In this document: one piece after another, positions 1 to 64,000 of the stretch
Position numbering within the stretch: position 1 is the first letter of the stretch
Layout of the letters: each line of letters starts with the position of its first letter
Source of the DNA: Cyanobacteriota bacterium
GTDB lineage: Bacteria > Cyanobacteriota > Cyanobacteriia > Cyanobacteriales > Microcoleaceae
Assembly (NCBI GenBank): GCA_034189005.1
Contig: JAXHVR010000009.1
Coordinates: forward strand, 11,413-75,412
Direction of reading: 5' to 3'
DNA length: 64,000 nt
Position numbers and translations under genes: made by a program
The notes under the pieces: model-generated
Databases searched by the model: none
Seen by the model: the letters and a program-made list of their open reading frames with translations, nothing else
What the model was told of the DNA's origin: nothing

Positions 1-105
1 TTCCACCGACCCTCACTACCTTCTGAAAGAGAAGGCCATTATTACCGACATAACTGAGGGCTGATTATCATTTTATGATAGAAAAGTTGATTACCAACCG
101 AGGCC

Positions 106-636
106 ATGACCCAGCTATCAGTATCCGAAAGCGTCAGTTTTGAAGAAGCGATCGCCTTTACCCGAGAATTCCTCTCCCAGATGGAAGCGGGCAAACTCTC
201 AGAAGCAGAAATAGAAACGGCGATCGCCTCCTTAGTTAAAAGTAAAAATGGGGCCAGGGGATTTTTAGTGACCTATTTAACCGACGACCGACCTTTGGCC
301 GACGAACCAACCCCCGCAGTATTTGGGGCCTTAGAAACTGCCCCGGAAACAGTCCCCGAATTATTAGTCAAAAACGTTGCTATGTCGGCGGGCATGGCCG
401 TATATCATCGCCGGAATGGAGACGAAGAGATGGCAGGCAATTCCGAGAGAGTGCGATCGCGCAGCGCCAGTTTGATCCAAAATCTCAAGATTCCGGCCCT
501 CCAAACTACTGCCAAAGAACTCTACAATAGTGCCACTACCGGGGAAGGGGTTTACAAAGAATTTCTCGAACGTTGGGGCTACGACGAGGAACAGCGAAAG
601 GCCATGAGTCAAGCTTTAAAACCGTTGGTAGCGTAA
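106..636 (+). CDS. conserved hypothetical protein (176 aa)
   Basis: Clean ORF with normal composition and no recognisable motif. The antisense ORF 364..612 is a shadow. Confidence 0.55.
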   Translation: MTQLSVSESVSFEEAIAFTREFLSQMEAGKLSEAEIETAIASLVKSKNGARGFLVTYLTDDRPLADEPTPAVFGALETAPETVPELLVKNVAMSAGMAVYHRRNGDEEMAGNSERVRSRSASLIQNLKIPALQTTAKELYNSATTGEGVYKEFLERWGYDEEQRKAMSQALKPLVA

Positions 637-846
637 GGCCCGTTTGTAGTAAGCGCTTTAGCGCTAAAGCCTTTTGTAGTAAGGGCTTTAGCGCTTGAAA
701 TAATCTATTTTTTTAATCGCTAAAGCGATTACTACCAACTATCCCAGTGGAGGTGAAACGTTGCCAGAAAAGAAAGTTCGTTATAGAATCTGACATCAAG
801 CAAATTTGCTTGGCCCCATCTTATTAAAGGAAAACAAAAAATTCCC

Positions 847-1695
847 ATGAAAGAAATTGGCCGCAAGCCAGGTAGGTTTAGTAGTTGGCTGCCCGTTGAA
901 GATCGATGGTGGGTCAACTTTAACCTGCTGTTGACATTAGTACGAAGAGATTTAGAAGCTAGATATAAGGGTTCTATTCTCGGCAACCTGTGGCCATTAA
1001 TCAATCAGCTATCCCAACTCCTGATTTACACTTATGTCTTTTCCATCGTCCTCCAGGTAAAACTAAACCTCCAAGGACTGCCAACTGACAGTAAATTAAC
1101 CTTTGGACTGTGGTTGTTTGCCGGACTCGTACCGTGGTTAGCTTTTACTGGGGGTTTAACTCAGGCTGCTGCTTCGGTAATAGGACAGCCAAACTTGGTT
1201 AAAAAAGTGGTATTTCCTCTATCCTTGCTTCCCTTGGTTCCCATTTTTTCTACCTTCCTAGAAAGCACTTTTGGGTTAATCGCTTTAATAGCAATGGTAG
1301 GGTTATTAACTCACCAATTACATATTACTTTATTGCTGCTACCTTTGGTTTGGTTGCCTCAGCTTTTATTAACAGCAGGACTGGGATATTTTACTTCTGG
1401 CTTAACAGTATTTTTGCGGGATATTCCTCAGAGTTTGGGAGTAATTTTGAACCTATGGTTTTATTTGACTCCTATAGTTTATCCAGTGGATAAAATTCCC
1501 GAAAATTGGCAATTTCTGGTGTTTTGGTGCAATCCTTTAACAGCGATCGCCGAAGTTTATCGCGACCTGATTTTAACAGGAAAAGTGACTCACTGGATGG
1601 AGTTGGGAATTGCTAGCATAACTTCCTGCGTCGTCTTTTACATCGGGTTTCAAGTTTATAAAAAGTTGCGTCCAGCTTTTGCCGACGTCTTATAA
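847..1695 (+). CDS. wzm: ABC-2 type polysaccharide/O-antigen export permease (Wzm-like)
   Basis: 282 aa with about 6 hydrophobic segments. N-terminal LLLTLVRRDLEARYKGSILG motif is typical of Wzm/TagG/KpsM permeases. The ATPase partner lies directly downstream. Confidence 0.85.
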   Translation: MKEIGRKPGRFSSWLPVEDRWWVNFNLLLTLVRRDLEARYKGSILGNLWPLINQLSQLLIYTYVFSIVLQVKLNLQGLPTDSKLTFGLWLFAGLVPWLAFTGGLTQAAASVIGQPNLVKKVVFPLSLLPLVPIFSTFLESTFGLIALIAMVGLLTHQLHITLLLLPLVWLPQLLLTAGLGYFTSGLTVFLRDIPQSLGVILNLWFYLTPIVYPVDKIPENWQFLVFWCNPLTAIAEVYRDLILTGKVTHWMELGIASITSCVVFYIGFQVYKKLRPAFADVL

Positions 1696-1728
1696 CAATT
1701 AATAATTAATAATTAATAATTAACAATT
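1693..1728. repeat. AT-rich heptamer array (TAATAAT/CAATTAA)
   Basis: Period-7 tandem repeat starting at the wzm stop codon. Confidence 0.9.
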
Positions 1729-1846
1729 TGGTAACGGATGAGTTGTTGGTCCCCCCCCATAAATCTAGCTTGTAGTAATCGCTTTAGCGATTTATCTATA
1801 TGAATCGCTAAAGCGATCGCTACGAACGAACGCTGCTACATCTTTA

Positions 1847-1884
1847 CAACTAACAACTGACAACTAACAACTAACAACTAACAA
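1847..1884. repeat. heptamer array (CAACTAA)
   Basis: Period-7 repeat ending 2 nt before the wzt ATG. Confidence 0.9.
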
Positions 1885-1886
1885 GA

Positions 1887-3302
1887 ATGTCAGAAACCAT
1901 AATTTCTCTCCAAAATGTTTGCAAGTGTTTTAAACGGTATGCCCATCCAGCAGACCGTTTAAAAGAGATATTATTTCCGGGAAAAAGTCGGGCGGAAGAA
2001 TTCTGGGCGTTACGAGATATTAATATAGAAGTAAAAAGAGGGCATACTCTGGGAATTGTGGGGCGAAATGGTTCTGGTAAAAGTACCCTTTTGCAAATCA
2101 TTGTCGGAACTTTAACGCCGACAATGGGGGACGTACGAGTTATTGGTAGAATTTCCGCCCTGTTAGAGTTGGGCAGCGGATTTAATCCAGAATTTACTGG
2201 CAGGCAAAATGTCTTTTTTAACGGGCAACTTTTGGGTTTGAATACTCAAGAAATAGAAAAAAGATTCGATAAAATTGCTGGTTTTGCCGATATCGGCGAC
2301 TTTATCGACCAACCGGTAAAAACTTATTCTAGCGGGATGTTTATTCGGTTGGGTTTTGCCGTCGCTACTAGCGTGGATCCTGATATTTTAGTGGTAGATG
2401 AAGCTTTGTCGGTGGGAGATGAGGCTTTTCAGAGAAAGTGTTTTGCCCGCATTCAGGATATCCAAGAAAGGGGCGGGACGATTCTTTTCGTGTCTCATGC
2501 TGCTTCTACGGTGGTACAATTATGCGACTCGGCGATTTTGATGGATAGGGGAGAAATGCTGCTTTACCACAGCCCGAAATTTGTGGTTTCTAAGTATCAA
2601 AAATTGATTTATGCTTTCCCGGATAAAATACCGACTATTAGGGAGGAAATTAGAACTCTTCCTAATTTAACTGCTGATGATTATTCTTTGGGCGAAGATG
2701 CAGAAGAGGAGGAGGAAGAAGAAACTTCGGAATCTAATTCTACAACTGAGGCTGGAAATAATAATTCCAGCCATCCAGAGTCAGATTATGAGGAATATTA
2801 CGATGCCGAAATGATGCCTTCTAATACCATACATTACCCTAATAAGGGGGCGGAAATTATCGACCCTCATGTGATTGCTTTGGATGGTAGAAGGGTCAAT
2901 CATTTAATTAATCGTCGGGAATATATTTACACTTATAAAGTTGCTTTTAGAAATTCGACTTCTAAGGTTAGGTTTGGTATGTTGATTAAAACTTTAAGCG
3001 GGTTTGAGTTGGGAGGTGCTTCTTTACACGGTTACACTAAGTCGATAGACCGGGTTAAAGGTCAACAAACTGTTACTGTTAAGTTTAAGTTTCAATGCAT
3101 TTTAAATCCGGGAGTGTACTTTTTAAATGCTGGAGTGGTGGGAATGTCTGAAGACCATTTAACTTATTTGGCAAGGTGTATCGATGTGGCGATGTTTAGG
3201 GTGCAACATTGTACGGAACATTCCTGCGGTACGGGGGTTGTAGATTTGTTGGTGGAACCTAGTTTGAAGGTTCGCGATGGTTTGCTGGCAATTAATAATT
3301 AA
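1887..3302 (+). CDS. wzt: ABC glycan exporter ATP-binding protein with C-terminal carbohydrate-binding-type domain (Wzt-like)
   Basis: Walker A GRNGSGKST, signature YSSGM, Walker B ILVVDEALS. An acidic/Asn-rich linker (EEEEEEETSESNST) is followed by a ~150-aa beta-rich C-terminal domain as in Wzt_C. The ORF ends ...AINN* inside a heptamer array. Confidence 0.88.
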   Translation: MSETIISLQNVCKCFKRYAHPADRLKEILFPGKSRAEEFWALRDINIEVKRGHTLGIVGRNGSGKSTLLQIIVGTLTPTMGDVRVIGRISALLELGSGFNPEFTGRQNVFFNGQLLGLNTQEIEKRFDKIAGFADIGDFIDQPVKTYSSGMFIRLGFAVATSVDPDILVVDEALSVGDEAFQRKCFARIQDIQERGGTILFVSHAASTVVQLCDSAILMDRGEMLLYHSPKFVVSKYQKLIYAFPDKIPTIREEIRTLPNLTADDYSLGEDAEEEEEEETSESNSTTEAGNNNSSHPESDYEEYYDAEMMPSNTIHYPNKGAEIIDPHVIALDGRRVNHLINRREYIYTYKVAFRNSTSKVRFGMLIKTLSGFELGGASLHGYTKSIDRVKGQQTVTVKFKFQCILNPGVYFLNAGVVGMSEDHLTYLARCIDVAMFRVQHCTEHSCGTGVVDLLVEPSLKVRDGLLAINN

Positions 3303-3323
3303 TAATTAATAATTAATAATTAA
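3291..3323. repeat. heptamer array (TAATAAT) containing the wzt stop
   Basis: Period-7 repeat. Confidence 0.9.
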
Positions 3324-3390
3324 GCGGATAACAGGCAAGATGCAATTAACAGATAACAGGCAAGATGCCTGTTCTACAATTAACCATAAA

Positions 3391-3462
3391 AATCGCTGAA
3401 GCGATTACTACGAACTAAATTAATAATTAACCATAAAAATCGCTGAAGCGATTACTACGAAC
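3391..3462. repeat. two AATCGCTGAAGCGATTACTACGAAC hairpins as a 47-bp tandem duplication
   Basis: Copies at 3391 and 3438. Family members also at 642-736, 1769-1827, 17787-17848, 18744-18768 and 42912-42944. Confidence 0.9.
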
Positions 3463-3502
3463 TAAATTAATAATTAACCATAAAAAATTTACCATAAAAA
3501 AA

Positions 3503-4633
3503 ATGATAGTTGAGGCGGACGAAAGGATAGTTAAAAGTTGGTTGGAAGAGCAAACTAGGTATCCTCAAGATTTTAAGACTAATATCTCGGAAGCTGATGA
3601 GATGTTTTTATATGCTTTGCAGAATTTGGGCGATCGCGATCGCGCTACTATTCGTTATTATTTCATCGGTAAAAGAATACTTGATGCGGTAAAACAAGTT
3701 CTTAATTGGCACTTTGAGAAAACACAAATATCCTCTTTTCTCGATTTTGCTTGCGGTTACGGTAGGTTTACTCGCTATTTAATTCAGGAGTTGCCCCCAG
3801 AGAAAGTTTGGGTAGCGGATATTTACGCCGAGGCGGTGAATTTTCAACGGGAATATTTGGGGGTTAATGGCATTGTTTCGACGGTTGAACCGGAAGACTT
3901 TTCCCTGGAAAATAAGTTTGATTGTATTTTAGCTTGTTCCTTTTTTAGTCATATTCCCGAGAGAAGATTTGCCAGTTGGATGCAAAAGTTGTACGATTTG
4001 TTAACAAATGTAGGGGTGTTAATGTTTAGCGTCCACGATGAGGCGCTTTTGCCTTCTAATGTGGAAATAGGAAGTGGGGGAATTTTGTTTTCCCCTGCCA
4101 GCGAAAGTCGGTTTTTGGATAAGGAGGAATACGGCACTACTTTTGTTAATGAAGCATTTGTTAGGAAAGTAGTAGCATCGGTAAGCGAAGGCCAAGCATT
4201 TATTTGCCGCATAAAAGAGGGTATTTGCGGGGCTCAAGATTTGTATTTAGTAAGCAAAAAACCTTTCAAAGATTTGGATAGTTTTAATTTTCGATACCAT
4301 CCTAAAGCTGGTTTGGAGTATTGTCAGGCGATCGCTGACGATCGTATCCGTTTGAAGGGCTGGGCGATCGATCTCAACCCACAGGGTAAAATAGATGATA
4401 TTTTAATTGTTGTCAATGGCCAAATAGTTGAAAAATGCCAGCCAAGCTATTCGCGACCAGATCTGGCTGAAAGATTTCCAAATTCTGAGTTATTGAATTG
4501 CGGTTGGTCTTGCGATTTTGCCACGGATAAAGTATCCTTGGATGATGTTATTTCTATTAAGGCAGTTAATAATTATGGCTTGGAATGGATTATGGAGGTT
4601 AATACTCTAAAACAATTAACAACTAACAATTAA
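3503..4633 (+). CDS. class I SAM-dependent methyltransferase with C-terminal GW/RPD beta-module
   Basis: Motif I LDFACGYGRFTRYL. The C-terminal ~100 aa (RLKGWAID...SRPDLAERFP...GW) recurs in other proteins of the locus. Confidence 0.8.
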   Translation: MIVEADERIVKSWLEEQTRYPQDFKTNISEADEMFLYALQNLGDRDRATIRYYFIGKRILDAVKQVLNWHFEKTQISSFLDFACGYGRFTRYLIQELPPEKVWVADIYAEAVNFQREYLGVNGIVSTVEPEDFSLENKFDCILACSFFSHIPERRFASWMQKLYDLLTNVGVLMFSVHDEALLPSNVEIGSGGILFSPASESRFLDKEEYGTTFVNEAFVRKVVASVSEGQAFICRIKEGICGAQDLYLVSKKPFKDLDSFNFRYHPKAGLEYCQAIADDRIRLKGWAIDLNPQGKIDDILIVVNGQIVEKCQPSYSRPDLAERFPNSELLNCGWSCDFATDKVSLDDVISIKAVNNYGLEWIMEVNTLKQLTTNN

Positions 4634-4658
4634 TAATTAACAATTAACAATTAACAAT
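4611..4658. repeat. heptamer array (CAATTAA/CAACTAA/TAATAAT mix) spanning a stop codon and ending at the next ATG
   Basis: Period-7 repeat between 3503..4633 and 4662..10895. Confidence 0.9.
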
Positions 4659-4661
4659 TTT

Positions 4662-7600
4662 ATGAATGCAAAAAATAGTAATAGTAAAAACCATAAAGCT
4701 TTTTTGATTTCTGGGATGCATCGTTCCGGTACTTCTTTGACAGCTTCTTTGCTGCAAAAGGCGGGGATTAATATTGGTAAAAAATTAGTGGGGCCGGAAT
4801 ATGGAAATATTAAGGGTCATTTTGAGAACATAGATTTTGTCAAATATCATCAGGAAATATTGCGATCGCAAAATATTGATGACTTGGGCAGCAACCTTTT
4901 AGACGAACAAGAAATTGTAATTGGAGAAAAGGAGAAAAAAAGAGGAAGACAGTTAATTAAAAAGCATCAAAAAGGTAAGGATTTGTGGGGGTGGAAAGAC
5001 CCTAGAACTACATTATTTTTGGATTTGTGGTTGGAATTACTGCCGTACGCAAACTTTATTTTTATCTTCCGATCGCCCTGGGAAGTAGTTGACTCTCTCT
5101 ATCGGCGATCGACGGATGAAAACTTGGTAGAATCTCCAGAGGTTGCCGTGAAAATGTGGCAGCTTTATAACCGCAGAATATTGAAATTTAATCAAAACTT
5201 ACCAGACCGATGCCTGATAGCTAACGTGGATAAGGTGGGTAAAAATCCTGAAGGTTTTATTAAAGCAATTAACGATAAATTTAATCTAAATTTAACAGCA
5301 CCATCGGAGGAAAACTTTGATGAATCTTTATTAATTAAAAATATAGAAAATACTCATCGCCCCTGGTTGATAGAGAAAAACTATCCCCAAACTTTAGAAA
5401 TTTATCGGCAGCTAAAAGCAGCGGCGATCGAAATCGAACCAGCGGACGATGGCGAAGAAAAAATTAGCGCCCCAACTTCAGAAAATTGGGCGTTTAGAGA
5501 TTGGTTCGACGTCCGCAGTTTAGAAAAACAAGCTCAGATTCTAGAATTAGAAGCTTTGCAATTACATAAAGATGTCGAAGACTGGCATAAATTATTTGAA
5601 GAAGCGCAAGAAAGAGCGATCGCCCTAGAAGCGGCATTAGGAGAAACGGAACTAAAACTAGACGGCAAAGAACTAAAACTACAAGAATCTTCAGAGAAAT
5701 TAGAAGGACTAGAAGCGGAACTCGGAGAAGCCCAAACACAGTTAGACGGTACTAAAGTTAAATTATTAGAATCTCAAACCAAAGTAGCAACTTTAGAAAG
5801 AAAACTCGGACAAACCCAAGCACAATTAGACGGTACCCAGGTCAAACTTATAGACTCCCAGAAAAAAGTCCTGGGATTAGAAACAGATTTAGGGCAAACT
5901 CAAGCCAGACTGGAAGGTTCTGAAACTCGCTTTCAAGAATCTTTAACTAAACTTGTGGGACTAGAAACTAAACTCGGTCAAACCGAGGTGCAATTAGAAG
6001 GGACTAAAACCAAATTACATCAGTCTCAGAAGCTTTTGTTAGGACTGGAAACAGAATTAGGACACGCTCAAATTCAGTTGAATACTACTCAATTGAAATT
6101 AGAAGAGTCCCAGAAGAAAATACAGGGTTTAGAGAAAGAATTGGGAGACACTCAGTTGCGACTGGATGGTTCTCAAGCACAAATAAAAGAGTCCCAGGCA
6201 AAAATAGGAGAGTTAGAAGGGGAACTGGGAGAAACCCAACAGCGACTGGATGGTTCTCAAGCACAAATAAAAGAGTCCCAGGCAAAAATAGGAGAATTAG
6301 AAGGGGAACTGGGGCAAACCCAACAGCGACTGGATGGTTCTCAAGGACAAATAAAAGAGTCCCAGGCAAAAATAGGAGAGTTAGAAGGGGAACTGGGAGA
6401 AACTCAGTTGCGACTGGATGGCAGTCAAAACCAATTAAAACAATCTCAATCAAAAATAGGGGAGTTAGAAGGGGAACTGGGGCAAACCCAACAGCGACTC
6501 AACGGCACTCAAGTCAAATTAGATGAGTCCCAGGGGAAAATACAGGTATTAGAAACGGAACTGGGGCAGACTCAACAACAACTACAGGGGACTCAGGCAC
6601 AACTGGGGCAAACTCAAGCAGAATTAACTCAAACCCAGACTGCCCTCGGTCAAACTCAAAGCGCCCTAAGCCAAACCCAGACATTATTAGGAGAAACTCA
6701 GACGGTTTTGGTGCAAACCGAGGTGACTCTGGGGCAAACTCAGGCAGAATTAATCGCCCAACGGCAGGAAACTCAAGAACTGCGGGAAGAAATTTTAGCC
6801 ATGAGATCTTCCAAGTTCTGGAAACTGCGGGAGAAATGGTTTAATTTCAAACGGAGACTGCGGGGGTTGCGATATTGCATCCGCAAGGCTTCGCCAACGC
6901 GCTTTGTCTTCTCCCTCGACACTCCCACCAGTTGGGAAATTTCCAGCCCTCAATTAGAAGTAGTTGGCTGGTGTTTTGCGCAGGGCGCAAACTTATTTAA
7001 CAACAATAACGGAAATCTTGAAGTGGATGCCATCCGCGCCCGCATCGCAGACCGAACCTTTGACGGCAGCTACGGCATCGAACGCCTCGACGTCGCCCAA
7101 AAACACGACCATACCCCCGCCGCCCAAAATTCGGGCTTCCAAATTCAACTGGAACTACCCCCAGGACGGCATCAACTGGTACTAGAAGCAAAAGATAGGA
7201 AGGATAAATGGCATAGCATCGCCTCCTATCCCATCATCGTTTCCACGGTTCAAGCAAACTTCGATGCCCCGGCAACCTTCGAACAACGGGAAGGAATGGT
7301 GTTATTTGCCGGCTGGTGTTGCCATCCAGAGAAGAAAATTTCCAAATTAACCCTGCGTTGCGGCGATGTTTCTATCGACTGCGCCTACGGTTTGCGTCGC
7401 AAAGATGTCGCCGAAGCTTTCCCACAATGGGTTGGCAGTTTGGATAGCGGTTTCGAGGCAACTGTAGAGTTACCGCCGGGAGAATGGCCGCTAATTTTAG
7501 AGGCAACTTTAGATACCGGGGAAATTGTCGGTTTTCAATGCCAGAATAGTTTGAAAGTCCGCCGCTACGGCGTTTTAGACCGCGCTAAAGACAAGCGCCT

Positions 7601-10600
7601 GGAGTTGTTGCAGCTTGGGGCTGCGGTTCGCAAGCGCGCCGCTGAGAGGAAACAGCGTTTGGGGCGGATCGTACCTTTGCCCTGGGAGTTGCCCCGCGTC
7701 GCCCGCCGGGTTATCGAGATGTATCGGGAACAAAAAAGTTTTGGGGAGTTGTCGCCGCCGGCTGGTTTTCTGATGCCGGTGTCGGTGGAACCTTACGAAG
7801 CTTGGTTGGAGGTGAATAAATGGGGCGATCGCGCTTTCGATCGTCTGACATCTCGCTTGGAAGGGGCGGCGGCGGATAGTTTGCCGAAAATTTCCGTGGT
7901 GATGCCGGTTTATAACCCGCCAGTGGAGTTTTTACGGGAGGCGATCGCCAGCGTAACCAACCAAGTTTACCAAAACTGGGAACTCTGCATCGCCGACGAC
8001 TGCAGTACCGACCCGGAAATTCGCCAAATTTTAAGCGAGTTGGCAGCGGACGATCCAGCCGACGACGACCGTAGAACAGGCGTCTCGCCTGTTCCAGCAG
8101 AAAGCGACGACCGTAGAACAGGCGTCTCGCCTGTTCCAGCAGACCCTCGCATCAAAATAAAATTTCGCGAAGAAAACGGCAACATCAGCGCCGCGACCAA
8201 CACCGCCGCCTCTCTGGCGACGGGAGACTTTATTCTATTCCTAGACAACGACGACGAACTAACTCCCGACGCCCTAGCAGAAGTCGCCCTCTATCTGGCA
8301 GAACATCCAGAAACCGACTTCCTCTATTCCGACGACGACAAGATCGATACGGAAGGCGATCGCTTCGACCCTCAATTCAAACCCGAATGGTCTCCAGAGT
8401 TGCTTCTATCCTTCATGTACATGGGGCATCTCTGCGCGGTTCGCCGAGAAATCTTTGAAAAAGTCGGAGGTTTGCGAGTCGGTTACGAAGGTTCCCAAGA
8501 CTACGACTTCGCCCTCCGGGCAACGGAAGTTTCCCGCAAAGTTGCCCATTTACCGTTAATCTTGTACCACTGGCGAACCGCCCCCGGTTCCACTGCCGTT
8601 TCCGGCGGCGAAAAACCTGCCAGTTTTGCAGCGGGGCGGCAGGCGGTACAAGATGCCTTGGATCGTCGCGGGGTTTCGGGGAAAGTAGATCGACCGGACT
8701 GGGCGATCGCTGAGAATTTGGGAATTTTTGCCCCGGAGTTTCCCCAGACCGGCCCTTCGGTGACGATTATTATTCCTACTAAAAATCAACTCCATTTTAT
8801 CAAGGGTTGTCTGGAGTCTCTGGAGAAGACTTCTTATCAGAATTATCGGGTTTTTGTCATCGATAATGAAAGCGACGATCCGAAAACTTTGGAGTATTTG
8901 GAAGGTGTTGGAGGATCCCCCCCTGCCCCCCTTGAAAAGGGGGGAGAAAGAAAGGTTGGAAAAGCGGGAGAAGTACGGGTTTTAAAAATACCTAATGAGG
9001 GGGGGAAATTTAATTTTGCCGCCATTAATAACCGCGCTGTCGAACAAGCAGAAACAGATTATATTCTATTTCTTAATAACGACACGGAAATTATTACCGA
9101 AAATTGGTTGAGTCAGATGGTTGGTTACGCCCAACTCCCCGGAGTCGGTGCCGTTGGGGCGAAGCTGATTTATCCAGACGGACGGATCCAACACGCGGGA
9201 ATAATTCACGGTTTGCATCACGGTCTGGCGGGTCATGCTTTTAAGTTAATGCCTTCGGAAAATCGCGGTTATTTGTCTCAAGCTGCGGTAGGGAGAAATT
9301 ATTCGGCGGTGACTGCTGCTTGTATGTTAACTCATAGGGAATTGTTTTTAGAAATGGGCGGTTTTGACGAGGAGAAATTCGCCGTTGCTTATAACGATGC
9401 GGACTACGGTTATCGACTTTTAGAAAAAGGTTATCGTTCGGTTTATTGCCCCGAAGCGGAGTTAATTCATCGGGAAGGAACCAGTCGCGGTTTTGTGGAT
9501 AATCCCCGGGAGGAAGCAATTTTTCGCCGCCGCTATGCCGAGATGGTAGATAAGTTTTATAGTCCCCATTTCTCTCTGGCAAATGAGTTATTCGAGGTTC
9601 AACCTCGGCGCTATTTTCTATCCCCCCCAACTCCCCTTGGAAAAGAGGAAGACCGTAGAACAGGCATCTTGCCTGTTGATGATGCGGAACAAGAAACCCG
9701 GTTTTTTGGAAAAACCGGGTTTCTGGGGGGGAGGAAAATTACATTATTAATGTGCAGTAATTCTTTAGATTTTACTGGGGCGCCTTTACATCAATACGAA
9801 ATTGCAGTTCAACTAGCTTCTGAAGGAATAGTTAAACCCATAATATTTTCTCCCACGGAAGGTCCGTTGCGTAAGGTTTACGAGGAGAAAAATATTGAAG
9901 TAATAGTGTTAGATAATCCCCTGGAACATATTTATCAACGGGATGATTACGATGCCGCATTGGAAAGCTTTGCTAAAGAAATAGAAGGGCTAAATGCTGA
10001 CGTAATTTATGCTAATACTTTAGAGAACTTTTTCCTAATAGATATTGCCCAGATGCTAAATATTCCTAGCGTTTGGAACGTTCACGAAAGCGAACCTTGG
10101 CAAACTTATTTTAATCGCTTCGGACCGGAAATAGCGACTCGCGCTTTGGAATGTTTCCGCTATCCTTATCGGATTATTTTTGTGGCGGATGCGACGCGGG
10201 ATAAATATTTACCTCTCAACAGTCACCATAATTTTACGGCAATTCATAACGGTTTGGATTTGGAATTGTTGAAAAGTTCGGCTAAGAAATGGTCTCCAGA
10301 GGAGGCGAGGGCGGCTTTGGGAGTTAATTCCGATGAGATTGTTTTGTTAATTTTGGGGACGGTTTGCGAAAGAAAAGGTCAAGAAGATTTGGTTAAAGCA
10401 ATACCTTATATTGGGGCGGAATGGGTAGGTAAAATTAAGTGTTTTATTGTAGGCGATCGCCCCAGTTTATATAGCAGTCAATTATCTGCTTTGGTGGCGG
10501 GTTTACCAGAGGAGTTAAAAGGGCGCATAGAAATAGTTCCAGAAACTCCCGATACTGCCAAATATTATCAAGCAGCAGATATCTTCGTTTGTACTTCGCG

Positions 10601-10895
10601 AATAGAAAGTTATCCCCGAGTAATCTTAGAGGCAATGGCTTATAATTTGCCAATAGTTACGACTCCAGTTTTCGGCATTGTGGAACAAGTGAAACCGGGA
10701 ATTAACGGTTTGTTTTATACCCCAAACCAACCCGAAGAATTAGCCTCGCAGTTGATGATTTTATTGGAGGATGAAGAGTTAAGGTTGCGACTGGGAGATA
10801 ATGCGAAATATGTGTTGGATGCGTTGAATACTTTTGAAGAAATGACCGCAGCTTACAGTCAGATATTTTGCGAAGCGTATTTGAGTCGTTCGTAA
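4662..10895 (+). CDS. 2077-aa multidomain glycan assembly protein: sulfotransferase, ~430-aa coiled coil, 2x beta-module, GT2, GT2, GT4
   Basis: PAPS-type motifs GMHRSGTS and FRSPWEVVDSLYRR. 28-aa/7-aa repeats span nt ~5520-6810. GT2 signatures are VVMPVYNP..DDCSTD..LDNDDE and IIIPTKN..IDNESDD..LNNDTE. The C-terminal GT4-like part reads FVCTSRIESYPRVILEAMAYNLPIV. Confidence 0.85.
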   Translation: MNAKNSNSKNHKAFLISGMHRSGTSLTASLLQKAGINIGKKLVGPEYGNIKGHFENIDFVKYHQEILRSQNIDDLGSNLLDEQEIVIGEKEKKRGRQLIKKHQKGKDLWGWKDPRTTLFLDLWLELLPYANFIFIFRSPWEVVDSLYRRSTDENLVESPEVAVKMWQLYNRRILKFNQNLPDRCLIANVDKVGKNPEGFIKAINDKFNLNLTAPSEENFDESLLIKNIENTHRPWLIEKNYPQTLEIYRQLKAAAIEIEPADDGEEKISAPTSENWAFRDWFDVRSLEKQAQILELEALQLHKDVEDWHKLFEEAQERAIALEAALGETELKLDGKELKLQESSEKLEGLEAELGEAQTQLDGTKVKLLESQTKVATLERKLGQTQAQLDGTQVKLIDSQKKVLGLETDLGQTQARLEGSETRFQESLTKLVGLETKLGQTEVQLEGTKTKLHQSQKLLLGLETELGHAQIQLNTTQLKLEESQKKIQGLEKELGDTQLRLDGSQAQIKESQAKIGELEGELGETQQRLDGSQAQIKESQAKIGELEGELGQTQQRLDGSQGQIKESQAKIGELEGELGETQLRLDGSQNQLKQSQSKIGELEGELGQTQQRLNGTQVKLDESQGKIQVLETELGQTQQQLQGTQAQLGQTQAELTQTQTALGQTQSALSQTQTLLGETQTVLVQTEVTLGQTQAELIAQRQETQELREEILAMRSSKFWKLREKWFNFKRRLRGLRYCIRKASPTRFVFSLDTPTSWEISSPQLEVVGWCFAQGANLFNNNNGNLEVDAIRARIADRTFDGSYGIERLDVAQKHDHTPAAQNSGFQIQLELPPGRHQLVLEAKDRKDKWHSIASYPIIVSTVQANFDAPATFEQREGMVLFAGWCCHPEKKISKLTLRCGDVSIDCAYGLRRKDVAEAFPQWVGSLDSGFEATVELPPGEWPLILEATLDTGEIVGFQCQNSLKVRRYGVLDRAKDKRLELLQLGAAVRKRAAERKQRLGRIVPLPWELPRVARRVIEMYREQKSFGELSPPAGFLMPVSVEPYEAWLEVNKWGDRAFDRLTSRLEGAAADSLPKISVVMPVYNPPVEFLREAIASVTNQVYQNWELCIADDCSTDPEIRQILSELAADDPADDDRRTGVSPVPAESDDRRTGVSPVPADPRIKIKFREENGNISAATNTAASLATGDFILFLDNDDELTPDALAEVALYLAEHPETDFLYSDDDKIDTEGDRFDPQFKPEWSPELLLSFMYMGHLCAVRREIFEKVGGLRVGYEGSQDYDFALRATEVSRKVAHLPLILYHWRTAPGSTAVSGGEKPASFAAGRQAVQDALDRRGVSGKVDRPDWAIAENLGIFAPEFPQTGPSVTIIIPTKNQLHFIKGCLESLEKTSYQNYRVFVIDNESDDPKTLEYLEGVGGSPPAPLEKGGERKVGKAGEVRVLKIPNEGGKFNFAAINNRAVEQAETDYILFLNNDTEIITENWLSQMVGYAQLPGVGAVGAKLIYPDGRIQHAGIIHGLHHGLAGHAFKLMPSENRGYLSQAAVGRNYSAVTAACMLTHRELFLEMGGFDEEKFAVAYNDADYGYRLLEKGYRSVYCPEAELIHREGTSRGFVDNPREEAIFRRRYAEMVDKFYSPHFSLANELFEVQPRRYFLSPPTPLGKEEDRRTGILPVDDAEQETRFFGKTGFLGGRKITLLMCSNSLDFTGAPLHQYEIAVQLASEGIVKPIIFSPTEGPLRKVYEEKNIEVIVLDNPLEHIYQRDDYDAALESFAKEIEGLNADVIYANTLENFFLIDIAQMLNIPSVWNVHESEPWQTYFNRFGPEIATRALECFRYPYRIIFVADATRDKYLPLNSHHNFTAIHNGLDLELLKSSAKKWSPEEARAALGVNSDEIVLLILGTVCERKGQEDLVKAIPYIGAEWVGKIKCFIVGDRPSLYSSQLSALVAGLPEELKGRIEIVPETPDTAKYYQAADIFVCTSRIESYPRVILEAMAYNLPIVTTPVFGIVEQVKPGINGLFYTPNQPEELASQLMILLEDEELRLRLGDNAKYVLDALNTFEEMTAAYSQIFCEAYLSRS
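6158..6577 (+). repeat. five near-identical 84-bp (28-aa) tandem units inside the coiled-coil region
   Basis: GCGACTGGATGG recurs at 6158, 6242, 6326, 6410 and 6494, exactly 84 nt apart. The unit encodes LEGELGETQQRLDGSQAQIKESQAKIGE. Confidence 0.95.
6563..6752 (+). repeat. nine 21-bp (heptad) tandem units, consensus LGQTQxx
   Basis: CAAAC(T/C)CA(A/G)-type units every 21 nt; peptide LGQTQAE LTQTQTA LGQTQSA LSQTQTL LGETQTV. Confidence 0.9.
8064..8142 (+). repeat. two in-frame tandem copies (42-nt period) of the GTAGAACAGGCGTCTCGCCTGTT palindromic element inside a GT2 domain
   Basis: GACGACCGTAGAACAGGCGTCTCGCCTGTTCCAGCAG occurs at 8064 and 8106 and encodes DDRRTGVSPVPAES twice. Confidence 0.95.
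9654..9723 (+). repeat. in-frame GTAGAACAGGCATCTTGCCTGTT element plus AGAAACCCGG/CCGGGTTTCT hairpin in the GT2-GT4 linker
   Basis: Encodes RRTGILPV...ETRFFGKTGFL. Both elements also occur intergenically in the window. Confidence 0.95.
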
Positions 10896-10912
10896 TATTA
10901 AAGCAAGCAAAT

Positions 10913-11176
10913 ATGAAGAACAAATTTACTTCGAGAAACTCTCAGACTGACTGGGAACGCCTAGACGCGATGACTGATGAAGATATAGATTTTTCCGATT
11001 GTCCACCCCTGACGGAGGAGTTTTTTGAAAATGCTACTCTAAGAATACCAGCAGTTCGAGCTCGTAACTTAATTGAGCTAGATGCTGACGTGATGGCGTG
11101 GTTTCGAGAGCAAGATGCAGAGTATAGAACGACGATTAATTCAATATTGCGACGTTATGTAGAGAGTAGGAAATAG
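10913..11176 (+). CDS. BrnA/DUF4415-like antitoxin-family small protein (orphan)
   Basis: TDWERLDAMTDEDIDFSDCPPLTEEFF ... LDADVMAWFREQ..YRTTINSILRRYV resembles the BrnA family. Start trimmed to the ATG at 10913, downstream of the previous stop. No BrnT-like partner seen. Confidence 0.55.
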   Translation: MKNKFTSRNSQTDWERLDAMTDEDIDFSDCPPLTEEFFENATLRIPAVRARNLIELDADVMAWFREQDAEYRTTINSILRRYVESRK

Positions 11177-11450
11177 CTTGGAAACACCAGAGATCTCAGA
11201 AACCGGGTTTCTCAATTAACTTCTCGCTTGAGAGGCAAAAGTTATGCGAGAAACCCGGTTTCTTGTGAGTTAAAAAACATCTTTTGCAACGTCCATCTAA
11301 CCATAGGTGGGGGAACTGCATTGCCGTAAAGAATATAGCGATAACGATCGCTCTCTTCCTCTTAGGTCGCGCTTCGCTTCTTCTTTGTATTCTACCATAC
11401 AGAAAAATTACCAAATGTTTGATAATTGTCTATGGTAAAAGGAGAGAAAA

Positions 11451-13574
11451 ATGATTTTAGTTATTAGCCGTCTAACCATCAAATCTAAACTGACAATTAT
11501 GCTTTTAGGAGTCAGTTTGGGTTCCATATTAGTCATCGGATACTTAAGCTGGAATCGCGCGCGAAATACCCTCCAAGAAACCATATTCAATCAATTAACC
11601 AGCGTCCGTTCTTCCAAAGCTTATCAAATCGAATCATACTTCCAAAACCTGCGAAATCATGTAGAAACTCTCTCGGAAAACCGGATGATTGTCGCCGCAA
11701 TGGTAGAATTTAATAAAGAATTCAAACAGCTAAATAGAGCATATATTCCCGTAGATTGGGTAACGAAAATAGAGGGATATTATGAAAACGAATTTTTCCC
11801 CAGACTCTCTAAAAATATCCCAGGTCAACCCAATATCGAAAACTACCGGCCTTTAGGTCAAGCAGCGAGATACCTTCAATATTATTACGTCGCCAATAAC
11901 CCCAATCCTTTAGGAGAAAAAGACAATTTAGTAAAAGCAGAAGACGGTAGCGAATACAGCAATTATCATGCTAAATACCACCAACTTTTCAGAAATTTAA
12001 TTAAAAAATTTGGCTACTACGATTTATTTTTAATTAATTTTGAAACAGGAGATATCGTCTATTCCGTTTATAAAGAAACCGATTATGCGACTAATTTACA
12101 ACGAGGCCCCTACCGTCAAAGCAATTTGGCAAAAGTAATCCAAAAAGTACGAGAAAATCCCGATCGCGGTTCGATTCAATTAGTCGATTTTCAACCCTAC
12201 CGCCCTTCTTATGCAGCCCCCGCTGCCTTCTTCGCCGCCCCAATTTATAACGGACCTTATATCGTCGGTATTTTAGCAGTACAACTTCCAGTGGATGAAA
12301 TTAATAATGTCTTGACTGGAAACCAAAATTGGGAGGGAGATGGTTTGGGAGAATCTGGGGAAACTTATTTAGTAGGTTCTGACTTTTTAATGCGGTCTAT
12401 TTCTCGATTTTTGATTGAAGATATGGAGGAATATACCAAAACCTTGAGGGCGATCGCTACCCCAGAAAGCACTGTCGAATTAATCCAACAATTACAAACA
12501 TCTATTTTATTACAATTAGTAGATACCGAAGCCGCCAGAGAAGCCCTCCAAGGCATTAAAGGCACGAAAATAGTTGACGATTATCGCGGCATACCGGTTC
12601 TTAGTTCCTATTCTCCTCTTAATATTGAAGGAGTAGATTGGGCGATTTTATCAGAAATGGACGTTGCGGAAGCTTACCGACCGATGTACGGCTTGCAAAC
12701 ATACCTTTTAAGAGCAACTGTAATTCTTATTTTACTAATTACCTTTCTCGCCTGGCTTCTTGCTTATAAATTTGTCGAACCCATTAATACAATTATGGAA
12801 AAGGTCCGTAAAGTAGGCGACGGGGAACTCGATGTGGAAGTGAAATTAAACTCTAAAGATGAGTTCGGAGAACTGGCGCACACTTTTAACGAAATGGTTC
12901 GCGGCATCCGCCAACAAACTAAGTTAATTGAGGAAAAAAATCGCGAAAATGAGGAATTGTTATTAAATATTTTGCCAACAGCAGTGGCAGAAAGAATGAA
13001 AAAAGGCGAAGATAGCATCGCCGATCGCATCGAAGAAGTTACCGTATTATTTGCAAGTTTGGGAGGTTTGAGCAAATTTGGTGCTTCTAGGGAAGTCCGG
13101 GAAATTGCTAATATGCTTAACGAGTTAATTCATTCTTTCGATGTCCTGGCAGAAAAACATTATGTGGAAAAATTGAAAACTATTAGCGAACGTTACATTG
13201 GCGTTTGTGGGGTCGCAACTCCCCGTTTGGACCATGCCAAACAATCCTTGGATTTGGCTTTGGAAATGTTACATACTCTGGAACGTTTTAATAGCAAATA
13301 CGGAACCGATCTGACTCTGCGCATCGGCATCGATAGCGGGGAAGTGATGGCTGGAATTATTGGTATTAAAAAGTTCATGTACGACCTCTGGGGCGAGACC
13401 GTAAATATTGCCAGTTACCTCAGCCTTGAAGCTAAATCGAATACGATTTTAGTCAGCGAAGAAATTTATAATAGTTTGCACGATTTATATGTTTTTCAAC
13501 CGGGGGAGGCGATGGAGTTTGAAGATAAAGGTTTGTTGAAAACTTGGATGTTAATCGATCGTTGTAAATTGTAA
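11451..13574 (+). CDS. membrane sensor protein: TM, large periplasmic (Cache-like) domain, TM, HAMP, class III cyclase-homology domain
   Basis: AAGGAG RBS. HAMP reads EPINTIMEKVRKVGDGELDV..EFGELAHTFNEMV. The CHD reads VTVLFASLGGLS..KLKTISERYIGV..RIGIDSGEVMAGIIG..YDLWGETVNIASYL, and its catalytic positions look non-canonical. Confidence 0.85.
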   Translation: MILVISRLTIKSKLTIMLLGVSLGSILVIGYLSWNRARNTLQETIFNQLTSVRSSKAYQIESYFQNLRNHVETLSENRMIVAAMVEFNKEFKQLNRAYIPVDWVTKIEGYYENEFFPRLSKNIPGQPNIENYRPLGQAARYLQYYYVANNPNPLGEKDNLVKAEDGSEYSNYHAKYHQLFRNLIKKFGYYDLFLINFETGDIVYSVYKETDYATNLQRGPYRQSNLAKVIQKVRENPDRGSIQLVDFQPYRPSYAAPAAFFAAPIYNGPYIVGILAVQLPVDEINNVLTGNQNWEGDGLGESGETYLVGSDFLMRSISRFLIEDMEEYTKTLRAIATPESTVELIQQLQTSILLQLVDTEAAREALQGIKGTKIVDDYRGIPVLSSYSPLNIEGVDWAILSEMDVAEAYRPMYGLQTYLLRATVILILLITFLAWLLAYKFVEPINTIMEKVRKVGDGELDVEVKLNSKDEFGELAHTFNEMVRGIRQQTKLIEEKNRENEELLLNILPTAVAERMKKGEDSIADRIEEVTVLFASLGGLSKFGASREVREIANMLNELIHSFDVLAEKHYVEKLKTISERYIGVCGVATPRLDHAKQSLDLALEMLHTLERFNSKYGTDLTLRIGIDSGEVMAGIIGIKKFMYDLWGETVNIASYLSLEAKSNTILVSEEIYNSLHDLYVFQPGEAMEFEDKGLLKTWMLIDRCKL

Positions 13575-13580
13575 ATTGTT

Positions 13581-15017
13581 ATGGAAGAATCTATCTTAAT
13601 TTGGGGAGTGGCTTTAATTTTAGGCTTTCCTCTGGTCAGCCTTGTATTAGGAGAAGCGATCGATCGCTTAGAACGCGATCGCCATCCTTTAGCTAAATTC
13701 TTGGGCAATACTCGCACTTTAATTTTGCCACCTTTGGCAGTGTTGTTAGTAATGCAATTAATCCTCGATGTTACTGACGGTCTTTTTTTGCGAATAGTCG
13801 AGACGCTTTACTGGATCGCAGCAACGATAACCTGCTTATCTCTAGTAAATGGAGTCCTCACCACCAAAAGCAAAACCGCTGCTTGGCAATTACGACTACC
13901 AAATCTCTTTTTTCAAGTTGCGCGCGCCCTCGTAGTTTTAGCGATCGCTTCCTATCTTCTCGGAGGCATCTGGTCGATCGATCTCAGCAGAGTTGCCAGC
14001 GCCTTGGGAGTTGGTTCCTTAGTAATTGCCCTCGCCTTACAAGATACTCTCAGCAACCTAGTTTCTGGATTCTTGCTGCTATTTTCTAAACCTTTCGTCG
14101 TCGGCGACTGGATTAAATACGGAGATTACGAAGGTCGGGTTATCGACCTAAACTGGCGGGCGGTGACTATAGAAACTATTTTCAAAGTTCATATCGTCAT
14201 CCCCAACGGAGTTTTAGGGCAAGAAACCATCGTTAACTATTCCATGGAACCGGCCCGGTGGGACTCGATTCAAATAGGTTTCTCTTACGACCATCCCACC
14301 AACTACGTTATGGACGTCTTAAAAAGTTTGACAAAAGACATTAAAGATATCGCCACCGATCCCCCACCCTTTGCTTGCGTAGATGCCTACGACGATTTCG
14401 CCATCACCTATTCTTTATGGTTTTGGGTTCTACCAGAGAAGGCGTGGTTCGTTCAAAACGAACTCAAAGGCAGGATTTTCTATGCTGCGAAACGTCACGA
14501 CCTCAATATTCCCTTTCCCATCAGGACTTTGCATCACGTTAGGACTCCCAGCAGCGTCCCGGATGTTGGTATTGAGATTGCCGAATTTCTCCACTCGCTT
14601 CCGTATTTCACGTCTTTGGAAGAGTGGACGATCGCTTCTCTTGCTAGAACTGCGGACATCAAATATTATGGAAAAGGCGAGAGAATTGTTAAAGAAGGAG
14701 AATTCGATTTAGGTCTTTATATTATTGAAGAAGGGACGGTCAAGCTTTCAGTTACCGACGATCGCGATCGCCGTTCAGAAGTCGTCAGTCTGGGGCCGGG
14801 AGATTTCTTTGGAGAAATGGCACTCCTCCCAGGGGAAGCAAGTTTGGTATCCGTGACGGTTATTGAGGATTTGAAAGCTATTTTTATAGATAGCGTTTCC
14901 GCAATTAATTCGATCCAGGGAAATTCTAAGTTTATCGCCCAGATGAATAAATTCGTCGAACAGCGTACCGAAACCGTGACTTTGGTTAAAGGAAGCAAAG
15001 ATTTGTTAAATAATTAA
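13581..15017 (+). CDS. MscS-family mechanosensitive channel with C-terminal cyclic-nucleotide-binding domain (bCNG-type)
   Basis: MscS core LALQDTLSNLVSGFLLLFSKPFVVGDWI...VIPNG. The C-terminal CAP_ED-like part reads GERIVKEGE..LYIIEEGTV..GDFFGEMALL. Starts 7 nt after the cyclase-homology gene. Confidence 0.85.
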   Translation: MEESILIWGVALILGFPLVSLVLGEAIDRLERDRHPLAKFLGNTRTLILPPLAVLLVMQLILDVTDGLFLRIVETLYWIAATITCLSLVNGVLTTKSKTAAWQLRLPNLFFQVARALVVLAIASYLLGGIWSIDLSRVASALGVGSLVIALALQDTLSNLVSGFLLLFSKPFVVGDWIKYGDYEGRVIDLNWRAVTIETIFKVHIVIPNGVLGQETIVNYSMEPARWDSIQIGFSYDHPTNYVMDVLKSLTKDIKDIATDPPPFACVDAYDDFAITYSLWFWVLPEKAWFVQNELKGRIFYAAKRHDLNIPFPIRTLHHVRTPSSVPDVGIEIAEFLHSLPYFTSLEEWTIASLARTADIKYYGKGERIVKEGEFDLGLYIIEEGTVKLSVTDDRDRRSEVVSLGPGDFFGEMALLPGEASLVSVTVIEDLKAIFIDSVSAINSIQGNSKFIAQMNKFVEQRTETVTLVKGSKDLLNN

Positions 15018-15043
15018 TAATTAATAATTAATAATTAATAATT
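15008..15043. repeat. heptamer array (TAATAAT) containing the MscS-cNMP stop
   Basis: Period-7 repeat. Confidence 0.9.
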
Positions 15044-15054
15044 GTCCCAATTAT

Positions 15055-15141
15055 GATTATGAAAAATTAGGGGGCCAGAAACCCGGTTTCTCAAAGAAAC
15101 CGGGTTTCTAAAATATCGCGAACGATCTACGGCTTGCTATA
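15055..15141. mobile_element. TATAGCAA-family element, 5'-truncated copy
   Basis: GATTATGAAAAATTAGGGGGCCAGAAACCCGGTTTCTCAAAGAAACCGGGTTTCT...CGGCTTGCTATA. Confidence 0.8.
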
Positions 15142-15219
15142 GTTTGAAAAAACCCGGTTTCTGTTCCACGCCCAGATCTCCCGTTTCACTTTCAAAGATG
15201 CATCCAGGAGGACAGCCTA

Positions 15220-16293
15220 ATGCGTAAATGGAATTATGGTCTTTTAGCGATTTTAGTTTTTGGGTTGCTTGCCTGTAACGGGGATGGAAGGCGATCGCCC
15301 CCATCGACCGGCAAAGCAGAAAATAACCCATATTTGATTTTGGCAGAACAGGAATTATCCCCGCCGACATTACCAAAAAATCGTTCCTCCCCCACTCCCC
15401 CACCGAAAACAAAAACTGCTGTTAATACTGGAATTCGCTTACCAAAAGTCAATCCTTTAGAAGTAGAAGGAGATTTAACCATAGCAGGAAGTTATACCGT
15501 TTTCCCCCTAACCAAGAGAATCTTCCATCGCTTTGTAGAAGAAGGTTATGCGGGAATTCTTAAACTCGACAGTATTAGTTCCGACGAAGGTTTTAAACTG
15601 TTTTGTCAAGACGGAAAAATTGACATTGCTAATGCCAGTCGTCCGATTAATTTTGAAGAAATAGATGCTTGTAATGCTAAGGGGCGATCGCCTTTACAAT
15701 TTCCGGTCGGCAGCGATGCGATCGTCGTGGTGGTTCATCCAGAAAACAATTTTCTTAACAATGTCAGTTTCTACGAATTAGACCTAATTTTTACTGCTAG
15801 AAACTGGTCTGACGTCAATCCTTCTTGGCCTAACCAACCAATTCAACGTTTTGTAGGCCATCGGGATTCGGAAATTGTAGAATTTTTTGCAGCAATAGTT
15901 TTTAATAGCAATCTACAGCCTATTTTCAACGCGCCCAACACGAAATTTACCGAAATAGATATAGAGTTAATCCGGAGAGTAAGTAGCAATAAATACGCAG
16001 TTGGATTTTTAAGTTACGCTAATTATCGGCAAAATGCTGAAAGTTTAAAAATGCTTTCAATTGAAGGAGTAAAAGCGGATTTTAACGCTATTGAAAACGA
16101 ACAATATTTTTTAGTTCGTCCGCTGTTTATTTATACCGACGCTAAGATGATGAAAAATAATCCCCAAGTAGCCGATTTTATTAACTTTTATCTGACTAAT
16201 GCCAGCGAAGAAGCGTGGCAAATTGGTTATTTTCCAGCAAGTAAGAGGGAATTGGAGGAAGCGAAATTAAAGTTTTTAGAAGAGACGAGGTAA
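15220..16293 (+). CDS. PstS-family (PBP-like 2) substrate-binding lipoprotein
   Basis: Lipobox LLAC after a signal peptide, GGAGGA RBS, and GSYTVFPL...ANASRPI..EE pattern as in phosphate-binding proteins. Confidence 0.65.
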   Translation: MRKWNYGLLAILVFGLLACNGDGRRSPPSTGKAENNPYLILAEQELSPPTLPKNRSSPTPPPKTKTAVNTGIRLPKVNPLEVEGDLTIAGSYTVFPLTKRIFHRFVEEGYAGILKLDSISSDEGFKLFCQDGKIDIANASRPINFEEIDACNAKGRSPLQFPVGSDAIVVVVHPENNFLNNVSFYELDLIFTARNWSDVNPSWPNQPIQRFVGHRDSEIVEFFAAIVFNSNLQPIFNAPNTKFTEIDIELIRRVSSNKYAVGFLSYANYRQNAESLKMLSIEGVKADFNAIENEQYFLVRPLFIYTDAKMMKNNPQVADFINFYLTNASEEAWQIGYFPASKRELEEAKLKFLEETR

Positions 16294-16296
16294 TAT

Positions 16297-16329
16297 CAAT
16301 TAATAATTAATAATTAATAATTAATAATT
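16297..16329. repeat. heptamer array (TAATAAT)
   Basis: Period-7 repeat just after the PstS-like gene. Confidence 0.9.
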
Positions 16330-16510
16330 GGGTATTAGGCGTAAAACCATTGATTTTACTGGCTTGGCATTTTTTACCCTCTTGTTTTTATTACGCTCAT
16401 TTATTGCGACTTGATATAAGGGGGTATTTAAGGCGCTTAATTTCACAAGTTGCAAAAAAAAGAGATTTGCGCTAGACTTGCGGGGATATGCGACAAAAGG
16501 ACTCCAGTAG

Positions 16511-16539
16511 TTGTTGTAAATTAGACTATTCTCTATAAT
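16511..16539 (+). promoter_or_regulatory. candidate sigma70-type promoter for 16576..17787
   Basis: TTGTTG, a 17-nt spacer, then TATAAT (16534-39), about 37 nt upstream of the ATG. Confidence 0.3.
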
Positions 16540-16575
16540 TGCCCAAGCCTCTGACTATAACCCACATTCCCACAA

Positions 16576-17787
16576 ATGTTCAACCTCGACACTCCCCAAA
16601 CCAAGGAATTAAATTACTTAACCAAATTTGCCGGGTGGTATATTCCCGAGGAATCTATTCCAGTTGGGGGAGAAGTTAAACTACAAATTTATCTCAACGG
16701 CAAACCTCATGCAGCTTTATTGCATGGAGGCGATCGCCCCGACGTAGCCAAAGTTTTTCCCGACAAAAAAAACGCCGCAACTAGCGGTTTTTGGGGCGAA
16801 CTATTGCTGCCGGAAACTATTAAACCAGAATCAAATATAGAAATAGAAATAGTAGCAGAGGGCAACCCTACCAAATCTCTTTATAAAAATCAATTTAAAG
16901 TAATTGGTAAACCCAAAATATTCCCAGAAAGAGAGAGGATATTTAACCTCGAAGAAATGTTGAAATGTCCGAGTTGCGACAATCGAATTAAGAAACCGGG
17001 TTTATTTGAAAAACCCGGTTTCTGGAACCGAGATTCACTCACCAACAGGCAAGATGCCTGTTCTACGAATTCCTGCCAGCAAACAAATTGCCCCATCTGG
17101 AAAAGAGGCAATACCTTCCATTTTTTACAACCAGAAGAAGTACCCTTCACCAGACTAACAGAACCGCAAAACACCCATCCCTATTCCGAAAGCATTCTCA
17201 AAGTCTTAGAAAAAATCGGAGATAAAGGAATAGTATTAGACTTTGGTGCCGGCAACACCCAACCAGAATACCTAAAACCCAATATTTGCTATCTGGAAGT
17301 GCAGCAATATCCCTTCACAGATATCGTCTGTACCACTCCCAAACTACCCTTCGCAGACAACAGTTTTGATGGAGTCATAAGTCACGCAGTCTTCGAACAC
17401 ATTCCCAATCCTTTTATAACTGCAAAAGAACTTTTTAGAATTTTAAAACCTGGAGGATTAATATTTATCGACACCGCATTTTTACAACCATTTCACAGCG
17501 ACCCAAATCATTATTTCAACATGACAATTCAAGGCTTGCGGCAAATAATGTCGGACTTTGAAGAAATCAACAGCGGCATTTTAGAACATCATTATCCCTC
17601 TTATAGTTTAATGATGTTAATCAGAATAATTTGGCCCCATCTGGAACAAAAACAATGGAAAAATCGTTTGGCAGACTGGCACGCATTTTTAATCCAAGAA
17701 GGCGATAATCTCGATGAAATGTTAGGCGAAAAAGGCAGAGAAATCCTCGCAGCAGGCGTCTTTTTTGAAGGGCGAAAACCAATTTAG
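16576..17787 (+). CDS. GW/RPD beta-module fused to class I SAM methyltransferase (type 11)
   Basis: The N-terminus FAGWYIP...GDRPDVAKVFP...SGFWG matches the recurrent module. The C-terminus has VLDFGAGN..FDGVISHAVFEHIPNP..LKPGGLIFI. The linker contains in-frame palindromic repeats. Confidence 0.8.
   Translation: MFNLDTPQTKELNYLTKFAGWYIPEESIPVGGEVKLQIYLNGKPHAALLHGGDRPDVAKVFPDKKNAATSGFWGELLLPETIKPESNIEIEIVAEGNPTKSLYKNQFKVIGKPKIFPERERIFNLEEMLKCPSCDNRIKKPGLFEKPGFWNRDSLTNRQDACSTNSCQQTNCPIWKRGNTFHFLQPEEVPFTRLTEPQNTHPYSESILKVLEKIGDKGIVLDFGAGNTQPEYLKPNICYLEVQQYPFTDIVCTTPKLPFADNSFDGVISHAVFEHIPNPFITAKELFRILKPGGLIFIDTAFLQPFHSDPNHYFNMTIQGLRQIMSDFEEINSGILEHHYPSYSLMMLIRIIWPHLEQKQWKNRLADWHAFLIQEGDNLDEMLGEKGREILAAGVFFEGRKPI
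16991..17066 (+). repeat. in-frame AGAAACCGGG/CCCGGTTTCT hairpin plus AACAGGCAAGATGCCTGTTCTAC element in the module-MTase linker
   Basis: Encodes KKPGLFEKPGFW ... RQDACSTN. Confidence 0.95.
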
Positions 17788-17875
17788 TTCGTAGTAATCC
17801 CTTCAGGGATAGAAAAAGTTCGTAGTAATCGCTTCAGCGATTAAAATAATCCATTCCCAATTCCCCATTTAGAAA

Positions 17876-18751
17876 ATGCAAAAACCAACCATTCCCCCAG
17901 GTTACAAAACCCAAGCAGAAGACACCACCCCAGAAGCAGAAATTATCTTATATCAAATGTTGAGAAATCTTCCCCAAGAACGAAGAGTCCAGCAGATGAT
18001 GACCTTAAACAAACAATTGAGGGCGATCTTCTGGGAAAATTTTGGCAAAAAGTATTCTACACTAACCCAGAGGGCTCGCAAACTAGAACTCATTAAGTTA
18101 GAATTGGGCGAAACTTTCTGTCAAATTGACCGACTCGTGGAGAAAGATTTTATGCTAGAAACTCCCATCGAATTAGCAGCAGCGATCGCTAAAATACTCG
18201 AAGAATTAAACATCCCTTATTTTGTAGGAGGAGGACTGGCCAGTTCAATCCTGGGAGAAGTACGAACCACCATCGATGCAGACCTTGCTATCTTACTCGA
18301 AGAAACCGATGCCTCGCAACTTATCGAAAAAATGCAATCGGATTTTTATATCAGCGAAACAGCAGTCGAAGATGCCTTACGCTACCGAACAAATACTTTC
18401 AATGTCATTCACTTAACTTCTGCTTTAAAAGCCGATATTTATCTAATTCGAGGCGACGATAATTTTCGTAAAACTGCCCTGACTCGCAGAACAAAAGTGT
18501 TTCCCACCGACTCCCCTTCTTTATCATTCTACATCTGTTCCGCAGAAGATATCATCCTACAAAAACTAACTTGGTACTGCATTGCCAGAAATAAATCAGA
18601 TAAGCAATGGAGAGATATTTTAGGAGTATTGAAACTTCAAGGATACCGACTAGATTTCGATTACCTCAAGTATTGGTCTGCAGAATTAAAAGTAACAGAA
18701 GAATGCGATCGCGCCCTAACTGAATCAGGTTTAAGCAATCCCAGTTCGTAG
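17876..18751 (+). CDS. hypothetical protein, possible minimal nucleotidyltransferase fold
   Basis: GGGLASSILGEVRTTIDADL resembles the GGxAxxxxGxxRxTxDxD NTase motif. The stop codon TAG lies inside a GTTCGTAGTAATCGC repeat. Confidence 0.5.
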   Translation: MQKPTIPPGYKTQAEDTTPEAEIILYQMLRNLPQERRVQQMMTLNKQLRAIFWENFGKKYSTLTQRARKLELIKLELGETFCQIDRLVEKDFMLETPIELAAAIAKILEELNIPYFVGGGLASSILGEVRTTIDADLAILLEETDASQLIEKMQSDFYISETAVEDALRYRTNTFNVIHLTSALKADIYLIRGDDNFRKTALTRRTKVFPTDSPSLSFYICSAEDIILQKLTWYCIARNKSDKQWRDILGVLKLQGYRLDFDYLKYWSAELKVTEECDRALTESGLSNPSS

Positions 18752-18789
18752 TAATCGCTTCAGCGATTGAAAGCTTAAAAATCAACAAT

Positions 18790-19545
18790 ATGAAAAAACT
18801 AAAAGGACCAGATTTTCTCATAATCGGCACCCAAAAAGGCGGCACAAATTCCTTATATAATTATTTAATACAACATCCCAAAGTTGCCCCGGCATCCGGC
18901 AAAGAAATACATTATTTTGACTTCAACTTCGATAAAGGATTAGACTGGTATCAATCTCAATTTGCCGACGTCGCCCCAGACATAATAACAGGAGAAGGAA
19001 GCCCTTATTATTTATATCATCCATTAGTAGCCCCCAGACTCTACGATTTATATCCCCAAGTAAAGTTAATTGTCTTGCTGAGAAACCCCGTAGAAAGAGC
19101 AATTTCTCATTATTACTGGGAAGTAAAGATAGGATGCGAAAGTTTGAGTTTAGCCGAAGCGATCGCCTCCGAATCAACTCGACTCGCAGGCGAAACCGAA
19201 AAAATCGTACATGAGGGAACCTATTACAGTTTTAACCATCAACATTACAGTTATCTCGCCCGGGGCATTTATGTCGAACAACTGCAAAACTGGATGAAAG
19301 TTTTCCCCAGAGAACAATTTTTAATCCTCAAAAGCGAAGACTTTTTCGACTCTCCGGCAGCTACCATGGGAAAAGTAGAGCAATTTTTAGAATTGCCTTC
19401 CCACAAATTAGATGAATATATCCCCTACAACCAAAATGATTACCCCCCAGTCAGCGACGCCATTTATCGACAATTAACAGAATATTTCCAGCCTTACAAC
19501 CAGAGGTTGTCTCAAGAATTGGGGATCGATCTTTTTGTAAAATAG
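18790..19545 (+). CDS. sulfotransferase family protein
   Basis: 5'-PSB-like IIGTQKGGTNSL and 3'-PB-like LLRNPVERAISHYY motifs. Confidence 0.85.
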   Translation: MKKLKGPDFLIIGTQKGGTNSLYNYLIQHPKVAPASGKEIHYFDFNFDKGLDWYQSQFADVAPDIITGEGSPYYLYHPLVAPRLYDLYPQVKLIVLLRNPVERAISHYYWEVKIGCESLSLAEAIASESTRLAGETEKIVHEGTYYSFNHQHYSYLARGIYVEQLQNWMKVFPREQFLILKSEDFFDSPAATMGKVEQFLELPSHKLDEYIPYNQNDYPPVSDAIYRQLTEYFQPYNQRLSQELGIDLFVK

Positions 19546-19551
19546 GGATAA

Positions 19552-19670
19552 AATCGCTGAAGCGATTACTACGAACATAAAAAGGGGATTGATTTTTTTT
19601 AATAATTACTCTAAAATCGCTGAAGCGATTACTACGAACATAAAAAATCGCTGAAGCGATTACTACGAAC
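19552..19670. repeat. three AATCGCTGAAGCGATTACTACGAAC hairpins
   Basis: Copies at 19552, 19615 and 19646. Confidence 0.9.
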
Positions 19671-19680
19671 TATATTAATT

Positions 19681-20385
19681 ATGAATATTGAATACGAAAA
19701 AGCTTGGGATGAATACATTCACAATTGGCAAAAAAGCGGCGACGATAATCTTGCTTATCCAGGGGACGAATGGATAGGGAAAGCCGCTGGGGCAGCTAAT
19801 TCTTTAGCAGAATATGAAGCCTTAATAGAACAGAAATTTATTGTGCCTTATGTAAAGGCAACAGACACCGTATTAGAAATAGGAATAGGTGGAGGAAAAA
19901 CCGCAGCTTTATTATTAAAACACTGCGCCAAATTAATCTGCGCCGACATCTCCGCAGAAATGTTAAAAGCAACAAGCGATCGCCTGAAAAACAACACAGT
20001 TAGCTACATCAAACTAGACGGCATCGCCTTAGAAGGAATAGCCCCAAAATCCGCCGATATTTGCTTTTGTTACGACACGATGGTACACATAGAACCGCGA
20101 GACATCTTTAACTACCTAACCCAAATTCCTCTCCTATTAAAAGGAGAACGTCTGTGCCTATTTCATCACACCAATATTCTCAGCGACTTAGGCTGGAAAA
20201 AATTCCTCTCCGACTGGGATAAAAACCTTTTAGGGAAAAGACATGGAACAGCATTTTCCGTAATGACAGATAATATTATGGAAAAATTCCTGACAGACCT
20301 AAATTATCAGATAATTCTCAAAGACACCAAAACAGTCCCAAGAGATTGCGTTTGGATATGTCAAGCACCTAAAATCGACATTTAA
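19681..20385 (+). CDS. class I SAM-dependent methyltransferase
   Basis: Motif I VLEIGIGGGKTA and post-I ICADIS; typical size. Confidence 0.7.
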   Translation: MNIEYEKAWDEYIHNWQKSGDDNLAYPGDEWIGKAAGAANSLAEYEALIEQKFIVPYVKATDTVLEIGIGGGKTAALLLKHCAKLICADISAEMLKATSDRLKNNTVSYIKLDGIALEGIAPKSADICFCYDTMVHIEPRDIFNYLTQIPLLLKGERLCLFHHTNILSDLGWKKFLSDWDKNLLGKRHGTAFSVMTDNIMEKFLTDLNYQIILKDTKTVPRDCVWICQAPKIDI

Positions 20386-20432
20386 GAAGAAGGTAATTCC
20401 CCATTACCCATTACCTATTACCCATCCCCCAA

Positions 20433-21695
20433 ATGAAAGCCCTATTCCTCCATCCCAACTTTCCCGCCCAATACCGTCATATTATTACCAGCCTGGGTGC
20501 CAATCCAAACAATCAAGTAGTATTCGGCACAAAAAACGAACGTCCAGAATGGAAAATACCCGGAGTTTATAAAGCACTATTCGCCCCCAGTCGCGACGCC
20601 CGCCCCGAAACTCACCACTACGTCCGGCCCTTAGAAAACGCCGTCATCCACGGACAAGCAGTATTTAGAATGGCCGAACAATTAAAAGCCCAAGGCTTTG
20701 TCCCCGACGTAGTTTGCGGCCACTCCGGTTGGGGACCGACCTTATTTGTTAAAGAAGCCTTTCCCGACGTCCCCCTTCTTTGTTACTTCGAGTGGTTCTA
20801 TCACGCCAAAGGGTCAGATGCCGATTTTGACCCCGCCGAACCCTTAAGCGTAGATGACATGGCCAGGATTAGGGTTAAAAACTCTCCCATATTGCTCGAT
20901 CTCTACACCTGCGACTGGGGCCTGTCTCCGACATTTTGGCAGCGATCGCAATTTCCCCCACAACTCCAAAGCAAACTCTCCGTCCTCCACGACGGCGTAG
21001 ATACCGACTACTTCAAACCCAACCCCGGGGCCAAACTTGTTTTACCCAACATCGATCTCTCTGGAGTAGAAGAACTGGTAACTTATGTATCGAGGGGAAT
21101 GGAACCTTACCGAGGCTTTCCAGAATTCATAGAAGCGATCGCCTACGTCCAAGAAAGAAGGCCCAACTGCCATGTAGCGATCGTCGGTTCCGAACGAGTC
21201 TGCTACGGCAAGGCCCTACCAAACGGCGTCAGCTACAAAGAATATATGCTCAAAAAAATCCCCCTGGACCTATCCCGAGTCCACTTCCTGGGTTCGTTAC
21301 CTTACGCCATGTATTTAAAGGTAATTCAAGCATCCGACGTCCACATTTATTTAACTCGGCCCTTTGTTTTATCTTGGTCGATGATAGAATCTCTCTCAAC
21401 AGGGTGCTTAGTTATCGGTTCCGATACGGCCCCAGTCAGCGAAGTCATCGAGGACGGAGTAAATGGCCTATTAGTCGATTTCTTCTCCCCCAAACAGATA
21501 GCCGATCGCGTTGACGAAGTATTAGACAGTCCGACCAGAATGGCAGAATTGCGCGCCAAAGCGCGGCAAACCGCATTAGAAAGATATGCTCTCTCTGACT
21601 TACTGCCCCAACACCTGAAATTAATAGAACAAGTTGCCAACCGTTCCTTACCGACAACTATAGGCCAAAAACTCCCAAAACATCTCGTTCCCTAA
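20433..21695 (+). CDS. glycosyltransferase, GT4/group 1-like
   Basis: GT-B-like C-terminal part: YVSRGMEPYRGF...VHIYLTRPFVLSWSMIESLSTGCLVIGSDTAPVSEVIEDGVNGLLV. Confidence 0.78.
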   Translation: MKALFLHPNFPAQYRHIITSLGANPNNQVVFGTKNERPEWKIPGVYKALFAPSRDARPETHHYVRPLENAVIHGQAVFRMAEQLKAQGFVPDVVCGHSGWGPTLFVKEAFPDVPLLCYFEWFYHAKGSDADFDPAEPLSVDDMARIRVKNSPILLDLYTCDWGLSPTFWQRSQFPPQLQSKLSVLHDGVDTDYFKPNPGAKLVLPNIDLSGVEELVTYVSRGMEPYRGFPEFIEAIAYVQERRPNCHVAIVGSERVCYGKALPNGVSYKEYMLKKIPLDLSRVHFLGSLPYAMYLKVIQASDVHIYLTRPFVLSWSMIESLSTGCLVIGSDTAPVSEVIEDGVNGLLVDFFSPKQIADRVDEVLDSPTRMAELRAKARQTALERYALSDLLPQHLKLIEQVANRSLPTTIGQKLPKHLVP

Positions 21696-22263
21696 AAGGC
21701 CACAAGGTTCCACGCCCCACGGGGGAACTAGAACTAAATAATCCCGTCCAGAAAGGGTGTTAAGTTTTATTTCAATCCTTATAATGGTTTGAAATTAACC
21801 AAATGCAACTACGGACAAAACTGATTGTCCTTATAGCGATTGGATGGCATAGTTTAGGAAATCTAATATGCAGGTGGAACAATTTATGGTAAAAGACTCG
21901 CTATAATAAGCCATCCCAAAAGCATCGACCGATGTCCAGCAAACTTAAAGGCAAAAAACCTAAGTTTAGACTTAAGCGTTTAAACTAATGCCAGCTACCC
22001 TAAAAGGAAAATCGGGATCTAAAAATAAACAAGGGGCCCTAGCCTGCTCCCAAAGTCCAGCAAAACCAAAAATATCTGGCCAAATTGGGGGCGCGGACAT
22101 AAAAATAGACAGATTTATGATTAAAAGGCTAGACTTATCCCCGATCTACAAGTTAAACTACAGCCGAATCAAAATAGTAAAAGTTGTTATTGGCGGCATT
22201 TGCAGTCACAACAAACAGAAACAGAAAGTTCGATGACCATTTTGTATGAGGAGTGAATAAAGA

Positions 22264-24318
22264 ATGGTAACTCTGACAACAGGCGACGATCGCTTTAACC
22301 AAGACCAAGAAGCCGGCGACGCCATACCACAAGCCGATACGATTAACGCCCTTCCGGGGGACGATTTTATTGAAACTTCTACCCTGGGTGGCAGTTTAGT
22401 ATTGGGCGGGCAAGGTAGGGATACTCTAATCGGTCAAGGCCCAGTAGATACCCTAGCAGGCGGACCCAACGAAGACATCCTGCGATTGACAGGCAATGCT
22501 AATTTTGGGTTTGGCGATAACGTACCAAACCCCAATCAATTACAAGATATAGACAATGCTAACTTTGGTCCGGCAGGCAACGACAGCATAGAAGCGAACG
22601 GGCGTTCGAGCGTTTACGGTGGCGGTGGAGAGGACTTTATCCAAGGTATCTCCGGTTCCAACTGGTTTAGCGGCAACCAAGGTAACGACACTGTAATCGC
22701 AGGACTTCAGGGAAGAGACTCCATTTACGGGGGTAAAGGCAACGACGTTATCGGTGCCCTCCTGACTAGCGGTGGAAGTAATAACCTTGGCATACAAGGA
22801 TTGCAAGCCAGCGGCTCCCAACTACGCTTAGGTGGGCCATCAGGAAACTTCGTCTCTGGTAACTCCGGGACCGACTTCGTAAGAGGCTCCCAAGATCGCG
22901 ACATGATCTACGGTGGTAAAGACAACGACACCTTAGAAGGCGTGGGCACCCAAGTCTATGTCTCCGGCGATCGGGGCAATGATGTCGTATCTGTATTGAA
23001 CCGAGAAGTCGAGGTTGCCTTCACCGACCTACGAGCCGTTCAGGCTAGCGAAAGGTCAACCTTGCTAGGCGGTACCGGCAACGACTCCCTACAAGGCCCC
23101 ATCGGCAACTTTGGCGATGGCAGGAACTCCTTGAGCGGCGGTGTCGGTCGCGATACCATCCGAGGCTGGGCTTCTCGCGATACCTTAGAAGGGGGCGCTG
23201 GGGACGATCTGATTTCTTCAGGTTTACCCGACGATAGCCTCAACGGCTTGGTAAACCAAAACGGCGTACCTCTCAATAGTGGCAACTACTTAGGACAAAA
23301 CCGATTAGATGGCGGCGAAGGTAACGACACCCTGGTAGCCGGATCCCTCAGCGACAGCATGATCGGCGGCGTGGGTAACGACTGTCTCAGCGGTATCTTT
23401 AACCAAGCCAACGGCGGCGTGGGTAACGACACCATAGATGCAACCAGCATTGGTACTGGCGTTGCTATAAGTCAGGTTACCCTAACAGGTGGATCGGGCA
23501 ACGATGTCCTCTTGGGTAACACCAACGCCGGCGTTACCAACTTCTTCGACGACGGTAGCGGCAACGACCTGATCGTCTTTGGTGGGACATCCAACCAGCT
23601 AATCGGTGACGGTGGCGGTAACGACACCGTACGGGCAGCACAAACTAGCACCGATAATCTTTCTATCTCGCTTTTCAATGGCAGCAATACCTTAATCGGT
23701 GCCCTGGGCGACGATAGTTTGATAACTGGTGGCGGCAATGACTCCCTCCGAGGGGAAGGAGGAAACGATACCCTCTTCGCTAGTGGAGGCGATGACATTC
23801 TCTGGGGCGGATCGGGAAGCGACTCCCTCAGCGGCGGCAACGGCAACGACACTCTCTACGGTCAAGGTAGCACTGGCAGCAGTGCGGACGTACTCATCGG
23901 CGGTGCCGGTCAAGACAGTTTTGGTTTCTTTGGCGAGACGAATGCAAATGCCATTACAACCATCCGAGACTTTAACCCCAACGATGATGACATCCTCTTG
24001 AGCGGCGATAGCTATCGCTTTAATTTCACAGCGAGCGATCCCGGCGGTCAGGGTATAACCGCAAGCGACTTACAACAGACCATTATCGTCGCCAATGGCA
24101 ACTACCGTCCAAATCTAGACCCCCGTGGCAATGCTCCAGTATTCATTTACGAGCGAAATCCTGCTGGTGCAGGCGGACAGGCACTTGGAGTAGGCGTGTT
24201 GAAGTACGACTTTAACGGTTCCGAGGGTGATGGCTCTGAGGTGGTTACCATCGCGCGCTTTAGTCCTATAAACGACGTAACCCCGAACTTGTCGTCAAAC
24301 AACCTCATCATTATCTAA
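22264..24318 (+). CDS. secreted Ca-binding GGxGxD-repeat (RTX / oscillin / cyanobacterial HlyA-like) protein
   Basis: GAGGAG RBS. Dozens of GGxG(N/D)DxL-type repeats (GGTGNDSLQG, GGEGNDTLVAG, GGNGNDTLYG). No Cys-rich regions and no N-terminal signal peptide. A strong intrinsic terminator lies downstream. Confidence 0.85.
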   Translation: MVTLTTGDDRFNQDQEAGDAIPQADTINALPGDDFIETSTLGGSLVLGGQGRDTLIGQGPVDTLAGGPNEDILRLTGNANFGFGDNVPNPNQLQDIDNANFGPAGNDSIEANGRSSVYGGGGEDFIQGISGSNWFSGNQGNDTVIAGLQGRDSIYGGKGNDVIGALLTSGGSNNLGIQGLQASGSQLRLGGPSGNFVSGNSGTDFVRGSQDRDMIYGGKDNDTLEGVGTQVYVSGDRGNDVVSVLNREVEVAFTDLRAVQASERSTLLGGTGNDSLQGPIGNFGDGRNSLSGGVGRDTIRGWASRDTLEGGAGDDLISSGLPDDSLNGLVNQNGVPLNSGNYLGQNRLDGGEGNDTLVAGSLSDSMIGGVGNDCLSGIFNQANGGVGNDTIDATSIGTGVAISQVTLTGGSGNDVLLGNTNAGVTNFFDDGSGNDLIVFGGTSNQLIGDGGGNDTVRAAQTSTDNLSISLFNGSNTLIGALGDDSLITGGGNDSLRGEGGNDTLFASGGDDILWGGSGSDSLSGGNGNDTLYGQGSTGSSADVLIGGAGQDSFGFFGETNANAITTIRDFNPNDDDILLSGDSYRFNFTASDPGGQGITASDLQQTIIVANGNYRPNLDPRGNAPVFIYERNPAGAGGQALGVGVLKYDFNGSEGDGSEVVTIARFSPINDVTPNLSSNNLIII

Positions 24319-24400
24319 ACCTACCAAAAATTCTCGTTAGTTCTCATAGAACTAATGAGGTTTTTCTGGATGGTTCCACAGATAAATACTCAAAAATAAA

Positions 24401-24446
24401 CCCCCGCAGATAAGCCCTGAAAAGGTTCCTGCGGGGGTTTATTTTT
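24401..24446 (+). terminator. rho-independent terminator after the RTX-like gene
   Basis: CCCCCGCAG (24401-09) pairs with CTGCGGGGG (24429-37), followed by TTTATTTTT. Confidence 0.8.
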
Positions 24447-24473
24447 ATCGTGTTAATGGATTAAGATATGGGC

Positions 24474-24536
24474 TTGCTTGTAGTAATCGCTTTAGCGATT
24501 GATATCTATGAATCGCTAAAGCGATTACTACAAGCA
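24474..24536. repeat. GTAGTAATCGCTTTAGCGATT double hairpin, central loop GATATCTATG (inverted relative to the copy at 27826)
   Basis: CTTGTAGTAATCGCTTTAGCGATTGATATCTATGAATCGCTAAAGCGATTACTACAAGC. Confidence 0.9.
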
Positions 24537-24576
24537 AGCCTACGAAGTTTACCCACAATTTTAGCCGTTCTGGCGC

Positions 24577-24682
24577 TATAGCAATCCGCGCAGGGATTAT
24601 GAAAAATTAGGGGGCCAGAAACCCGGTTTCTTTGAGAAACCGGGTTTCTAAAATATCGAAGGGCGATCTACGGCTTGCTATA
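24577..24682. mobile_element. ~105-bp MITE-like element, TATAGCAA...TTGCTATA termini, central AGAAACCCGGTTTCT / AGAAACCGGGTTTCT hairpin
   Basis: Full-length copy. The same element is seen at 47779..47882 (inverted) and 59656..59954 (interrupted). Confidence 0.85.
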
Positions 24683-24685
24683 CTA

Positions 24686-24732
24686 CAATTGTTAATTGTT
24701 AATTGTTAATTATTAATTATTAATTATTAATT
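24686..24732. repeat. heptamer array (complement of CAATTAA/TAATAAT) containing the stop of minus-strand CDS 24720..25628
   Basis: Period-7 repeat. Confidence 0.9.
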
Positions 24733-25628
24733 GCTTCCTCTTCCTTTTCCTCAGCCTTGGCTTTATCCTCGGCAAAGGGTATTTGATTGCCAATCAAACT
24801 TAAGAAAGTAGTGCCAAAATGCTGAATTTCCAGAAAACTAGCGTCGCTAGCGGCTGTTTTATAAATTCTAAAGGTTTTCATAATTCCCAAAGTCGCCGCA
24901 CTTTCTAAAGGACCGATAAAGCTCGTATCCCGGTCTAAAAAATAAGGCTTGCTCGCCCATTCGGCCATCTGTTGTGCGTTTAAAAAATAACAGCCGGCAT
25001 GAGGATTGAGAGTGCGCTGGAAAGTAATTGGTTGTTCCATAATTTTGCCGCTTAATTGCGATCGCTCCCTAACATTTTGATAAGCTGCGGTTACTTTCGG
25101 GTTAAGGTCTCCATCAATATAAGCTTTCGGCACCGGCCCCAAAGGAGATATTTCATAACGGTTTGGTTGAAGTAAATTGCCACTCCCCGTATTATGGGTA
25201 AACCAATTTAATTTAACAAAAAACCAAGGGTCGTGTAATACTAAATCGTCTTCTAAATAACAGTAATAATCGTATTTACCGAGGCAAGATTTTAACACTG
25301 CCTGACATTCATAGCCTAAAAGCATCGGTTCGGCATTGGTGTTGTGGTGCATCAAAAAATTAGATGCTACGGGAATTTCTGATAACAAATGGAAGTTTTT
25401 AGTCGTACAAACAATAATATCCACTTCGTGACAGTGGGACTCGTTGGAAGCGATCGCTTCATATTTTCCAATATTAATTGCATATTGGGATTTACCATAC
25501 AAAGCCCGCAAAGCAGTCAAACAAGTAGTAAAAGCTATTCGGCGGGACTGAGGATCTTTGCGCAAAGAACCGTGTTTGCCGTCTCCTTCTGGATTAAAAA
25601 AATGAGCAATTGTAAATAATATTCGCAT
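24720..25628 (-). CDS. hypothetical protein, possible glycosyltransferase (YLEDD motif)
   Basis: ORF trimmed to the MRILFTIAHFF start, 8 nt after the stop of the upstream gene. DxD-like YCYLEDDLV. Ends ...EEAINN* in a heptamer array. Confidence 0.6.
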   Translation of the reverse strand: MRILFTIAHFFNPEGDGKHGSLRKDPQSRRIAFTTCLTALRALYGKSQYAINIGKYEAIASNESHCHEVDIIVCTTKNFHLLSEIPVASNFLMHHNTNAEPMLLGYECQAVLKSCLGKYDYYCYLEDDLVLHDPWFFVKLNWFTHNTGSGNLLQPNRYEISPLGPVPKAYIDGDLNPKVTAAYQNVRERSQLSGKIMEQPITFQRTLNPHAGCYFLNAQQMAEWASKPYFLDRDTSFIGPLESAATLGIMKTFRIYKTAASDASFLEIQHFGTTFLSLIGNQIPFAEDKAKAEEKEEEAINN

Positions 25629-25636
25629 AATTATTA

Positions 25637-27331
25637 TTAATCGGTAAACAACTCTGGGACGCGACTTCGTAACTCTTCGTTTAAACTGGGCAATCGGTCT
25701 CGCATTTCTAAATACCAGTCCCGCCGCTGGCGGTAATGTTGGCAGAGCAAGCGATTTTCCCCGACCCAATTATAAGCATTAACGGCTATTCTACGGCGCA
25801 AATTTGTATTTTCTATCAGTTCTTTTAATTTTGCTTCAAATTCGCCAACCGAACGATAAATTAAACCTGTTTCTCCTTCGACGATCGACCCTTGGTAAAC
25901 GGTGGGGCTTGCTAAAACTGCCGCCCCAGAACCGGCACATTCTACGAATTTTAAATCGGATTTCATTTGATTAACTGGATTGTCGTTGAGGGGTAATAAA
26001 CCTATGTCGCAAGTGTAGAGTATTTCTTTATATTTCTCGTAATTGCAAAAGGGTTCAAACTGTTTGTTCGTGGTATTTAAACTGTCATAAAAGAGGCGAT
26101 CGTGAATAATTTTAAATCTAATTTTTTCTCCATATTCCGACAGCAATTTATTAATAGCTGGCATAATCGGTTCCCAATCTTGCTCCCGGTTTAAAGCACC
26201 AAAAAAGATAGTAATTGTCTCGTTCTTATCGTAATTTCGCGGGGGAGGTAAATAAGCTAAATGATTGGTAAAAACTGCGACGTTAGGATTGTATTGACGC
26301 AAAAAATCCGCTAAAGGTTCCGTGGAAGTTTGAACGCAATGGCAGCCGCGATAGCTTAAATAATTATTATCGGCATATTCCCGACGGCGCAGGGGGTTGT
26401 CGTCTATTTCAGCTACTATTAAATAACCTCGCTGGAGGAGATTTTTAAGTTGTTGGATGTGGGTGGGATAAGTCATAATAGTCCGCTGCCAAATAAAGAC
26501 TTTTTCTTCTGCTGGCAGGGGGGCGCTTAAATCGGCAGATTTGACTGCAGAAATAGTACGAATTCCGGGAATAGTTGCACTGAGGCGATCGGGTTCTAAA
26601 ACTCGGACGCGATCGCAACCTGTGGGTGCCATAATAATAGTTTGAATTAACAACCTTCGGGGTGGCAAAGATGATTTGGTGGCGCGGACGATGTAATATT
26701 CGGCGGCAGTTTGAGTGGCGAAATTTCCCGGGGACAAATGTAAAGTATTAGCCAGAGGTTCTATTAATTGTCGGAATCTTTGAAACTCTTCTCCTTTCTT
26801 TCCTTTAGTTTGAATTTCATATACCTGCAAAAGGGCTTCAGCAAAGAGTGATTTCAGGGAATTTAAAGTAAACCATCGATCGATATTGTCTGGGTTTTCC
26901 CATTCACCTTTAATCAGATTAAGAATTCTGCGCCAATGTTGAACGTTTGGGATAATTGCTAAAATTTGACCGTCATCCTTAAGCCAAGTTTTATGGTATG
27001 TTAAAACAGATAAAGGATTGGATATTTCCGCGAGAGTCGAACCGTAAACCAGACAGTCAACGGTGCCTGGTTCGATATCTAAGAGGTTGGAGTTGTCTTG
27101 CAGGGGGGCGATGTTGCATCCGCAACGCTTCGCGATAGCTACTTTATCCAATTTTTGTTTGGCAAGATTAGCTAATTCTGGATTAGATTCAATACCGATA
27201 TAAAAACAGCGGGGATTAATCAATTTGTAGCGAGCTCCAGTAGCGCCGCTGCCGCAACCAAATTCTATTATTAATTTGGCATCTGCGGGTAGCAATTTGA
27301 GGATATCTTGGTTTATTTGTTCGACTTCCAT
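25637..27331 (-). CDS. bifunctional methyltransferase / glycosyltransferase-like protein
   Basis: N-terminal motif I IIEFGCGSGATG. The C-terminal GT-B-like end reads FVECAGSGAAVLASPTVYQGSIVEGETGLIY. Confidence 0.72.
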   Translation of the reverse strand: MEVEQINQDILKLLPADAKLIIEFGCGSGATGARYKLINPRCFYIGIESNPELANLAKQKLDKVAIAKRCGCNIAPLQDNSNLLDIEPGTVDCLVYGSTLAEISNPLSVLTYHKTWLKDDGQILAIIPNVQHWRRILNLIKGEWENPDNIDRWFTLNSLKSLFAEALLQVYEIQTKGKKGEEFQRFRQLIEPLANTLHLSPGNFATQTAAEYYIVRATKSSLPPRRLLIQTIIMAPTGCDRVRVLEPDRLSATIPGIRTISAVKSADLSAPLPAEEKVFIWQRTIMTYPTHIQQLKNLLQRGYLIVAEIDDNPLRRREYADNNYLSYRGCHCVQTSTEPLADFLRQYNPNVAVFTNHLAYLPPPRNYDKNETITIFFGALNREQDWEPIMPAINKLLSEYGEKIRFKIIHDRLFYDSLNTTNKQFEPFCNYEKYKEILYTCDIGLLPLNDNPVNQMKSDLKFVECAGSGAAVLASPTVYQGSIVEGETGLIYRSVGEFEAKLKELIENTNLRRRIAVNAYNWVGENRLLCQHYRQRRDWYLEMRDRLPSLNEELRSRVPELFTD

Positions 27332-27436
27332 CGGATTAAAGCCCCGGAATTTGAGCAGCTATTATTTTATCATTAATTTGAGCGAACGACAAAGTGCGGG
27401 ATGTAACGAATTAGTTATTGATGGGACAAGCTAGCG

Positions 27437-27525
27437 CTAGTAGTTTGCGTGCAGGGATTATGATAAGATTTGGAGCCAGAAACCCGGTTTAAGAAACCGG
27501 GTTTCTTAAATATCGCAAATGATTA
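27437..27525. mobile_element. diverged TATAGCAA-family element
   Basis: GTTTGCGTGCAGGGATTATGATAAGATTTGGAGCCAGAAACCCGGTTTAAGAAACCGGGTTTCTTAAATATCGCAAATGA. Confidence 0.65.
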
Positions 27526-27547
27526 TTTCTTCTATTCTCATATTAAA

Positions 27548-27805
27548 ATGACTACTCAACAATTACTAGATAAATGGCAAGCTTTAGACATCGACGAACG
27601 AGAACGAGTTTTAGCGTTTATTGACTCTATAGAACGCCAAAAGCAACAGAGCAAATCTACTTCTAGTTTAGGCAAAAAATTAAGAAAAATTCGCCAAGAC
27701 ATCATTAATTCAGGCATTCCTTTATTGACAGCAGAAGAGGTAGAAAGAGAGAAAGCAGAACGCCGTGGTGGTTATTTAGCACCAGTAGTATCGCCACGCA
27801 GCTAA
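27548..27805 (+). CDS. small antitoxin-like hypothetical protein
   Basis: Trimmed to MTTQQLLDKW because the upstream part of the ORF is MITE sequence. The ...EREKAERRGG tail resembles small cyanobacterial antitoxin-like proteins. The last codons run into a 132-bp palindrome. Confidence 0.4.
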   Translation: MTTQQLLDKWQALDIDERERVLAFIDSIERQKQQSKSTSSLGKKLRKIRQDIINSGIPLLTAEEVEREKAERRGGYLAPVVSPRS

Positions 27806-27923
27806 AATTGTGGGTAAAGCAAAAGTTTGTAGTAATCGCTTTAGCGATTCATAGATATCAATCGCTAAAGCGATTACTACAAGCAAGCCTACGAAGTTTA
27901 CCCACAATTTTAGCTGCGTGGCG
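27792..27923. repeat. 132-bp near-perfect palindrome built around the GTAGTAATCGCTTTAGCGATT double hairpin
   Basis: Outer arms are CGCCACGCAGCTAAAATTGTGGGTAAA / TTTACCCACAATTTTAGCTGCGTGGCG. The central loop is CATAGATATC. Confidence 0.9.
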
Positions 27924-28098
27924 CTAGTAGAGTGCGCGCCGCGCATCAGCACCATAATTCAAAGCGAACAACCGACACAGAATTAAATAAATCAACCTCG
28001 AACCTGAAAATTAATGTAATAATTTTGTGCGCGCCGCGCACCAGCCCAAACCTTTAAATTAATGTAATAATCTGGTGCGCGGCGCGCGCACTACTAGC
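27923..28098. mobile_element. ~176-bp element with GC-rich inverted termini GCTAGTAGAGTGCGCGCCGCGCA / TGCGCGGCGCGCGCACTACTAGC, abutting the ATG of the 1559-aa gene
   Basis: Three copies of GTGCGCGCCGCGCA(C/T)CAG (27932, 28027, inverted 28072) and two copies of ATTAATGTAATAAT (28010, 28058). Confidence 0.7.
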
Positions 28099-28100
28099 TT

Positions 28101-31100
28101 ATGAATTGCAAAGTTTGTCAATCTCAATCTCTTCCATTTGCCAGCGCTAAAATTTTAAACAGCAAATACAATATCCAATATTTTCAATGTCAAAACTGCG
28201 GTTTTATTCAAACTGAAGAACCTTACTGGTTAGGTGATGCTTATGCAAAAGCGATCGCCCCCAGCGATGAAGGTTTAATCTTTAGAAATTTGATGCTGGC
28301 GCAAATTACTAACAACATAATTAGTAACTTTTTTAGTCCCGAAGATAATTTCATAGATTTCGGCGGCGGTTACGGTTTGTTTGTGCGTTTAATGCGAGAC
28401 ATCCGCTACAACTTTTTCTGGCAAGATAAATATTGTCAAAATCTTTTCGCCGAGGGTTTTGAAGCCAAAGGCATTAGCTCTTATCAATTACTAACTGCTT
28501 TTGAAGTATTCGAGCATTTAGTCAATCCTTTGGAAGAAATAAAAGAACTCTTAAAATATTCCCCAAATATCCTCTTCAGCACCGAAATTATTCCACCAAA
28601 TAACCCAAAACCCGACGAGTGGCACTACTACGCCCTCAACGAAGGTCAACACATTTCTTTATATAGCCTTCAATCCTTATCAGTCTTAGCAGAAAAATTG
28701 GGCTTGAATCTCTACACCAATAATTCATCCATCCACCTGCTGACAAAAAAGAAAATATCTCAAGAATCTTTTGCAAAACAGTCTGAATATAACGCAGCAA
28801 AACTGAGACAATATTTGTGGCGATCGCGAGATTATCTAAAAACATTTGAACTCCTCAAAGCTACCGATAAAAAAACAAACATTCCCCAAACTCACTCCTT
28901 CGTCAGCCGGGAATTAGGAGTCAACGTCGCCGGTTTTGTTAAAGGAGAATTAGGCATAGGAGAAGGAGTAAGAGCAACAATTAGAGCCATAGAAACTACA
29001 GGCATTCCTTATGTCATTAATAACATCATCAGCACCCCCCACCGCAACTCAGATATTACCTATCAAGACAAATTTTCCCACGAAAATCCTTACCCCATAA
29101 ATATCTTTCAAGTCAACGCCCACGAAGTCAACACCTTTATGAAAAGAGGGGCGATCGAAAAATACTTTCCAGGGCGATATAATATCGGTTTTTGGGCGTG
29201 GGAACTTACTAAATTTCCCCCAGAATGGATGTCGGCTTTTGCACCGTTTAACGAAATTTGGGCTTACAGCAACTACTGCGTGGAATCAATTGCAGCGGTC
29301 TCGCCGATACCGGTTATTAAAATGATGCCCAGTATTTCTTTGCCGATGCCTTCTCTGGTCCGAGAAGATTTAAAATTGCCGCCAGATAAATTTATCTTTC
29401 TATTTATATTCGACTTTTTCAGCCATCTGGAACGAAAAAATCCCATCGCTACTATTAAAGCCTTCAAACAAGCTTTTGGGGAGAGTAACCCGGACGTTTT
29501 GTTAGTGATTAAATGTTCTAACTCGCAAAAATTTCCTGCCGATAGAGCGAGATTAATTGAAGCGATCGCCAACAGCCCATCTATTAAATTAATAGACGGT
29601 TATTTATCCAAAGATAAAATTAACGCCCTGCTCTATCACTGCAACTGTTATGTATCCCTGCATCGCGCCGAAGGCTTTGGTTTAACTATGTCGGAAGCCA
29701 TGTTTTATGGCAAACCAGTAATTGCTACTGGTTATTCTTCTAATATAGAATTTATGAACGTCGGCAATAGCTTTTTAGTCGATTACGAGAAAGTAGAAAT
29801 ATCTGGAAATTACGGACCTTACAAACGAGGAGATATTTGGGCAGAGCCCGGCGTCGAACATTGCGCCAATTTAATGCAATATGTTTTTAATAATTATCAA
29901 AAAGCCCAACAAGTAGGGGCGAGGGCAGCCAGGGAATTAAAGACTTTATTAAGCCCGGAGGCGATCGGGGAAAAAATTAAAAACCGTTTGGAATATATTG
30001 CTAAATTAACAGATAATTTCAGCAGCTTACCTCAACCGGGTTTAATCGCGCCATCCGGTTTTTCGTTATCCCAGAAACCCGGTTTTTTGAAAAAACCGGG
30101 TTTCTCGAAGGCAAAAAACCAACAGCCCTTAGTCAGTCTTTGCATCCCGACTTTTAATGGAGAAGCTTTTATTAAAGAAGCCCTTATAAGCGCTACTTCT
30201 CAGACATATCCAAATTTAGAAATAATCGTTGCCGACGACAGTTCCACCGATAGAACCGTCGAGATAGTCAGAGAATTTCAGCGAGAAAATCCCGCCGCTG
30301 ACTTGCGAATTATTCTGCATCGAAATTATGGTTTAGTCGGTAATTTAAACTTTTGCATCTCCCAGGGGCGAGGTAAATATATTAAGTTTTTATTTCAGGA
30401 TGACTTGTTGGCATCGAACTGCGTCGAGGAAATGGTTGAACTAGCAGAAAGCGATCGAGAAATAGGTTTAGTATTTTCTCCCCGGCGAGTGTTTTTAGAA
30501 CCTGGGGCCGAGTCGAATCAAACTTGTATGGCAGCATATCGAGGCACTCAAGATTTACATAAAGATTGGTCGAATTTAAAAACAGTTCAGTGGGGGAAAG
30601 AATTATTAATAGATGCTAATTGGATGATAGGTCGGTTGAATAAAATTGGCGAACCGACAACGGTTTTAATTCGCAAAGAAGTTTTTGATAAAGTAGGAGT
30701 TTTCGATCCTAGCCTGACTCAACTTTTAGATGTGGATATGTGGTTGAGAATTATGGGGAATTTTAAAATTGCTTTTGCGAAGGAAACTTTATCGCAACTG
30801 CGGGTCCATCCCCGCCAGCAAACTCAACTCAATCTAACTTCTGGGAAAAATACTGAAGATTATCAGCGGTTTTATCAGAAATTATTAGAGGATTCGACTT
30901 ATAGCTTTTTGAATCGGGAGCTTAAAGAAAAAGTAAGACGAAAATTAGGTATTAAATATGAATTGAATCTCTCCCAAATTTCAACTTTGGTTAAAGAGTA
31001 TCAAAAATCTCTGAGGAACGATTCCGCATTAATTAATCTGCGACAAGCTCGCTTGGAACTTGCGAAGAGATTGGTGCAACTCCCAGCAGAAGAGTTGAAA

Positions 31101-32780
31101 AAAAGTTATGGGTTGGAACTTGGTAAAATACATCAAGCTTTGGCAAGTTGCGGTCTGAAAAACGAACCCATGACCGAGGAAGAAAACCGGTTTTTTGCTC
31201 CCATCGCCGAGGGCGTGGCTAAAGGTTGGAATTCCCCGAACGCCTTGCAATATTTTTTAGCTTTTATTCTTTATAAGTATGCTTATCAGTTGCCAGTTAA
31301 TTACCAAAGGGCTCCCATACCGAGATGGTTGTTTTCTGATTTTCTGAAATTGATTTTCGAGACTCCTCTGAGCTTTCAGCAAAAAGAAGAATTAGAAAGC
31401 TATTGTCAATACCTGCAAGGTCTCATTCATTATATGAGAAGCAATGCTTTTACTAATACTAACCCAGAAGTCAGACAGAGTTTAGCTGCTTTTATTAAAA
31501 ATAATGTCAATTTAACTGGTTTGTATCTGAGGGATTTACCGTTGGGAGATATCCAGAAGCAGTTAGCCGATATCTGGGAGTTTGCTTTGCAAAACGAGGG
31601 GCATCAACTCGATTATAATTTTTCTGCAAAAACAGACATTCGCTCTCCCATTCGCCTCGGTATTTTGTTGGATAAATTAGGCGCTAACGAGCAGACTTTT
31701 GCCATTATTCCTATTATTAAATATTTATACCGACAAAAATTCGATTTAGTGCTTTATAATTTACAGGTAGAAGATGATAGCCTGGCCGATTATTGTCAAA
31801 AATTGCCAATTAACATAGTCCAACTCCCAAAAACCTTGCTGCAACAAGCTCAGAGGATACGCAGAGACGACCTCGATCTTCTCTGGGTTGGTGCGGAGCC
31901 GACGGCTCGCGCTAACCCTATCGCTCAGTTGGCCCTACATCGCCTAGCAAGAGTCCAGCTAACAACTGCCACAGTTGCCCCAGATACCACGGGCATCCGC
32001 AATATGGACTATTTCATTTTGGGAGAGTTAACATTGCCACTCCCCCCAGGACCGGGAAGCCCTCAGCAGTATCGAGAAGAATTAAAAGTAATTGGGGGCA
32101 GCGGTTTTTGTTTTGAATATCCCGTACAGACACAGCCAGAAGTTAAGCCGACTCGTCAGAGTTGGGGGGCATCCGCCGATACGATCGTTTTCGCCTCCGG
32201 TGCGGCCAGATCGAAAATTGGCCCGGAATTGAAAGAAGCGTGGGTGAAGATTTTAGGGGCAGTGCCGAACTCCGTATTGGTGTTGTATCCCTTTGGGGAA
32301 GGAACTTTCGATTATGCTCTGATGGTTTTATTTAAGCAAATGCGATCGCTTTTGGCCCGTTCTGGGGTTGACAAAAGTAGGTTAGTTGTGATAAAAGGGT
32401 TAAAGTCTAGTGCAGATGCGAGGGAGTGTTTGAAGCTTGCCGATGTTTATTTGGACTCGTTTCCCTGGAGCGGGGCTGCATCTTTAGTAGAACCATTATC
32501 AGAGTCCGTCCCAACCGTCGTAAAGGAGGGAGCAACTCCTAGAGGACGACAAGGCGCGGCCATGCTGCGAGAATTGGGAGTTCCGGGATTAGTGGCAGAT
32601 AACGAAAATAATTATATAAAATTAAGTATAGAATTGGGTCGCAATCGAGAATTGCGCCAATGGTACGGGGGACAGATCGAGCATAAAATGGCTGCTAATC
32701 CACAGTGGTTAGATGGCGGCAGTTATGCTGCGAAGATGGGAACCCTTTTAGAAAAGCTCGTTAAAAGAGGAATTAAATGA
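28101..32780 (+). CDS. 1559-aa multidomain protein: Zn-ribbon SAM-MTase, GT4, GT2, GT41 (SPY/OGT C-terminal)-like domain
   Basis: CKVCQS..CQNCGF Zn-ribbon plus an MTase fold. The GT4-like part reads YVSLHRAEGFGLTMSEAMFYGKPVIATGYS. The GT2 part reads LCIPTFNG..ADDSSTD..FQDDL. The C-terminus DSFPWSGAASLVEPLSESVPTVV..GRQGAAML resembles OGT/SPINDLY catalytic lobes. Confidence 0.82.
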   Translation: MNCKVCQSQSLPFASAKILNSKYNIQYFQCQNCGFIQTEEPYWLGDAYAKAIAPSDEGLIFRNLMLAQITNNIISNFFSPEDNFIDFGGGYGLFVRLMRDIRYNFFWQDKYCQNLFAEGFEAKGISSYQLLTAFEVFEHLVNPLEEIKELLKYSPNILFSTEIIPPNNPKPDEWHYYALNEGQHISLYSLQSLSVLAEKLGLNLYTNNSSIHLLTKKKISQESFAKQSEYNAAKLRQYLWRSRDYLKTFELLKATDKKTNIPQTHSFVSRELGVNVAGFVKGELGIGEGVRATIRAIETTGIPYVINNIISTPHRNSDITYQDKFSHENPYPINIFQVNAHEVNTFMKRGAIEKYFPGRYNIGFWAWELTKFPPEWMSAFAPFNEIWAYSNYCVESIAAVSPIPVIKMMPSISLPMPSLVREDLKLPPDKFIFLFIFDFFSHLERKNPIATIKAFKQAFGESNPDVLLVIKCSNSQKFPADRARLIEAIANSPSIKLIDGYLSKDKINALLYHCNCYVSLHRAEGFGLTMSEAMFYGKPVIATGYSSNIEFMNVGNSFLVDYEKVEISGNYGPYKRGDIWAEPGVEHCANLMQYVFNNYQKAQQVGARAARELKTLLSPEAIGEKIKNRLEYIAKLTDNFSSLPQPGLIAPSGFSLSQKPGFLKKPGFSKAKNQQPLVSLCIPTFNGEAFIKEALISATSQTYPNLEIIVADDSSTDRTVEIVREFQRENPAADLRIILHRNYGLVGNLNFCISQGRGKYIKFLFQDDLLASNCVEEMVELAESDREIGLVFSPRRVFLEPGAESNQTCMAAYRGTQDLHKDWSNLKTVQWGKELLIDANWMIGRLNKIGEPTTVLIRKEVFDKVGVFDPSLTQLLDVDMWLRIMGNFKIAFAKETLSQLRVHPRQQTQLNLTSGKNTEDYQRFYQKLLEDSTYSFLNRELKEKVRRKLGIKYELNLSQISTLVKEYQKSLRNDSALINLRQARLELAKRLVQLPAEELKKSYGLELGKIHQALASCGLKNEPMTEEENRFFAPIAEGVAKGWNSPNALQYFLAFILYKYAYQLPVNYQRAPIPRWLFSDFLKLIFETPLSFQQKEELESYCQYLQGLIHYMRSNAFTNTNPEVRQSLAAFIKNNVNLTGLYLRDLPLGDIQKQLADIWEFALQNEGHQLDYNFSAKTDIRSPIRLGILLDKLGANEQTFAIIPIIKYLYRQKFDLVLYNLQVEDDSLADYCQKLPINIVQLPKTLLQQAQRIRRDDLDLLWVGAEPTARANPIAQLALHRLARVQLTTATVAPDTTGIRNMDYFILGELTLPLPPGPGSPQQYREELKVIGGSGFCFEYPVQTQPEVKPTRQSWGASADTIVFASGAARSKIGPELKEAWVKILGAVPNSVLVLYPFGEGTFDYALMVLFKQMRSLLARSGVDKSRLVVIKGLKSSADARECLKLADVYLDSFPWSGAASLVEPLSESVPTVVKEGATPRGRQGAAMLRELGVPGLVADNENNYIKLSIELGRNRELRQWYGGQIEHKMAANPQWLDGGSYAAKMGTLLEKLVKRGIK
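30073..30105 (+). repeat. in-frame AGAAACCCGG-loop-CCGGGTTTCT hairpin in the GT4-GT2 linker of the 1559-aa protein
   Basis: Encodes QKPGFLKKPGFS. Confidence 0.95.
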
Positions 32781-32909
32781 GCGATCGCTATGATTAAATC
32801 CTCTAATATTGGCCATATTCGGGTGGAACCTGAAGCATTTAAAAGCGTCACAGGGTTCTCAGGGAGAAGGCAGGGGGCGCGTTGCTCCGATAATATACAA
32901 AAATAGTTT

Positions 32910-32964
32910 AACAATTAACAACTAACAACTAACAACTAACAACTAACAATTAACAATTAACAAT
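32910..32964. repeat. heptamer array (CAACTAA/CAATTAA)
   Basis: Period-7 repeat upstream of the PPIase gene. Confidence 0.9.
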
Positions 32965-33008
32965 AAAAAAAATAAGTTAGTGCTGGTGAAACGGGAGATG
33001 AAATAAGG

Positions 33009-33770
33009 ATGACAGAACTGTTTCAAGTAGGAGAGAAAATAGTGAAGGCAGAAGAAATACCAACGCTGTTAAAGCGGTATCAATTAATGCCTCATTTTTT
33101 GCGTGGATTGATAATAGATGACGCCATAGCCGATGTGACTTGCAGCGAGGAAGAAAAAGCGAAGGCTATGGAGCAGTTGATGGCGCAATATCAATTAACA
33201 ACGCCAGAGACTAAAGAAGCATGGTTAAAAAGCCAGGGTTTAACCGAAGAAGAATTAGAAGAAATAGCAGCGCGACCAGTAGCGATCGAAAAATTTAAAC
33301 AGGCAAAGTGGAGCAATAAAATAGAAAGGTATTTTCTCACGCGGAAAAGCAGTCTGGACAGGGTAGTATATTCTCTGATTAGAACCAAAAATTACAACTT
33401 GGCTCAGGAGCTATACTATCGGGTATCAGAAGGAGAACAGTCCTTTGCGGAAGTAGCCAGCAAATACAGCGAAGGCCCAGAGGCCAAGACGGGAGGTCAA
33501 TTAGGCCCGGTACCGTTGAGCCAGCCTCACCCGGCCATTAGCAAGATTTTATCCGTAAGTCAACCAGGGCAACTATGGGCTCCGAGGGGTTTGGCAGAAT
33601 GGAGCGTGATTATCAGGTTAGAAAAATTCATCCCAGCCCAATTGGACGAACAAATGCGACCGGCTTTAATAAACGAAATGTTTGAAACTTGGCTTCGAGA
33701 AGAAACAGCCAAGCTAGGAAATCTAGTGCTAAAGGAACGGGAAAAGTTGGAAGTGCAAATGAATAGTTAA
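33009..33770 (+). CDS. PpiC/parvulin-type peptidyl-prolyl isomerase
   Basis: FAEVASKYSEGPEAKTGGQLGPV parvulin signature. No obvious signal peptide. Immediately upstream of the T1SS ABC/HlyD pair. Confidence 0.75.
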   Translation: MTELFQVGEKIVKAEEIPTLLKRYQLMPHFLRGLIIDDAIADVTCSEEEKAKAMEQLMAQYQLTTPETKEAWLKSQGLTEEELEEIAARPVAIEKFKQAKWSNKIERYFLTRKSSLDRVVYSLIRTKNYNLAQELYYRVSEGEQSFAEVASKYSEGPEAKTGGQLGPVPLSQPHPAISKILSVSQPGQLWAPRGLAEWSVIIRLEKFIPAQLDEQMRPALINEMFETWLREETAKLGNLVLKEREKLEVQMNS

Positions 33771-33872
33771 GAAAATCGATGAGTCTCGGAATGTCGGTAA
33801 GATAGTCGCGACAATAAGCGAACAAAGACCGAGAGAACAAACAAGGTCTCAATTATAAAAAAAGAAAACTCG

Positions 33873-36800
33873 ATGGCTAGTTCGACAATTTCTAGGTTAC
33901 AGGTAGAGGAATTTCTGACAGAAAGGCATCCTTTCGATCGCCTTTCTCAAGAAACCCTAAAAAATTCAGTAGTAGGAAAGTGCCAGCTTTTGGGGTATAA
34001 GACGGGACAACCCCTATTCGAGCGAGACAAGATGCCCACGCAGATAGCAATAATCTATGAGGGGCAGGCCCGAGTATTGGGTTTAGACCAGCGATCGCAA
34101 CGAAACACGAGCTTGCAAGTAGTAGGGCCTGGAACCGTATTGGGTTGGGTGGGTGCCATCAGAGGTATTCCCTGCGAAACGGCGATCGCCTCGACGGATT
34201 TAATCGCCATAACCCTACCAGTAGAAGATTTCCTGGCATTAGTAGCAGCCGAGCCCGCCTTTGGGGAAGTATTCACAGACCATGCCTCCCCCATAGAAGT
34301 ATTCGAACTGCTAAGTGCAGAATTGGCAAGAAGGGCGGATATTTCGGTAAATACCAAAGAATACGCCAAAAAGATTTGGGAAGATACCGTTGTAGTCAAC
34401 CTGCAAGGGGGCAATAGAAAGGAAGAAGACCTGGCTAAGGCTTTAGACTCAGAAAAAGTTTGGCTCGTAAGCAGCGGGGTAGTAGGAGATTATCCCACGG
34501 GGAGCAGGTTAGCTCTCAATGGGTCGAATAAATCAATAAAAATAGAAGGCCCCAGGGGAGCGAGGTTAATAGGATTTCCCGAAGAATCTCAGGCCGCCGC
34601 AGCCCCACAAGAAGAAATAGCCGAAGAAACTACCAACGGTAATGGCAACGGAAAATTAGCAACGATAGATATCTCGAAGATTCCCGAAGCGCCAGCACGT
34701 CCGCCGGGCCCGACAGTAAAAGAAGAAGCACTCCAAAACAGTAAATACCCAGTAATAAGAGCTAAGGGAGATCTAGAGGGGCCTTTGGCTTGCTTCCAAA
34801 TGCTTGCCAAATATCTCAGGCTTAAGTTTCGCAAAGACGTAATTCGTCGAGTCCTGACAAATCAGTTGAGTAGCGCGGGCAGGATCTCGATGCAAGCTTG
34901 CGGGGCGATCGCTCAAATGATGGGATTGCAAGGCCAGCTAGTGCAAGTGCCGGCAATGTCGGTAAATCGACTAAGGGCCCCTGCCCTGATTCAATGGCAA
35001 GATGGCTTCGCGGTAATTTACAGCATTACCGAACAGGAAATAGTCTTAGCCAGTCCGGCACGGGGACTAGAGAGGCTAAAACCGGGGATGTTTGCGGAAA
35101 TTTGGGGCGAAATGGGTCAAATCCTGTTGCTGACGGCCCCAAGCAGCGAAGAAAAGGAGCAATTTAGCTTTTGGTGGTTCGTACCAGCCTTGATGGAACA
35201 TCGCACCGTCTTTATTGAGGTGTTGATTTCTTCCTTCTTCGTGCAGGTGTTTGGTCTGGTAAACCCGCTAATGACCATGATCATCATCGATAAAGTCATG
35301 GGCAACCGCAACATTGAAGCCCTAGATATGTTGGCCCTGTTGATGTTAATCGTGGCCCTATTCGAGGCCCTCCTCAGCGGTCTGCGTACCTTTTTATTCG
35401 TCGATACTACCAACAGGCTAGATGTAAAACTAAGCTCGGAGGTAATCGACCACTTACTGCGCCTGCCCCTGAACTATTTCGACAATCGGCGGGTGGGAGA
35501 TTTGACCGGCCGAATTGCGGAACTGGCTAATATCAGAAACTTCCTCACGGGTACGGCCTTGACGGTGGTATTAGATGCCATCTTCTCGGTGATTTATATC
35601 GCGGTAATGTTGGCTCTTAACCCATTAATGACGGCGGTGGCTTTAGCTGGGGTGCCGTTTTTTGCGGTGATTATTTTGGTCAACTCTCCCATCATCCAAC
35701 GACTGCTGCGGAAAAAAGCCGAACGTTATGCCGACTCTCAATCTTATTTGGTAGAAATTCTTAACGGCATCCAGACAGTAAAAGCTCAAAATTTGGAGTT
35801 GCGTTCTCGCTGGGAATGGTCTAGCCGTTACGCTCGTTTTATGACGGCGAGTTTTAATACAGTTCTGACCCAAACAACTGCCAGTTCTATTAGTAGCTTT
35901 TTGAATAAATTATCCGGTTTGGCCCTGCTGTGGGTGGGTGCTTATTTGGTCATAGACGGAAGCTTATCTGTAGGTGGATTGATTGCTTTTAGGATTATTG
36001 CCGGTAACGTGACGGGTTCTTTGCTTCGCTTCGTTAGCGTCTGGCAGAGCTTCCAGGAAGTAGGTATGTCGGTGGAACGCCTGCGGGACGTTTTGGATAC
36101 TCCAGGGGAGGTGGATGAGGAAGACCGAAATAATATCGATATGCCAGAGATTAAAGGGCAGGTGAAATTTGAGGAGCTTTCCTTCCGCTTTGGCGAAAGC
36201 GGACCTCTTCAACTGGCAAATGTAAACTTGGACTTCCCTGAAAATTCTTTTGTGGGAATTGTGGGTTTGAGCGGTTCGGGTAAGAGTACGTTGATGAAGT
36301 TATTGCAGCGTCTTTATAAACCGCTTTCCGGTCGGATTTTTCTGGACGGGTATGATATTCATAAGGTGGAATTGTATTCGTTGCGCCGACAAATAGGGGT
36401 GGTGCTGCAAGATACTTTGCTCTTTAACGGAACGGTGCAAGATAATATTGCTTTGTCTAATCCCGATGCTAGTACCGATGAGATTGTAAGGGCTGCGAAA
36501 ATAGCGGTGGCTCACGATTTTGTGATGAATTTGTCGGCTGGTTATAACACGGTGGTGGGGGAGAGAGGATCGAGTTTGTCTGGAGGACAAAGACAGCGAA
36601 TTGCGATCGCTCGTACGGTTTTACAAAACCCAAATATCCTGATTTTAGACGAGGCAACTAGCGCTTTGGATTACAGTTCCGAACGTCAGGTTTGCGATAA
36701 TTTGGCGGAGGCTTTTAAGGGTAAAACGGTGTTCTTTATTACCCACCGTTTGACTACGGTCAGAGGGGCAGATTCTATCATAATGATGGACCAAGGTTCT

Positions 36801-36887
36801 GTGGTGGAACAGGGAACTCACGAAGAATTAATGGCTCTAAAAGGTCGTTACTATTGCCTGTACCAACAACAAGAAGCGGAACAATAA
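33873..36887 (+). CDS. type I secretion ABC transporter: cNMP-binding domain, C39-like (apparently non-catalytic) domain, TMD, NBD
   Basis: N-terminal CAP_ED-like region. The C39-like region reads YPVIRAKGDLEGPLACFQML...LIQWQDGFAVIY...VLASPARG. The NBD has GLSGSGKST, LSGGQRQR and ILILDEATSALD. Confidence 0.9.
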   Translation: MASSTISRLQVEEFLTERHPFDRLSQETLKNSVVGKCQLLGYKTGQPLFERDKMPTQIAIIYEGQARVLGLDQRSQRNTSLQVVGPGTVLGWVGAIRGIPCETAIASTDLIAITLPVEDFLALVAAEPAFGEVFTDHASPIEVFELLSAELARRADISVNTKEYAKKIWEDTVVVNLQGGNRKEEDLAKALDSEKVWLVSSGVVGDYPTGSRLALNGSNKSIKIEGPRGARLIGFPEESQAAAAPQEEIAEETTNGNGNGKLATIDISKIPEAPARPPGPTVKEEALQNSKYPVIRAKGDLEGPLACFQMLAKYLRLKFRKDVIRRVLTNQLSSAGRISMQACGAIAQMMGLQGQLVQVPAMSVNRLRAPALIQWQDGFAVIYSITEQEIVLASPARGLERLKPGMFAEIWGEMGQILLLTAPSSEEKEQFSFWWFVPALMEHRTVFIEVLISSFFVQVFGLVNPLMTMIIIDKVMGNRNIEALDMLALLMLIVALFEALLSGLRTFLFVDTTNRLDVKLSSEVIDHLLRLPLNYFDNRRVGDLTGRIAELANIRNFLTGTALTVVLDAIFSVIYIAVMLALNPLMTAVALAGVPFFAVIILVNSPIIQRLLRKKAERYADSQSYLVEILNGIQTVKAQNLELRSRWEWSSRYARFMTASFNTVLTQTTASSISSFLNKLSGLALLWVGAYLVIDGSLSVGGLIAFRIIAGNVTGSLLRFVSVWQSFQEVGMSVERLRDVLDTPGEVDEEDRNNIDMPEIKGQVKFEELSFRFGESGPLQLANVNLDFPENSFVGIVGLSGSGKSTLMKLLQRLYKPLSGRIFLDGYDIHKVELYSLRRQIGVVLQDTLLFNGTVQDNIALSNPDASTDEIVRAAKIAVAHDFVMNLSAGYNTVVGERGSSLSGGQRQRIAIARTVLQNPNILILDEATSALDYSSERQVCDNLAEAFKGKTVFFITHRLTTVRGADSIIMMDQGSVVEQGTHEELMALKGRYYCLYQQQEAEQ

Positions 36888-36890
36888 AAA

Positions 36891-37049
36891 GTTGTTAGTT
36901 GTCAGTTGTTAGTTGTCAGTGGTTAGTTGTCGATAGAGGATTAACGATTGACAATTAACAATTAACAATTAAGCGGATAACAGGCGAGACGCCTGTTCTA
37001 CTAACAATTAACGATTAACAATTAACGATTAACTATATTAACAACTAAC
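36891..37049. repeat. composite: GTTAGTT-type array, CAATTAA/CGATTAA arrays and one AACAGGCGAGACGCCTGTTCTAC element
   Basis: Fills the whole ABC-HlyD intergenic spacer. Confidence 0.9.
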
Positions 37050-37059
37050 CAGAAAAAAT

Positions 37060-39237
37060 ATGGCACAGAATACGACGGCGAGTTTCGAGCAACCGGTAAT
37101 TTTAGAAAAGCCAGCGATTTTATCGCGGGTATTTATGTGGATAATTATGCTCGTAAGCGCCAGTTCAATAGTTTGGGCTTATTTCGCCGAGCTAGATCAA
37201 AACGTACCAGCAATAGGTCAACTAGAACTGAAAGACGGTGCGAGAGACGTTCAAGCGCCTACCAGCGGTACGGTGGTGAGACTTCATGTGGAAGGGGGCG
37301 ATCGCGTGGAAAAAAATCAGCCCATACTAACTTTCAGACCGACAATTCCTAAAGCAGATTTAGCTTCTCTGCTAGAAGTGAAAGAGGCCCTCGAAAAAGA
37401 AAATGAATTCTACGAAGATTTAGTCGAAGGAAGAATACGGCAAGGAGAGCGTCCCGATTTAGAAGCATTGGCCAAAGACCGCCAAGCGCGACAAGCAGAA
37501 ATAGATACTTACGAAGCTCTGATAAATCAGCTATATCGCAACTCTGGCAGAAGAATTAATATAGACTCCGGCCAGCGAGCGCTTTATGATAATGCCATAG
37601 CAGAATATAGCTCTAGGATAGGAGCAATTGAATTACAAATAGAAGAGCTGCAAAAACAATTGCAACAAGCCAGGCAAGAGGAAGAAGCGGCAAGAGATCG
37701 CTTGAGAGTGGCTCAAACTCAATTGGAATTTACCCGACAGCAAGTTCAATTCGCCCAACAACAATTAGACAATAGCAGGCAGCAAATAGTATTTGCTAAC
37801 GAACAGTTAGAGAACTCCAAGCAACAGTTAGAGTATGCGAAGGAACAGCTAGCTAATTCTCAGGAGCAATTAAAGTATTCAGAAGAACAATTACAACTGG
37901 CTAGAGGACAGTTTACGAAATCAGAAGAGGTTTTGCAGTCAAATCAGGAAATTTTAGATAATATTTCGCCACTGGTGGAAGAAGGAGCAATAGCTCAGTT
38001 GCAGCAAAAACGGCAGCAACAAGAAGTTATTCGAGGTGAAAGCGAATTATTAGGTCAGCGCGATCGCATAGAATCTCGTTCTGCAGAAATAAATACCAGA
38101 AGAGGAGATATTAATTCCCGCCGGGCAGAAATAAATAACCGAGAAGGAGATGTGACCGCCCGCCTGGCAGAAATTAAAAGGATAGAAGGAGATATTAATT
38201 CCAGACAAGCGGAAGTCAGTTCCCGTTTAGCTAGTATTAATAGCAGTGAAGGAGAAGTTCAAGCACTCCAAGCAGAAATTAGGCGCAATCAATTAGAACA
38301 AGAACGCATCGCTGTTTCTATAGAAAGAACTAGGGAACAGTTGCAAAATACCAAAGATTCTTGGGCGAGAGAGCTATATAACAGAATTGCCACTAATAAA
38401 ACGGCCCTCGCTGGCATAGATTCTCAGTTTAGCAGGCTACAACTGGATAATAAAAAAAGACTAACGGAGATGAACGCTCAAGTAGAAAAGCTGACAGAAA
38501 GCCGGAACGACCAAGTGTTAAAATCACCCGTATCGGGGATAGTATTCGATTTAACACCAGGAAGTAAAGAGGAATCTTCGTTAGATATAGGGAAAGACCC
38601 AATCTGTCAATATGTGATTAATGAAATTATAAAACCAGGAGATGTTAAGCCGAAAAAATGCGAGGAAGCTAATTATGAAGCGCAGCAAACGGAACCACTG
38701 CTAACAATTTTGGACGATGACGAAGGGTTGGAAGCAGTAGTTTATATTCAAAACAAGGATATAGCTTTAATATTGAATGCTTTGCGGGAAAAACGGAAAA
38801 CATTGGAACCGTTAGACGGTGAGGAGTTAGCTGGTGGGGAAGTAGTAGATTGCGAACCGGGTAAAAGTTGCGTTTGTCCCGAACTTAGGGAAAACCGAGA
38901 AAAGTTGGGAATAAACGACCTGCAATGCGTTCCAGTAGAGGTGCAGGTACAAGCTTTACCTGCTAATGAATTTGGTACCGTTGCAGGGGAGGTAATCTCT
39001 ATTAGTAAGGATGCCATACCACCGGACCCCCAGCAAGAAAGACCTTTCTTTTCTTTTGAGACTACCATTAAGTTAAGTCGTCAGACGGTGACTTTGGACA
39101 GGGAAAGCGATTTAGAGATTGCTCTGCAGAATGGCATGGCGGTTAATTCTAATATTAATGTCGGTAAGCGATCGGTATTAGAGCTATTCTTGAGCCGCTT
39201 TACCAGTAAGTTTAAGGGTTTGACTACTGTTAATTAA
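37060..39237 (+). CDS. HlyD-family membrane fusion protein with very long coiled-coil hairpin
   Basis: N-terminal TM, lipoyl-like GTVVRLHVEGGDRVEKNQPIL, two blocks of 14-residue repeats, and a C-terminal beta-barrel half (SPVSGIVFDL ... GMAVNSNINVGKRSVLE). Confidence 0.85.
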   Translation: MAQNTTASFEQPVILEKPAILSRVFMWIIMLVSASSIVWAYFAELDQNVPAIGQLELKDGARDVQAPTSGTVVRLHVEGGDRVEKNQPILTFRPTIPKADLASLLEVKEALEKENEFYEDLVEGRIRQGERPDLEALAKDRQARQAEIDTYEALINQLYRNSGRRINIDSGQRALYDNAIAEYSSRIGAIELQIEELQKQLQQARQEEEAARDRLRVAQTQLEFTRQQVQFAQQQLDNSRQQIVFANEQLENSKQQLEYAKEQLANSQEQLKYSEEQLQLARGQFTKSEEVLQSNQEILDNISPLVEEGAIAQLQQKRQQQEVIRGESELLGQRDRIESRSAEINTRRGDINSRRAEINNREGDVTARLAEIKRIEGDINSRQAEVSSRLASINSSEGEVQALQAEIRRNQLEQERIAVSIERTREQLQNTKDSWARELYNRIATNKTALAGIDSQFSRLQLDNKKRLTEMNAQVEKLTESRNDQVLKSPVSGIVFDLTPGSKEESSLDIGKDPICQYVINEIIKPGDVKPKKCEEANYEAQQTEPLLTILDDDEGLEAVVYIQNKDIALILNALREKRKTLEPLDGEELAGGEVVDCEPGKSCVCPELRENREKLGINDLQCVPVEVQVQALPANEFGTVAGEVISISKDAIPPDPQQERPFFSFETTIKLSRQTVTLDRESDLEIALQNGMAVNSNINVGKRSVLELFLSRFTSKFKGLTTVN

Positions 39238-39280
39238 TAGGTAATTGCTAGAGCAAGGGGCGCTGCCTCCGCACCTTGCA

Positions 39281-39430
39281 GGGTGCATCTCAATTTTGAA
39301 GAAAGCCAAAAATTAAACGCTTTTTGTTAGCGGTCAGTTGTTAGTTGTTAGTTGGACGGCTGACTACTAACTGCTAACAACTAACAAAAATTATTAATCT
39401 TTTGGTATTTTTACAAATATGAGATGCTCC
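39281..39430. mobile_element. MITE, GGGTGCATCTCA-TIR family, heptamer (GTTAGTT/AACTAAC) core, flanked by 9-bp direct repeat CACCTTGCA
   Basis: TIRs are GGGTGCATCTCA and TGAGATGCTCC. CACCTTGCA occurs at 39272-39280 and 39431-39439. Confidence 0.85.
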
Positions 39431-39567
39431 CACCTTGCATCCCAATTTTCCCGATGTTTTTTACCCCTGCCGTTTCTCCGGTGGGGGTATTTTTGTTGTA
39501 AACTATTGGCTATTAATTTAGCAACGGATGATGCTGGTGGATGTAACTATGGATGTTAGTTGTTAGT

Positions 39568-39664
39568 CGTAGATCGTTCGCGATATTGAAGACAAACCCG
39601 GTTTCTTTGAGAAACCGGGTTTCTGGCCTCCTAATTTTTCATAATCCCTGCACGGATTGCTATA
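39568..39664. mobile_element. TATAGCAA-family element, inverted, one end truncated
   Basis: CGTAGATCGTTCGCGATATT...GAAACCGGGTTTCTGGCCTCCTAATTTTTCATAATCCCTGCACGGATTGCTATA. Confidence 0.8.
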
Positions 39665-39745
39665 GTTGTTAGTCGTCAGTTAATTGGTTTTGCGCGGGCA
39701 ATTAGCAACTCCAAATTCTCAATTCCCAATTCCCGATTTTTAATA

Positions 39746-41518
39746 ATGCTTAAACATTTCCCCAGATTATCTGACAACAAAATACTTTTATTAATTCTCT
39801 ATATTCTCCCAGTTGCTCTACTTTTATGGTTCGTGGCTAGCTTTAGCGTTAACGTTCCTTTTTGGGACCAGTGGAGATTGGTAAATATGTTCGATAAAGT
39901 AGGCAGCGGCAATGCTAGTTTTTCGGACTTTTTTGAAGTTCACGGACACCACCGCATCTTTTTCCCAAAAATTATTATTACTGCCCTAGCTTTTGCTTCT
40001 GGATGGAATACTCAATACGAGATAATTTGCAGCGTTATTTTTGTGGTTATAACCTTTTGGTTCCTGTGCAAAATTGCCGCGAGTAAAACGCAAAATAAAG
40101 GCGATAATTTAATGCATATCGCCAATATTTTAACCTGTATGTTGCTGTTTTCTTTGGTTCAACATCAAAACTGGTTGTGGGGGTTTACGCTTTTTTGGTT
40201 TTTGACTAATTTATGTTTGGTAATGGCGGTGTTTTTTCTCTGTTGTAATGAGAAGCGATCCTGTGGGGGCGAACAGGGGAGGCACCTGTTCTACGCCGGT
40301 ACTTCCTGTTTTATCGGCAGCTTTACTTTAGCCCAAGGTTTGCTCGCTTGGCCGATTCTAATTCCAGCAGTTTTCTCTCTGGAAGGCAACTTCCGTCAAA
40401 AACTCAAAAGAGTTTTAATCTGGATGGGAATTTTTCTAGTTTCATGTTTCATCTATTCTCTTAATTACAACCCAATTCGCGAACCACAACCATTTTTATT
40501 TTTGGAACGACCTTTCGTAGTAATTAATTACTTTTTCACCGTTCTAAGTTTGCCTCTGGTGCGGGTTCCCATTCCTTCAATTATCGTCGGCTTTTTATTA
40601 TTCTCGTGTTTCCTATTTTTTTGTTTCTATTTTATAAGAATAAGAGGCAAGATGCTGGTTCTACATCCAGAGGCATTGCCTTGGTTGTCCGTAGGTTCCT
40701 TCGCCATCATCTCATCCCTTTCTATTACCGCAGGACGGGCCCAATACGGCGTAGAAAATGCAATTATTTCCTCCAGATATACCACGACATCGGTCTTATT
40801 AATCGTTGCTTTAATTCATTTATTGGCATTGTTTTGGCGTCAAAACTCTCTCTCGAATTCAATATTTACTATTGGTGCGGTCATTTTAACAGGTATTATC
40901 GCTGTAAACTCGATTTATGTTATTAACAGAATTAAAACAGAATTGCCTTATATGCAAGGTAGAAAAGAGTGCTTGGAAATTATTAATTATCTGGAAAAGT
41001 CTGAATTTATGCAAGAAGCGCCAGAGAGTTGTTTGGTATTATTAAACGGCAAAACTTGGTTGGTCAGAGAAGGGGCAGAAATTATGGATAAATTGGGATG
41101 GCGTGAATTTCCCGACGAGATGGAATTTGTTAGCACGCCAGAACGGGTTTATGGTTATTTGGATACGCCTCCAGATGGGTTGGGGGAAACAGGCAAGATG
41201 CCTGTTCTACGGAATGAGGCGGTAACTGTAACTGGATGGGCGACTATTCCAGAAAGGGAGGAAACGCCGAATTTAGTGTTATTATCTTCAGGGGAAAATC
41301 GAACTTTTTTTGCCAATGCTTATGTAGTATTAGACAGCCCCGATCTAGCTAAAACTTTAAAGTCAAAGGAATACAAAAAAGCGAGATGGCAAGCGGAGTT
41401 TTCGGGTAAAGATTTAGGAATGGGAGAGGGGGCGATCGCTGCTTGGGTATATAATGCCAAAGACAAGCAATTTGTTAAATTAAGCGACGAATTAAAAATA
41501 GAAGTTAAAAAGCCTTGA
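39746..41518 (+). CDS. polytopic membrane protein (GT-C-like?) with C-terminal GW/RPD-type beta-module
   Basis: About 12 hydrophobic segments and a soluble C-terminal ~120 aa (VTVTGWATIP...DSPDLAKTL). Same architecture as 44531..46309. Confidence 0.7.
   Translation: MLKHFPRLSDNKILLLILYILPVALLLWFVASFSVNVPFWDQWRLVNMFDKVGSGNASFSDFFEVHGHHRIFFPKIIITALAFASGWNTQYEIICSVIFVVITFWFLCKIAASKTQNKGDNLMHIANILTCMLLFSLVQHQNWLWGFTLFWFLTNLCLVMAVFFLCCNEKRSCGGEQGRHLFYAGTSCFIGSFTLAQGLLAWPILIPAVFSLEGNFRQKLKRVLIWMGIFLVSCFIYSLNYNPIREPQPFLFLERPFVVINYFFTVLSLPLVRVPIPSIIVGFLLFSCFLFFCFYFIRIRGKMLVLHPEALPWLSVGSFAIISSLSITAGRAQYGVENAIISSRYTTTSVLLIVALIHLLALFWRQNSLSNSIFTIGAVILTGIIAVNSIYVINRIKTELPYMQGRKECLEIINYLEKSEFMQEAPESCLVLLNGKTWLVREGAEIMDKLGWREFPDEMEFVSTPERVYGYLDTPPDGLGETGKMPVLRNEAVTVTGWATIPEREETPNLVLLSSGENRTFFANAYVVLDSPDLAKTLKSKEYKKARWQAEFSGKDLGMGEGAIAAWVYNAKDKQFVKLSDELKIEVKKP
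40271..40294 (+). repeat. in-frame GAACAGG..CCTGTTCTAC palindromic element (variant loop)
   Basis: GAACAGGGGAGGCACCTGTTCTAC inside CDS 39746..41518. Confidence 0.85.
41188..41210 (+). repeat. in-frame AACAGGCAAGATGCCTGTTCTAC element
   Basis: Identical 23-mer to 17044..17066 and 3357..3379. Encodes TGKMPVLR at the start of the C-terminal module. Confidence 0.95.
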
Positions 41519-41570
41519 CAGTTCCGCCAATATTTGTTTAAATTTTCTAGTGAAGCAATTGGGGTGGATT

Positions 41571-42008
41571 ATGACATTAATCGAAACATTAAAAGAAAAT
41601 CGGCTCATGCAAACAGAACGAGAAATTAATAGTTTTGAAACGGCATTAGCTGAAATTGCTAATAATCCCAATGAAGAAGATTTACCCAAATATCATTTAA
41701 TTCTGGACGATCGATGCCAACAACCCGAAGTAATGTTCGGTTTAGTTCACTTTCTGGAATCTTTTGAACCTGAAACTCAACTTCAAGCATTTATAAAAGT
41801 AATTCCTCAATTAGCGCTCGATGCTCCAGAATGGACCAAAATTTTACATAATCGTATTTTAAATGATGAATTTGCTTGTAATACTTATTTAAAAATTTTG
41901 CGATCGCTTAATTCAGAAAAGCCTCATTTTATTTATTATTTATTAGAAGAAAGTGCGGCAAATCATCTGAAGCGAGAATTGATTAGTATGTCAGCAGCAA
42001 ACCAATAA
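41571..42008 (+). CDS. hypothetical protein
   Basis: ORF preceded by a GGTGGA RBS-like element at the ATG at 41571. No motif recognised. Confidence 0.5.
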   Translation: MTLIETLKENRLMQTEREINSFETALAEIANNPNEEDLPKYHLILDDRCQQPEVMFGLVHFLESFEPETQLQAFIKVIPQLALDAPEWTKILHNRILNDEFACNTYLKILRSLNSEKPHFIYYLLEESAANHLKRELISMSAANQ

Positions 42009-42023
42009 TACCAACGAACAAAT

Positions 42024-42920
42024 ATGACGATCGCCAATTGCCCTATATGTCAATCTCCCGAATTTAGCTATTATCCAGCGGGGCAAAATTACACCTTAGC
42101 AAAATGTCGCCAATGCGATATGGTGTGGGATAATAAGCCCCCGGCAGAACCGACGGCAATCTATCAGGCTAATTATTATCAAAACGAAGGAGGTAAAGGA
42201 GGTTATTCCGACTATTTAGCAAGCATGAAAATGAATAGCAAAACATTTAACCGCCGCCTGGTAGCTGCCGGGAAAAAGTTAGGAGGCGATATTGCATCCG
42301 CAACGCTTCGCGAACGCCCTTTATTATTAGATGTCGGTTGCGCTTTGGGAGATTGTTTGTTAGAAGCAAAAAAATTGGGATGGGAAAAGCCTAGGGGTTT
42401 AGAAGTATCGGAATATGCGGTAGAATTTGCTCGCAGCAGAGACTTATTAGTATTCCAAGGAGACTTATTTAATCATTCTTTCCAGCCCAACTCTTTCGAT
42501 TTAATAACTCTCCAAGATATGCTAGAACATACCACAAATCCTCTATCTCAACTCGAAGCAGCTTATCAACTGCTAAAACCGGGGGGCTGGATTTTAATAA
42601 CTACTCCCAACGTGGATGGAATCTTAGCTAAATTACTCGGTTCTTTCTGGTATCATTACAAACCTGGAGAACACTTGACATATTTTTCGTTAAAGACTAT
42701 AAATATTGCATTAGAAAAGACTGGCTTTGTCGAGATAGAATCGAAACCTACCAGTAAATCTCTAAGCGTGGAATATATCTTGGACAGGCTGAAATATTAT
42801 CAACCTCAAGTATTCTCAATTTTGCTTAAATTAGCTCGGAAGTTAAATTTAGATCGATTAGTTTTTGAAGTGGGAACAGGGGAGTTAGAAGCGTGGGGAC
42901 AAAAACCGACAAATCGCTGA
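42024..42920 (+). CDS. Zn-ribbon class I SAM-dependent methyltransferase
   Basis: CPICQS..CRQCDM, motif I LLDVGCALGD, and LKPGGWILITTPN. The stop TGA lies in the loop of an AATCGCTGAAGCGATT hairpin repeat. Confidence 0.8.
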   Translation: MTIANCPICQSPEFSYYPAGQNYTLAKCRQCDMVWDNKPPAEPTAIYQANYYQNEGGKGGYSDYLASMKMNSKTFNRRLVAAGKKLGGDIASATLRERPLLLDVGCALGDCLLEAKKLGWEKPRGLEVSEYAVEFARSRDLLVFQGDLFNHSFQPNSFDLITLQDMLEHTTNPLSQLEAAYQLLKPGGWILITTPNVDGILAKLLGSFWYHYKPGEHLTYFSLKTINIALEKTGFVEIESKPTSKSLSVEYILDRLKYYQPQVFSILLKLARKLNLDRLVFEVGTGELEAWGQKPTNR

Positions 42921-42958
42921 AGCGATTACTACGAACAACGAACAACTAATAATTAACT

Positions 42959-43507
42959 ATGAACGTAATTAAAACAGAAATACCAGATGTTTTATTAATC
43001 GAACCCAAAGTTTTTGGGGACGATCGCGGCTTCTTTTTTGAAAGTTTCAACCAGAAAAGTTTCTCAGACAAAACAGGAGTAAATCTTGACTTCGTTCAAG
43101 ACAATCATTCCCGTTCTGTCAAGGGAGTTTTGCGAGGTTTGCACTACCAAATAGAACAAACTCAAGGTAAGTTACTCAGAACAGTTGTCGGAGAAATATT
43201 CGATGTCGCCGCAGACATTCGCAAAAATTCTCCAACCTTTGGCAAGTGGGTAGGTTATATGCTAACTGCGGAAAATAAACGACAACTTTGGATACCGCCG
43301 GGTTTTGCCCACGGTTTTTTAGTAGTATCTGAAGTGGCGGAAGTTTTGTACAAAGCGACGGATTATTACGCGCCGCAACACGAACGTTCTATTCTTTGGA
43401 ACGACCCAGATATTGGCATTGAGTGGCCGATAGAAGGGATAACGCCAATTTTATCTAAAAAAGACGAAGCAGGTAAAACATTTAAAACAGCGGAAATATT
43501 TGAATGA
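42959..43507 (+). CDS. rfbC: dTDP-4-dehydrorhamnose 3,5-epimerase
   Basis: FGDDRGFFFESFN..VQDNHSRS.KGVLRGLHYQ..QGKLLRTV.GEIFDVA.DIR..SPTFGKW..WIPPGFAHGF is a classical RmlC. Confidence 0.93.
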   Translation: MNVIKTEIPDVLLIEPKVFGDDRGFFFESFNQKSFSDKTGVNLDFVQDNHSRSVKGVLRGLHYQIEQTQGKLLRTVVGEIFDVAADIRKNSPTFGKWVGYMLTAENKRQLWIPPGFAHGFLVVSEVAEVLYKATDYYAPQHERSILWNDPDIGIEWPIEGITPILSKKDEAGKTFKTAEIFE

Positions 43508-44382
43508 AAATATTATTAACAGGACTGGACGGACAATTAGGCAAACAATTGCAATCTTTCCTCGCACCTTTGGGGGATTTAACTACTGTAGGACGGGCAA
43601 CTTTAGACTTAGCAAATGCTGAGGATATTTATAAAGCGATCGAGGAAGTTAAGCCGGAAATAATTGTTAATGCGGCAGCTTATACTGCGGTTGACAAATC
43701 GGAAAGCGAAGTGGAATTAGCCACGGCAGTTAACGGTACGGCCCCAGGGATTTTAGCCGCCGAAGCTGAAAGGTTGGGGGCGACTTTAATTCATGTTTCG
43801 ACGGATTATGTATTTGATGGAACTCGAAGCGTTCCTTATTTGGAAAGCGATCCTACTAATCCCCTCGGTGCTTATGGCGCTTCTAAGTTAAAAGGTGAAG
43901 AAGCAATTGAGAAGACCAATGCCAAGTATGTTATTATCAGAACTGCTTGGGTTTATGGTGCTTATGGCAAGGGAAATTTTGTCAAAACTATGCTGAGATT
44001 GGGGAAAGAAAGGGAGGAATTGCGAGTAGTTTACGACCAAGTTGGAACTCCGACTTGGACGGGAGATTTGGCAGGGGCAATTAGTCAATTAATACCCCGT
44101 TTGAGTGGAGATAATTTGGGGATTTATCATTATACCAATAGCGGGGCTATTAGTTGGTACGATTTCGCGATCGCCATTTTTGAAGAAGCAGAAAAACTCG
44201 GTTTTCCTCTTAAGATTAAACGAGTGGTTCCTATTACTACTGCCGAATATCCAACACCGGCAAAACGCCCTGCTTATTCAGTATTAAATTGCGCCAAAAT
44301 TTCCCAAGTTCTCGAAACTTATCCGCCCCACTGGCGGGAAGGTCTCCGACAAATGTTGAAGGAGTTGGCAGAGATTTCGTAG
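43504..44382 (+). CDS. rfbD: dTDP-4-dehydrorhamnose reductase
   Basis: MKILLTGLDGQLG Rossmann start, STDYVFDG, YGASKLKGE. ATGA overlap with rfbC. The stop TAG lies within a GTAGAACAGG repeat. Confidence 0.93.
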   Translation: MKILLTGLDGQLGKQLQSFLAPLGDLTTVGRATLDLANAEDIYKAIEEVKPEIIVNAAAYTAVDKSESEVELATAVNGTAPGILAAEAERLGATLIHVSTDYVFDGTRSVPYLESDPTNPLGAYGASKLKGEEAIEKTNAKYVIIRTAWVYGAYGKGNFVKTMLRLGKEREELRVVYDQVGTPTWTGDLAGAISQLIPRLSGDNLGIYHYTNSGAISWYDFAIAIFEEAEKLGFPLKIKRVVPITTAEYPTPAKRPAYSVLNCAKISQVLETYPPHWREGLRQMLKELAEIS

Positions 44383-44518
44383 AACAGGCGTCTCGCCTGT
44401 TATCCGTAGAACAGGCGTCTCGCCTGTTTCCGTAGAACAGGCGTCTCGCCTGTTTCCGTAGAACAGGCGTCTCGCCTGTTATCCGTTACCGCTGGAACAG
44501 GCGAGACGCCTGTTCTAC
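44378..44518. repeat. array of four direct copies plus one inverted copy of GTAGAACAGGCGTCTCGCCTGTT
   Basis: 27-29-nt period with no unique spacers. The first copy contains the rfbD stop codon. Confidence 0.92.
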
Positions 44519-44530
44519 AATTATTTTTTT
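44458..44530 (+). terminator. terminator-like long hairpin formed by the last direct and the inverted GTAGAACAGG copies, followed by a T-run
   Basis: A 23-bp stem (44458-80 pairs with 44495/6-44518) followed by AATTATTTTTTT. Confidence 0.4.
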
Positions 44531-46309
44531 ATGTTAATGAAAGAAAAGCTAAATTGGGGATTTATTATCCCAACAATTATCGGATTTTTACTACCAGCAA
44601 TCTACGTTTTATATCTGATATCGCAAGCGGGGCATCTGCTCAATTTCGACTATTGGTGGATGATAAAAAATATCTACTCAATAGATGGCTTTTCGACAAA
44701 TCCTTTCGACTGGATGTTTCGCGCCAACGAACATTTTGTCCTAATTCCCGCTATTATTTACGCCCTCAATATTGTTATTACCAAAGGCTCAAATATTGGT
44801 CTGTGTTTGGCAACATTTTTATTAGCTGTAGTTCAAAGTGTTTTTTTAATTAAATTATTGCCAGAAAAGGTAACAGGGAATAGCAGGGTTCTGCGGTTAT
44901 TAATAATCTGTATTTCTCTATTTAACTTTACCCCCGCAGCCGCCCATAATTGGATGCGAGGTTATAGCGGCGTGCATTGGGTTATTGCTAATTTATTTGT
45001 TATTGCTTCTATTTATTGCCAGACAAAATTATTACAATCTAATCCTAACAAATGGGCAATTGCTAGCATCATCTTCGGCATTTTAGGCTGCATCAGTTAC
45101 AGCACTCCGCTAGCATTATGGCCGATATTATGTGCTGCTTCGCTTTTAATGCGGTTGCCAAGGCGGATTATTATTGCTTATTTTACCTGTACAATTTTAG
45201 TCGTAGGTACTTATTTTATTACCTACAAAACCCCCTCCCACCATCCATCTTTATCCCAAGTTAATCTTGTCGATACCCTCGCCTATATTCCTGTTTATTT
45301 AGGAGCAATTTTCAGTCATAATATTCCGGTTGCTTTAATAATTGGAACTTTCGGTTTAATTTTGGCGGCAGTTTTTCATCTTTATTGGTTATTATCAAAA
45401 CCGTTGAATAATATCGACTGGTTGCCGTGGTTGTCGATAATAATCTACAGTTTTGGAACGGCATTAATGGCAGCAATTAGTCGTTCTGGTTTTGGCATCG
45501 AACAAGCGATCGCCTCCCGTTACGCTACCCTCCCCGCCCTTTTTTGGTTGAGTCTAATCGTCTTAACAATTTTTAGGATAAACCAGACACAAATCTCCTC
45601 TATTTCCAAGGGGAAAATCTCAGAAACCCGGTTTTTTAAAAAAACCGGGTTTCTAGATCGGCTATTTAGAAAAAAGCAATATTTTCTAATACCAGTAGTC
45701 GCAGTGGTGACAGTTTTAACAATCTTAACCTACGGAGTCGGGGGCAAAACTGCGGAGGCGATCGCCCTAAGAGCAACCTATCAACCTTTAGTAGCATTAT
45801 CCGTACAACTTAATATCGCCGACCCCCTATTAATTCAGGAAAAAGTAGGCAACAGACCGGAAGCTTTTATTAGCTTATTAGATGCATTAAAAGCTCATAA
45901 TTTAGTGCCTTTTCATAAGAATATTAAAAATGATAATTTTTGCGTTCCATTAGGAATAAAAATTGATAGCAATCTATTAACAAACGAACCCCAAGAAAAC
46001 GTGCCCGGATATTTCGATCCCATAACCCAATATACCCCCGCAACAGCCAGAGTAAAAGGTTGGGTGGGGGAAAGCGACAAAATTAAATGTATTGCCATCC
46101 TCAACCAAGATAGAATAGTAAGAGGTTTTGGGATGTCTGGCTTTCCCCGCCCCGACGTAGCCGAAATTATGGGTTCCGAGTTTGAGTCATCGGGCTGGAA
46201 AGGATACATCGAAGCATCCCCAGACGATGTTTTAGCTGCCTACGTTTCCTTGAAAAACCGTCCCGGTTGGGTAGTATTGCGCGATAAGCGCAGTTTAATT
46301 AATAATTAA
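44531..46309 (+). CDS. polytopic membrane protein (GT-C-like?) with C-terminal GW/RPD beta-module
   Basis: About 12 hydrophobic segments. C-terminus reads ARVKGWVGE...FPRPDVAEIMG...SGWKG. An in-frame palindromic repeat encodes SETRFFKKTGFL. Ends ...LINN* in a heptamer array. Confidence 0.7.
   Translation: MLMKEKLNWGFIIPTIIGFLLPAIYVLYLISQAGHLLNFDYWWMIKNIYSIDGFSTNPFDWMFRANEHFVLIPAIIYALNIVITKGSNIGLCLATFLLAVVQSVFLIKLLPEKVTGNSRVLRLLIICISLFNFTPAAAHNWMRGYSGVHWVIANLFVIASIYCQTKLLQSNPNKWAIASIIFGILGCISYSTPLALWPILCAASLLMRLPRRIIIAYFTCTILVVGTYFITYKTPSHHPSLSQVNLVDTLAYIPVYLGAIFSHNIPVALIIGTFGLILAAVFHLYWLLSKPLNNIDWLPWLSIIIYSFGTALMAAISRSGFGIEQAIASRYATLPALFWLSLIVLTIFRINQTQISSISKGKISETRFFKKTGFLDRLFRKKQYFLIPVVAVVTVLTILTYGVGGKTAEAIALRATYQPLVALSVQLNIADPLLIQEKVGNRPEAFISLLDALKAHNLVPFHKNIKNDNFCVPLGIKIDSNLLTNEPQENVPGYFDPITQYTPATARVKGWVGESDKIKCIAILNQDRIVRGFGMSGFPRPDVAEIMGSEFESSGWKGYIEASPDDVLAAYVSLKNRPGWVVLRDKRSLINN
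45622..45654 (+). repeat. in-frame AGAAACCCGG-loop-CCGGGTTTCT hairpin in a loop of the membrane protein
   Basis: Encodes SETRFFKKTGFL. Confidence 0.95.
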
Positions 46310-46393
46310 TAATTAATAATTAATAATTAATTATCTAATTCAAAGGCCAACCAATAACCCAATTGTTAATTGTTAATTGTTAATTGTTAATTA
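46297..46393. repeat. TAATAAT array, 35-bp spacer, then inverted AATTGTT array, filling an intergenic spacer
   Basis: Period-7 repeats on both sides. Contains the stop of 44531..46309 and ends at the ATG at 46394. Confidence 0.9.
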
Positions 46394-47356
46394 ATGTCAA
46401 ACCGCCTAAGTTTTGTAATACCAGTTCGCAACGAAGAAGCGACCATAAAACCTCTATTCTATCGCATCAACGAAGTCATGGTTCGAGAAGGAATAGATAG
46501 TTATGAAGTGCTGTTTATCGACGATGGCAGTAGCGATCGCTCTTGGAAAGAAATAACAGAACTAATCCCCCAACATCCCACCTTAATTAAAGGTATCAAA
46601 CTCCGCCGCAACTTTGGCAAGTCAGCCGCCCTTTCCGCTGGTTTTGGCAAAGCAACTGGTAACATTATTTTTACTCTCGACGGCGACCTTCAAGACGACC
46701 CCGCAGAAATTCCTAAATTTTTGCAAAAACTAGAGTCGGGATACGATCTAGTCACCGGCTGGCGAAAACGTCGCAACGATCCGCTTTCTAAGACCTTGCC
46801 CTCGAAACTATTTAATCGAGTAACATCTCTGCTGACTGGAGTCAAATTGCACGATTTTAATTGCGGTTTCAAAGCTTATCGAAAAGAAGTCTTGGACTGT
46901 ATTAAATTGTACGGAGAATTGCATCGATATATTCCAGTTTTAGCGCACAGTCTCGGATTTAGAATTACCGAAGTTGCAGTAGAACACCATCACCGGCAAC
47001 ATGGCAAATCGAATTATGGATTAGAACGTTACGCCCGAGGTTTTCTCGATCTTTTGACCGTATTGGCAACTACTCATTATTTACGCAAACCGGGTCATTT
47101 GTTTGGTGGTTTGGGATTATTGGTGGGTGCCGTTGGCGTAGCAGCTTTGATTTATTTAAGCATATTATGGTTGATGGAAATTAGACCCATCGGCACTCGT
47201 CCTTTATTCTTTTTTGGGATTTTATGCGTCATTTTATCGGTGCAATTGATATCTTTAGGAGTCTTGGCGGAGTTGGTTACTAGGAATGTCAACGATGATT
47301 ATGTCGAGAAGCAGATTTGCGAGGTTATTGATGAGTCGGAGAAAAAGAGCGATTAA
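46394..47356 (+). CDS. GT2 polyprenyl-phosphate glycosyltransferase (GtrB/ArnC/DPM1-like)
   Basis: FVIPVRNEE..FIDDGSSD..GKSAALSAGF..TLDGDLQDDP..GWRKRRND plus two C-terminal TM helices. Confidence 0.88.
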   Translation: MSNRLSFVIPVRNEEATIKPLFYRINEVMVREGIDSYEVLFIDDGSSDRSWKEITELIPQHPTLIKGIKLRRNFGKSAALSAGFGKATGNIIFTLDGDLQDDPAEIPKFLQKLESGYDLVTGWRKRRNDPLSKTLPSKLFNRVTSLLTGVKLHDFNCGFKAYRKEVLDCIKLYGELHRYIPVLAHSLGFRITEVAVEHHHRQHGKSNYGLERYARGFLDLLTVLATTHYLRKPGHLFGGLGLLVGAVGVAALIYLSILWLMEIRPIGTRPLFFFGILCVILSVQLISLGVLAELVTRNVNDDYVEKQICEVIDESEKKSD

Positions 47357-47380
47357 AAATGTAAACTAGGAGGTTGAAAA

Positions 47381-47644
47381 ATGACACCCATTCAAAAAGC
47401 AAAAGAAGAGTTGTTTGTAGTAATTGAAAAATTACCAGAACATAGACTGGCAGAAGTTTTGCAATTTGCTAATTTTTTGCTGTACTCTCAACAACAGTTT
47501 TTGGAATTTAAAAAAGAAGATTCTACATCTTCCGAGAAAACTGAAATAAAGGGGGGCGATCGCGACCCTCTATCAAACTTTATTGGTGCGATTGAATCCG
47601 GTTCTCTAGCTCAAAATATCGATAAAGAACTTTATTGGCAATAA
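47381..47644 (+). CDS. small DUF2281-like antitoxin-family protein (orphan)
   Basis: N-terminus ELFVVIEKLPEHRLAEVLQFANFLL is typical of small antitoxin-like proteins. GGAGG RBS. No toxin partner follows. Confidence 0.45.
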   Translation: MTPIQKAKEELFVVIEKLPEHRLAEVLQFANFLLYSQQQFLEFKKEDSTSSEKTEIKGGDRDPLSNFIGAIESGSLAQNIDKELYWQ

Positions 47645-47778
47645 ACTGTTGCCAGAAAGATTGTTTGACTTATTATCATCTCAATAAAGATGAAATTAAT
47701 GCAGAAATTGCAGCAGAAGAGGCAGAGGGCGATCGAATTGAGGCAGAACATAAAGCAGGAAAAGTTACAACTAAGAAC

Positions 47779-47882
47779 TATAGCAAGCCTAAATCATTCG
47801 TGATATTTTAGAAACCCGGTTTCTTGAAGAAACCGGGTTTCTTGCCCCCAAATTTTTCAGAATCCCTGCACAGATTGCTATA
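47779..47882. mobile_element. TATAGCAA-family element, inverted orientation
   Basis: TATAGCAAGCC...GAAACCCGGTTTCTTGAAGAAACCGGGTTTC...CCCTGCACAGATTGCTATA. Confidence 0.85.
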
Positions 47883-47900
47883 ACAACTGAAAATTAACCC

Positions 47901-49112
47901 TTAACGCTCGTACTTTTCCAATAAAGGCTCCAATTTAACATCGGATAACAACTTACCATAAGGAGCGCGCACTTCCACATTTTCCGAGCTATTTTCTCCG
48001 ACCAAAGCTGTCTTAGGAGTCAAAATATATCGTCCTTGATGAGTTCTTCGATCGCCAGTAATACGGAACTCTAAATCTCGATTGTAAGTATCCTTGGCGT
48101 ACTGAAGATGGAGGCGAGTAATAAAAGCGCGATCGCCACTAATTCCTAACTCTTTCAACTCCTCTGGATTTAAAGGTTCGCTACTACAAGGATCGCAAGA
48201 AGCAGTATCCCAAGCATACTCCGTTACCACCGTTTCTCGCCCCGTCGCCTTAATAGTTGAAGCTAGCAAATCTTTATAAAACTCCCCAAAACGCGGTTCT
48301 ATTTCCTGGGGAACAGCAAAATTACTAGGAATCATCACGTTAGTGTAATTACTAGCCTCCGCCCGACCGTACATACTGAGGAAATAAACAATAATACTTT
48401 GAGTGCCTTCGGAGTTAATTTTTCCTAATTGAAAAGGCAGCATAATATTGCGGGCATTAGCAACCGTAAATTGTAAGGGTCGCAAATCTTTAAAACCCAG
48501 TCTTTGTTGCGCTTCTAAATTGACTTTAACTACAAAAAAGAAAAGGTTTTTGTCGATATAAGGTTGCAGATAGCGGGCGCTACCTCCAGGTAGTTGATAT
48601 TGATTTTCTCGCAACCAACTTTCTAAAGCATTTGATTCGGTAGCGCTGAGAATTACCACATCATATTCTCCCACGCTAAACCGTTCTATTACCCGTACTG
48701 GAGCGCTTTCTGGAAGGGCATTATCTGTTAAAACGGGCCCGTTTCTTCTAAATTGCTGGGAGGCATCGTATCGAACCAGTCGCGGTGCGGTAAAATCATT
48801 TAAACGTTGAAAAAGATTATCTGGAATTACCCGAACGTCTTCTTTTTTTAGAACCACTGGGACCGGTAAAACTAGGGCAAATTCTTCCGGGTCTCCTTTA
48901 TAATCAAATGCCAAACTGTAGGTTGTGCGATCGCCTTGATGGGCTATAGCGACTTCCGAACGATTGTTAAACATTTCAGCATCCACTTTAGCCACGAAAA
49001 AACCGCAAAATGCTAATACGTTTCTGGTGTTTAAAGAAAGTATGCCAATAAAAATTGTTAAAAACAAATACAAATGTTTTTGCTTAATCTTTACCTTAGA
49101 ACTATGAAACAT
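47901..49112 (-). CDS. DUF2330 family secreted protein
   Basis: Signal/TM then AFCGFFVAKVD motif, characteristic of DUF2330. Confidence 0.75.
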   Translation of the reverse strand: MFHSSKVKIKQKHLYLFLTIFIGILSLNTRNVLAFCGFFVAKVDAEMFNNRSEVAIAHQGDRTTYSLAFDYKGDPEEFALVLPVPVVLKKEDVRVIPDNLFQRLNDFTAPRLVRYDASQQFRRNGPVLTDNALPESAPVRVIERFSVGEYDVVILSATESNALESWLRENQYQLPGGSARYLQPYIDKNLFFFVVKVNLEAQQRLGFKDLRPLQFTVANARNIMLPFQLGKINSEGTQSIIVYFLSMYGRAEASNYTNVMIPSNFAVPQEIEPRFGEFYKDLLASTIKATGRETVVTEYAWDTASCDPCSSEPLNPEELKELGISGDRAFITRLHLQYAKDTYNRDLEFRITGDRRTHQGRYILTPKTALVGENSSENVEVRAPYGKLLSDVKLEPLLEKYER

Positions 49113-49130
49113 TTTAACCTCTATTTTTGA

Positions 49131-49580
49131 CTATTTGTAATAGTTTAAGCCGTTTTCTAAATATCGTTTTAATTCCCCTGCCATTCTCTCCATACCCTTT
49201 TGTTCGTCCTGCTTGATAAAAGGTAAAAAAAGGCGAGTCAACCAGCCAGAAAATTCTTCGCGATGAACGTATTTAGTGCGCCTAAAACCAATTTTTTGTA
49301 ATTCAAATATATGGTAGCTGCGAAACCCAGGAATTTGAGAAACCCAAGCCAGACAAATTTCTGGTTGTATTAATGTTACAGTAGGCTCAAACTCCGTTTC
49401 ATCTTCACCTTGAGTCCGCCAAAGGGATAAATTTACTTCCTCTCCCTGTTTGAAAGGTTTGCTGGAGTCGCGATCGAATAAAAAAGTATTCCACTTCACC
49501 CAATGCTCTTTATGAAAAAGTACCAGCCAAACTTTGCTTATGGAAGCATTAATTTCAATTTCTGTGTAGAGAGTCGGCAT
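49131..49580 (-). CDS. SRPBCC (START/polyketide-cyclase-like) family protein
   Basis: 149 aa; the EIEINASISKVWLVL start is typical of the SRPBCC fold. Confidence 0.65.
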   Translation of the reverse strand: MPTLYTEIEINASISKVWLVLFHKEHWVKWNTFLFDRDSSKPFKQGEEVNLSLWRTQGEDETEFEPTVTLIQPEICLAWVSQIPGFRSYHIFELQKIGFRRTKYVHREEFSGWLTRLFLPFIKQDEQKGMERMAGELKRYLENGLNYYK

Positions 49581-49723
49581 AATAACTTTAGATTTTAGAC
49601 TGAAGCAGATGGGAAAAGGGTCGCCCCCATCTGGTGCTTATGGAAAGAGCCGTTGTATTTAATTGAAACTTTAACAGCAATAACCATTAAGATAGAGAAC
49701 TTAAAATCCCAAACAAATCGACC

Positions 49724-51112
49724 ATGACAGAACTAACTCCAAACCCATCCTTTAGTTTAACAATGCGCATAGAAGTCCCCAACCGTCCGGGGATGTTGGC
49801 CTCAGTAGCTCAGGCAGTGGCCACCGTCGGCGGAAGTGTCGGACATCTGGACTTAATAGAGCAAACCCGCAAGATAACTCTGCGAGAAATTACCATCGAT
49901 GCCTCCAGCACGGAACACGCCGAAAAAATTGTCGAAGTTGTCAAAGCACTGCCAGAGATAAAAGTTATCGAAGTCTCCGATCGCACTTTTGACCTCCATC
50001 GCAGCGGCAAAATTACCGTAGAAAGTAAAATACCTCTGAAGTCCCAGGCAGATTTAGCGATGGCCTATACTCCCGGGGTGGGTCGAATTTGTAAGGCGAT
50101 CGCCGAAAAACCAGAAGAGGTTTACAACCTGACCATCAAGCAAAATACCGTAGCGATCGTCACCGACGGTAGCGCCGTATTGGGACTCGGCAACCTCGGC
50201 CCGGCAGGGGCCCTTCCCGTCATGGAAGGTAAAGCCATGCTCTTCAAAGAATTTGCAGGCATCGACGCCTTCCCCATCTGTCTCGACACCCAAGACACCG
50301 ATGCCATAGTCGAAAGCGTCAAGAATATCGCCCCAGTGTTCGGAGGAGTGAACTTAGAAGATATTGCGGCCCCTCGTTGTTTTGAGATAGAAGCCAAACT
50401 GCGGCAAATCTTAGATATTCCAGTGTTTCACGACGACCAACACGGCACCTCTATCGTTACTTTGGCAGCTACGATCAATGCCCTTAAATTAGTTAATAAA
50501 TCAATAGAAGAAATATCCATTGTTATTAATGGTGCCGGTGCTGCTGGTGTAGCTATTGGTCGGTTGTTGCGAAAAGCGGGGGTCAATCAAATTATCATGT
50601 GCGACTCCAAAGGCATTATTTGCAAAAATCGCGATAGCTTAACTCCAGAAAAAACCGAATTTGCCGGAGAGAAGGAGGGTTCGTTGAGCGATGCAATGGT
50701 GGGGGCCGATATGTTTTTAGGTGTAAGTATGCCAGGATTAGTTAATCCCGAAATGGTGCGGTCTATGGCCAAAGACCCCATCCTCTTTGCGATGGCCAAC
50801 CCAATTCCCGAGATCCAGCCAGAATTGATTATGGGAGATGTAGCAGTGATGGCCACGGGTCGCAGCGATTATGCCAATCAAATCAATAACGTTTTGGCAT
50901 TCCCAGGGATATTTCGGGGTGCTTTGGACTGTCGGGCCAAGACCTTCACGACTAATATGTATTTAGAGGCAGCAAAGGCGATCGCCTCCTTAGTCCGACC
51001 AAGCGAACTCGACAAAGAACATATCATTCCCTCAGTATTCGACCGCAGGGTGGTAACTGCAGTAGCGACAGCAGTCTCTCATACGGCCCGTCAAGATGGA
51101 GTAACGATTTAG
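49724..51112 (+). CDS. NAD(P)-dependent malic enzyme with N-terminal ACT domain
   Basis: LAMAYTPGVGRICKAI, VAIVTDGSAVLGLGNLGP.GALPVMEGKA.LFK.FAGIDAFPI, NGAGAAG. Confidence 0.92.
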   Translation: MTELTPNPSFSLTMRIEVPNRPGMLASVAQAVATVGGSVGHLDLIEQTRKITLREITIDASSTEHAEKIVEVVKALPEIKVIEVSDRTFDLHRSGKITVESKIPLKSQADLAMAYTPGVGRICKAIAEKPEEVYNLTIKQNTVAIVTDGSAVLGLGNLGPAGALPVMEGKAMLFKEFAGIDAFPICLDTQDTDAIVESVKNIAPVFGGVNLEDIAAPRCFEIEAKLRQILDIPVFHDDQHGTSIVTLAATINALKLVNKSIEEISIVINGAGAAGVAIGRLLRKAGVNQIIMCDSKGIICKNRDSLTPEKTEFAGEKEGSLSDAMVGADMFLGVSMPGLVNPEMVRSMAKDPILFAMANPIPEIQPELIMGDVAVMATGRSDYANQINNVLAFPGIFRGALDCRAKTFTTNMYLEAAKAIASLVRPSELDKEHIIPSVFDRRVVTAVATAVSHTARQDGVTI

Positions 51113-51190
51113 TTTTATTATTTAAGTCCCGACCTCTGTAGCTCAGATTTACCATACCCGGTTTCTCAAAAATCGGGTATGAAATCTTTT

Positions 51191-51238
51191 TCTAATTAAC
51201 AATTAATAATTAATAATTAATAATTAACAATTGACAAT
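51191..51238. repeat. heptamer array (CAATTAA/TAATAAT)
   Basis: Period-7 repeat downstream of the malic enzyme gene. Confidence 0.9.
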
Positions 51239-51378
51239 TTAAGTCTAAGCCGCTCGTGGCAAGTTATCGGGCTTTTTGACTGTTTGAAAAATTTAAAAAC
51301 TATTTTAGCTTCCGTAGAAAAAAGCTATATATTACCCATAATAAATAATTAAAAGTAGCGGATAAAAATAAAAATAAA

Positions 51379-52848
51379 ATGACTCAATCTTTAAAACCAG
51401 CAAAAACAATTAAAATGAGATCGAAAAAACGCCAAGCTTCTTTGTTTGAAAAAATAATGGCAATTGTAGCAATGGCGAATCTAGCTTTAGTGTTTTTTAA
51501 TATGACCTACGTCCCCATGCGGGATTTGTACTTTCGCTATCTTCCAAGTTTAGTCGCGATTTACGACCCAGTTAAAGGAATCGAACCAAACCGAGATACT
51601 CAAAAATATTTAGATACAGTAGAGGAACTGAAAGCAGAATTAAGTCCCACATCCGAGTCTCCCCAAGAAGTTAGCAGATTGCTCGAAGAATTGCGAGAAG
51701 AAAGCGTCGATATGATTAATGAAAATCCCTTTCAAACTGCTGGGAAAAGCGGAGTTTTAGAAAGAATAAAAAATCGAATGAGGGATAAAGTTCCTAATTC
51801 CGAAGATTCTGCAAAAGAAGCATTTGAAATTTTTTGGAGCAAAGAATATTTAGAACGAGAAGGCTGGATAGAAGAAATGAATTGGTTTGAAAGCCAAATA
51901 AAACCATTAATGGAAATTAACTATTATCGAGGTATTGGGGAAAGTGGAGAACTAACTGACTATTTTTGGAAGATAGATTTACCTTTTATTATCCTTTTTG
52001 GTTTAGAATTTCTCGCTCGGACTTTTACGATTAGTCGGCGTCATGTAGGGGTGAGTTGGCGAGACGCTATGCTATGGCGATGGTACGATATTTTTCTACT
52101 CCTGCCTTTTTGGCGATGGTTGCGAGTAATTCCAGTGACAGTTCGCTTGCAGCATGGTAATTTATTAGATTTAGAACCTATAAGAGCTCAAGCAAGTCGA
52201 GGTTTTGTTGCTAGCTTTGCTAGAGAATTAACAGAAGTGGTATTGCTTCAAACCATAGATAAAATTCAGCAAGATGTTAACAGCGGGGATCTAGCCAAAC
52301 GGCTATTTAGTGGCGAGCAGCGCGAATATATAGACTTGAATAATATTAATGAAATAGAAGAGATATTTAGTCGCTTGCTGCGAGTTGTTTTTGTCAAAGT
52401 TATGCCCGAATTAAGACCGGAGATAGAAGCTTTATTGCGATACAATATCGAAGGATTCATTAAAGAATCTCCAGCTTATAAAAGATTAAAGCCAATACCA
52501 GGTTTTGATAACTTAGCCGATGGATTGGCAGAACAGTTAGTAACAGAGCTATCTAATTTAGCAAGTTTTGGTCCCCAGAACGCTTATGAAAACATACAAA
52601 AATCCATGGACGATCCCGTAGGTACTGAATTATCAAATAAATTGGTGTCGCACTTCGGCAGAACATTAGGAGAAGAAATCAAAAAAGAACAAACCTTGGC
52701 AGAATTTCAATCTCTAATTTCAGCTTTTTTAGAAGAAGTAAAAGTCAATTATGTGATGCAAATTAGTCAGGACGATGTAGATCGCATTATCGAACAAAGC
52801 AGAGAATTGCATATTAAAGGCCAACAATCCCCTGAACCCCTTAGATAA
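51379..52848 (+). CDS. hypothetical membrane protein with S4-like Arg-rich segment
   Basis: TM segments and LLLPFWRWLRVIPVTVRL, followed by a long soluble C-terminal part. No family assigned. Confidence 0.55.
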   Translation: MTQSLKPAKTIKMRSKKRQASLFEKIMAIVAMANLALVFFNMTYVPMRDLYFRYLPSLVAIYDPVKGIEPNRDTQKYLDTVEELKAELSPTSESPQEVSRLLEELREESVDMINENPFQTAGKSGVLERIKNRMRDKVPNSEDSAKEAFEIFWSKEYLEREGWIEEMNWFESQIKPLMEINYYRGIGESGELTDYFWKIDLPFIILFGLEFLARTFTISRRHVGVSWRDAMLWRWYDIFLLLPFWRWLRVIPVTVRLQHGNLLDLEPIRAQASRGFVASFARELTEVVLLQTIDKIQQDVNSGDLAKRLFSGEQREYIDLNNINEIEEIFSRLLRVVFVKVMPELRPEIEALLRYNIEGFIKESPAYKRLKPIPGFDNLADGLAEQLVTELSNLASFGPQNAYENIQKSMDDPVGTELSNKLVSHFGRTLGEEIKKEQTLAEFQSLISAFLEEVKVNYVMQISQDDVDRIIEQSRELHIKGQQSPEPLR

Positions 52849-53055
52849 TAGAAAACTCCGCCGGCGAAAATGAATGCTACAATGAAACCCGTATATGTAA
52901 AAAAGCTTGCAGGGGACTGGGCCAAGATAAGCTGAAGCCTAGAAAACATAAGGCATAAGGCACAAATAAAGCTCGACAGTAAGAGCAGCAGCCTAGCAAG
53001 TATTTACCGCTTTATAATGGCCACATATAGAGTTAAGTGGCTGGTTTTAACTGGT

Positions 53056-53079
53056 AGTGGGTCAAGCCCACTTTTTTTG
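53056..53079 (+). terminator. short GC hairpin plus U-run 15 nt upstream of the rimP ATG
   Basis: AGTGGG-TCAAG-CCCACT followed by TTTTTT. Only a 6-bp stem. Confidence 0.35.
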
Positions 53080-53093
53080 TTGTATTTTTTTCC

Positions 53094-53555
53094 ATGACTC
53101 ATCCTTTAGTACCAAAAATAATAGATGTTGCTACCCCGATCGCCCGAGAATTGGGGCTAGAAGTAGTGGGAGCAGTATTTCAAACGAACCATAACCCTCC
53201 AGTTATGCGAGTAGATATTCGCAACACAAAGCAAGATACGGGTGTGGATGACTGCGAACGTATGAGCGTAGCTTTGGAAGAAAAATTAGACTCGATAGAT
53301 ATTATTCCCGATGCTTATTCGCTAGAAATTTCTAGCCCCGGGATTTCTAAATACCTGTCTAGCGATCGCGAATTCCAAACCTTTAAAGGCTTTCCCATAA
53401 CCGTTCAAACCACAGAAGCTTACAAAGGCAAAACAGAATGGACGGGAAAACTTATTAGTCGAGATGAAACAGCAGTTCATATAAATCAAAAAGGAAGAAA
53501 AGTTTCCATTAAGCGAGAATTAATTGCCAAAGTAGAACTATCCGAAGAAAAATAA
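53094..53555 (+). CDS. rimP: ribosome maturation factor RimP
   Basis: Size, the LEISSPGI motif, and position directly upstream of nusA. Confidence 0.88.
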
Positions 53556-53687
53556 TTCCCTGCTGGGGCAGCGGTGAGAAAGATCGAAAAGGCGGCAACC
53601 GAGAACCAAAAGAAGATTATTAAACCGTGAATGTTAGTCGGTTTGCCAAAGCTCAAAATTAATTAATAGGAGGAGAATAATAAAATC

Positions 53688-55073
53688 ATGTCAATGGTTC
53701 GTTTGCCCGGACTTCAAGAAATGATTGATAGCATCAGCAAAGAGCGCAATCTACCAAAACAAGCAGTTCAGACTGCCTTGCGAGAAGCCTTGTTGAAAGG
53801 ATACGAGCGCTATCGCCGCACCCAAAGGCGCGAAGAACTCAACTTTAATGAAGATTATTTTGATAACTTTGAAGTAGAACTAGATGTTGAAGAAGAAGGA
53901 TTTAGAGTTCTTGCCACTAAGACTATTGTCGAAGAAGTGACAAATCCCGACCATCAAATAGCCTTAAAAGAGGTATTGGAAGTAGCCGACGAAGCGCAAT
54001 TAAACGATACCGTTTTCTTGGATGTAACGCCCGAACAAAACGAATTCGGTAGAATGGCAGCAATTCAAACAAAACAAGTACTTGCTCAAAAACTCCGGGA
54101 TCAGCAGAGAAAAATGATTCAGGAAGAGTTCCAAGAATTAGAAGGAACAGTATTGCAAGGGCGAGTATTAAGGTTTGAAAGGCAATCGGTAGTATTAGCT
54201 GTTAGTAGCGGTTTTGGCAGGCCGGAGGTAGAAGCAGAACTGCCAAAAAGGGAACAACTGCCCAACGACAATTACCGAGCTAATGCTACTTTCAAGGTCT
54301 ATTTAAAACGAGTCTGCGAAGGCTCTACCAGAGGACCACAACTGCTGGTATCGAGAACCGATGCCGGTTTAGTGGTGTATCTTTTTGCCAATGAAGTGCC
54401 AGAAATTGATGAGGAAGTAGTAAGAATTGTGGCAGTGGCCAGAGAAGCAAATCCGCCCTCGCGCTATGTGGGTCCGAGAACAAAAATCGCTGTGGATACG
54501 TTGGAAAGGGATGTGGAGCCTGTAGGAGCTTGTATTGGGGCCAGAGGTTCCCGCATTCAGGTGGTGGTTAACGAGCTTCGGGGTGAAAAAATAGATGTGA
54601 TTCGTTGGTCCCCCGACCCCGCTACCTATATAGCTAATTCCTTAAGTCCAGCTAGGGTCGAAGAAGTGCGATTGATGGACCCCGAAGAACGCAGGGCTCA
54701 CGTTCTGGTCCCAGAGGACCAGCTTAGTTTGGCTATTGGTAAAGAAGGTCAAAACGTGCGGTTGGCGGCAAGGCTTACTGGTTGGAAAATAGATATTAAG
54801 GATATTGACAGGTACGATCGCGACGAAGAAGACACCAAGCAAGCCGAAGAATTGACTCGCAGAGAGGCATATATCGCGGCAGCCGACCTAGAATATGAGG
54901 AGGAGGAGGAGGAAGAAGAAGAAATAGAAATGGAAATGACTTCAGGAACAACACCTGATGAAGATGAAATAGAAGATGAAATAGAAGATGAAATAGAAGA
55001 TGAAATAGAAGATGAAATAGAAAAACTTCAGAGCGAAGAAGAGCCAGCAGAGGAAATAGAGACTTTTTCATAG
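53688..55073 (+). CDS. nusA: transcription termination/antitermination factor NusA
   Basis: N-terminal domain, S1 and KH motifs (GACIGARGSRIQ, LAIGKEGQNVRLA). Acidic C-terminal tail with (EDEI)5. Confidence 0.93.
   Translation: MSMVRLPGLQEMIDSISKERNLPKQAVQTALREALLKGYERYRRTQRREELNFNEDYFDNFEVELDVEEEGFRVLATKTIVEEVTNPDHQIALKEVLEVADEAQLNDTVFLDVTPEQNEFGRMAAIQTKQVLAQKLRDQQRKMIQEEFQELEGTVLQGRVLRFERQSVVLAVSSGFGRPEVEAELPKREQLPNDNYRANATFKVYLKRVCEGSTRGPQLLVSRTDAGLVVYLFANEVPEIDEEVVRIVAVAREANPPSRYVGPRTKIAVDTLERDVEPVGACIGARGSRIQVVVNELRGEKIDVIRWSPDPATYIANSLSPARVEEVRLMDPEERRAHVLVPEDQLSLAIGKEGQNVRLAARLTGWKIDIKDIDRYDRDEEDTKQAEELTRREAYIAAADLEYEEEEEEEEEIEMEMTSGTTPDEDEIEDEIEDEIEDEIEDEIEKLQSEEEPAEEIETFS
54958..55022 (+). 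repeat. 12-nt microsatellite (GAAGATGAAATA)x5 in the nusA 3' end
   Basis: Encodes EDEIEDEIEDEIEDEIEDEI. Confidence 0.95.
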
Positions 55074-55156
55074 AAAACTCCCGTTTTTCCCAAACTTGGC
55101 AAATAATCTAAATCGTGTCTGTCCCCCAACTGCAAGCTAAAGTAGCTCTAATCGAG

Positions 55157-55447
55157 ATGAAACCTAACTACCGTCGTTGTGCGATCTGTAGAAAAGTGGC
55201 CCATAAAGAAGCTTTTTGGCGAGTTGTTAGGCTCTCCTCTTCCCACATGGTACAATTAGATAAAGGAGAGGGGCGCTCTGCTTATCTCTGTCCCCAAGCT
55301 GACTGCCTTAAGGCGGCTCAGAAAAAAAATAGATTGGGACGCTCTCTAAAAGCGCCCGTAAATAAGGAGATATATCAAGCACTGGAGGAGCGTTTGGCTA
55401 GTTCTATTGTTTCAGGCGATCGCCCGGAGACAGAAAAAACTTATTAA
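55157..55447 (+). CDS. ylxR: YlxR/DUF448 family RNA-binding protein
   Basis: MKPNYRRCAICRK..GRSAYLC motifs and position after nusA. The ATG at 55157 is preferred over the upstream GTG at 55115. Confidence 0.8.
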   Translation: MKPNYRRCAICRKVAHKEAFWRVVRLSSSHMVQLDKGEGRSAYLCPQADCLKAAQKKNRLGRSLKAPVNKEIYQALEERLASSIVSGDRPETEKTY

Positions 55448-55872
55448 TAGAGTCAATTAGCAGCAGATGAAAACCGCTTAAGTTTTTCCCTTATTGCTTC
55501 TTGTTGCTAGTGAGGTTGGAAATTTTGGTAGCCATAGATAGTTGCTAGGCATAGTTTGCCAAATAGAACCACAAACAAACCCACTCTAGTTCGTTTAGTC
55601 CCTTTTAACTTTATTTAACTAGAGGCGAAAGCCTACAAAAAAGAAGCTACAAGGAAATTTTAGTAAGATAAACAGGAGAAAGCAGTAGAAAGGCACTGAC
55701 TGACTGACGGTAGTGTAAAAGTAAAGACTCAAGTAAAGTAAGAAATAGTAGCAGCCAAAATCCACCCAAAAATTAGCAAAAAAAGGCAATAAATCCTAAG
55801 CAGTAAACGCAAAATTCCCTGGAATGCCTCGTTCTGGAGAGAAAGGTAAACGAACAGGGGAAAGTTATTGAC

Positions 55873-55981
55873 GGGAGCATCTCATCGAAGCAAAAACGCT
55901 TTCTTACCTATTACCTATTACCTATTACCCATTACCAAAAAGCGTTAAATTCTTGGCTTTCTTCAAAATTGAGATGCACCC
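55873..55981. mobile_element. MITE of the same TIR family (opposite orientation), CCTATTA heptamer core, 9-bp TSD GTTATTGAC
   Basis: TIRs are GGGAGCATCTCA and TGAGATGCACCC. GTTATTGAC occurs at 55864-55872 and 55982-55990. The subterminal TTGAAGAAAGCCAA..AACGCTTTTT is shared with 39281. Confidence 0.9.
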
Positions 55982-56448
55982 GTTATTGACTAACAAAAAC
56001 CGATTTTTCGGCAATTAAACAAAAAAACAACAAAATTATAAAAGGTAGATTGTCTTCTTAATAACTAATACCGATATTTGAACCTATATTTCTCTTCATT
56101 CCTAGAAGGGAAAAAACATTATTTCCTATTTCTAATTTACCCAAAAATATCTGGGAAAAAATTAGGCAAAAATGAGGAAAAAAAATCTGAGTAGCTCCCT
56201 AGAGAGGCGCAAAACCTATTCCCAGAAACCGGGTTTATGATGGGGAAAATGCCGATACTTCGTTAAGAGAGCGTCAGAAGCCCGGTTTCGCAGGCGGGAA
56301 TTCTAGTGGATTTTAGCTATCTCAAGATGAAGAAACTATAAAGATCGCTATCTATTATAAAGAAAGGAAAATGACTGGAATGTAATATTTAGTAAAAACT
56401 TGCGAATCGGCAAAGTAAATATAGCTTGGTACTTTGAGGCAAGATTGG

Positions 56449-59400
56449 ATGAACAACGGCAAAGTAAGAATTTACGAATTATCAAAGGAATTAAATTTGG
56501 AAAACAAAGACATATTAGCAGTTTGCGACTCTCTAAACATTTCAGTGAAGAGCCACAGTAGCACTATTACAGAATCAGACGCAGAAAGGATTCGCAAAAC
56601 CGCAGAAAATATGCCCCACTCAGCGGGTAAGTCCCCTGGTAACGACCGAGGCAATTTACAACAAAAAGACTCAGGGTCTAATGCAGGGGAACGTAAAAAG
56701 CAGCAGATACTAGAAATCCGCAAACCTAAAAAACAAAAAGAGAGGGCCAACAATGAAGAACAAGGCCAAAACAATAATACTTTAGTGGCCACTCCTCCCC
56801 AAGCTCCCGTGTCTGTTAAGGAAGCTCGATCGCCAGTAAAACCGAAACTAAATTCTCCTCCAAGCCCCCAGTCAGATCGAGAAGCAGTAAATGGTGTTGC
56901 AGCAGAACCAGAGGCAGAACAACAAGAGAATAAAAACAACTCCTCAACTTCAAGGGATACATCCTCGGAAAAATTAGAAAAAGAAAAAGTAGAGTTGGTA
57001 GGGCCGCCACCTAGACCGACCAATTCTACTCGCAAACAAGGGATTTCTCTACCGACCCTAAGCGATCGCCCTACACCGAAAAAGAAACAGGATGCAAAAA
57101 GGAAGAGGGATAAGGACAAAGGAAGGGACAAAGAAGATGATTCTCTGTCCGCAAGGGTAAATAAAGGTACATCGGATAAAGCAATGCCCAAGCCCGTCGT
57201 GGCCGAAAGTACCGATGCTCTAAAGGGTAAGGAAAGGCCTCGAAAAGGGAAACCAACGGTCAAAATCAAACCAGTTCCAGAATTGCAGCGACCGCAACCG
57301 GCTCGTAAGCCCGCTCCAGTAGGGAAAGTAGATGGAGAAGACGATCTAGATGAAGACAACAAAGAACTTCAAGAGCCAGAAAATCAAGATCTGGAACTGG
57401 AATTAGAAAAACCGAGGCGAAAAGCAGTAAGCCCAGCGAAACTAACCCCGCCCCGGGTCAACAAGCGCGCTCCAAAATGGGAAGACGAAGAAGAAGATGG
57501 CGAGGGACGGCTTAAAAGTGCTAAAGCGGCAGCCAAATCTAAACGTCTTCGTCCTAAGCCTATAGATGATGATGATGTGGATCTCGATGAGGACGAATCT
57601 TTAGAGATGCCAGCGCCGGCAACAGTTAGCTTGTCTCTGGCCAGACCTCCTAAGCCGAAAAATAATCAAGCTCCCAAACAGAAACCAAGCCCCAGTATGC
57701 CGACCATTGCGGGGCCCGATAAAAATAAGAAAAGCAAACCTTCTCGGGATGGATCGGGGGATAGCAATTCTCAAGCATCCGAGCCCCAGCGACCAGAAAC
57801 ATTAGTTTTGGCAGAATCAATGACCGTGCAAGAGTTGGCAGCAACTTTGTTGGTTCCCGAAACGGATATTATTAAGCGCCTGTTTATGAAAGGGGTTGCA
57901 GTTAATATCACTGAAACTCTGGATATGCCGACGATTAAATCGGTGGCTGAAGAACTAGGGGTTGAGATAGAAACGCCGTCTGAAGAATCAGCGGCTAAGA
58001 AAACAACAGAAATGCTAGAGGAGGCAGATTTAGAAAACCTCCAGCGTCGCCCGCCAGTAGTGACAATTATGGGTCACGTCGATCACGGTAAAACTACTCT
58101 GCTCGATTCGATCCGCTCTACTAAGGTGGCTCAGGGAGAAGCAGGCGGTATTACCCAGCACATCGGTGCTTATCATGTGGATGTGGAACATAACGGCGCG
58201 AATCAACAGGTGGTATTCCTAGATACTCCCGGTCACGAAGCTTTCACGGCGATGAGGGCCAGGGGTACGAGAGTTACTGACGTGGCAATTCTGGTAGTGG
58301 CTGCTGATGATGGGGTACGACCTCAGACGAAAGAGGCTATCAGTCACGCTAAGGCTGCTGGAGTTCCTCTGGTAGTGGCCATTAACAAAATTGATAAGGA
58401 AGGGGCTAATCCCGATCGCGTGAAGCAAGAACTGATGGAACAAGGCTTGGTCCCGGAAGAATGGGGCGGCGATACGATTATGGTTCCAGTCAGCGCTATC
58501 CAAGGAGAAAACCTGGATAGTCTCTTGGAAATGATTCTGCTGGTTTCGGAGGTAGAAGATCTACAGGCCAATCCAAACCGACTTGCTAAGGGAACAATAA
58601 TTGAAGCCCACTTGGATAAGGCACGGGGACCAGTGGCTAGTTTGCTGGTGCAAAACGGCACCCTGAAATTAGGAGATGTAGTGGTTGCCGGTACTGCCTA
58701 CGGTAAGGTACGAGCGATGATAGACGATCGCGGCGATCGCGTGGAAGAGGCCGGTCCTTCTTTCGCGGTGGAGGTTCTGGGATTGCGCGACGTGCCCAAG
58801 GCAGGGGACGAGTTCGATGTCTTTGAAGAAGAGAAAGAAGCATCGGCCATCGCAGGCGATCGAGTCCAACAAGCCCGAGCAAGCCGCTTGCTTCAAGGTC
58901 GATACAGCCTCAGCGCTTTATCAGCCAGGGCCCAAGAGGGAGAACTCAAGGAACTTAATTTAATTCTCAAGGCTGACGTGCAGGGTTCTTTGGAAGCTAT
59001 TTTAGGCTCGTTGCGACAACTGCCTCAAAAAGAAGTCCAACTAAGTTTGCTATTGTCTGCCCCAGGAGAAATTACGGAAACTGACATCGACTTGGCTGCA
59101 GCTAGCGGTGCCGTGATTATTGGCTTCAATACGACGATGGCTACGGGAGCCCGTCAAGCTGCGGATCTAGCAGGGGTGGACGTACGGGAATATAACATCA
59201 TCTATAAGCTCTTGGACGATATCGAGGGAGCTATGGAAGGTCTCCTAGAACCAGAATTGGTGGAAGAGCCTCTTGGCGAAACTGAGGTAAGGGCTGTCTT
59301 CTCTATCAGTCGCGGTGCTGTTGCCGGCTGTTACGTTCTCTCTGGGAAGATGATTCGCAACTGCAAGGTGCGGGTACGTCGCAACGGTGAGGTTATCCAT

Positions 59401-59562
59401 GAGGGTATTCTCGATTCTCTCAAACGGATGAAGGATGATGTCAAGGAGGTCAATGCCGGTTATGAATGCGGTATTTCCTTGAGTAACTTTAGCGGTTGGG
59501 CTGAAGGGGATATTATCGAGGCTTACCGGATGGCAACTAAACGTCGGAAGCTTTCTAGTTAA
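56449..59562 (+). CDS. infB: translation initiation factor IF-2
   Basis: [16 protein letters not shown] start, Lys/Pro/Glu-rich N-terminal region, and G domain [25 protein letters not shown] strong terminator lies downstream. Confidence 0.95.
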
Positions 59563-59588
59563 TCGACGATCGATAAAGATATAAAAAA

Positions 59589-59617
59589 GGGAGCAGCCAT
59601 TGGCTGCTCCCTTTTTT
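59589..59617 (+). terminator. rho-independent terminator after infB
   Basis: GGGAGCAGCC-ATT-GGCTGCTCCC followed by TTTTTT. Confidence 0.88.
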
Positions 59618-59655
59618 GTTAGTTGGAAGGTTGGCAGAAAAAGTCTCCAAGCAAA

Positions 59656-59954
59656 TATAGCAATCCGTGCAGGGATTATGAAAAATTAGGAGGCCAGAAA
59701 CCCGGTTTCTTTAACAATACCTTCGCCAAAATAAAAAATAGCATTCGTAGGTTGGGTGCAGCGTAGCGAAACCCAACACTCACGCCCCCCCGCATCCCAA
59801 AGGGTGGCCGTTCGGGTCTTTTCCTTATGTTGGGTTTCGCTCGTTGATGTTGGGTTGCGCTATCGCTCCACCCAACCTACAAGAAAATGGCGAAGGTATT
59901 CTTTAAGAAACCGGGTTTGTCTTCAATATCGCGAACGATCTACGGCTTGCTATA
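59656..59954. mobile_element. TATAGCAA-family element with a second ~190-bp palindromic element (59712..59904) inserted in its central loop
   Basis: The outer halves match 24577..24682. The inner element has arms AATACCTTCGCC/GGCGAAGGTATT, GTAGGTTGGGTG/CACCCAACCTAC and AGCGAAACCCAAC/GTTGGGTTTCGCT. Confidence 0.85.
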
Positions 59955-59972
59955 TTAGCTCCACCTCAAAAA

Positions 59973-61199
59973 TCACTGTTGGGTTAATAAGAAAATCGTC
60001 TGAAACAAACCAATAACGACTCCTAATATTCCACCTAAATTAACAATCGCTTGTAACTCGCTTCTAACAATGCCATTAACTGCTGTTTCTAGGTCTTGGG
60101 GAGAAGTTCCTTTGACGCGGGCGATAATCGCGCTGTCGATATTTAAAATAGGAATTGCTTCGGCGACAATTTTTTCTAAATCTCGCTCCAAATAGCGCTC
60201 TATAACTAATGCTAATTCTTTACTAACCAAAGACAAAGAATTATTGACTACGGATGAATTACGCAGTCGATTAATAATTAGTTCTGCTATATTTTCCCAA
60301 TTAATAGAAACGCTCAATCCCTTAATCAAATCTACCCCTTTATCCTTGAGGTATAAGCGAACGCTGTCTCCGAGAGCTTTTCTTAGCTGCTTTACTGTGG
60401 AAACTGGTAAATTTTGTAAGGAAGCATTTAACAACCATTCCAGAACTCTTTCTTGCAGCCCTAGAGAGTCGATCGACTCCTGCAATAGTTTATTAGATTC
60501 TTCTTTTTCGTCGAGACAAAATGTGCGCAAACGAGTTAAGGTATTGCGCAAACCTAATAAGTTAGCAACTACCCAATAGGTACCGCTTGTTTTTTCTCGA
60601 AAGCGTTCGTCAATAATGGAAATGTTGCGATCGGTTAAAAAGTCAATTAAACCTTGTCGCACTAAATCTGGCGGCAAAACTACTTTTAATAACCAATCTG
60701 ATAGCTGAGTTGCTTGGGCTTCGGTGAATTGAAACTCTAGCAAAATTTGGTCAAAAATTTGGTCTATCTGAGGTTCTAAAAAGTCTTCTTTTCTGGCGAA
60801 CACTTTCAAAACTCGGGGTAGAGATTCTCCGAGCAAATCTCTTAGAATATTAGCCAGAATTTTTGCTGTTTTCTTATCGTTGTCTTTCTTAATTTGGTCT
60901 AAACCCATGCGCAAAAGCCAGGTAATTGCTGCTTCTATGCGTTCGGTTTGCAGCAGTCGCCGCGCTAGATTTTGCAATTCTGATGGGGTAAGCAGGGAGC
61001 CCATAATTGTATCGGCTACCCGCTTGGCTAACCTTTCTTGGTTAGCTGGAATTAGGCCGGGAGTGAAAGGCAGTTTTCGCCCAAATATGTAATAAGCTCG
61101 ATAGGGGCGAAACAACATTTTTATGGCTATTTCGTTGGTGAAATAACCAATAACTCCACCGGCTACTGGTGGTATGAAGTAAACCCAGAAACTAGACAA
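59973..61199 (-). CDS. DUF445 family membrane protein
   Basis: [20 protein letters not shown]...[16 protein letters not shown] motif at the N-terminus and a C-terminal TM. Confidence 0.78.
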
Positions 61200-61232
61200 T
61201 TTTAAATTTAATACTTGCGACAGAGTTGAAAA

Positions 61233-61494
61233 GGGTGCATCTCAGTTTTTAAGAAAACCAATAACTTACTCTTTTTTGTTTGTAGAACAGGCGTCTCGCC
61301 TGTTGGTCTCGCCTGTAACGTAGAACAGGCGTCTCGCCTGTTGGTCTCGCCTGTAACGTAGAACAGGCGTCTCGCCTGTTGGTCTCGCCTGTAACGTAGA
61401 ACAGGCGTCTCGCCTGTAACGTAGAACAGGCGTCTCGCCTGTTGGTTGGCAGAAAAAGTCTATTCGTAGATACGAGATGCGCTCGTAGATATTC
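61233..61494. mobile_element. degraded member of the GGGTGCATCTCA family carrying a 38-nt tandem array as core
   Basis: Left end GGGTGCATCTCAGTTTTTAAGAAAACC and right end GAGATGCGCTC. No TSD recognisable. Confidence 0.6.
61282..61446. repeat. tandem array, 38-nt unit GTAGAACAGGCGTCTCGCCTGTTGGTCTCGCCTGTAAC x3 plus two shorter units
   Basis: Units start at 61282, 61320, 61358, 61396 and 61421. Confidence 0.92.
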
Positions 61495-61504
61495 TAGGCC
61501 TAGC

Positions 61505-62206
61505 CTAAACTTTTTTTAAAACTAATACTCCCATCATAGCGCCAGCGATTGGATAATGTGTTGCCTTGACAAATCCTGCTTTATGTGCTAGGGATACTTG
61601 TTCTTTTCCTGTAGGGAATTTGTCTAAGCTGGGGCTGATATAAGCATATTCTTCGGTCAGGCCCATCATTTGCGCTGTGGGTACGACGAAATAATCGAGA
61701 TACCATTGCTGAAACTGACGCATCAGGGGGCTGCTGGGGCGGTGCATATCTAAAATCGCTGCGCTGGCATTGGGTTTGAGGACTCGGTGCAATTCTTTCA
61801 GGCAGCGAGGAATGTCTAGGACGTTGCGAAGGCCGTAGCCCATTGTAATTGCGTCGAAATAGTTGTCGGCAAATGGCAAGTCGAGGGCGTCTCCTTCTTG
61901 CCAGACGATGGGACTTAATTTGCTGGTAAAGGGTTTGTTTCGAGAGCGGGCGATCGCCAACTGTTCCACTGAAAAGTCTAGGCCGAAGACTGTTCCCCGA
62001 GTTCCCACCTCCCTTGCTAGGAGCAAAGCTAAATCCCCGCTGCCGCAGCAAAGATCTAAACAAAGAGCCCCCGGACTAGCGCCGCTCCACTTGACAGCCA
62101 TTTGCTTCCAGACGCGGTGCTGGCCAAAACTCAAGCGATCGTTTAACCGATCGTAAACTGGGGCAATGCGGTTAAATATCTCTTGAATTTCTGTGCGATC
62201 GCTCAT
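61505..62206 (-). CDS. menG: demethylphylloquinone/menaquinone methyltransferase (UbiE/MenG family)
   Basis: IFNRIAPVYDRLND..SFGQHRVWK, LDLCCGSGDLA, GYGLRNV. Confidence 0.88.
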   Translation of the reverse strand: MSDRTEIQEIFNRIAPVYDRLNDRLSFGQHRVWKQMAVKWSGASPGALCLDLCCGSGDLALLLAREVGTRGTVFGLDFSVEQLAIARSRNKPFTSKLSPIVWQEGDALDLPFADNYFDAITMGYGLRNVLDIPRCLKELHRVLKPNASAAILDMHRPSSPLMRQFQQWYLDYFVVPTAQMMGLTEEYAYISPSLDKFPTGKEQVSLAHKAGFVKATHYPIAGAMMGVLVLKKV

Positions 62207-62210
62207 ATTT

Positions 62211-62282
62211 CAATAATTAATAATTAATAATTAATAATTAATAATTAACCATTCACAATTAATAATTAACCATTAATAATTA
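62211..62282. repeat. heptamer array (TAATAAT with variants) between the menG start and the response-regulator stop
   Basis: Period-7 repeat. Confidence 0.9.
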
Positions 62283-62303
62283 CTTGGGGTCTGGTTTTTG
62301 ATG

Positions 62304-63254
62304 CTACTTTTTCAGACAAGTTAAGGCCAAGGCTACTTCTTGAGAAGAGATATGAATAGTTGTCAATTCATCGGGGCGAAGCTGGCAAGGATTTTTCCAT
62401 TGAATGGACAAAAGGGCGATCGCTTCGTTGCGATAGACAATAGGCATAGCTATATGAGATTTGATGCCCGAAGTCTGATAATGCTCCACGCCGGAGAGGT
62501 TTTTATCCGCAGACACGTTCACTGTGGCTTGAATAGTTTGAGAAGCGATGGCCTCCTTAACCAGAGGGTCATCTGCCAGCCAGTTATCGGCCCCACCGTC
62601 GATCGCGTGCATCCCTTGAACTGGAGTCAGAGCATTTGCTTCTACCAGTTGCAAGATGCAAACATCGGCAAGAAAACTATCGCTAAAAGCATTAGCAATT
62701 GCCTCCATAGCGGCGTCGAAACTTTCTGACTCTTGAGCGATGTCGATAATTGTTTGTAGCAATTGGGCTTGGAGCTCCGCTCGGTAAAGCTCCTCCGTCC
62801 GTTGGCTCAAAAGTTCGTAAGTTTCAGCGGCCTTTTGTACCACTGCCTTGAGCTCGTTTGGGTCCCAAGGCTTAGTAATATATTTATAAACCTGTCCCGA
62901 ATTAATGGCATCCACCAAGTCCTCAATATCCGTGAAACCGGTCAGAATGATCCGAACCGTATTCGGGAATTCGGGCAAGGTTTTGCTGAGGAACTCGGTT
63001 CCTTTCATTTCTGGCATTCGTTGGTCGGAGATAATCACAGCAACTTCTCCTTCTTCGGCCAGGAGTTCTAGGGCGCGAACTCCGCTGTCTGCTTTGAGAA
63101 CGCTGAAATCTCGTCTGAAGGTGCGGTAGAGCAAGTCCAGATTGTCTGGTTCGTCATCTACCACCAACATTTTTGGTTTTTTTCGTCTATTTAAACTCAT
63201 TAATTGACGTTTAATGCTATCGAGCTCGGGAATAGAATTTTCCACTCTTATCAA
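62304..63254 (-). CDS. response regulator receiver domain fused to GAF-like domain
   Basis: MLVVDDEPDNL...ISDQRMPEMKGTEFL...YKYITKPWD receiver, followed by a C-terminal ~150-aa GAF-like region. Confidence 0.78.
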   Translation of the reverse strand: MIRVENSIPELDSIKRQLMSLNRRKKPKMLVVDDEPDNLDLLYRTFRRDFSVLKADSGVRALELLAEEGEVAVIISDQRMPEMKGTEFLSKTLPEFPNTVRIILTGFTDIEDLVDAINSGQVYKYITKPWDPNELKAVVQKAAETYELLSQRTEELYRAELQAQLLQTIIDIAQESESFDAAMEAIANAFSDSFLADVCILQLVEANALTPVQGMHAIDGGADNWLADDPLVKEAIASQTIQATVNVSADKNLSGVEHYQTSGIKSHIAMPIVYRNEAIALLSIQWKNPCQLRPDELTTIHISSQEVALALTCLKK

Positions 63255-63787
63255 TCTTTTATAACTAACAAATAAGCTTTCTGTTTTCCCTAGTACTTAG
63301 ATATTTTCTTTCGTTAGTCGTGACTTTTTTTAAAAGTTATTATCTTAACAATTTTATCTGGTTTTGTCAACTTCGGTCTTAATCCCAAAGGATTTTTAGG
63401 TTTTTTCCTAGTGGGAGAGGGGAGACTGGCGGTGGGCTTTACTTGTCGGGAACCTGCCCCCTCCTGCTATCCTATTTTCGATAGAGTGAAATAGAATTGG
63501 GGCTTGTGGCAATAATTTTAATATCTACTTTATCAGCTTTGGGAAAAGAGCTAATATTTTTTTACCATTTTCTCAAAATTTATGACAGAATAGGATTTGC
63601 TTTGGGGCTCGCGGCCGCTATTAACAGCAAGCAATTTTACTCATGCTTTGAATTAGAATAGTCAGACCTCATAACGGAAATCTGGAAAAAAGAACCCTTA
63701 ATACAGGGGGACTTTTTGCTGTAAAAGTATTTACAAGGCCTTTATTGTCCCAAACTTTATATTAGTGCATCAAGCGTACTTTTTTTT

Positions 63788-64000
63788 ATGACTCAAATAT
63801 CACAAAATCCATCTAACGATGGAGAGCAAAGGCCCGAAAATTCCGTAGATGTCCAAGAATTAATAGCTCGACTTCGCCGGAAAGAAGGTGGTTGGGTAGA
63901 GTGGGGAGATGCCTGCAACACTCTACAAAAATCTGGCTACAACTCTCAGACAATTTTTGAGGAAACTGGATTTGAACCAGTGCATCAAAATCAGGTGATT
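63788..64000 (+). CDS. raf1: probable RuBisCO accumulation factor 1 (N-terminal fragment, runs off window)
   Basis: LRRKEGGWVEWGDACNTLQKSGYNSQTIFEETGFEPVHQNQVI matches my recollection of the cyanobacterial Raf1 N-terminus. Partial only. Confidence 0.5.
   Translation, partial: MTQISQNPSNDGEQRPENSVDVQELIARLRRKEGGWVEWGDACNTLQKSGYNSQTIFEETGFEPVHQNQVI

Follow-up and report, generated by a model that had tools for sequence, protein, structure and literature searches.

A 64-kb stretch of DNA (the window) encodes a membrane receptor that ends in a cyclase homology domain (CHD) and, directly downstream of it, an MscS-like channel that ends in a CNB-like domain. Both partners have lost hallmark residues, the receptor in its catalytic site and the channel in its phosphate-binding cassette, and yet the receptor is under purifying selection and the pairing of the two genes is conserved. 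On balance, these observations favor a pseudo-cyclase receptor that is functionally coupled to its channel and itself makes no cAMP.

RESULTS

Domain Architecture of the Receptor and the Channel

The TM-periplasmic-TM-HAMP-CHD order given for the receptor in the preliminary description is borne out by the open reading frame, Pfam and the hydropathy scan (Table 1), and a homologue search returned a database entry (P0001) that is 100% identical to the 707-aa protein. On its AF2 model (pLDDT 94.2, pTM 0.90) the periplasmic sensor is confidently predicted to adopt a dCache fold; its best 50 Foldseek matches are nearly all dCache ligand-binding domains (PctA/B/C, Mlp24/37, CtaA, DctB), and the dCache_1 Pfam match is weak and falls under the gathering score. 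In the alignment of receptor homologues this domain has the lowest mean column entropy and is thus the best-conserved part of the receptor. Ahead of the CHD, the helix ENEELLLNILPTAVAERMKKGE aligns with the LxNILPxxVA segment that precedes C2 in AC8 and AC9. The best relatives of the CHD in the PDB (E 1e-52 to 1e-33) are AC9, AC8, AC5, 4p2f, 1yk9, 5o5k and 7yz9, of which the last four carry only the chain name "Adenylate cyclase" and are presumably mycobacterial class IIIa cyclases of the Rv1625c type (Rv1625c and its M. intracellulare homologue).

The MscS channel with a C-terminal CAP-type domain described earlier is likewise recovered by Pfam, with matches to MS_channel_2nd, MS_channel_3rd and, at aa 361-438 (E 1e-16), cNMP_binding. 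A conserved LALQDTLSNLVSG motif comes after the transmembrane region in the homologue alignment.

Table 1. Features of the receptor-channel module and its surroundings (positions within the window)
Feature	Position	Strand	Evidence or remark
Pair of GAAACCSGGTTTC palindromic repeats, upstream of module	11199..11262	.	repeat scan
Receptor pseudo-cyclase gene (putative), 707 aa	11451..13574	+	ORF, Pfam; TM1-dCache-TM2-HAMP-CTE-CHD
Receptor TM1, about aa 10-34	11478..11552	+	Kyte-Doolittle hydropathy scan
Receptor periplasmic sensor domain, aa 36-416	11556..12698	+	predicted dCache fold plus extra helical insertion
Receptor TM2, within aa 412-445	12684..12785	+	hydropathy scan
Receptor HAMP, aa 436-488	12756..12914	+	Pfam PF00672, E 1.6e-12
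Receptor cyclase-transducer-element-like helix, aa 499-520	12945..13010	+	aligned sequence
Receptor CHD, class IIIa-like, catalytically degenerate, aa 525-702	13023..13556	+	PF00211 Guanylate_cyc, E 5e-42
S536 codon AGT, first metal-binding Asp position	13056..13058	+	alignment, codon check
K576 codon, adenine-specifying Lys kept	13176..13178	+	alignment, codon check
E580 codon GAA, second metal-binding Asp position	13188..13190	+	alignment, codon check
D645 codon, adenine-specifying Asp kept (YDLWG)	13383..13385	+	alignment, codon check
N652 codon, transition-state Asn kept	13404..13406	+	alignment, codon check
Y656 codon TAC, transition-state Arg position	13416..13418	+	alignment, codon check
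Spacer ATTGTT, 6 nt	13575..13580	+	TAA 13572-13574 to channel ATG 13581; same frame
MscS-like channel, C-terminal CNB-like domain, Ser-type bCNG-like, 478 aa	13581..15017	+	ORF, Pfam, homologues
Channel transmembrane region incl. pore-lining helix, aa 1-153	13581..14039	+	hydropathy scan
Channel MscS beta-domain and alpha-beta domain, aa 155-310	14043..14510	+	PF00924 E 3.7e-20; PF21082 E 2e-8
Channel CNB-like domain, aa 338-466	14592..14978	+	PF00027; PKG, PKA, SthK alignments; local HMM
Channel phosphate-binding cassette FFGEMALLPGEASLVSVTV	14805..14861	+	alignments; Gly, Glu kept
Pair of GAAACCSGGTTTC palindromic repeats, between channel and PstS-like gene	15078..15108	.	repeat scan
PstS-family periplasmic binding protein, 357 aa, lipobox LLAC	15220..16293	+	PF12849 E 1.8e-23

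Catalytic Positions of the CHD

The six canonical cyclase positions were fixed by alignment to the solved C1 and C2 domains of AC9 and AC8 and the codons were verified; in the window CHD they read S536/K576/E580/D645/N652/Y656 (SKEDNY), which leaves the domain with neither the first metal Asp nor the transition-state Arg and puts Glu at the second Asp position. The canonical Asp/Asp/Arg set is therefore absent, and the Ser, Glu and Tyr reported earlier at these positions are confirmed, as is the retention of the adenine-specifying Lys and Asp and of the Asn. S536 lies in LFASLGG, compared with FADIVGFT in C1, its FAS being identical to that of FASI in C2; K576 lies in EKLKT (EKIKT in C2), E580 in TISERY (compared with TLGDCY) and Y656 in VNIASYL (compared with VNIASRM). 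Of the two Lys in KLK, the second is the substrate Lys. Two further nucleotide contacts, R624 (the γ-phosphate Arg) and K693, are also kept. The label "C2-like" in the preliminary description holds for the residue pattern, i.e. the FAS motif and the retained Lys, Asp and Asn, but not beyond it, as a real C2 has the Arg and the domain is overall nearer to C1 (95 bits to AC9 C1 versus 84 bits to C2).

Judged by these residues, the whole receptor family appears to be catalytically degenerate, which is a new finding here. Canonical DKDDNR occurs in only 1 of the 120 closest receptor homologues, both metal Asp residues are kept in 19 and the Arg in 7. Five of the six catalytic columns lie above the median variability of CHD columns (entropy ranks 102-165 of 186 over the 120 homologues), and the R624 and K693 columns are likewise variable across the family. 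One sub-clade is still canonical DKDDNR and is paired with Ser-type channels (see below). The SKEDNY pattern is common to the window receptor and an independent relative with 91.5% identity (L081), which, together with the strong domain matches of both receptor and channel, argues against a chance resemblance. Other near relatives read SKEDNQ or, with K574 taken as the Lys, SREDAQ and TMEDAE, the latter becoming TKEDAE with K576; sub-clades retain non-canonical sets of their own, e.g. HNTSYS at 62-94% CHD identity. Within this family the window receptor ranks among the less degenerate members.

Comparison with L081 gave an omega of 0.14 for the whole receptor (CHD 0.28, periplasmic domain 0.09, TM2-HAMP-linker 0.04) and 0.19 for the channel, values that indicate purifying selection on the receptor and argue that neither gene is a pseudogene.

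The Channel Cassette

The position of the phosphate-binding Arg in the cassette is occupied by S421 (codon 14841-14843) and that of the next Ser/Thr by L422. Among 120 channel homologues this position is Ser in 117 and Asn in 3; of 79 loci with a readable cassette, 78 have Ser. The cyanobacterial group is Ser-type, whereas a sister group from Bdellovibrionota, Planctomycetota and delta-proteobacteria retains FGEMALLTGEPR[ST]A, i.e. the Arg, in 85 of 120 sequences. Both types have an invariant C-helix Arg, R462, which therefore does not compensate for the missing cassette Arg. With the Gly-Glu pair kept and this C-helix Arg invariant, the Ser-type cassette may permit low-affinity cNMP binding, and since the channels of canonical DKDDNR cyclases bear the same Ser, it may be compatible with sensing of locally made cAMP. 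The loss of the cassette Arg had escaped the preliminary description.

Conserved Pairing and Genomic Context

Of 77 assessable Ser-type loci, 69 have a CHD gene on the same strand directly upstream of the channel; none of the 5 Arg-type loci does (Fisher p = 5e-5, with loci counted without phylogeny correction). The paired Ser-type loci span cyanobacteria, Verrucomicrobia and Chloroflexota; in 62 Ser-type loci the CHD gene ends at most 300 nt from the channel, an overlap of 4-29 nt with the channel start being common. When the search started instead from receptor homologues, the channel was the adjacent gene in 3 of 3 cases. The spacing is not conserved, at 130 nt in L081, the closest relative, versus 6 nt in the window (given earlier as 7 nt), and the pairing has survived complete turnover of the catalytic residues among homologous loci. 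Recurrence of the degenerate pair across cyanobacteria suggests a hard-wired sensor-to-channel module, perhaps one that operates without cAMP.

The PstS-like gene is a recurrent third member of the module, being found directly downstream of the channel in 17 of 80 loci and also in the window, L083 and L085; all PstS-bearing loci fall in the degenerate-CHD clade. Its product matches TIGR02136 under the cut-off and aligns with PDB entry 4jwo, and its anion-binding loops are altered, with GSYTV and SEI in place of GSSTV and SGT. The palindromic repeat that flanks the receptor-channel pair is present in 11 copies in the window, where 0 are expected.

The cNMP-binding exporter noted earlier some 19 kb away is real (cNMP_binding-Peptidase_C39-ABC, 33873..36887, 18.9 kb downstream), but the proposed island of three cyclic-nucleotide modules is unsupported: the intervening stretch of about 19 kb carries glycosyltransferase, methyltransferase and RTX genes, the exporter is not a recurrent neighbor in 80 related loci (about 6 kb of flank examined), and its CNB-like domain is without both hallmark residues.

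DISCUSSION

The alternative raised in the preliminary description of a pseudo-cyclase with a regulatory role is supported by the contrast between catalytic columns that are among the most variable over 120 homologues and the conservation of both the gene and its association with the channel. We infer that the receptor and channel act together and that the window CHD makes no cAMP. The module would then be a conserved, co-oriented three-gene sensory unit of receptor, channel and PstS-family binding lipoprotein, in which the receptor is a dimer whose CHD has kept its fold and lost catalysis, hence a pseudo-cyclase. A periplasmic signal, in the form of a small ligand bound by the dCache pocket or of a ligand-loaded binding protein docking on the receptor, would reach the CHD dimer via the HAMP domain and the transducer helix, and the CNB-like domain of the channel would read the change in this dimer and alter gating. 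Coupling would proceed through direct CHD-CNB contact, which is conjecture on our part, or through a ligand other than canonically bound cAMP, with no diffusible messenger made in situ. As DKDDNR cyclases are paired with Ser-type channels, the ancestral logic probably ran from cyclase to channel, the ancestral pair being a true cyclase and a cNMP-responsive channel. E. coli MscS is a heptamer, and the stoichiometry of a receptor dimer facing such a channel is awkward.

It is also conceivable, though doubtful, that the CNB-like domain has switched to another ligand (a nucleoside, another nucleotide or an intrinsic peptide) that the pseudo-cyclase binds, delivers or sequesters without contacting the channel. 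The CNB-homology domains of KCNH channels use an intrinsic ligand, and the window CHD has base- and phosphate-contacting residues with which it may still bind ATP. Kinetoplastid PKA-R provides documented examples of Arg-less cassettes that bind nucleosides rather than cAMP (PMC10959531), but the signature Ala-to-Glu change of those proteins is absent here, the cassette having GEMA; moreover, the nucleotide-contact residues are unconserved across the receptor family, and the sequence names no ligand.

A cyclase feeding cAMP to the neighboring channel, the other alternative proposed earlier, is unlikely given the loss of the first metal Asp, the transition-state Arg and the channel cassette Arg. 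On this reading an active but unusual CHD homodimer would make cAMP or another cyclic nucleotide, which the low-affinity Arg-less cassette would sense locally, insulated from the global pool. Residues K576, D645, N652, R624 and K693 are still in place and a Glu is able to ligate metal, so that nucleotide binding or weak, atypical catalysis is possible; the CHD is under purifying selection, and in one sub-clade Ser-type channels adjoin fully canonical cyclases. Against this, the first metal Asp is, to our knowledge, kept in the characterized active class III cyclases (Rv1625c, mammalian adenylyl cyclase mutagenesis), and here it is gone together with the transition-state Arg, close relatives differing at these very positions with a variability above the median, the opposite of what is expected of an active site.

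We think it quite unlikely that the receptor is a C2-like subunit that heterodimerizes with a CHD protein encoded elsewhere, with the partner supplying the metal Asp pair as in mammalian C1-C2. The FAS motif and the kept Lys, Asp and Asn fit such a role, and complementation of differently crippled CHD monomers is established for class IIIa cyclases (mixing of Rv1625c mutants), but the composite site would still be without the transition-state Arg and the reciprocal site without metal ligands. No second CHD or C1-like partner is present in the 64-kb window, none belongs to the conserved module across the related loci, where an extra, weak CHD occurs in L022 alone, and the family patterns form no complementary C1-like and C2-like classes. 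The receptor's own dCache/HAMP stalk also suits homodimerization, and its overall similarity is no closer to C2. Functional independence of the neighbors, with the channel gated by tension or a general-pool cytoplasmic ligand and the receptor signaling elsewhere (e.g. by binding nucleotides or other proteins), would fit the variable spacer and the failure of overexpressed bCNG channels to protect E. coli from hypo-osmotic shock (PMC13591265), but is improbable in view of a same-strand adjacency, often with overlap, that extends over three phyla, is missing from Arg-type relatives and outlived the catalytic residues.

Comparison with Known Systems

The channel resembles bCNG channels (2010; Malcolm et al. 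2012; summary in PMC13591265) in its order of MscS pore, β- and αβ-domains and CNB domain, and in a taxonomic home that is mostly cyanobacterial. The 2026 review gives the physiological role and structure of bCNG channels as unknown and mentions no cyclase partner (PMC13591265). A precedent comes from kinetoplastid PKA-R, where the cNMP response is lost when the cassette Arg gives way to a polar residue; putting the Arg back is enough to regain a cyclic-nucleotide response (PMC10959531). The channel shares this replacement and the hydrophobic residue that follows, but it is without the Ala-to-Glu change of that purine-nucleoside binder and has an entirely different protein context. An adenylate-cyclase/cNMP-MscS neighborhood was mentioned in passing as part of the island module Syn_GI122 of marine Synechococcus/Cyanobium (Dore et al. 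2020, PMC7522525) and corresponds to the DKDDK[GA] Cyanobium sub-clade of our survey; the passages available to us read the pair as cAMP synthesis and a cAMP-regulated channel and do not mention degeneracy.

The receptor shares with class IIIa cyclases (Rv1625c type, mammalian adenylyl cyclases) the transducer helix ahead of the CHD and the kept Lys, Asp and Asn. It differs from them in its dCache and HAMP input, where the class IIIa enzymes have a 6-TM bundle, and in the three replaced catalytic positions, as a result of which a receptor homodimer would carry two equally defective sites. With mammalian C2 it has in common FAS at the first metal position and the same three kept residues, but C2 has the transition-state Arg where the receptor has Tyr, and the similarity to C1 is slightly higher.

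Binding-protein-assisted periplasmic receptors are known from LuxP-LuxQ and from PstS-CtpL in phosphate chemoreception. As in these systems, the gene for a periplasmic binding protein accompanies that for a membrane receptor of the tandem-PAS/dCache type; unlike in these systems, the anion-binding loops are altered, and the output would be a pseudo-cyclase and a channel, neither a kinase nor a chemoreceptor.

Architecture of the receptor and its channel

The receptor and channel genes lie on the forward strand exactly where the preliminary description had placed them, separated by a spacer of 6 nt rather than the 7 nt it gave: the receptor stop codon TAA (13572-13574) is followed by ATTGTT and then by the ATG of the channel. 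Pfam identifies on the receptor a HAMP domain (aa 436-488) and a Guanylate_cyc domain (aa 525-702, E 5e-42), the latter spanning 179 of the 183 positions of the PF00211 profile; dCache_1 is sub-threshold, with a score of 32.8 vs a gathering score of 45. The cyclase homology domain (CHD) matches PDB chains of AC9, AC8 and mycobacterial-type cyclases, the last presumably Rv1625c-like, with E values down to 1e-52. Hydropathy places one transmembrane helix at the N terminus and one ahead of HAMP. The 381-residue periplasmic part was modeled with AlphaFold (AF2) at a pLDDT of 94.2 and a pTM of 0.90, and nearly all of the best 50 Foldseek matches to this model are dCache ligand-binding domains, from chemoreceptors and sensor kinases (best E 2e-8), so that a double Cache (tandem PAS-like) fold is predicted between the two helices. 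The segment connecting HAMP to the CHD, ENEELLLNILPTAVAERMKKGE, aligns to the helix ahead of C2 in AC8 and AC9, and we take it to be the cyclase-transducer element of class IIIa/b cyclases.

The two open reading frames share a frame (13572-13583), being separated by TAA and two codons, and stop-codon read-through would give a fusion protein. The shared frame is probably a coincidence, because it is not kept in metagenomic contig L081, the closest relative of the pair, where the spacer is 130 nt. A cyclase-channel fusion was also suspected for the 1177-aa receptor homologue P0053 from its length; this protein has no MscS or CNB domain, and the channel is a separate downstream gene.

Features of the receptor-channel locus, its surroundings and two homologous loci
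Feature	Sequence	Position	Strand	Details
Receptor ORF	window	11451..13574	+	707 aa; ORF call
Channel ORF	window	13581..15017	+	478 aa; ORF call
PstS-family binding protein ORF	window	15220..16293		PF12849 E 1.8e-23; lipobox LLAC; best PDB relative 4jwo
T1SS-type ABC exporter	window	33873..36887		cNMP_binding, Peptidase_C39 and ABC domains; CNB-like domain N-terminal
RTX-repeat protein and HlyD-like protein	window	22264-24318 and 37060-39237		near the exporter
Giant ORF	window	4662-10895		2077 aa
Small BrnA-antitoxin-like ORF	window	10868-11176
Copies of palindrome GAAACCSGGTTTC	window	11199-11262, 15078-15108, 24618-24648, 27493, 39611, 47811-47841, 59697		13 nt
Copies of palindrome GAAACCSGGTTTC	L081	9870-10000
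CHASE2-cyclase gene	L087	6603-8684	-	Bdellovibrionota MAG
Globin-bearing receptor P0049	L085	6001-8607		868 aa

The cyclase homology domain lacks three of its six canonical residues

Phmmer alignments to the solved AC9 and AC8 chains, which supply both C1 and C2 as references for the six canonical positions, bear out the residue calls of the preliminary description, and the codons were confirmed in the window DNA. The first metal Asp is replaced by Ser-536 (LFASLGG, for FADIVGFT in C1) and the second by Glu-580 (TISERY, for TLGDCY). Four residues ahead of the second metal position the adenine-specifying Lys is kept as Lys-576 (EKIKT in C2); the adenine-specifying Asp is kept as Asp-645 (YDIWG in the reference), and in the VNIASR motif Asn-652 is kept and the transition-state Arg has become Tyr-656. 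Of the features of a competent class III cyclase, the receptor thus has the CHD fold and the adenine Lys and Asp, and lacks the two metal Asp residues, the Arg of the Asn-Arg pair and conservation of the catalytic columns.

The last of these was assessed in an alignment of the 120 best database homologues of the receptor (full-length identity 52-63%), which come mostly from cyanobacteria where an organism is named; all have a recorded CHD and most HAMP and/or dCache. The canonical set DKDDNR occurs in one of the 120, both metal Asp residues are kept in 19 and the Arg in 7. Entropy ranks among the 186 CHD columns, counted from the most conserved as 1, are 145, 102, 33, 108, 116 and 165 for the six positions; five of them vary more than the median CHD column, and conservation is confined to the second metal position, which is Asp or Glu. 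Further nucleotide-contacting residues vary as well: of the 120 sequences, 57 have the RIGIHSG Arg and 41 the Lys in the C-terminal GKG. The structural glycines and aromatic residues of the CHD are nearly invariant, and within the whole receptor conservation by column entropy is highest in the periplasmic sensor. Such a pattern marks a fold that has been maintained for something other than catalysis.

The receptor gene is not decaying and is under purifying selection. The gene pair of contig L081 is 91.5% identical to that of the window at the nucleotide level, its two genes are unchanged in length and its CHD also reads SKEDNY; the Nei-Gojobori omega between the two pairs is 0.14 for the receptor overall (0.09 for the periplasmic part, 0.04 for TM2-HAMP-linker and 0.28 for the CHD), and the channel has a value of 0.19. 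Individual sub-clades maintain non-canonical sets of their own in several genera, e.g. HNTSYS at 62-94% CHD identity, which points to new constraints rather than drift.

One homologue, P0049, is a dCache-HAMP-CHD receptor with a globin domain C-terminal to the CHD, and the channel and PstS-like genes still lie downstream of it. A globin domain is probably present also in the HNTSYS-type receptors of ~860 aa from Nostoc, Microcoleus and Argonema; receptors of this length were found in loci L007, L009, L012, L016, L019, L021, L022, L024 and L025.

The channel has lost the phosphate-clamping arginine

Pfam finds MS_channel_2nd, MS_channel_3rd and cNMP_binding domains on the channel, which has the pore, beta and alpha-beta regions of a bCNG channel (PF00924 E 3.7e-20, PF21082 E 2e-8) and a motif, LALQDTLSNLVSG, that is invariant in the alignment of its homologues. 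The C-terminal CNB fold is supported by PF00027 (E 1e-16) and by alignment to the PKG and PKA CNB domains. These alignments indicate that the cassette FFGEMALLPGEASLVSV retains Gly-411 and Glu-412, that the phosphate-clamping Arg is replaced by Ser-421 and that the Ser/Thr following it is Leu-422. Judged by its cassette, the channel is therefore non-canonical too, which goes beyond what the preliminary description had seen.

The cassette Ser is invariant in a 22-sequence channel alignment; among the 120 closest channel homologues the residue is Ser in 117, Asn in 3 and Arg in none, and of 80 genomic loci, 79 have a readable cassette and 78 of these have the Ser. The one locus that departs from this, L079 of a Bdellovibrionales MAG, has GEERSANV, and a search seeded with it retrieved a sister group of channels. 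Of its 120 members, 85 carry FGEMALLTGEPR[ST]A; the few members with names are Bdellovibrionota, Oligoflexia, Planctomycetota and delta-proteobacteria. Arg-462 of the C-helix was considered as compensation for the lost cassette Arg and was ruled out, since it is equally invariant in Ser-type and Arg-type channels.

The gene pair is conserved and tracks the cassette serine

The 80 loci were fetched with a channel profile at 32-50% identity. In 62 of them a CHD gene on the same strand ends no more than 300 nt upstream of the channel; in 6 loci the distance is 301-1000 nt and in 1 it is longer, 3 loci have the CHD gene at another place in the flank and 6 have none, and for the last 2 the upstream sequence is too short to tell. 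Many pairs overlap by 4, 8 or 29 nt, and the pair is present also in MAGs labelled Verrucomicrobia, Chloroflexota and some alpha-proteobacteria. Looked up from the receptor side, the channel was next door in 3 of 3 homologues. An upstream CHD gene accompanies 69 of 77 assessable Ser-type channels vs 0 of 5 Arg-type channels (Fisher p = 5e-5, calculated with no phylogenetic correction and from few Arg-type channels). The gene pair is thus conserved, and its presence tracks the cassette Ser.

A neighbour-joining tree splits the channels into two groups, which differ in the residue state of their partners. In the first, D-K-D-D is retained in the partners, usually together with the Asn, and the Arg is found only in a sub-clade of Microcoleus, Scytonema and Tolypothrix; in the second, which includes the window, the partners are thoroughly degenerate. 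Among channel-linked CHDs, the pattern is complete for 70; the canonical set is present in 8 of these, and the first metal Asp is missing from 36.

One Arg-type channel, P0246 in locus L087, has a canonical cassette and a CHASE2-cyclase gene directly downstream in convergent orientation, a cyclase neighbourhood different from that of the Ser-type operons, with their upstream, same-strand CHD gene.

A PstS-like gene recurs downstream

Among the 80 loci, 17 have a homologue of the PstS-like gene immediately after the channel and in the same orientation; the loci that encode P0002, the closest outgroup receptor, and P0049, with its fused globin, have one in that place as well. Every locus with this third gene falls in the degenerate-CHD group. 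The window protein scores 168.5 against TIGR02136 (cut-off 206.6), and its anion-binding loops read GSYTV and SEI vs the canonical GSSTV and SGT. Some module-linked homologues (L001-L027, L063) have the canonical GSSTV/SGT and others GSYTV/SEI or GSQVV/GGS, variation that suggests that the ligand changed within the family; because the loops are non-canonical and variable, we do not claim that the window protein binds phosphate. Phosphate-regulon control of the module was considered and found no support: tandem Pho-box-like sites are absent upstream of the module and of the PstS-like gene and occur across the window at chance level.

Surroundings of the module

The cNMP-binding exporter of the preliminary description is present, and the proposal that it forms a three-module cyclic-nucleotide island with the receptor and channel is not supported: the exporter does not recur in the 6-kb flanks of the 80 loci, its own cassette, LGWVGAIRGIPCETAIA, has neither of the two residues, Glu and Arg, that cNMP binding requires, and unrelated glycosyltransferase, methyltransferase and RTX genes separate it from the receptor-channel pair. 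An RTX-repeat protein and an HlyD-like protein are encoded near the exporter.

Upstream of the receptor, the giant ORF has long coiled-coil repeats (LEGELG.TQ...), two GT2 domains, one GT4 domain and repeated DRRTGVSPVP insertions, and its 3' end overlaps the BrnA-antitoxin-like ORF. The palindrome GAAACCSGGTTTC occurs 11 times in the window vs 0 expected, mostly as closely spaced intergenic pairs, of which one precedes and one follows the receptor and channel genes; the 130-nt spacer of L081, vs 6 nt in the window, is due to four copies inserted between its receptor and channel genes. The palindrome resembles a small repeat of a mobile or recombinogenic kind. Scans for sigma-70 promoters and intrinsic terminators returned no more sites than in shuffled sequence. 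The locus is carried by marine and sediment metagenomes only, with no RNA run among them.

Proposed working of the module

We consider it very likely that the receptor is functionally coupled to the channel, and the receptor is quite probably not a conventional cyclase. A periplasmic cue would be sensed by the highly conserved dCache domain, possibly assisted by the PstS-like protein in the manner of LuxP-LuxQ or PstS-CtpL, which are binding-protein-assisted periplasmic receptors. HAMP and the transducer helix would then reposition the CHD dimer, whose state would be read by the CNB-like domain of the channel. In the sub-clade with canonical residues, cAMP made locally may still carry the message, sensed by a deliberately weak, Arg-less site. 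With the residues it carries, the CHD of the window's group cannot plausibly make cAMP, and either direct CHD-CNB contact or a different ligand would be needed; the specific direct-contact mechanism is a tentative proposal that we hold somewhat less likely than not. Taken whole, the reading of a widespread module without a second messenger, in which a dead CHD dimer gates the channel directly via a clamp-less CNB-like domain, with a PstS-like co-receptor, and in which a receptor cyclase and a cNMP-gated channel were the ancestors and cAMP has been dispensed with, is somewhat unlikely. If true, the module would be a ligand-gated channel complex of prokaryotes, assembled from what remains of a cyclase and its effector, and many annotated cyanobacterial "adenylate cyclases" and "cAMP-regulated channels" would be neither.

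Two rival readings are both rather unlikely. The receptor could be an atypical active cyclase, as the base- and phosphate-contacting residues are kept in the window CHD and Glu is able to bind metal. Alternatively, the CNB domain could have switched ligand, with the CHD as the handler of that ligand. We disfavour a C2-like subunit of a heterodimeric cyclase: the missing metal Asp and the retained Lys, Asp and Asn would fit such a role, but the Arg is Tyr, no second CHD was found in the 64-kb window or in the conserved module, and the residue patterns of the family are not complementary. That receptor and channel are functionally independent neighbours is likewise disfavoured, given their conserved synteny.

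Relation to known cyclases and channels

Cyanobacterial genomes are routinely credited by domain counting with many adenylate cyclases and cAMP receptors; genome papers count genes such as this one as adenylate cyclases, e.g. 22 cyclases in Arthrospira (PMC2853384). The receptors form a large conserved group of dCache-HAMP-CHD "cyclases" without catalytic residues, and the channels dedicated to them, named cyclic-nucleotide-gated, are without the phosphate-binding Arg. The bCNG channels are an already described family, whose physiological role and structure are stated as unknown, with no mention of a partner gene, in a 2026 review (PMC13591265). Our literature search, which lay outside the original bCNG papers, returned no description of the degenerate cyclase partner, of the replacement of Arg by Ser in the channel, of the correlation between the two or of the PstS-like third gene; on pseudo- or degenerate cyclases and on cyclases with MscS it gave a single passing mention of the gene neighbourhood. 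Testable handles on the stimulus of bCNG channels come from the partner gene, from the Arg/Ser division that follows its presence and from the repeated occurrence of the PstS-like gene, and the range from canonical (DKDDNR) to fully degenerate within one gene pair is a natural series from an enzyme-effector pair to a pseudo-enzyme complex.

In kinetoplastid PKA, a polar residue at the cassette Arg position accompanies loss of the cNMP response, and restoring the Arg suffices to regain a response to cyclic nucleotides (PMC10959531). On the cyclase side, the comparison with mammalian C2 domains made in the preliminary description holds in part. Overall similarity is slightly higher to C1 (95 bits vs 84 bits to C2 in the AC9 alignment), and C2 retains the transition-state Arg where the window CHD has Tyr-656, whereas the FAS motif and the kept Lys, Asp and Asn are common to the two.

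Follow-up and report, generated by a model that had tools for sequence, protein, structure and literature searches.

The open reading frame at 33873..36887 of the 64,000-nucleotide stretch analysed here (the window) encodes what we consider, for the explanation taken as a whole, likely to be the ABC protein that a cyanobacterial type I secretion system of the HlyB type has in the inner membrane. The protein that it exports is most likely a calcium-binding surface glycoprotein. Within its known family the exporter is unremarkable, and its architecture, which is standard among cyanobacterial type I secretion ABC proteins, is neither unusual nor in itself a discovery. It combines a C39-like domain that has lost its entire catalytic triad with an N-terminal domain of cNMP-binding (CNB) fold in which the ligand pocket has been remodelled and then strongly conserved.

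Domain architecture and family assignment

The exporter and its parts are as follows.

33873..36887, + strand: type I secretion ABC exporter, 1004 aa with an ATG start; in order, a CNB-like domain, a small beta subdomain, a linker, a degenerate C39-like domain, a six-helix membrane domain and an ATPase
33900..34277, + strand: CNB-fold domain (CAP/PKA-type beta-roll), residues about 10-135
34125..34196, + strand: remodelled phosphate-binding cassette, residues 85-108 (GPGTVLGWVGAIRGIPCETAIAST)
34278..34592, + strand: helical connector and second small beta subdomain, residues 136-240
34593..34739, + strand: disordered linker rich in Pro/Ala/Glu/Asn-Gly, residues 241-289, poorly conserved
34740..35147, + strand: C39-like domain, residues 290-425, lacking the whole catalytic triad
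35169..36095, + strand: ABC exporter transmembrane domain, residues 433-741 (Pfam ABC_membrane, 448-713, 160 bits)
36162..36887, + strand: nucleotide-binding domain (Pfam ABC_tran, residues 781-930, 116.9 bits)

The start codon is sound, since the alignments of close homologues begin at residue 1. All Pfam matches of the exporter exceed the curated cut-offs in a profile search, and the domains that the first-pass annotation had observed are real and above chance. Long helices make up the transmembrane domain in the AlphaFold2 (AF2) model. The ATPase motifs are intact, with Walker A (GLSGSGKST, from residue 798), the signature LSGGQRQR (from residue 902), Walker B with the catalytic Glu927, and the H-loop His958.

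The same annotation had placed the protein with RTX exporters of the HlyB type rather than with bacteriocin exporters, and the family models agree. Over residues 304-1000 the exporter passes TIGR01846 (type_I_sec_HlyB) by a narrow margin, at 730.3 bits against a cut-off of 725.55, whereas it fails the bacteriocin model TIGR01193, scoring 392.8 bits against 523.85. HlyB is the top match in both sequence and fold searches, the closest PDB entry being 7sgr (E=2e-170), and the gene that follows the exporter encodes a probable HlyD-type adaptor. Identity to HlyB of E. coli (HlyB/HlyD/TolC; PDB 7sgr, 8dck) is about 40% over residues 309-1000, and in both proteins the N-terminal C39-like domain is inactive, the partner is of HlyD type and the cargo is an RTX protein, the last two being putative here. 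Unlike the exporter, HlyB has no CNB-like module, no linker and no peptidyl-prolyl isomerase (PPIase) partner.

Loss of the C39 catalytic triad

The C39-like domain matches Pfam Peptidase_C39 over residues 293-422 at 39.0 bits (cut-off 22) and is folded confidently by AlphaFold2. That all three catalytic residues are missing had been proposed from inspection by eye, and formal alignment to the catalytic columns bears this out, with no Cys, His or Asp at any of them. When residues 284-437 were aligned with phmmer to PCAT1 (4ry2; C21A mutant 7n87), the catalytic Cys paired with Gly303 (E-G-P-L-A-C; codon 34779-34781), the His with Gly378 (D-G-F-A-V-I-Y; codon 35004-35006) and the Asp with Ser394 (L-A-S-P-A-R-G; codon 35052-35054). 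The alignment to HlyB is offset in register by two residues, such that the HlyB His falls on Ala380, and no His occurs within residues 376-382, which covers the PCAT1 and HlyB registers alike. Nor does Cys ever occupy the catalytic Cys column in 120 close homologues, 63 representatives (50% identity clusters) or 50 GTDB species. Judged by these columns, the domain is catalytically dead. The loss goes further than in HlyB, where only the Cys has been replaced (by Tyr) and the His and Asp are kept.

These results bear directly on whether the protein could be a leader-cleaving, bacteriocin-type (PCAT) exporter of a double-glycine peptide, like HetC or CvaB. PCAT1, ComA and CvaB do share with it the overall fold and the position of the C39 fold relative to the membrane domain; the protein has a Peptidase_C39 match, and its C39-like domain, taken in isolation, finds its match in the peptidase domain of PCAT1 but none in the corresponding HlyB domain on its own. 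Those exporters, however, cleave double-glycine leaders with an active Cys-His-Asp triad, and here Cys, His and Asp are missing in any alignment register, the TIGR01193 score is far under its cut-off, the full-length protein is closest to HlyB, and the conserved neighbour is an RTX protein devoid of a double-glycine leader. With Gly, Gly and Ser at the triad positions, we regard this assignment as effectively refuted by the sequence and give it almost no weight.

A conserved export and glycosylation island

The exporter gene lies between genes for a PPIase and a membrane-fusion protein.

33009..33770, + strand: cytoplasmic PPIC (parvulin)-type peptidyl-prolyl isomerase, 253 aa (Pfam Rotamase, 39.2 bits)
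37060..39237, + strand: HlyD/AprE-type membrane-fusion (periplasmic adaptor) protein, 725 aa (Pfam HlyD_3)
39462..39489, + strand: terminator-like hairpin of 11 pairs, 7 of them G-C, with a T-run, identified by consensus match only

The PPIase gene ends 103 nt upstream of the exporter and its product has no signal peptide; a homologue is found upstream on the same strand in 46 of 49 cyanobacterial loci. The adaptor has a membrane helix at its N-terminus, besides a very long coiled coil, and with this extended coiled coil it is about 250 aa longer than the partner of HlyB. Its match to TIGR01843 is partial (121.9 bits, under the 208.65 cut-off); its homologues carry a Beta-barrel_AprE match, and an adaptor homologue follows the exporter in 20 of 23 loci. 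The hairpin 3' of the adaptor gene probably marks the end of a PPIase-ABC-adaptor operon. No TolC-like domain was detected among the scanned ORFs of the window, a set that omitted several smaller ORFs.

Around this cassette lies a larger island.

22264..24318, + strand: candidate cargo, an oscillin-like RTX protein of 684 aa (Pfam HemolysinCabind, 141.9 bits)
28101..32780, + strand: multidomain methyltransferase / GT1 / GT2 / GT41-like glycosyltransferase, 1559 aa (assigned by Pfam)
39746..41518, + strand: polytopic membrane protein, 590 aa, of hydrophobic sequence
42959..44382, + strand: dTDP-sugar isomerase (RmlC-like) and reductase (RmlD-like) genes, members of the island

The RTX protein is acidic (pI 4.05), contains 19% Gly and 16 nonapeptide repeats, and has neither a signal peptide nor a double-glycine leader. 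With a protein deposited as 'Oscillin' it shares 45% identity over 81% of its own length; Oscillin, SwmA and Sll1951 belong to the glycosylated RTX surface proteins of cyanobacteria (PMC3034196). Its gene is the sole RTX-repeat ORF within the window, and in Lyngbya an RTX homologue occupies the same place. We therefore agree with the first-pass annotation in naming it as the candidate substrate, and synteny makes it the most likely cargo of the exporter. The order in Lyngbya PCC 8106 is identical throughout (RTX, glycosyltransferases, PPIase, ABC, adaptor, membrane protein, Rml genes), and its core is seen again in Microcoleus, Dapis and Prochlorococcus. In Microcoleus, no RTX gene lies within 10 kb of the cassette.

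The 1559-aa glycosyltransferase, which probably glycosylates the cargo, is conserved in Lyngbya, Microcoleus and elsewhere, again upstream of the PPIase gene. Homologues of the 590-aa membrane protein, which matches neither Pfam nor NCBIfam, are likewise found downstream of the adaptor gene in Lyngbya and Microcoleus. The RmlC- and RmlD-like genes are 74-79% and 66-72% identical, respectively, to Lyngbya and Microcoleus genes with dTDP_sugar_isom and RmlD_sub_bind matches. In the island an oscillin-like RTX protein, of a kind linked to gliding motility, stands together with the machinery that probably glycosylates and exports it, and the island offers a genetic handle on the making of glycosylated RTX surface proteins.

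Probable correspondence with Sll1180 of Synechocystis

Residues 12-1002 of the exporter are 51% identical to a 'HlyB family' protein of 1011 aa from Synechocystis PCC 6803 (BAA18265.1), which, with its matching length and name, we take to be Sll1180. In that system Sll1181 is the adaptor and Slr1270 the TolC-like partner. The Synechocystis protein shares the CNB-like, C39-like, ABC_membrane and ABC_tran architecture, likewise has no catalytic triad (Ala, Ser and Val), and is identical to the exporter across the 'PCETAIAST' stretch; it differs in having Asp at the position of Trp92. The features that define the Sll1180 orthologous group, namely end-to-end homology, domain order, a dead triad and a 'PCETAIAST'-type cassette, are all found in the exporter, and we take it to be the counterpart of this protein. 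The class of cargo, a glycosylated RTX surface protein, would be common to both, with Sll1951 (1741 aa) in Synechocystis much larger than the 684-aa oscillin-like candidate here. The gene sll1180 is listed as encoding a toxin-secretion ABC transporter (UniProt P74176; PMC6045555), and Sll1180 and Sll1181 belong to the type I secretion machinery of the RTX S-layer protein Sll1951, according to the title of Agarwal et al. (2018) as cited in PMC11594277.

A remodelled pocket in the CNB-like domain

The N-terminal CAP-type cNMP-binding fold reported in the first-pass annotation is well founded. Pfam cNMP_binding matches residues 42-125 at 35.8 bits (cut-off 27.5), the AF2 model of residues 1-245 has a pLDDT of 92.8, with the CNB-fold domain above 90, and a Foldseek superposition on PKA RI-alpha CNB-B spans 121 residues at 1.7 A rmsd, with matches to the CNB domains of PKA-R, CRP and SLC9C1. 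The structural glycines G45, G64 and G91 are conserved. The subdomain that follows (residues 136-240) returned no match in a Pfam search; it has a pLDDT of about 90 and contains the invariant residues E142, W197, S200, G210 and R231. The linker (pLDDT 29-39) shows the top entropy and the most gaps of the alignment.

In CAP, PKA and MloK1, the Glu of the phosphate-binding cassette contacts the ribose 2'-OH and the Arg contacts the cyclic phosphate. The CNB domains of CAP/CRP, PKA-R, MloK1 and HCN share the beta-roll fold and cassette helix with the exporter, in whose AF2 model this helix is predicted at residues 92-97, but the exporter does not have the contacts made by Glu and Arg-Ser/Thr. In alignments to MloK1 and T. 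thermophilus CRP, Trp92 (34146-34148) stands in place of the Glu and Cys101-Glu102 (34173-34178) in place of Arg-Ser/Thr; the cassette thus reads G-W...P-C-E-T as against the canonical G-E...R-[ST]-A. The scaffold of the cassette is present with its two key ligand-contacting residues replaced, which the first-pass annotation had missed.

This replacement is no recent decay, since it is fixed across the family. All of 120 close homologues carry W92, C101, E102 and T103 unchanged, W92 and E102 are kept in 58/58 sequences, picocyanobacteria included, and no segment of the N-terminal 300 aa has a lower entropy in the homologue alignment than the cassette. The motif GW…PCETAIAST is widespread across cyanobacteria: a DNA-pattern search found it at 60 cyanobacterial loci, each match near the N-terminus of an open frame, which is full-length (about 1000 aa) in most; short chance matches occurred at five other loci. 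Because the ligand-contacting residues have given way to a different, strongly conserved set, the database label "cNMP-binding" on these exporters is probably misleading. We read the domain, on its residues, as being without the canonical cAMP/cGMP binding mode, and as regulatory, since the pocket (Trp92, Arg97, Cys101, Glu102) is strongly conserved yet remodelled. Some atypical mode of cNMP binding may be compatible with the non-canonical cassette.

To our knowledge, no ABC exporter reported to have a CNB-like/C39/ABC architecture has been tested biochemically except HetC of Nostoc sp. PCC 7120. The likeness to our exporter is drawn from the domain description in the HetC paper (cNMP-binding-like, C39, ABC exporter), not from sequence (PMC10986499). 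HetC's N-terminal region bound none of cAMP, cCMP and c-di-GMP, and it bound ppGpp weakly (Kd 59 uM) as well as GTP and GDP; its cNMP-like domain is essential in vivo (PMC10986499). HetC retains the catalytic Cys347 and His420 and has protease activity (PMC10986499), whereas the exporter has neither residue; HetC has no adjacent adaptor gene and acts in heterocyst differentiation, whereas here an adaptor gene lies next to the exporter. Four Nostocales loci (L020, L051, L057 and L072) are of the dead-domain type and not HetC.

The first-pass annotation had suggested that cAMP or cGMP, bound by the CNB domain, gates secretion, and this now appears improbable. A genuine CNB fold, its above-threshold Pfam match and a dCache-HAMP adenylate/guanylate cyclase gene 20 kb upstream (11451..13574) would all suit such gating; that cyclase gene, however, has a CNB-bearing MscS channel of its own as partner and lies outside the conserved island. 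The absence of cAMP binding by HetC argues in the same direction, as do the family-wide replacement of the contacting Glu and Arg by Trp92 and Cys101 and the acidic Glu102 where Ser or Thr is expected. On the state of the cassette, the claim is essentially unsupported.

It is also conceivable, if somewhat doubtful, that the domain binds no small molecule at all and that its pocket is filled by a peptide of the transporter, the cargo or the PPIase, giving a module for docking or autoinhibition; KCNH channels, with their CNB-homology domains, provide a model. The pocket remains highly conserved after the loss of its canonical contacts, the gene for a cytoplasmic PPIase is nearly always adjacent, and the long disordered linker tethers the domain as expected of a mobile docking module. 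The binding of guanine nucleotides by HetC's N-terminal region, weak as it is, speaks against this possibility (PMC10986499).

A further idea, which we hold just as tentatively, is that the GW...R...PCETAIAST pocket is a cyanobacteria-specific, CNB-derived sensor that would link a signal to the export of surface glycoproteins by type I secretion, with a dedicated PPIase. The signal might be (p)ppGpp or GTP, for which HetC offers a hint, or else the redox state of Cys101, a conserved residue, and the cytoplasmic parvulin-type PPIase would keep the glycosylated RTX cargo secretion-competent. If true, type I secretion would here be both regulated and chaperone-assisted, a variant of which we found no description in the literature outside the HetC paper.

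Proposed mechanism and the range of cargos

In the mechanism that we favour, the HlyB-type exporter would partner the adjacent HlyD-type adaptor and an unlinked TolC-like outer-membrane channel, and ATP hydrolysis at the intact nucleotide-binding domain would power export, most likely of the acidic oscillin-like RTX protein encoded within the glycosyltransferase/methyltransferase/dTDP-rhamnose island. By analogy with HlyB, the dead C39-like domain most likely docks and tethers the unfolded cargo, with no cleavage of a leader. The N-terminal 240 residues, comprising the CNB-fold domain and the small beta subdomain and joined to the rest through the disordered linker, would be regulatory. Our best guess at a ligand, which is speculative, is a non-cyclic nucleotide, possibly of guanine type, such as (p)ppGpp; the domain might instead have a protein or peptide as its partner.

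The PPIase-ABC-adaptor order is also annotated on the plasmids pCC7120alpha and pAQ7, where it lies beside non-RTX proteins, so that the cargo could differ or be multiple. Since this order is nearly universal in cyanobacteria and recurs on plasmids with different cargos, it is suggested that the PPIase assists type I secretion as an accessory factor for folding or holding, possibly one of a little-studied kind.

Domain architecture and class of the exporter

The open reading frame at 33873-36887 (+) encodes, from an ATG start, a type I secretion ABC exporter of 1004 aa (the ABC protein), and this start is sound since close homologues align from the first residues.

Domains of the ABC protein, by residue
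38-116: cyclic-nucleotide-binding (CNB) beta-roll in the AlphaFold2 model, with the cassette helix at 92-97
42-125: cNMP_binding, 35.8 bits (Pfam cut-off 27.5)
293-422: Peptidase_C39, 39.0 bits (Pfam cut-off 22)
448-713: ABC_membrane, above the curated Pfam cut-off
781-930: ABC_tran, above the curated Pfam cut-off

The ATPase motifs are intact. NCBIfam profile scores place the protein in the HlyB subfamily, with 730.3 bits for TIGR01846 (cut-off 725.55) and 392.8 bits for the bacteriocin-type TIGR01193, under its cut-off of 523.85. Among solved structures, HlyB is also the closest in sequence (7sgr, E=2e-170), and it is the best fold match to a whole-protein AlphaFold2 model (pLDDT 76.9).

Filamentous cyanobacteria (Microcoleaceae, Trichodesmium, Okeania, Dapis, Lyngbya and Microcoleus) are the source of the 120 best homologues (66-97% identity); every one shares this domain set, and NCBI names them "peptidase domain-containing ABC transporter". 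The same architecture occurs at about 40% identity in marine Synechococcus, Prochlorococcus and Cyanobium. A cluster look-up returned BAA18265.1, a 1011-aa "HlyB family" protein of Synechocystis PCC 6803 that is 51% identical over residues 12-1002, has an identical Pfam architecture and is presumably Sll1180. The gene sll1180 corresponds to UniProt P74176, a toxin-secretion ABC transporter (PMC6045555), and the title of Agarwal et al. 2018 (cited in PMC11594277) presents Sll1180/Sll1181 as type I secretion components exporting the RTX S-layer protein Sll1951. The ABC protein is a new member of a known, genetically studied family, and its domain combination is already in public annotation.

Loss of the C39 catalytic triad

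The first-pass annotation had read the C39-like domain by eye as lacking all three catalytic residues, with E-G-P-L-A-C, G-F-A-V-I and A-S-P-A-R-G at the corresponding motifs, and this reading proved correct in alignments to PCAT1 and HlyB. In phmmer alignments of the segment with PCAT1 and with its catalytic C21A mutant, whose substitution locates the column of the nucleophile, the Cys, His and Asp of PCAT1 paired with Gly303, Gly378 and Ser394, respectively. The HlyB alignment runs two residues out of this register, so that the HlyB His falls on Ala380, and neither register offers a His, Cys or Asp nearby.

The nucleophile column is never Cys among the 120 close homologues (mostly Gly or Ala), among 63 representatives of 50% identity clusters (mostly Glu, Ala, Ser or Gly) or across 50 GTDB species. 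Across homologues the His column is mostly Ser and the Asp column mostly Ser, Thr or Val; a regular-expression scan of all 468 collected proteins found no canonical catalytic-Cys motif. Since triad loss is common across these homologue sets, it is the norm of the family and no peculiarity of this gene. The Nostocales loci, from both the genome scan and plasmids, are likewise of the dead-domain type. In Okeania spp. (loci L014, L015, L024, L047 and L056) a relic His persists at the catalytic position ("QWQDHFAVLY") with the Cys gone, a vestige of an active C39 peptidase ancestor. One homologous protein, P0228, was considered as a C39-active relative and ruled out, since it falls in a clade of picocyanobacterial proteins within this dead-domain family.

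A remodelled cyclic-nucleotide-binding pocket

AlphaFold2, run on residues 1-245 with a 25-sequence alignment, gave a model (pLDDT 92.8, pTM 0.87) in which connecting helices join the beta-roll to a second small beta subdomain (residues 173-236); residues 241-289 form a disordered linker between this N-terminal module and the C39-like domain. Foldseek matched the module to PKA regulatory subunits, CRP-family regulators and the SLC9C1 CNB domain; it superposes most closely on PKA RI-alpha CNB-B (1.7 A over 121 residues). Residues 136-245, which include the second subdomain, have no Pfam match; Foldseek hints at no more than a loose likeness, with high rmsd, to the second of the CNB domains in PKA regulatory subunits.

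In CAP, PKA and MloK1, the Glu of the canonical phosphate-binding cassette holds the ribose 2'-OH and the Arg holds the cyclic phosphate. Alignments to MloK1 and Thermus thermophilus CRP set the cassette of the ABC protein, GPGTVLGWVGAIRGIPCETAI, against the canonical GPGAFFGEMALISGEPRSATV: Trp92 stands in place of the Glu and Cys101 in place of the Arg, followed by the acidic Glu102 where Ser or Thr is expected. W92, C101, E102 and T103 occur without exception in the close homologues (120/120); in a set of 58 sequences that includes picocyanobacteria, W92 and E102 are likewise invariant and C101 is present in at least 90%. The string "CETAIAST" is common to the Synechocystis, Nostoc and Picosynechococcus copies, and the cassette segment is the best-conserved stretch within the N-terminal 300 residues. 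A degenerate DNA pattern for the motif, run over 185,579 genomes (one per GTDB species), matched 65 loci, 60 of them cyanobacterial and each of these near the N-terminus of an ABC open frame; the remaining five were chance matches in short frames.

This invariance in homologues, together with the spread of the motif over cyanobacterial loci, argues that the replacement is not decay, and sequence conservation points to a pocket under strong constraint. It had been proposed from the sequence that cAMP or cGMP might gate the exporter; with both canonical ligand-contact residues replaced, and the replacement conserved, canonical gating of this kind is very unlikely. The pocket probably binds something else, either a nucleotide that is not cyclic or a peptide partner. 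Among exporters described with the cNMP-like/C39/ABC order, only HetC of Nostoc has been tested biochemically; its likeness to the ABC protein is one of published domain order, and the HetC paper (PMC10986499) was the only literature we found on the cNMP-like domain of such exporters. There, cAMP, cCMP, c-di-GMP and 2-oxoglutarate caused no thermal shift of the N-terminal region, which did bind GDP, GTP and ppGpp (Kd for ppGpp 59 uM), and the cNMP-like domain was essential in vivo (PMC10986499).

Elsewhere in the window, two adjacent genes encode a nucleotide cyclase and another CNB protein.

11451-13574 (+): dCache-HAMP adenylate/guanylate cyclase, ending 7 nt before the next gene
13581-15017 (+): MscS-type channel with a C-terminal CNB domain (61 bits)

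By eye, the channel's cassette keeps Gly-Glu ("FGEMALL") and carries Ser at the position expected for the phosphate-binding Arg; despite its Gly-Glu, the protein is therefore not a clean canonical control.

Partner genes and the glycoprotein island

The gene order of 22264-44382 matches that of Lyngbya sp. PCC 8106, and Microcoleus, Dapis and Prochlorococcus share its core; in Prochlorococcus the PPIase gene runs into the start of the ABC gene, with an RTX gene and Rml genes nearby.

Gene order in Lyngbya sp. PCC 8106
First part: RTX protein (705 aa), 304-aa protein, methyltransferase/glycosyltransferase, multidomain glycosyltransferase with a GT41-like domain
Middle: PPIase, CNB-like/C39-like ABC protein, AprE/HlyD-type adaptor, 589-aa membrane protein
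End: RmlC, RmlD, RmlA, GT2 glycosyltransferase

Genes of the window beside the exporter
22264-24318: RTX protein
33009-33770 (+): cytoplasmic parvulin-type PPIase, directly upstream of the ABC gene
37060-39237 (+): adaptor, 725 aa

In the motif scan (one genome per GTDB species), 46 of the 49 cyanobacterial species loci with enough flank have a same-strand PPIase homologue upstream, and 20 of 23 have an adaptor homologue downstream; loci showing the PPIase-ABC order include the syntenic L001-L006 as well as L072 and L073. On plasmids pCC7120alpha and pAQ7, the PPIase-ABC-adaptor gene cassette adjoins other putative secreted proteins (ExeM/NucH nuclease, PPC-domain protein, haemagglutinin-like protein). 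The gene cassette is evidently modular, and PPIase-ABC-HlyD looks like a portable set placed beside different putative cargos. Our literature search turned up no account of a PPIase as a partner in type I secretion. Open frames of more than 1130 aa in Synechococcus/Cyanobium (loci L018, L021 and L035), considered as PPIase-ABC fusions, reflect GC-rich read-through upstream: the added part does not resemble a PPIase, and translation in fact starts at an internal Met.

The adaptor has an N-terminal membrane helix, a very long coiled coil (about 380 residues, Gln/Glu/Arg-rich) and HlyD-family similarity, with a TIGR01843 score under cut-off. E. coli HlyD is far shorter, and the length of the adaptor may be related to the distance across the periplasm and peptidoglycan of cyanobacteria. 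A strong terminator-like hairpin (39462-39489) lies 3' of its gene.

The candidate substrate named in the first-pass annotation, 22264-24318, is well supported by synteny in the Lyngbya order, though not proven. It is the only RTX-rich ORF in the window (16 nonapeptide matches), and its product (pI 4.05, without a signal peptide) falls in an Oscillatoriales family of 610-690 aa, one member of which, deposited as "Oscillin", is 45% identical over 81% of the query. In cyanobacteria, the RTX proteins Oscillin, SwmA and Sll1951 lie at the cell surface and are glycosylated (PMC3034196).

The domain anatomy, the dead triad, the remodelled cassette, the homology to HlyB and to the Synechocystis protein, and the conservation of the operon and island come straight from the data, whereas the mechanism is inferred from them. 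In it, glycosyltransferases of the island would glycosylate the cargo in the cytoplasm, and the PPIase may hold or handle it there. The cargo would then be docked by the dead C39-like domain by analogy with HlyB, for which docking by this domain is attributed to Lecher et al. 2012 (as cited in PMC10986499). Export would run through the ABC protein, then the adaptor, then a TolC-like channel, and the CNB-like module would modulate it. What interest remains is modest and lies in a misannotated sensor pocket, a PPIase partner that is almost universal and the connection with oscillin-type surface glycoproteins.

By gene content, the first 47 kb of the window form one surface glycan and glycoprotein island, which also holds further sulfo- and methyltransferases and Rml genes.

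1887-3302: Wzt
4662-10895 (+): 2077 aa, sulfotransferase, long coiled coil, several GT2 domains and a GT1 domain
28101-32780 (+): 1559 aa, methyltransferase, GT1, GT2 and GT41-like domain
39746-41518 (+): 590-aa polytopic membrane protein, directly 3' of the adaptor gene
41550-42008 (+): Imm30 (polymorphic-toxin immunity protein 30), 119.9 bits

The Imm30 ORF is an insertion, with the conserved membrane-protein gene on one side and a methyltransferase gene on the other, and the syntenic loci L001-L006 lack it. The membrane protein has no Pfam or NCBIfam match; its counterparts follow the adaptor in Lyngbya and Microcoleus (L001 15205-16974; L003 15388-17091).

Follow-up and report, generated by a model that had tools for sequence, protein, structure and literature searches.

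A MITE family with a variable heptamer core in marine and benthic filamentous cyanobacteria

Tandem heptanucleotide repeats, called STRR, were first reported among cyanobacteria in Calothrix PCC 7601. Heptamer arrays have already been noted for Nostoc and Xanthomonas (PMC4692102). The repeats studied there, with units GGGAATC and GGGGA(T/C)T, form intergenic period-7 arrays in which inverted pairs occur, and heptamer repeats were generally not found associated with mobile elements (Rehm et al. 2015, PMC4692102). Small mobile elements are also known from cyanobacteria. In the summaries of them used here, Nezha (Zhou et al. 2008 via Delihas 2011, PMC3184786) and the MITEs of Anabaena sp. [quoted passage not shown] A body made of tandem repeats is found in BrickBuilt of Porphyromonas gingivalis (Klein et al. 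2015, PMC4596501), which has a leader, a tail and small inverted-repeat ends, is always intergenic, and varies in repeat number among copies. REP and REPIN sequences are short GTAG- or CGTC-headed palindromes that are moved by RAYT-type transposases, with no target duplication or long TIR. Finally, prokaryotic Mutator-like elements, which include the ISKra4 family (p-MULT 4), have inverted repeats of 18-39 bp with a conserved terminal base and produce direct repeats (DRs) that are 8 or 9 bp long (Guerillot et al. 2014, PMC3942029).

We analyzed a 64-kb stretch of cyanobacterial DNA (the window; G+C 42.6%) that carries three copies of a short repeat, and related copies in public genomes. The repeat is a mobile element of an ordinary known sort, a MITE. 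We found no description of its family in the literature, and its TIR string in no relevant paper. In its ends and duplication length the element resembles the ISKra4 family, as represented by ISCasp2 and ISCasp3 of Calothrix PCC 6303 and by an IS of Pseudanabaena galeata CCNP1313: both start with GGGTGC, are flanked by 8- or 9-bp duplications, occur in cyanobacterial hosts, and have imperfect inverted repeats tens of nucleotides long. However, the MITE has no transposase gene, is 90-160 bp rather than 1.4-1.8 kb in length, departs from the IS ends after position 6 (ATCTCAATTTTGAAG versus GGCTCTTTTAGAAG or GACCTTGACATAAT), and shows no sign of the promoter-linked target preference of the ISKra4 group.

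Nezha-type MITEs have Nostocales hosts, whereas those of the present family are Okeania-related and marine or benthic, and the Nezha partner is ISNpu3-like. The summaries of Nezha-type MITEs mention no heptamer-array core, so that the two are set apart here by description, not by sequence. BrickBuilt differs in having a 23-nt rather than a 7-nt unit, a host in another phylum, unrelated ends and demonstrated promoter activity. Relative to the repeats of Rehm et al., a subset of the arrays studied here lies at a fixed position within a transposed element, and its G-rich units in Okeania and Dapis (GGGAATA and GGGAACA) are very close to GGGAATC of Xanthomonas. Unlike REP and REPIN, the MITE has TIRs and target-site duplications (TSDs).

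Our preferred explanation, to which we assign a probability of roughly 0.7, is that these MITEs were moved in trans, most likely by an ISKra4-family transposase, and that their heptamer core is ancestral and has been diverging after insertion. A repeat of many Okeania, Dapis and related genomes gains an anatomy (arms, an 8- or 9-bp duplication, an array slot) and a candidate transposase family. It also shows, in one concrete instance, heptamer repeats of cyanobacteria being carried by a mobile element, an association that is worth recording because Rehm et al. generally saw none (PMC4692102).

Three copies in the window

Arm profiles built from the whole family matched exactly three copies in the 64-kb window and nothing else. 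All three have a 12-nt TIR (GGGTGCATCTCA / GGGAGCATCTCA) and a 46-nt subterminal arm. Copies 1 and 2 are intact (39281-39431 and 55873-55981), and copy 3 is degraded (61233-61484). Their features are as follows.

39273..39280: copy 1, left TSD ACCTTGCA; a matching C at 39272 leaves a 9-bp reading possible
39281..39326, + strand: copy 1, long left arm; TIR GGGTGCATCTCA at 39281-39292, then conserved subterminal ATTTTGAAGAAAGCCAAAAATTAAACGCTTTTTG (arm profile E = 1.5e-16)
39324..39387: copy 1, core; (TTGTTAG)n and then (CTAACAA)n, its inverted complement, which together form the tip of a whole-element hairpin
39396..39431, + strand: copy 1, right arm; terminal TIR TGAGATGCTCCC at 39420-39431
39432..39439: copy 1, right TSD ACCTTGCA
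55864..55872: copy 2, left-hand TSD on the + strand, GTTATTGAC, 9 bp
55873..55903, - strand: copy 2, short arm (right in element orientation); TIR GGGAGCATCTCA at 55873-55884
55904..55936: copy 2, core; 4.7 copies of TTACCTA (element strand GGTAATA/GGTAATG), unpaired in the predicted fold
55935..55981, - strand: copy 2, long arm (left in element orientation); TIR GGGTGCATCTCA at 55970-55981 (profile E = 1.3e-17)
55982..55990: copy 2, right-hand TSD GTTATTGAC
61233..61280, + strand: copy 3, left arm; exact TIR, subterminal part diverged (profile E = 7.8e-12)
61282..61443, + strand: copy 3, core; tandem GTAG-headed hairpin units GTAGAACAGGCGTCTCGCCTGTT with 38-nt and 25-nt periods
61449..61484, + strand: copy 3, degraded right arm; end CGAGATGCGCTC, 9/12 to the TIR (weak profile match, E = 3.3)

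A search of the window for the 12-nt TIR with 0-1 mismatch found it at 39281-39292(+), 39420-39431(-), 55873-55884(+), 55970-55981(-) and 61233-61244(+). An initial annotation of this DNA, made from its sequence, had described copies 1 and 2 as sharing the TIR and a subterminal segment in opposite orientation. This is borne out by TTGAAGAAAGCCAA, which matches perfectly at 39296 in copy 1 and at 55953(-) in copy 2. In a three-copy alignment, about 46 nt of the left arm can be aligned between copies 1 and 2, and the arm of copy 3 has diverged further. The annotation was also right that different cores sit on constant arms: the sequence between the arms is wholly different among the three copies. 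Tandem Repeats Finder detects two mutually inverted period-7 arrays in copy 1 (39324-39354 and 39366-39387), one period-7 array in copy 2 (55904-55936), and a 38-nt array in copy 3 (61282-61417; 3.6 copies, 100% matches). The GTAGAACAGGCGTCTCGCCTGTT hairpin of copy 3 represents a separate repeat family with about 17 sites within the window, and this nested array is the only part of the element with a REP-like form (GTAGAACAGGCG TCT CGCCTGTT, with an 8-bp stem).

Some of the original boundaries need adjustment. Copy 1 had been delimited as 39281-39430; its start is correct, but its TIR runs to 39431. Similarly, the stretch 61233-61494 does contain a degraded third copy with a 38-nt array, but this copy ends at about 61484, and no TSD is present in its flanks. 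Both copies 1 and 2 had been assigned 9-bp TSDs, and the two 9-mers are indeed exact direct repeats (CACCTTGCA at 39272-80 and 39431-39; GTTATTGAC at 55864-72 and 55982-90). However, the C at 39431 would have a double role in copy 1, as the start of the right 9-mer and as the end of the 12-nt TIR (TGAGATGCTCCC). Under the boundaries that apply family-wide, the duplication of copy 1 is the 8-bp ACCTTGCA (39273-80 and 39432-39). Copy 1 is best read as having an 8-bp TSD and a full 12-nt TIR, and copy 2 as a rare 9-bp case.

The term "hairpin element" in the initial annotation fits copy 1, whose right arm pairs with its left arm (a 32-nt imperfect inverted repeat, 75% complementary) and whose whole-element DNA fold has z = -7.1. 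It does not fit the family as a whole, since z is -3.4 for copy 2, in which the array is unpaired, and -0.6 for a copy in the related locus L077.

Copy 1 is located in a 3' untranslated region, 44 nt past the stop codon of an HlyD-like gene and 31 nt ahead of an intrinsic-terminator-like hairpin (39462-39489). Copy 2 is in an operon spacer, between nusA/ylxR and infB. Copy 3 has ubiE on one side and a DUF445 gene on the other, and is placed after a promoter-like site and ahead of the start codon. We found no evidence pointing to a host function.

Distribution, target-site duplications and site occupancy

To survey the family, we scanned a species-representative genome collection with the first 24 nt of the element, leaving two positions free. 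This end pattern is carried by 75 loci in more than 20 assemblies, and the carriers are all marine or benthic filamentous cyanobacteria. They include Okeania (several MAGs, O. hirsuta and strain KiyG1), three strains of Dapis, a Trichodesmium-labelled MAG, an uncultured Microcoleaceae MAG and several other MAGs. A census of prokaryotic MITEs (PMC11602168) assigned the highest MITE "diversity" of all prokaryotes to Okeania KiyG1 and O. hirsuta. Since both carry the present family, it was probably counted there in bulk, and its variable cores on constant arms could inflate such diversity counts.

Pairing the ends in the 75 loci and the window gave 86 copies. Two-ended elements measure 65-401 bp, mostly 100-160 bp, and are therefore too short to encode a transposase; longer TIR-to-TIR intervals hold unrelated host genes, not transposases. 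Exact TSDs flank 39 of the 86 copies (33 of 8 bp, four of 9 bp and two of 7 bp), and all 39 sequences are different. Because 33 of the 39 exact TSDs are 8 bp long, the norm of the family is 8 bp rather than 9 bp. As a control, we compared the left 8-mer with right-side 8-mers at other offsets. There were 33 matches at offset 0, five at +1 (the 9-bp cases), and only two at the 26 remaining offsets together. This near-empty control, together with the fact that every repeat is different, indicates that the duplications are target DNA and not part of a longer conserved unit. Sequences beyond the duplications are unrelated between loci. The initial annotation would have been refuted by a lack of flanking duplications at the other copies and by two 9-mers that belong to a longer unit, and this is not what the family shows.

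Target sites are AT-rich (68% A+T), with no consensus at any position among 33 aligned sites. Insertion into sequence resembling the element's own ends was considered and rejected as a general rule.

Syntenic relatives of the window (L076-L081) were reached through relatives of NusA. The sister strain L076 is 98.6% identical to the window over 4.7 kb and has copy 2 at the same site and with the same flank; where the two orthologues differ, they do so within their heptamer arrays. Identity to the window is lower in L077 and L078 (82-89%); both carry neither copy 2 nor copy 3, and an (AATTAAC)n array takes the place of the element at the copy-3 site. L077 has a copy of its own 60 nt further on, with the TSD CCTATATT, where the window (~56070-56090) reads ACCGATATT-TGA-ACCTATATT and has no copy; this TSD-TGA-TSD arrangement might be a scar left by excision or deletion. 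L078 has a copy upstream of a malic-enzyme gene that is absent from the window. Site occupancy therefore differs among sister genomes. Empty sites in sister strains, proposed at the outset as a check, were found in the sense that copies 2 and 3 are missing from L077 and L078. However, no base-perfect empty site was recovered, because flanks have diverged in the more distant relatives; those without copies 2 and 3 carry diverged flanks or another heptamer array.

The element is thus a real family of non-autonomous MITEs, as initially proposed, with every structural characteristic of this class: small size, TIRs, copy-specific TSDs, and many dispersed copies whose occupancy differs.

Heptamer core and candidate transposase

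A period-7 array is present in 55 of the 86 copies and a period-8 array in three, and no other period from 5 to 12 was detected. The array starts at a fixed point, position 46-48 of the long arm, and always follows ...GCTTTT(T/A)G without a gap. Units in Okeania, Dapis and the Trichodesmium-labelled MAG are mostly GGGAATA or GGGAACA, and the MAGs nearest the window have CTAATTG, TCAATTG, TTAGTTG, GTAATAG and GCAACAG. In several subfamilies (for example, that of copy 1), the array is followed by its own inverted complement, which makes the whole element one long hairpin. Different sites in one MAG hold subfamilies with a common heptamer type and with copy numbers from 4.6 to 17.7. A heptamer type that is shared across sites while copy number varies suggests that arrays are copied with the element and then change length.

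Although the core of the element does vary, as the initial annotation said, its description as "swappable" appears less apt. The unit types are chained by single-base steps (GGAATAG, GTAATAG, CTAATTG, TCAATTG, TTAGTTG), and in each of them the third base is A and the seventh is G. Given these links, the diversity of cores would be better explained by divergence in place of one inherited array than by the swapping of cassettes.

We also asked what share of heptamer arrays resides in the element. In 597 kb (the window and the 75 loci), period 7 accounts for 321 of the 449 tandem arrays of at least three copies (71%). With the index copies left out, six of 242 period-7 arrays are inside other family copies and 236 are free; overall, about 2-10% of period-7 arrays are inside the element. 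The 17 free-standing heptamer arrays in the window have no similarity to the MITE arms, with arm scores of 7-14 (control mean 10.4) versus 42-46 for the two MITE cores. The view that short tandem arrays travel as cargo of the element therefore holds only marginally. Heptamer arrays characterize the genomes of these cyanobacteria as a whole, and the MITE core is one small instance; the element explains only a small share of the arrays and is not their source, so that the bulk of them is left unexplained by this family.

Regarding the transposase, Table S1 of PMC3942029 lists, among the entries used here, the following ISKra4-group ends: GGGTGCGGCTCTTTTAGAAG for ISCasp3 (DR 9); GGGTGCGACTC..., in full GGGTGCGACTCTTTTAGTAG, for ISCasp2 (DR 9); GGGTGCAG... 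/ GGGTGCAGTCG... for ISBeg3 (DR 0); and GGGTGCATTT... / GGGTGCATTTAATTT... for ISAcce1 (DR 9). We verified the ends and the 9-bp TSD of ISCasp3 on its plasmid, NC_019752.1, and found GGGTGCGGCTC ends on five further elements, relatives from Moorena, marine MAGs and metagenomes. In gapped alignments to nine of ten ISKra4-group ends, the 27 nt of the MITE end outscore shuffled versions of themselves (P from <0.0005 to 0.03); they do so for only one of three ISAzba1-group ends, weakly (P = 0.04). No match of the MITE end to ISKra4 members is better than about 12 of 15 positions, and gap-free identity is confined to the first 6 nt, GGGTGC. Among 15 ISKra4- and small-group elements inspected, 13 have this hexamer at their termini, while ISAcas3 has GGGCGT and the Kovacikia IS described below has GGGTTT; the hexamer is not seen in the ISAzba1-group ends among the Table S1 entries used.

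Because the TSDs of the MITE are mostly 8 bp, we examined shorter ISKra4-family ISs on cyanobacterial plasmids. ISs of the ISMich2 group have 8-bp duplications and GGG ends. The small ISs studied are about 1.38 kb long; all three have GGG termini, and two have GGGTGC. The Pseudanabaena galeata CCNP1313 IS (1378 bp; ends GGGTGCGACCTTGACATAAT / GGGTGCGACCTCAATACAAT) is flanked by 8-bp duplications at two independent sites, CCCAGAGA and GATCGGTA. A Kovacikia relative (1389 bp) has an 8-bp duplication, and a Thiodictyon relative (1385 bp) with GGGTGCGGCC ends has duplicated 9 bp. Since a GGGTGC terminus goes together with an 8- or 9-bp duplication in measured small ISs, assignment to ISKra4 is the best supported one. 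We nevertheless infer this assignment rather than observe it, because no IS with GGGTGCATCTCA ends was found. As counterpoints, the ISCasp3-type ISs, whose ends have the most sequence in common with the MITE, duplicate 9 bp whereas the MITE mostly duplicates 8 bp, and the likeness of the ends past GGGTGC requires gaps.

For the ISKra4 group, which is one group and not the whole family, insertion upstream of sigma-A promoters, at a constant distance from them, has been reported. Such promoter targeting was rejected for the MITE, since information content is at most 0.3 bits everywhere within 30 nt on either side of 33 aligned sites.

The initial annotation proposed looking for a transposase gene bounded by the same TIRs, and in this respect our searches were negative. 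With the N-termini of ISCasp2, ISCasp3 and ISBeg3, full-length ISCasp3 WP_015201118.1 and the Pseudanabaena transposase WP_281005336.1 as tblastn queries, no ISKra4-like transposase was found in the window, in the 75 loci with the MITE or in L076-L081, a sample of about 0.65 Mb rather than whole genomes. No transposase lies between family ends in the loci, where end pairs 600-6000 bp apart enclose host genes. The genome scan revealed no autonomous element with GGGTGCATCTCA ends, and the pattern matches with visible downstream sequence were all MITE-like. When 0.67 Mb was searched generically for TSDs with TIRs, most of the output was noise from heptamer arrays. At the protein level, an 86-aa N-terminal query retrieved fragments only; a full-length search retrieved 120 close relatives of ISCasp3, none named from a carrier genus, and those sampled have GGGTGCGGCTC ends. 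A metagenome scan (GCATCTCA, a gap of 250-280 nt and a GVIEGAC motif) gave one chance match, to an ISKra4 element that is GC-rich and has a GGGTGCGGCTC end of its own. A BLAST search of plasmids with the arm gave chance matches only, and a scan of viral contigs was empty.

Alternative explanations and a proposed mechanism

A duplication of 8 bp is not specific to one IS family. The MITE might be mobilized by another family with 8-bp TSDs and G-rich termini (IS256 proper, ISL3, IS1595, IS6 and so on), in which case its GGGTGC likeness would be coincidental or convergent. The failure to find a cognate ISKra4-type element with exact ends in any collection searched and the restriction of gap-free sharing to 6 nt are in keeping with this alternative, but we consider it unlikely. 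GGGTGC is widespread among the ISKra4- and small-group elements and absent from the ISAzba1-group ends in the Table S1 entries used, the mixture of 8- and 9-bp TSDs is the same as in small ISKra4-family ISs, and the shuffle test is significant for nearly all ISKra4-group ends in a comparison that covered ISKra4- and ISAzba1-group ends. Far less plausible is that the repeat is not mobile at all but is a conserved structured RNA or regulatory hairpin (a terminator, attenuator or small RNA) whose flanking repeats are part of a longer unit. Copy 1 invites this idea, because its fold is a single long hairpin and a terminator-like site follows it closely in the 3' untranslated region. However, the fold is weak elsewhere, as in the L077 copy, an Rfam search of the window gave no matches, and promoter- or terminator-like sites were not found within the copies. 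As an alternative to mobility, this idea is refuted by the 39 distinct duplications, and the unrelated outer flanks and the variable occupancy among sister genomes also contradict it.

The origin of the core can likewise be questioned. Arrays might be made or inserted after each insertion by whatever process generates heptamer arrays genome-wide (for example, on hairpin tips or in AT-rich spacers), rather than being inherited. Period 7 predominates among tandem arrays generally, nearly all period-7 arrays beyond the index copies are outside the MITE, and free arrays share some core units (for example, AATAGGG and AACAATT). Moreover, 28 of the 86 copies have no scorable array, and the central slot also holds unrelated sequence, not only in copy 3 but also in loci L033, L053 and L073. 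Even so, we judge later formation of the arrays to be quite improbable. A single fixed array start and a heptamer type common to a subfamily across sites in one MAG are what copying of the array together with the element would produce, and the units form a chain of single-base variants in which the A of position 3 and the G of position 7 are retained.

We therefore favor inheritance of the core and movement by an ISKra4-family enzyme, and suggest the following scheme. The mobile unit would be a MITE of about 90-160 bp in which two imperfect inverted arms (about 30-46 nt) ending in GGGTGCATCTCA surround a central heptamer microsatellite. A DDE transposase of the ISKra4 family (prokaryotic Mutator-like), supplied in trans, would most likely recognize the GGGTGC-type ends and insert the element through staggered cuts, usually 8 nt and occasionally 9 nt apart. 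In this way, the family would have spread across filamentous cyanobacteria of marine and benthic habitats that are related to one another. The ancestral element probably already had the central array, which would be copied along with it. After insertion, its copy number and unit sequence would change through slippage and point mutation, as presumably happens in free-standing heptamer arrays. The central position would also accept other inserts, such as the hairpin-unit array of copy 3.

Because the copies derive independently from one master sequence, they could be used to gauge rates of array expansion, contraction and unit change. A more speculative idea, which we regard as a long shot, is that the fixed slot may be a preferred point for the entry or growth of heptamer arrays and of other small repeats, among them the GTAG-headed hairpins seen in copy 3. 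If so, the family would constitute a set of natural, datable reporters of the process that fills cyanobacterial intergenic DNA with 7-nt repeats. In a stronger version, part of the free-standing arrays may have been seeded by decayed copies; alternatively, the G-rich (GGGAAYA)n cores may be mobile G-quadruplex modules with a regulatory effect. In Okeania, an extra segment of 107 nt with a second right end has moved within a composite of 215-219 bp.

Possible lost and older copies, and composite copies, of the MITE

In L077, the syntenic locus of a relative that is 82-89% identical to the window, a MITE copy at 12146-12255 carries CCTATATT on both flanks. The counterpart of this site in the window, at 56070-56090, reads ACCGATATT-TGA-ACCTATATT. 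That is, the target sequence is present twice with 3-4 nt between, and the site resembles the scar that excision or deletion of a MITE copy would leave. A trace of an older copy may also exist beside copy 1 (39281-39431), whose right flank (39436-39449, TGCATCCCAATTTT) agrees at 13 of 14 positions with the left end of the element itself (39284-39297, TGCATCTCAATTTT). This flanking segment may be the remnant of a copy that received the copy 1 insertion. At the other MITE insertion sites, no enrichment for end-like sequence was found.

In Okeania there is also a composite form of 215-219 bp, in which a normal copy is combined with a 107-nt segment beginning CAAAAATCAGGA and with a second right end. 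The whole composite has moved together to at least three sites, with a separate 8-bp duplication at each.

Composite copies at Okeania MITE loci
L035:1283-1499
L043:237-451
L061:55-273

Small insertion sequences of the ISKra4 family

Plasmids of Pseudanabaena galeata, Kovacikia minuta and Thiodictyon syntrophicum carry small insertion sequences (1378-1389 bp) of ISKra4, the transposase family proposed for the MITE. Their termini are GGG (GGGTGC in two of three). Element boundaries were set in the present analysis; the records carry no annotation of them.

Small ISKra4-family elements at plasmid loci, with target-site duplications
L096:1002-2379, 8 bp
L097:1002-2379, 8 bp
L098:313-1701, 8 bp
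L099:324-1708, 9 bp

Other small repeats in the window

Many ORFs in the window have, at or spanning their ends, heptamer arrays that are AT-rich, with units such as AATTAAT, AACAATT or relatives of these. Period 7 accounts for 321 of 449 tandem arrays in 597 kb of related genomes. Repeats of a TAA-containing 7-nt unit bring a stop into every reading frame, which, speculatively, might be relevant at gene ends.

A hairpin unit headed GTAG, GTAGAACAGGCG TCT CGCCTGTT, has an 8-bp stem and occurs about 17 times in the window (0.03 expected). It looks like a REP-type repeat. The units are frequently in tandem, and frequently lie within or adjoin heptamer arrays. Some copies are contained in a 2077-aa ORF (4662-10895). 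The same ORF includes an 84-nt tandem repeat (6158-6542; 4.6 copies, 84% matches) that is in frame with it (28 codons) and is therefore probably a protein repeat.

The third small repeat family in the window is a 13-nt palindrome, GAAACCCGGTTTC, with about 20 sites (36 strand matches versus 0.09 expected). Its sites are mostly paired, with about 18 nt between.

Small repeats in the window
Heptamer arrays (examples): 1693-1728, 3290-3323, 4611-4659, 15009-15043, 16298-16329, 24687-24733, 32908-32964, 36890-37049, 46296-46392, 51194-51239, 62212-62282
GTAG-headed hairpin units: 8063-8143, 36975-37001, 44378-44514, 61282-61443
Hairpin variants: 3355, 9659, 17044, 41188
Palindrome sites: 9693-9723, 11199-11262, 15078-15108, 16992-17022, 24618-24648, 27479-27505, 30074-30104, 39593-39623, 45623-45653, 47811-47841, 56225-56289, 59697-59919
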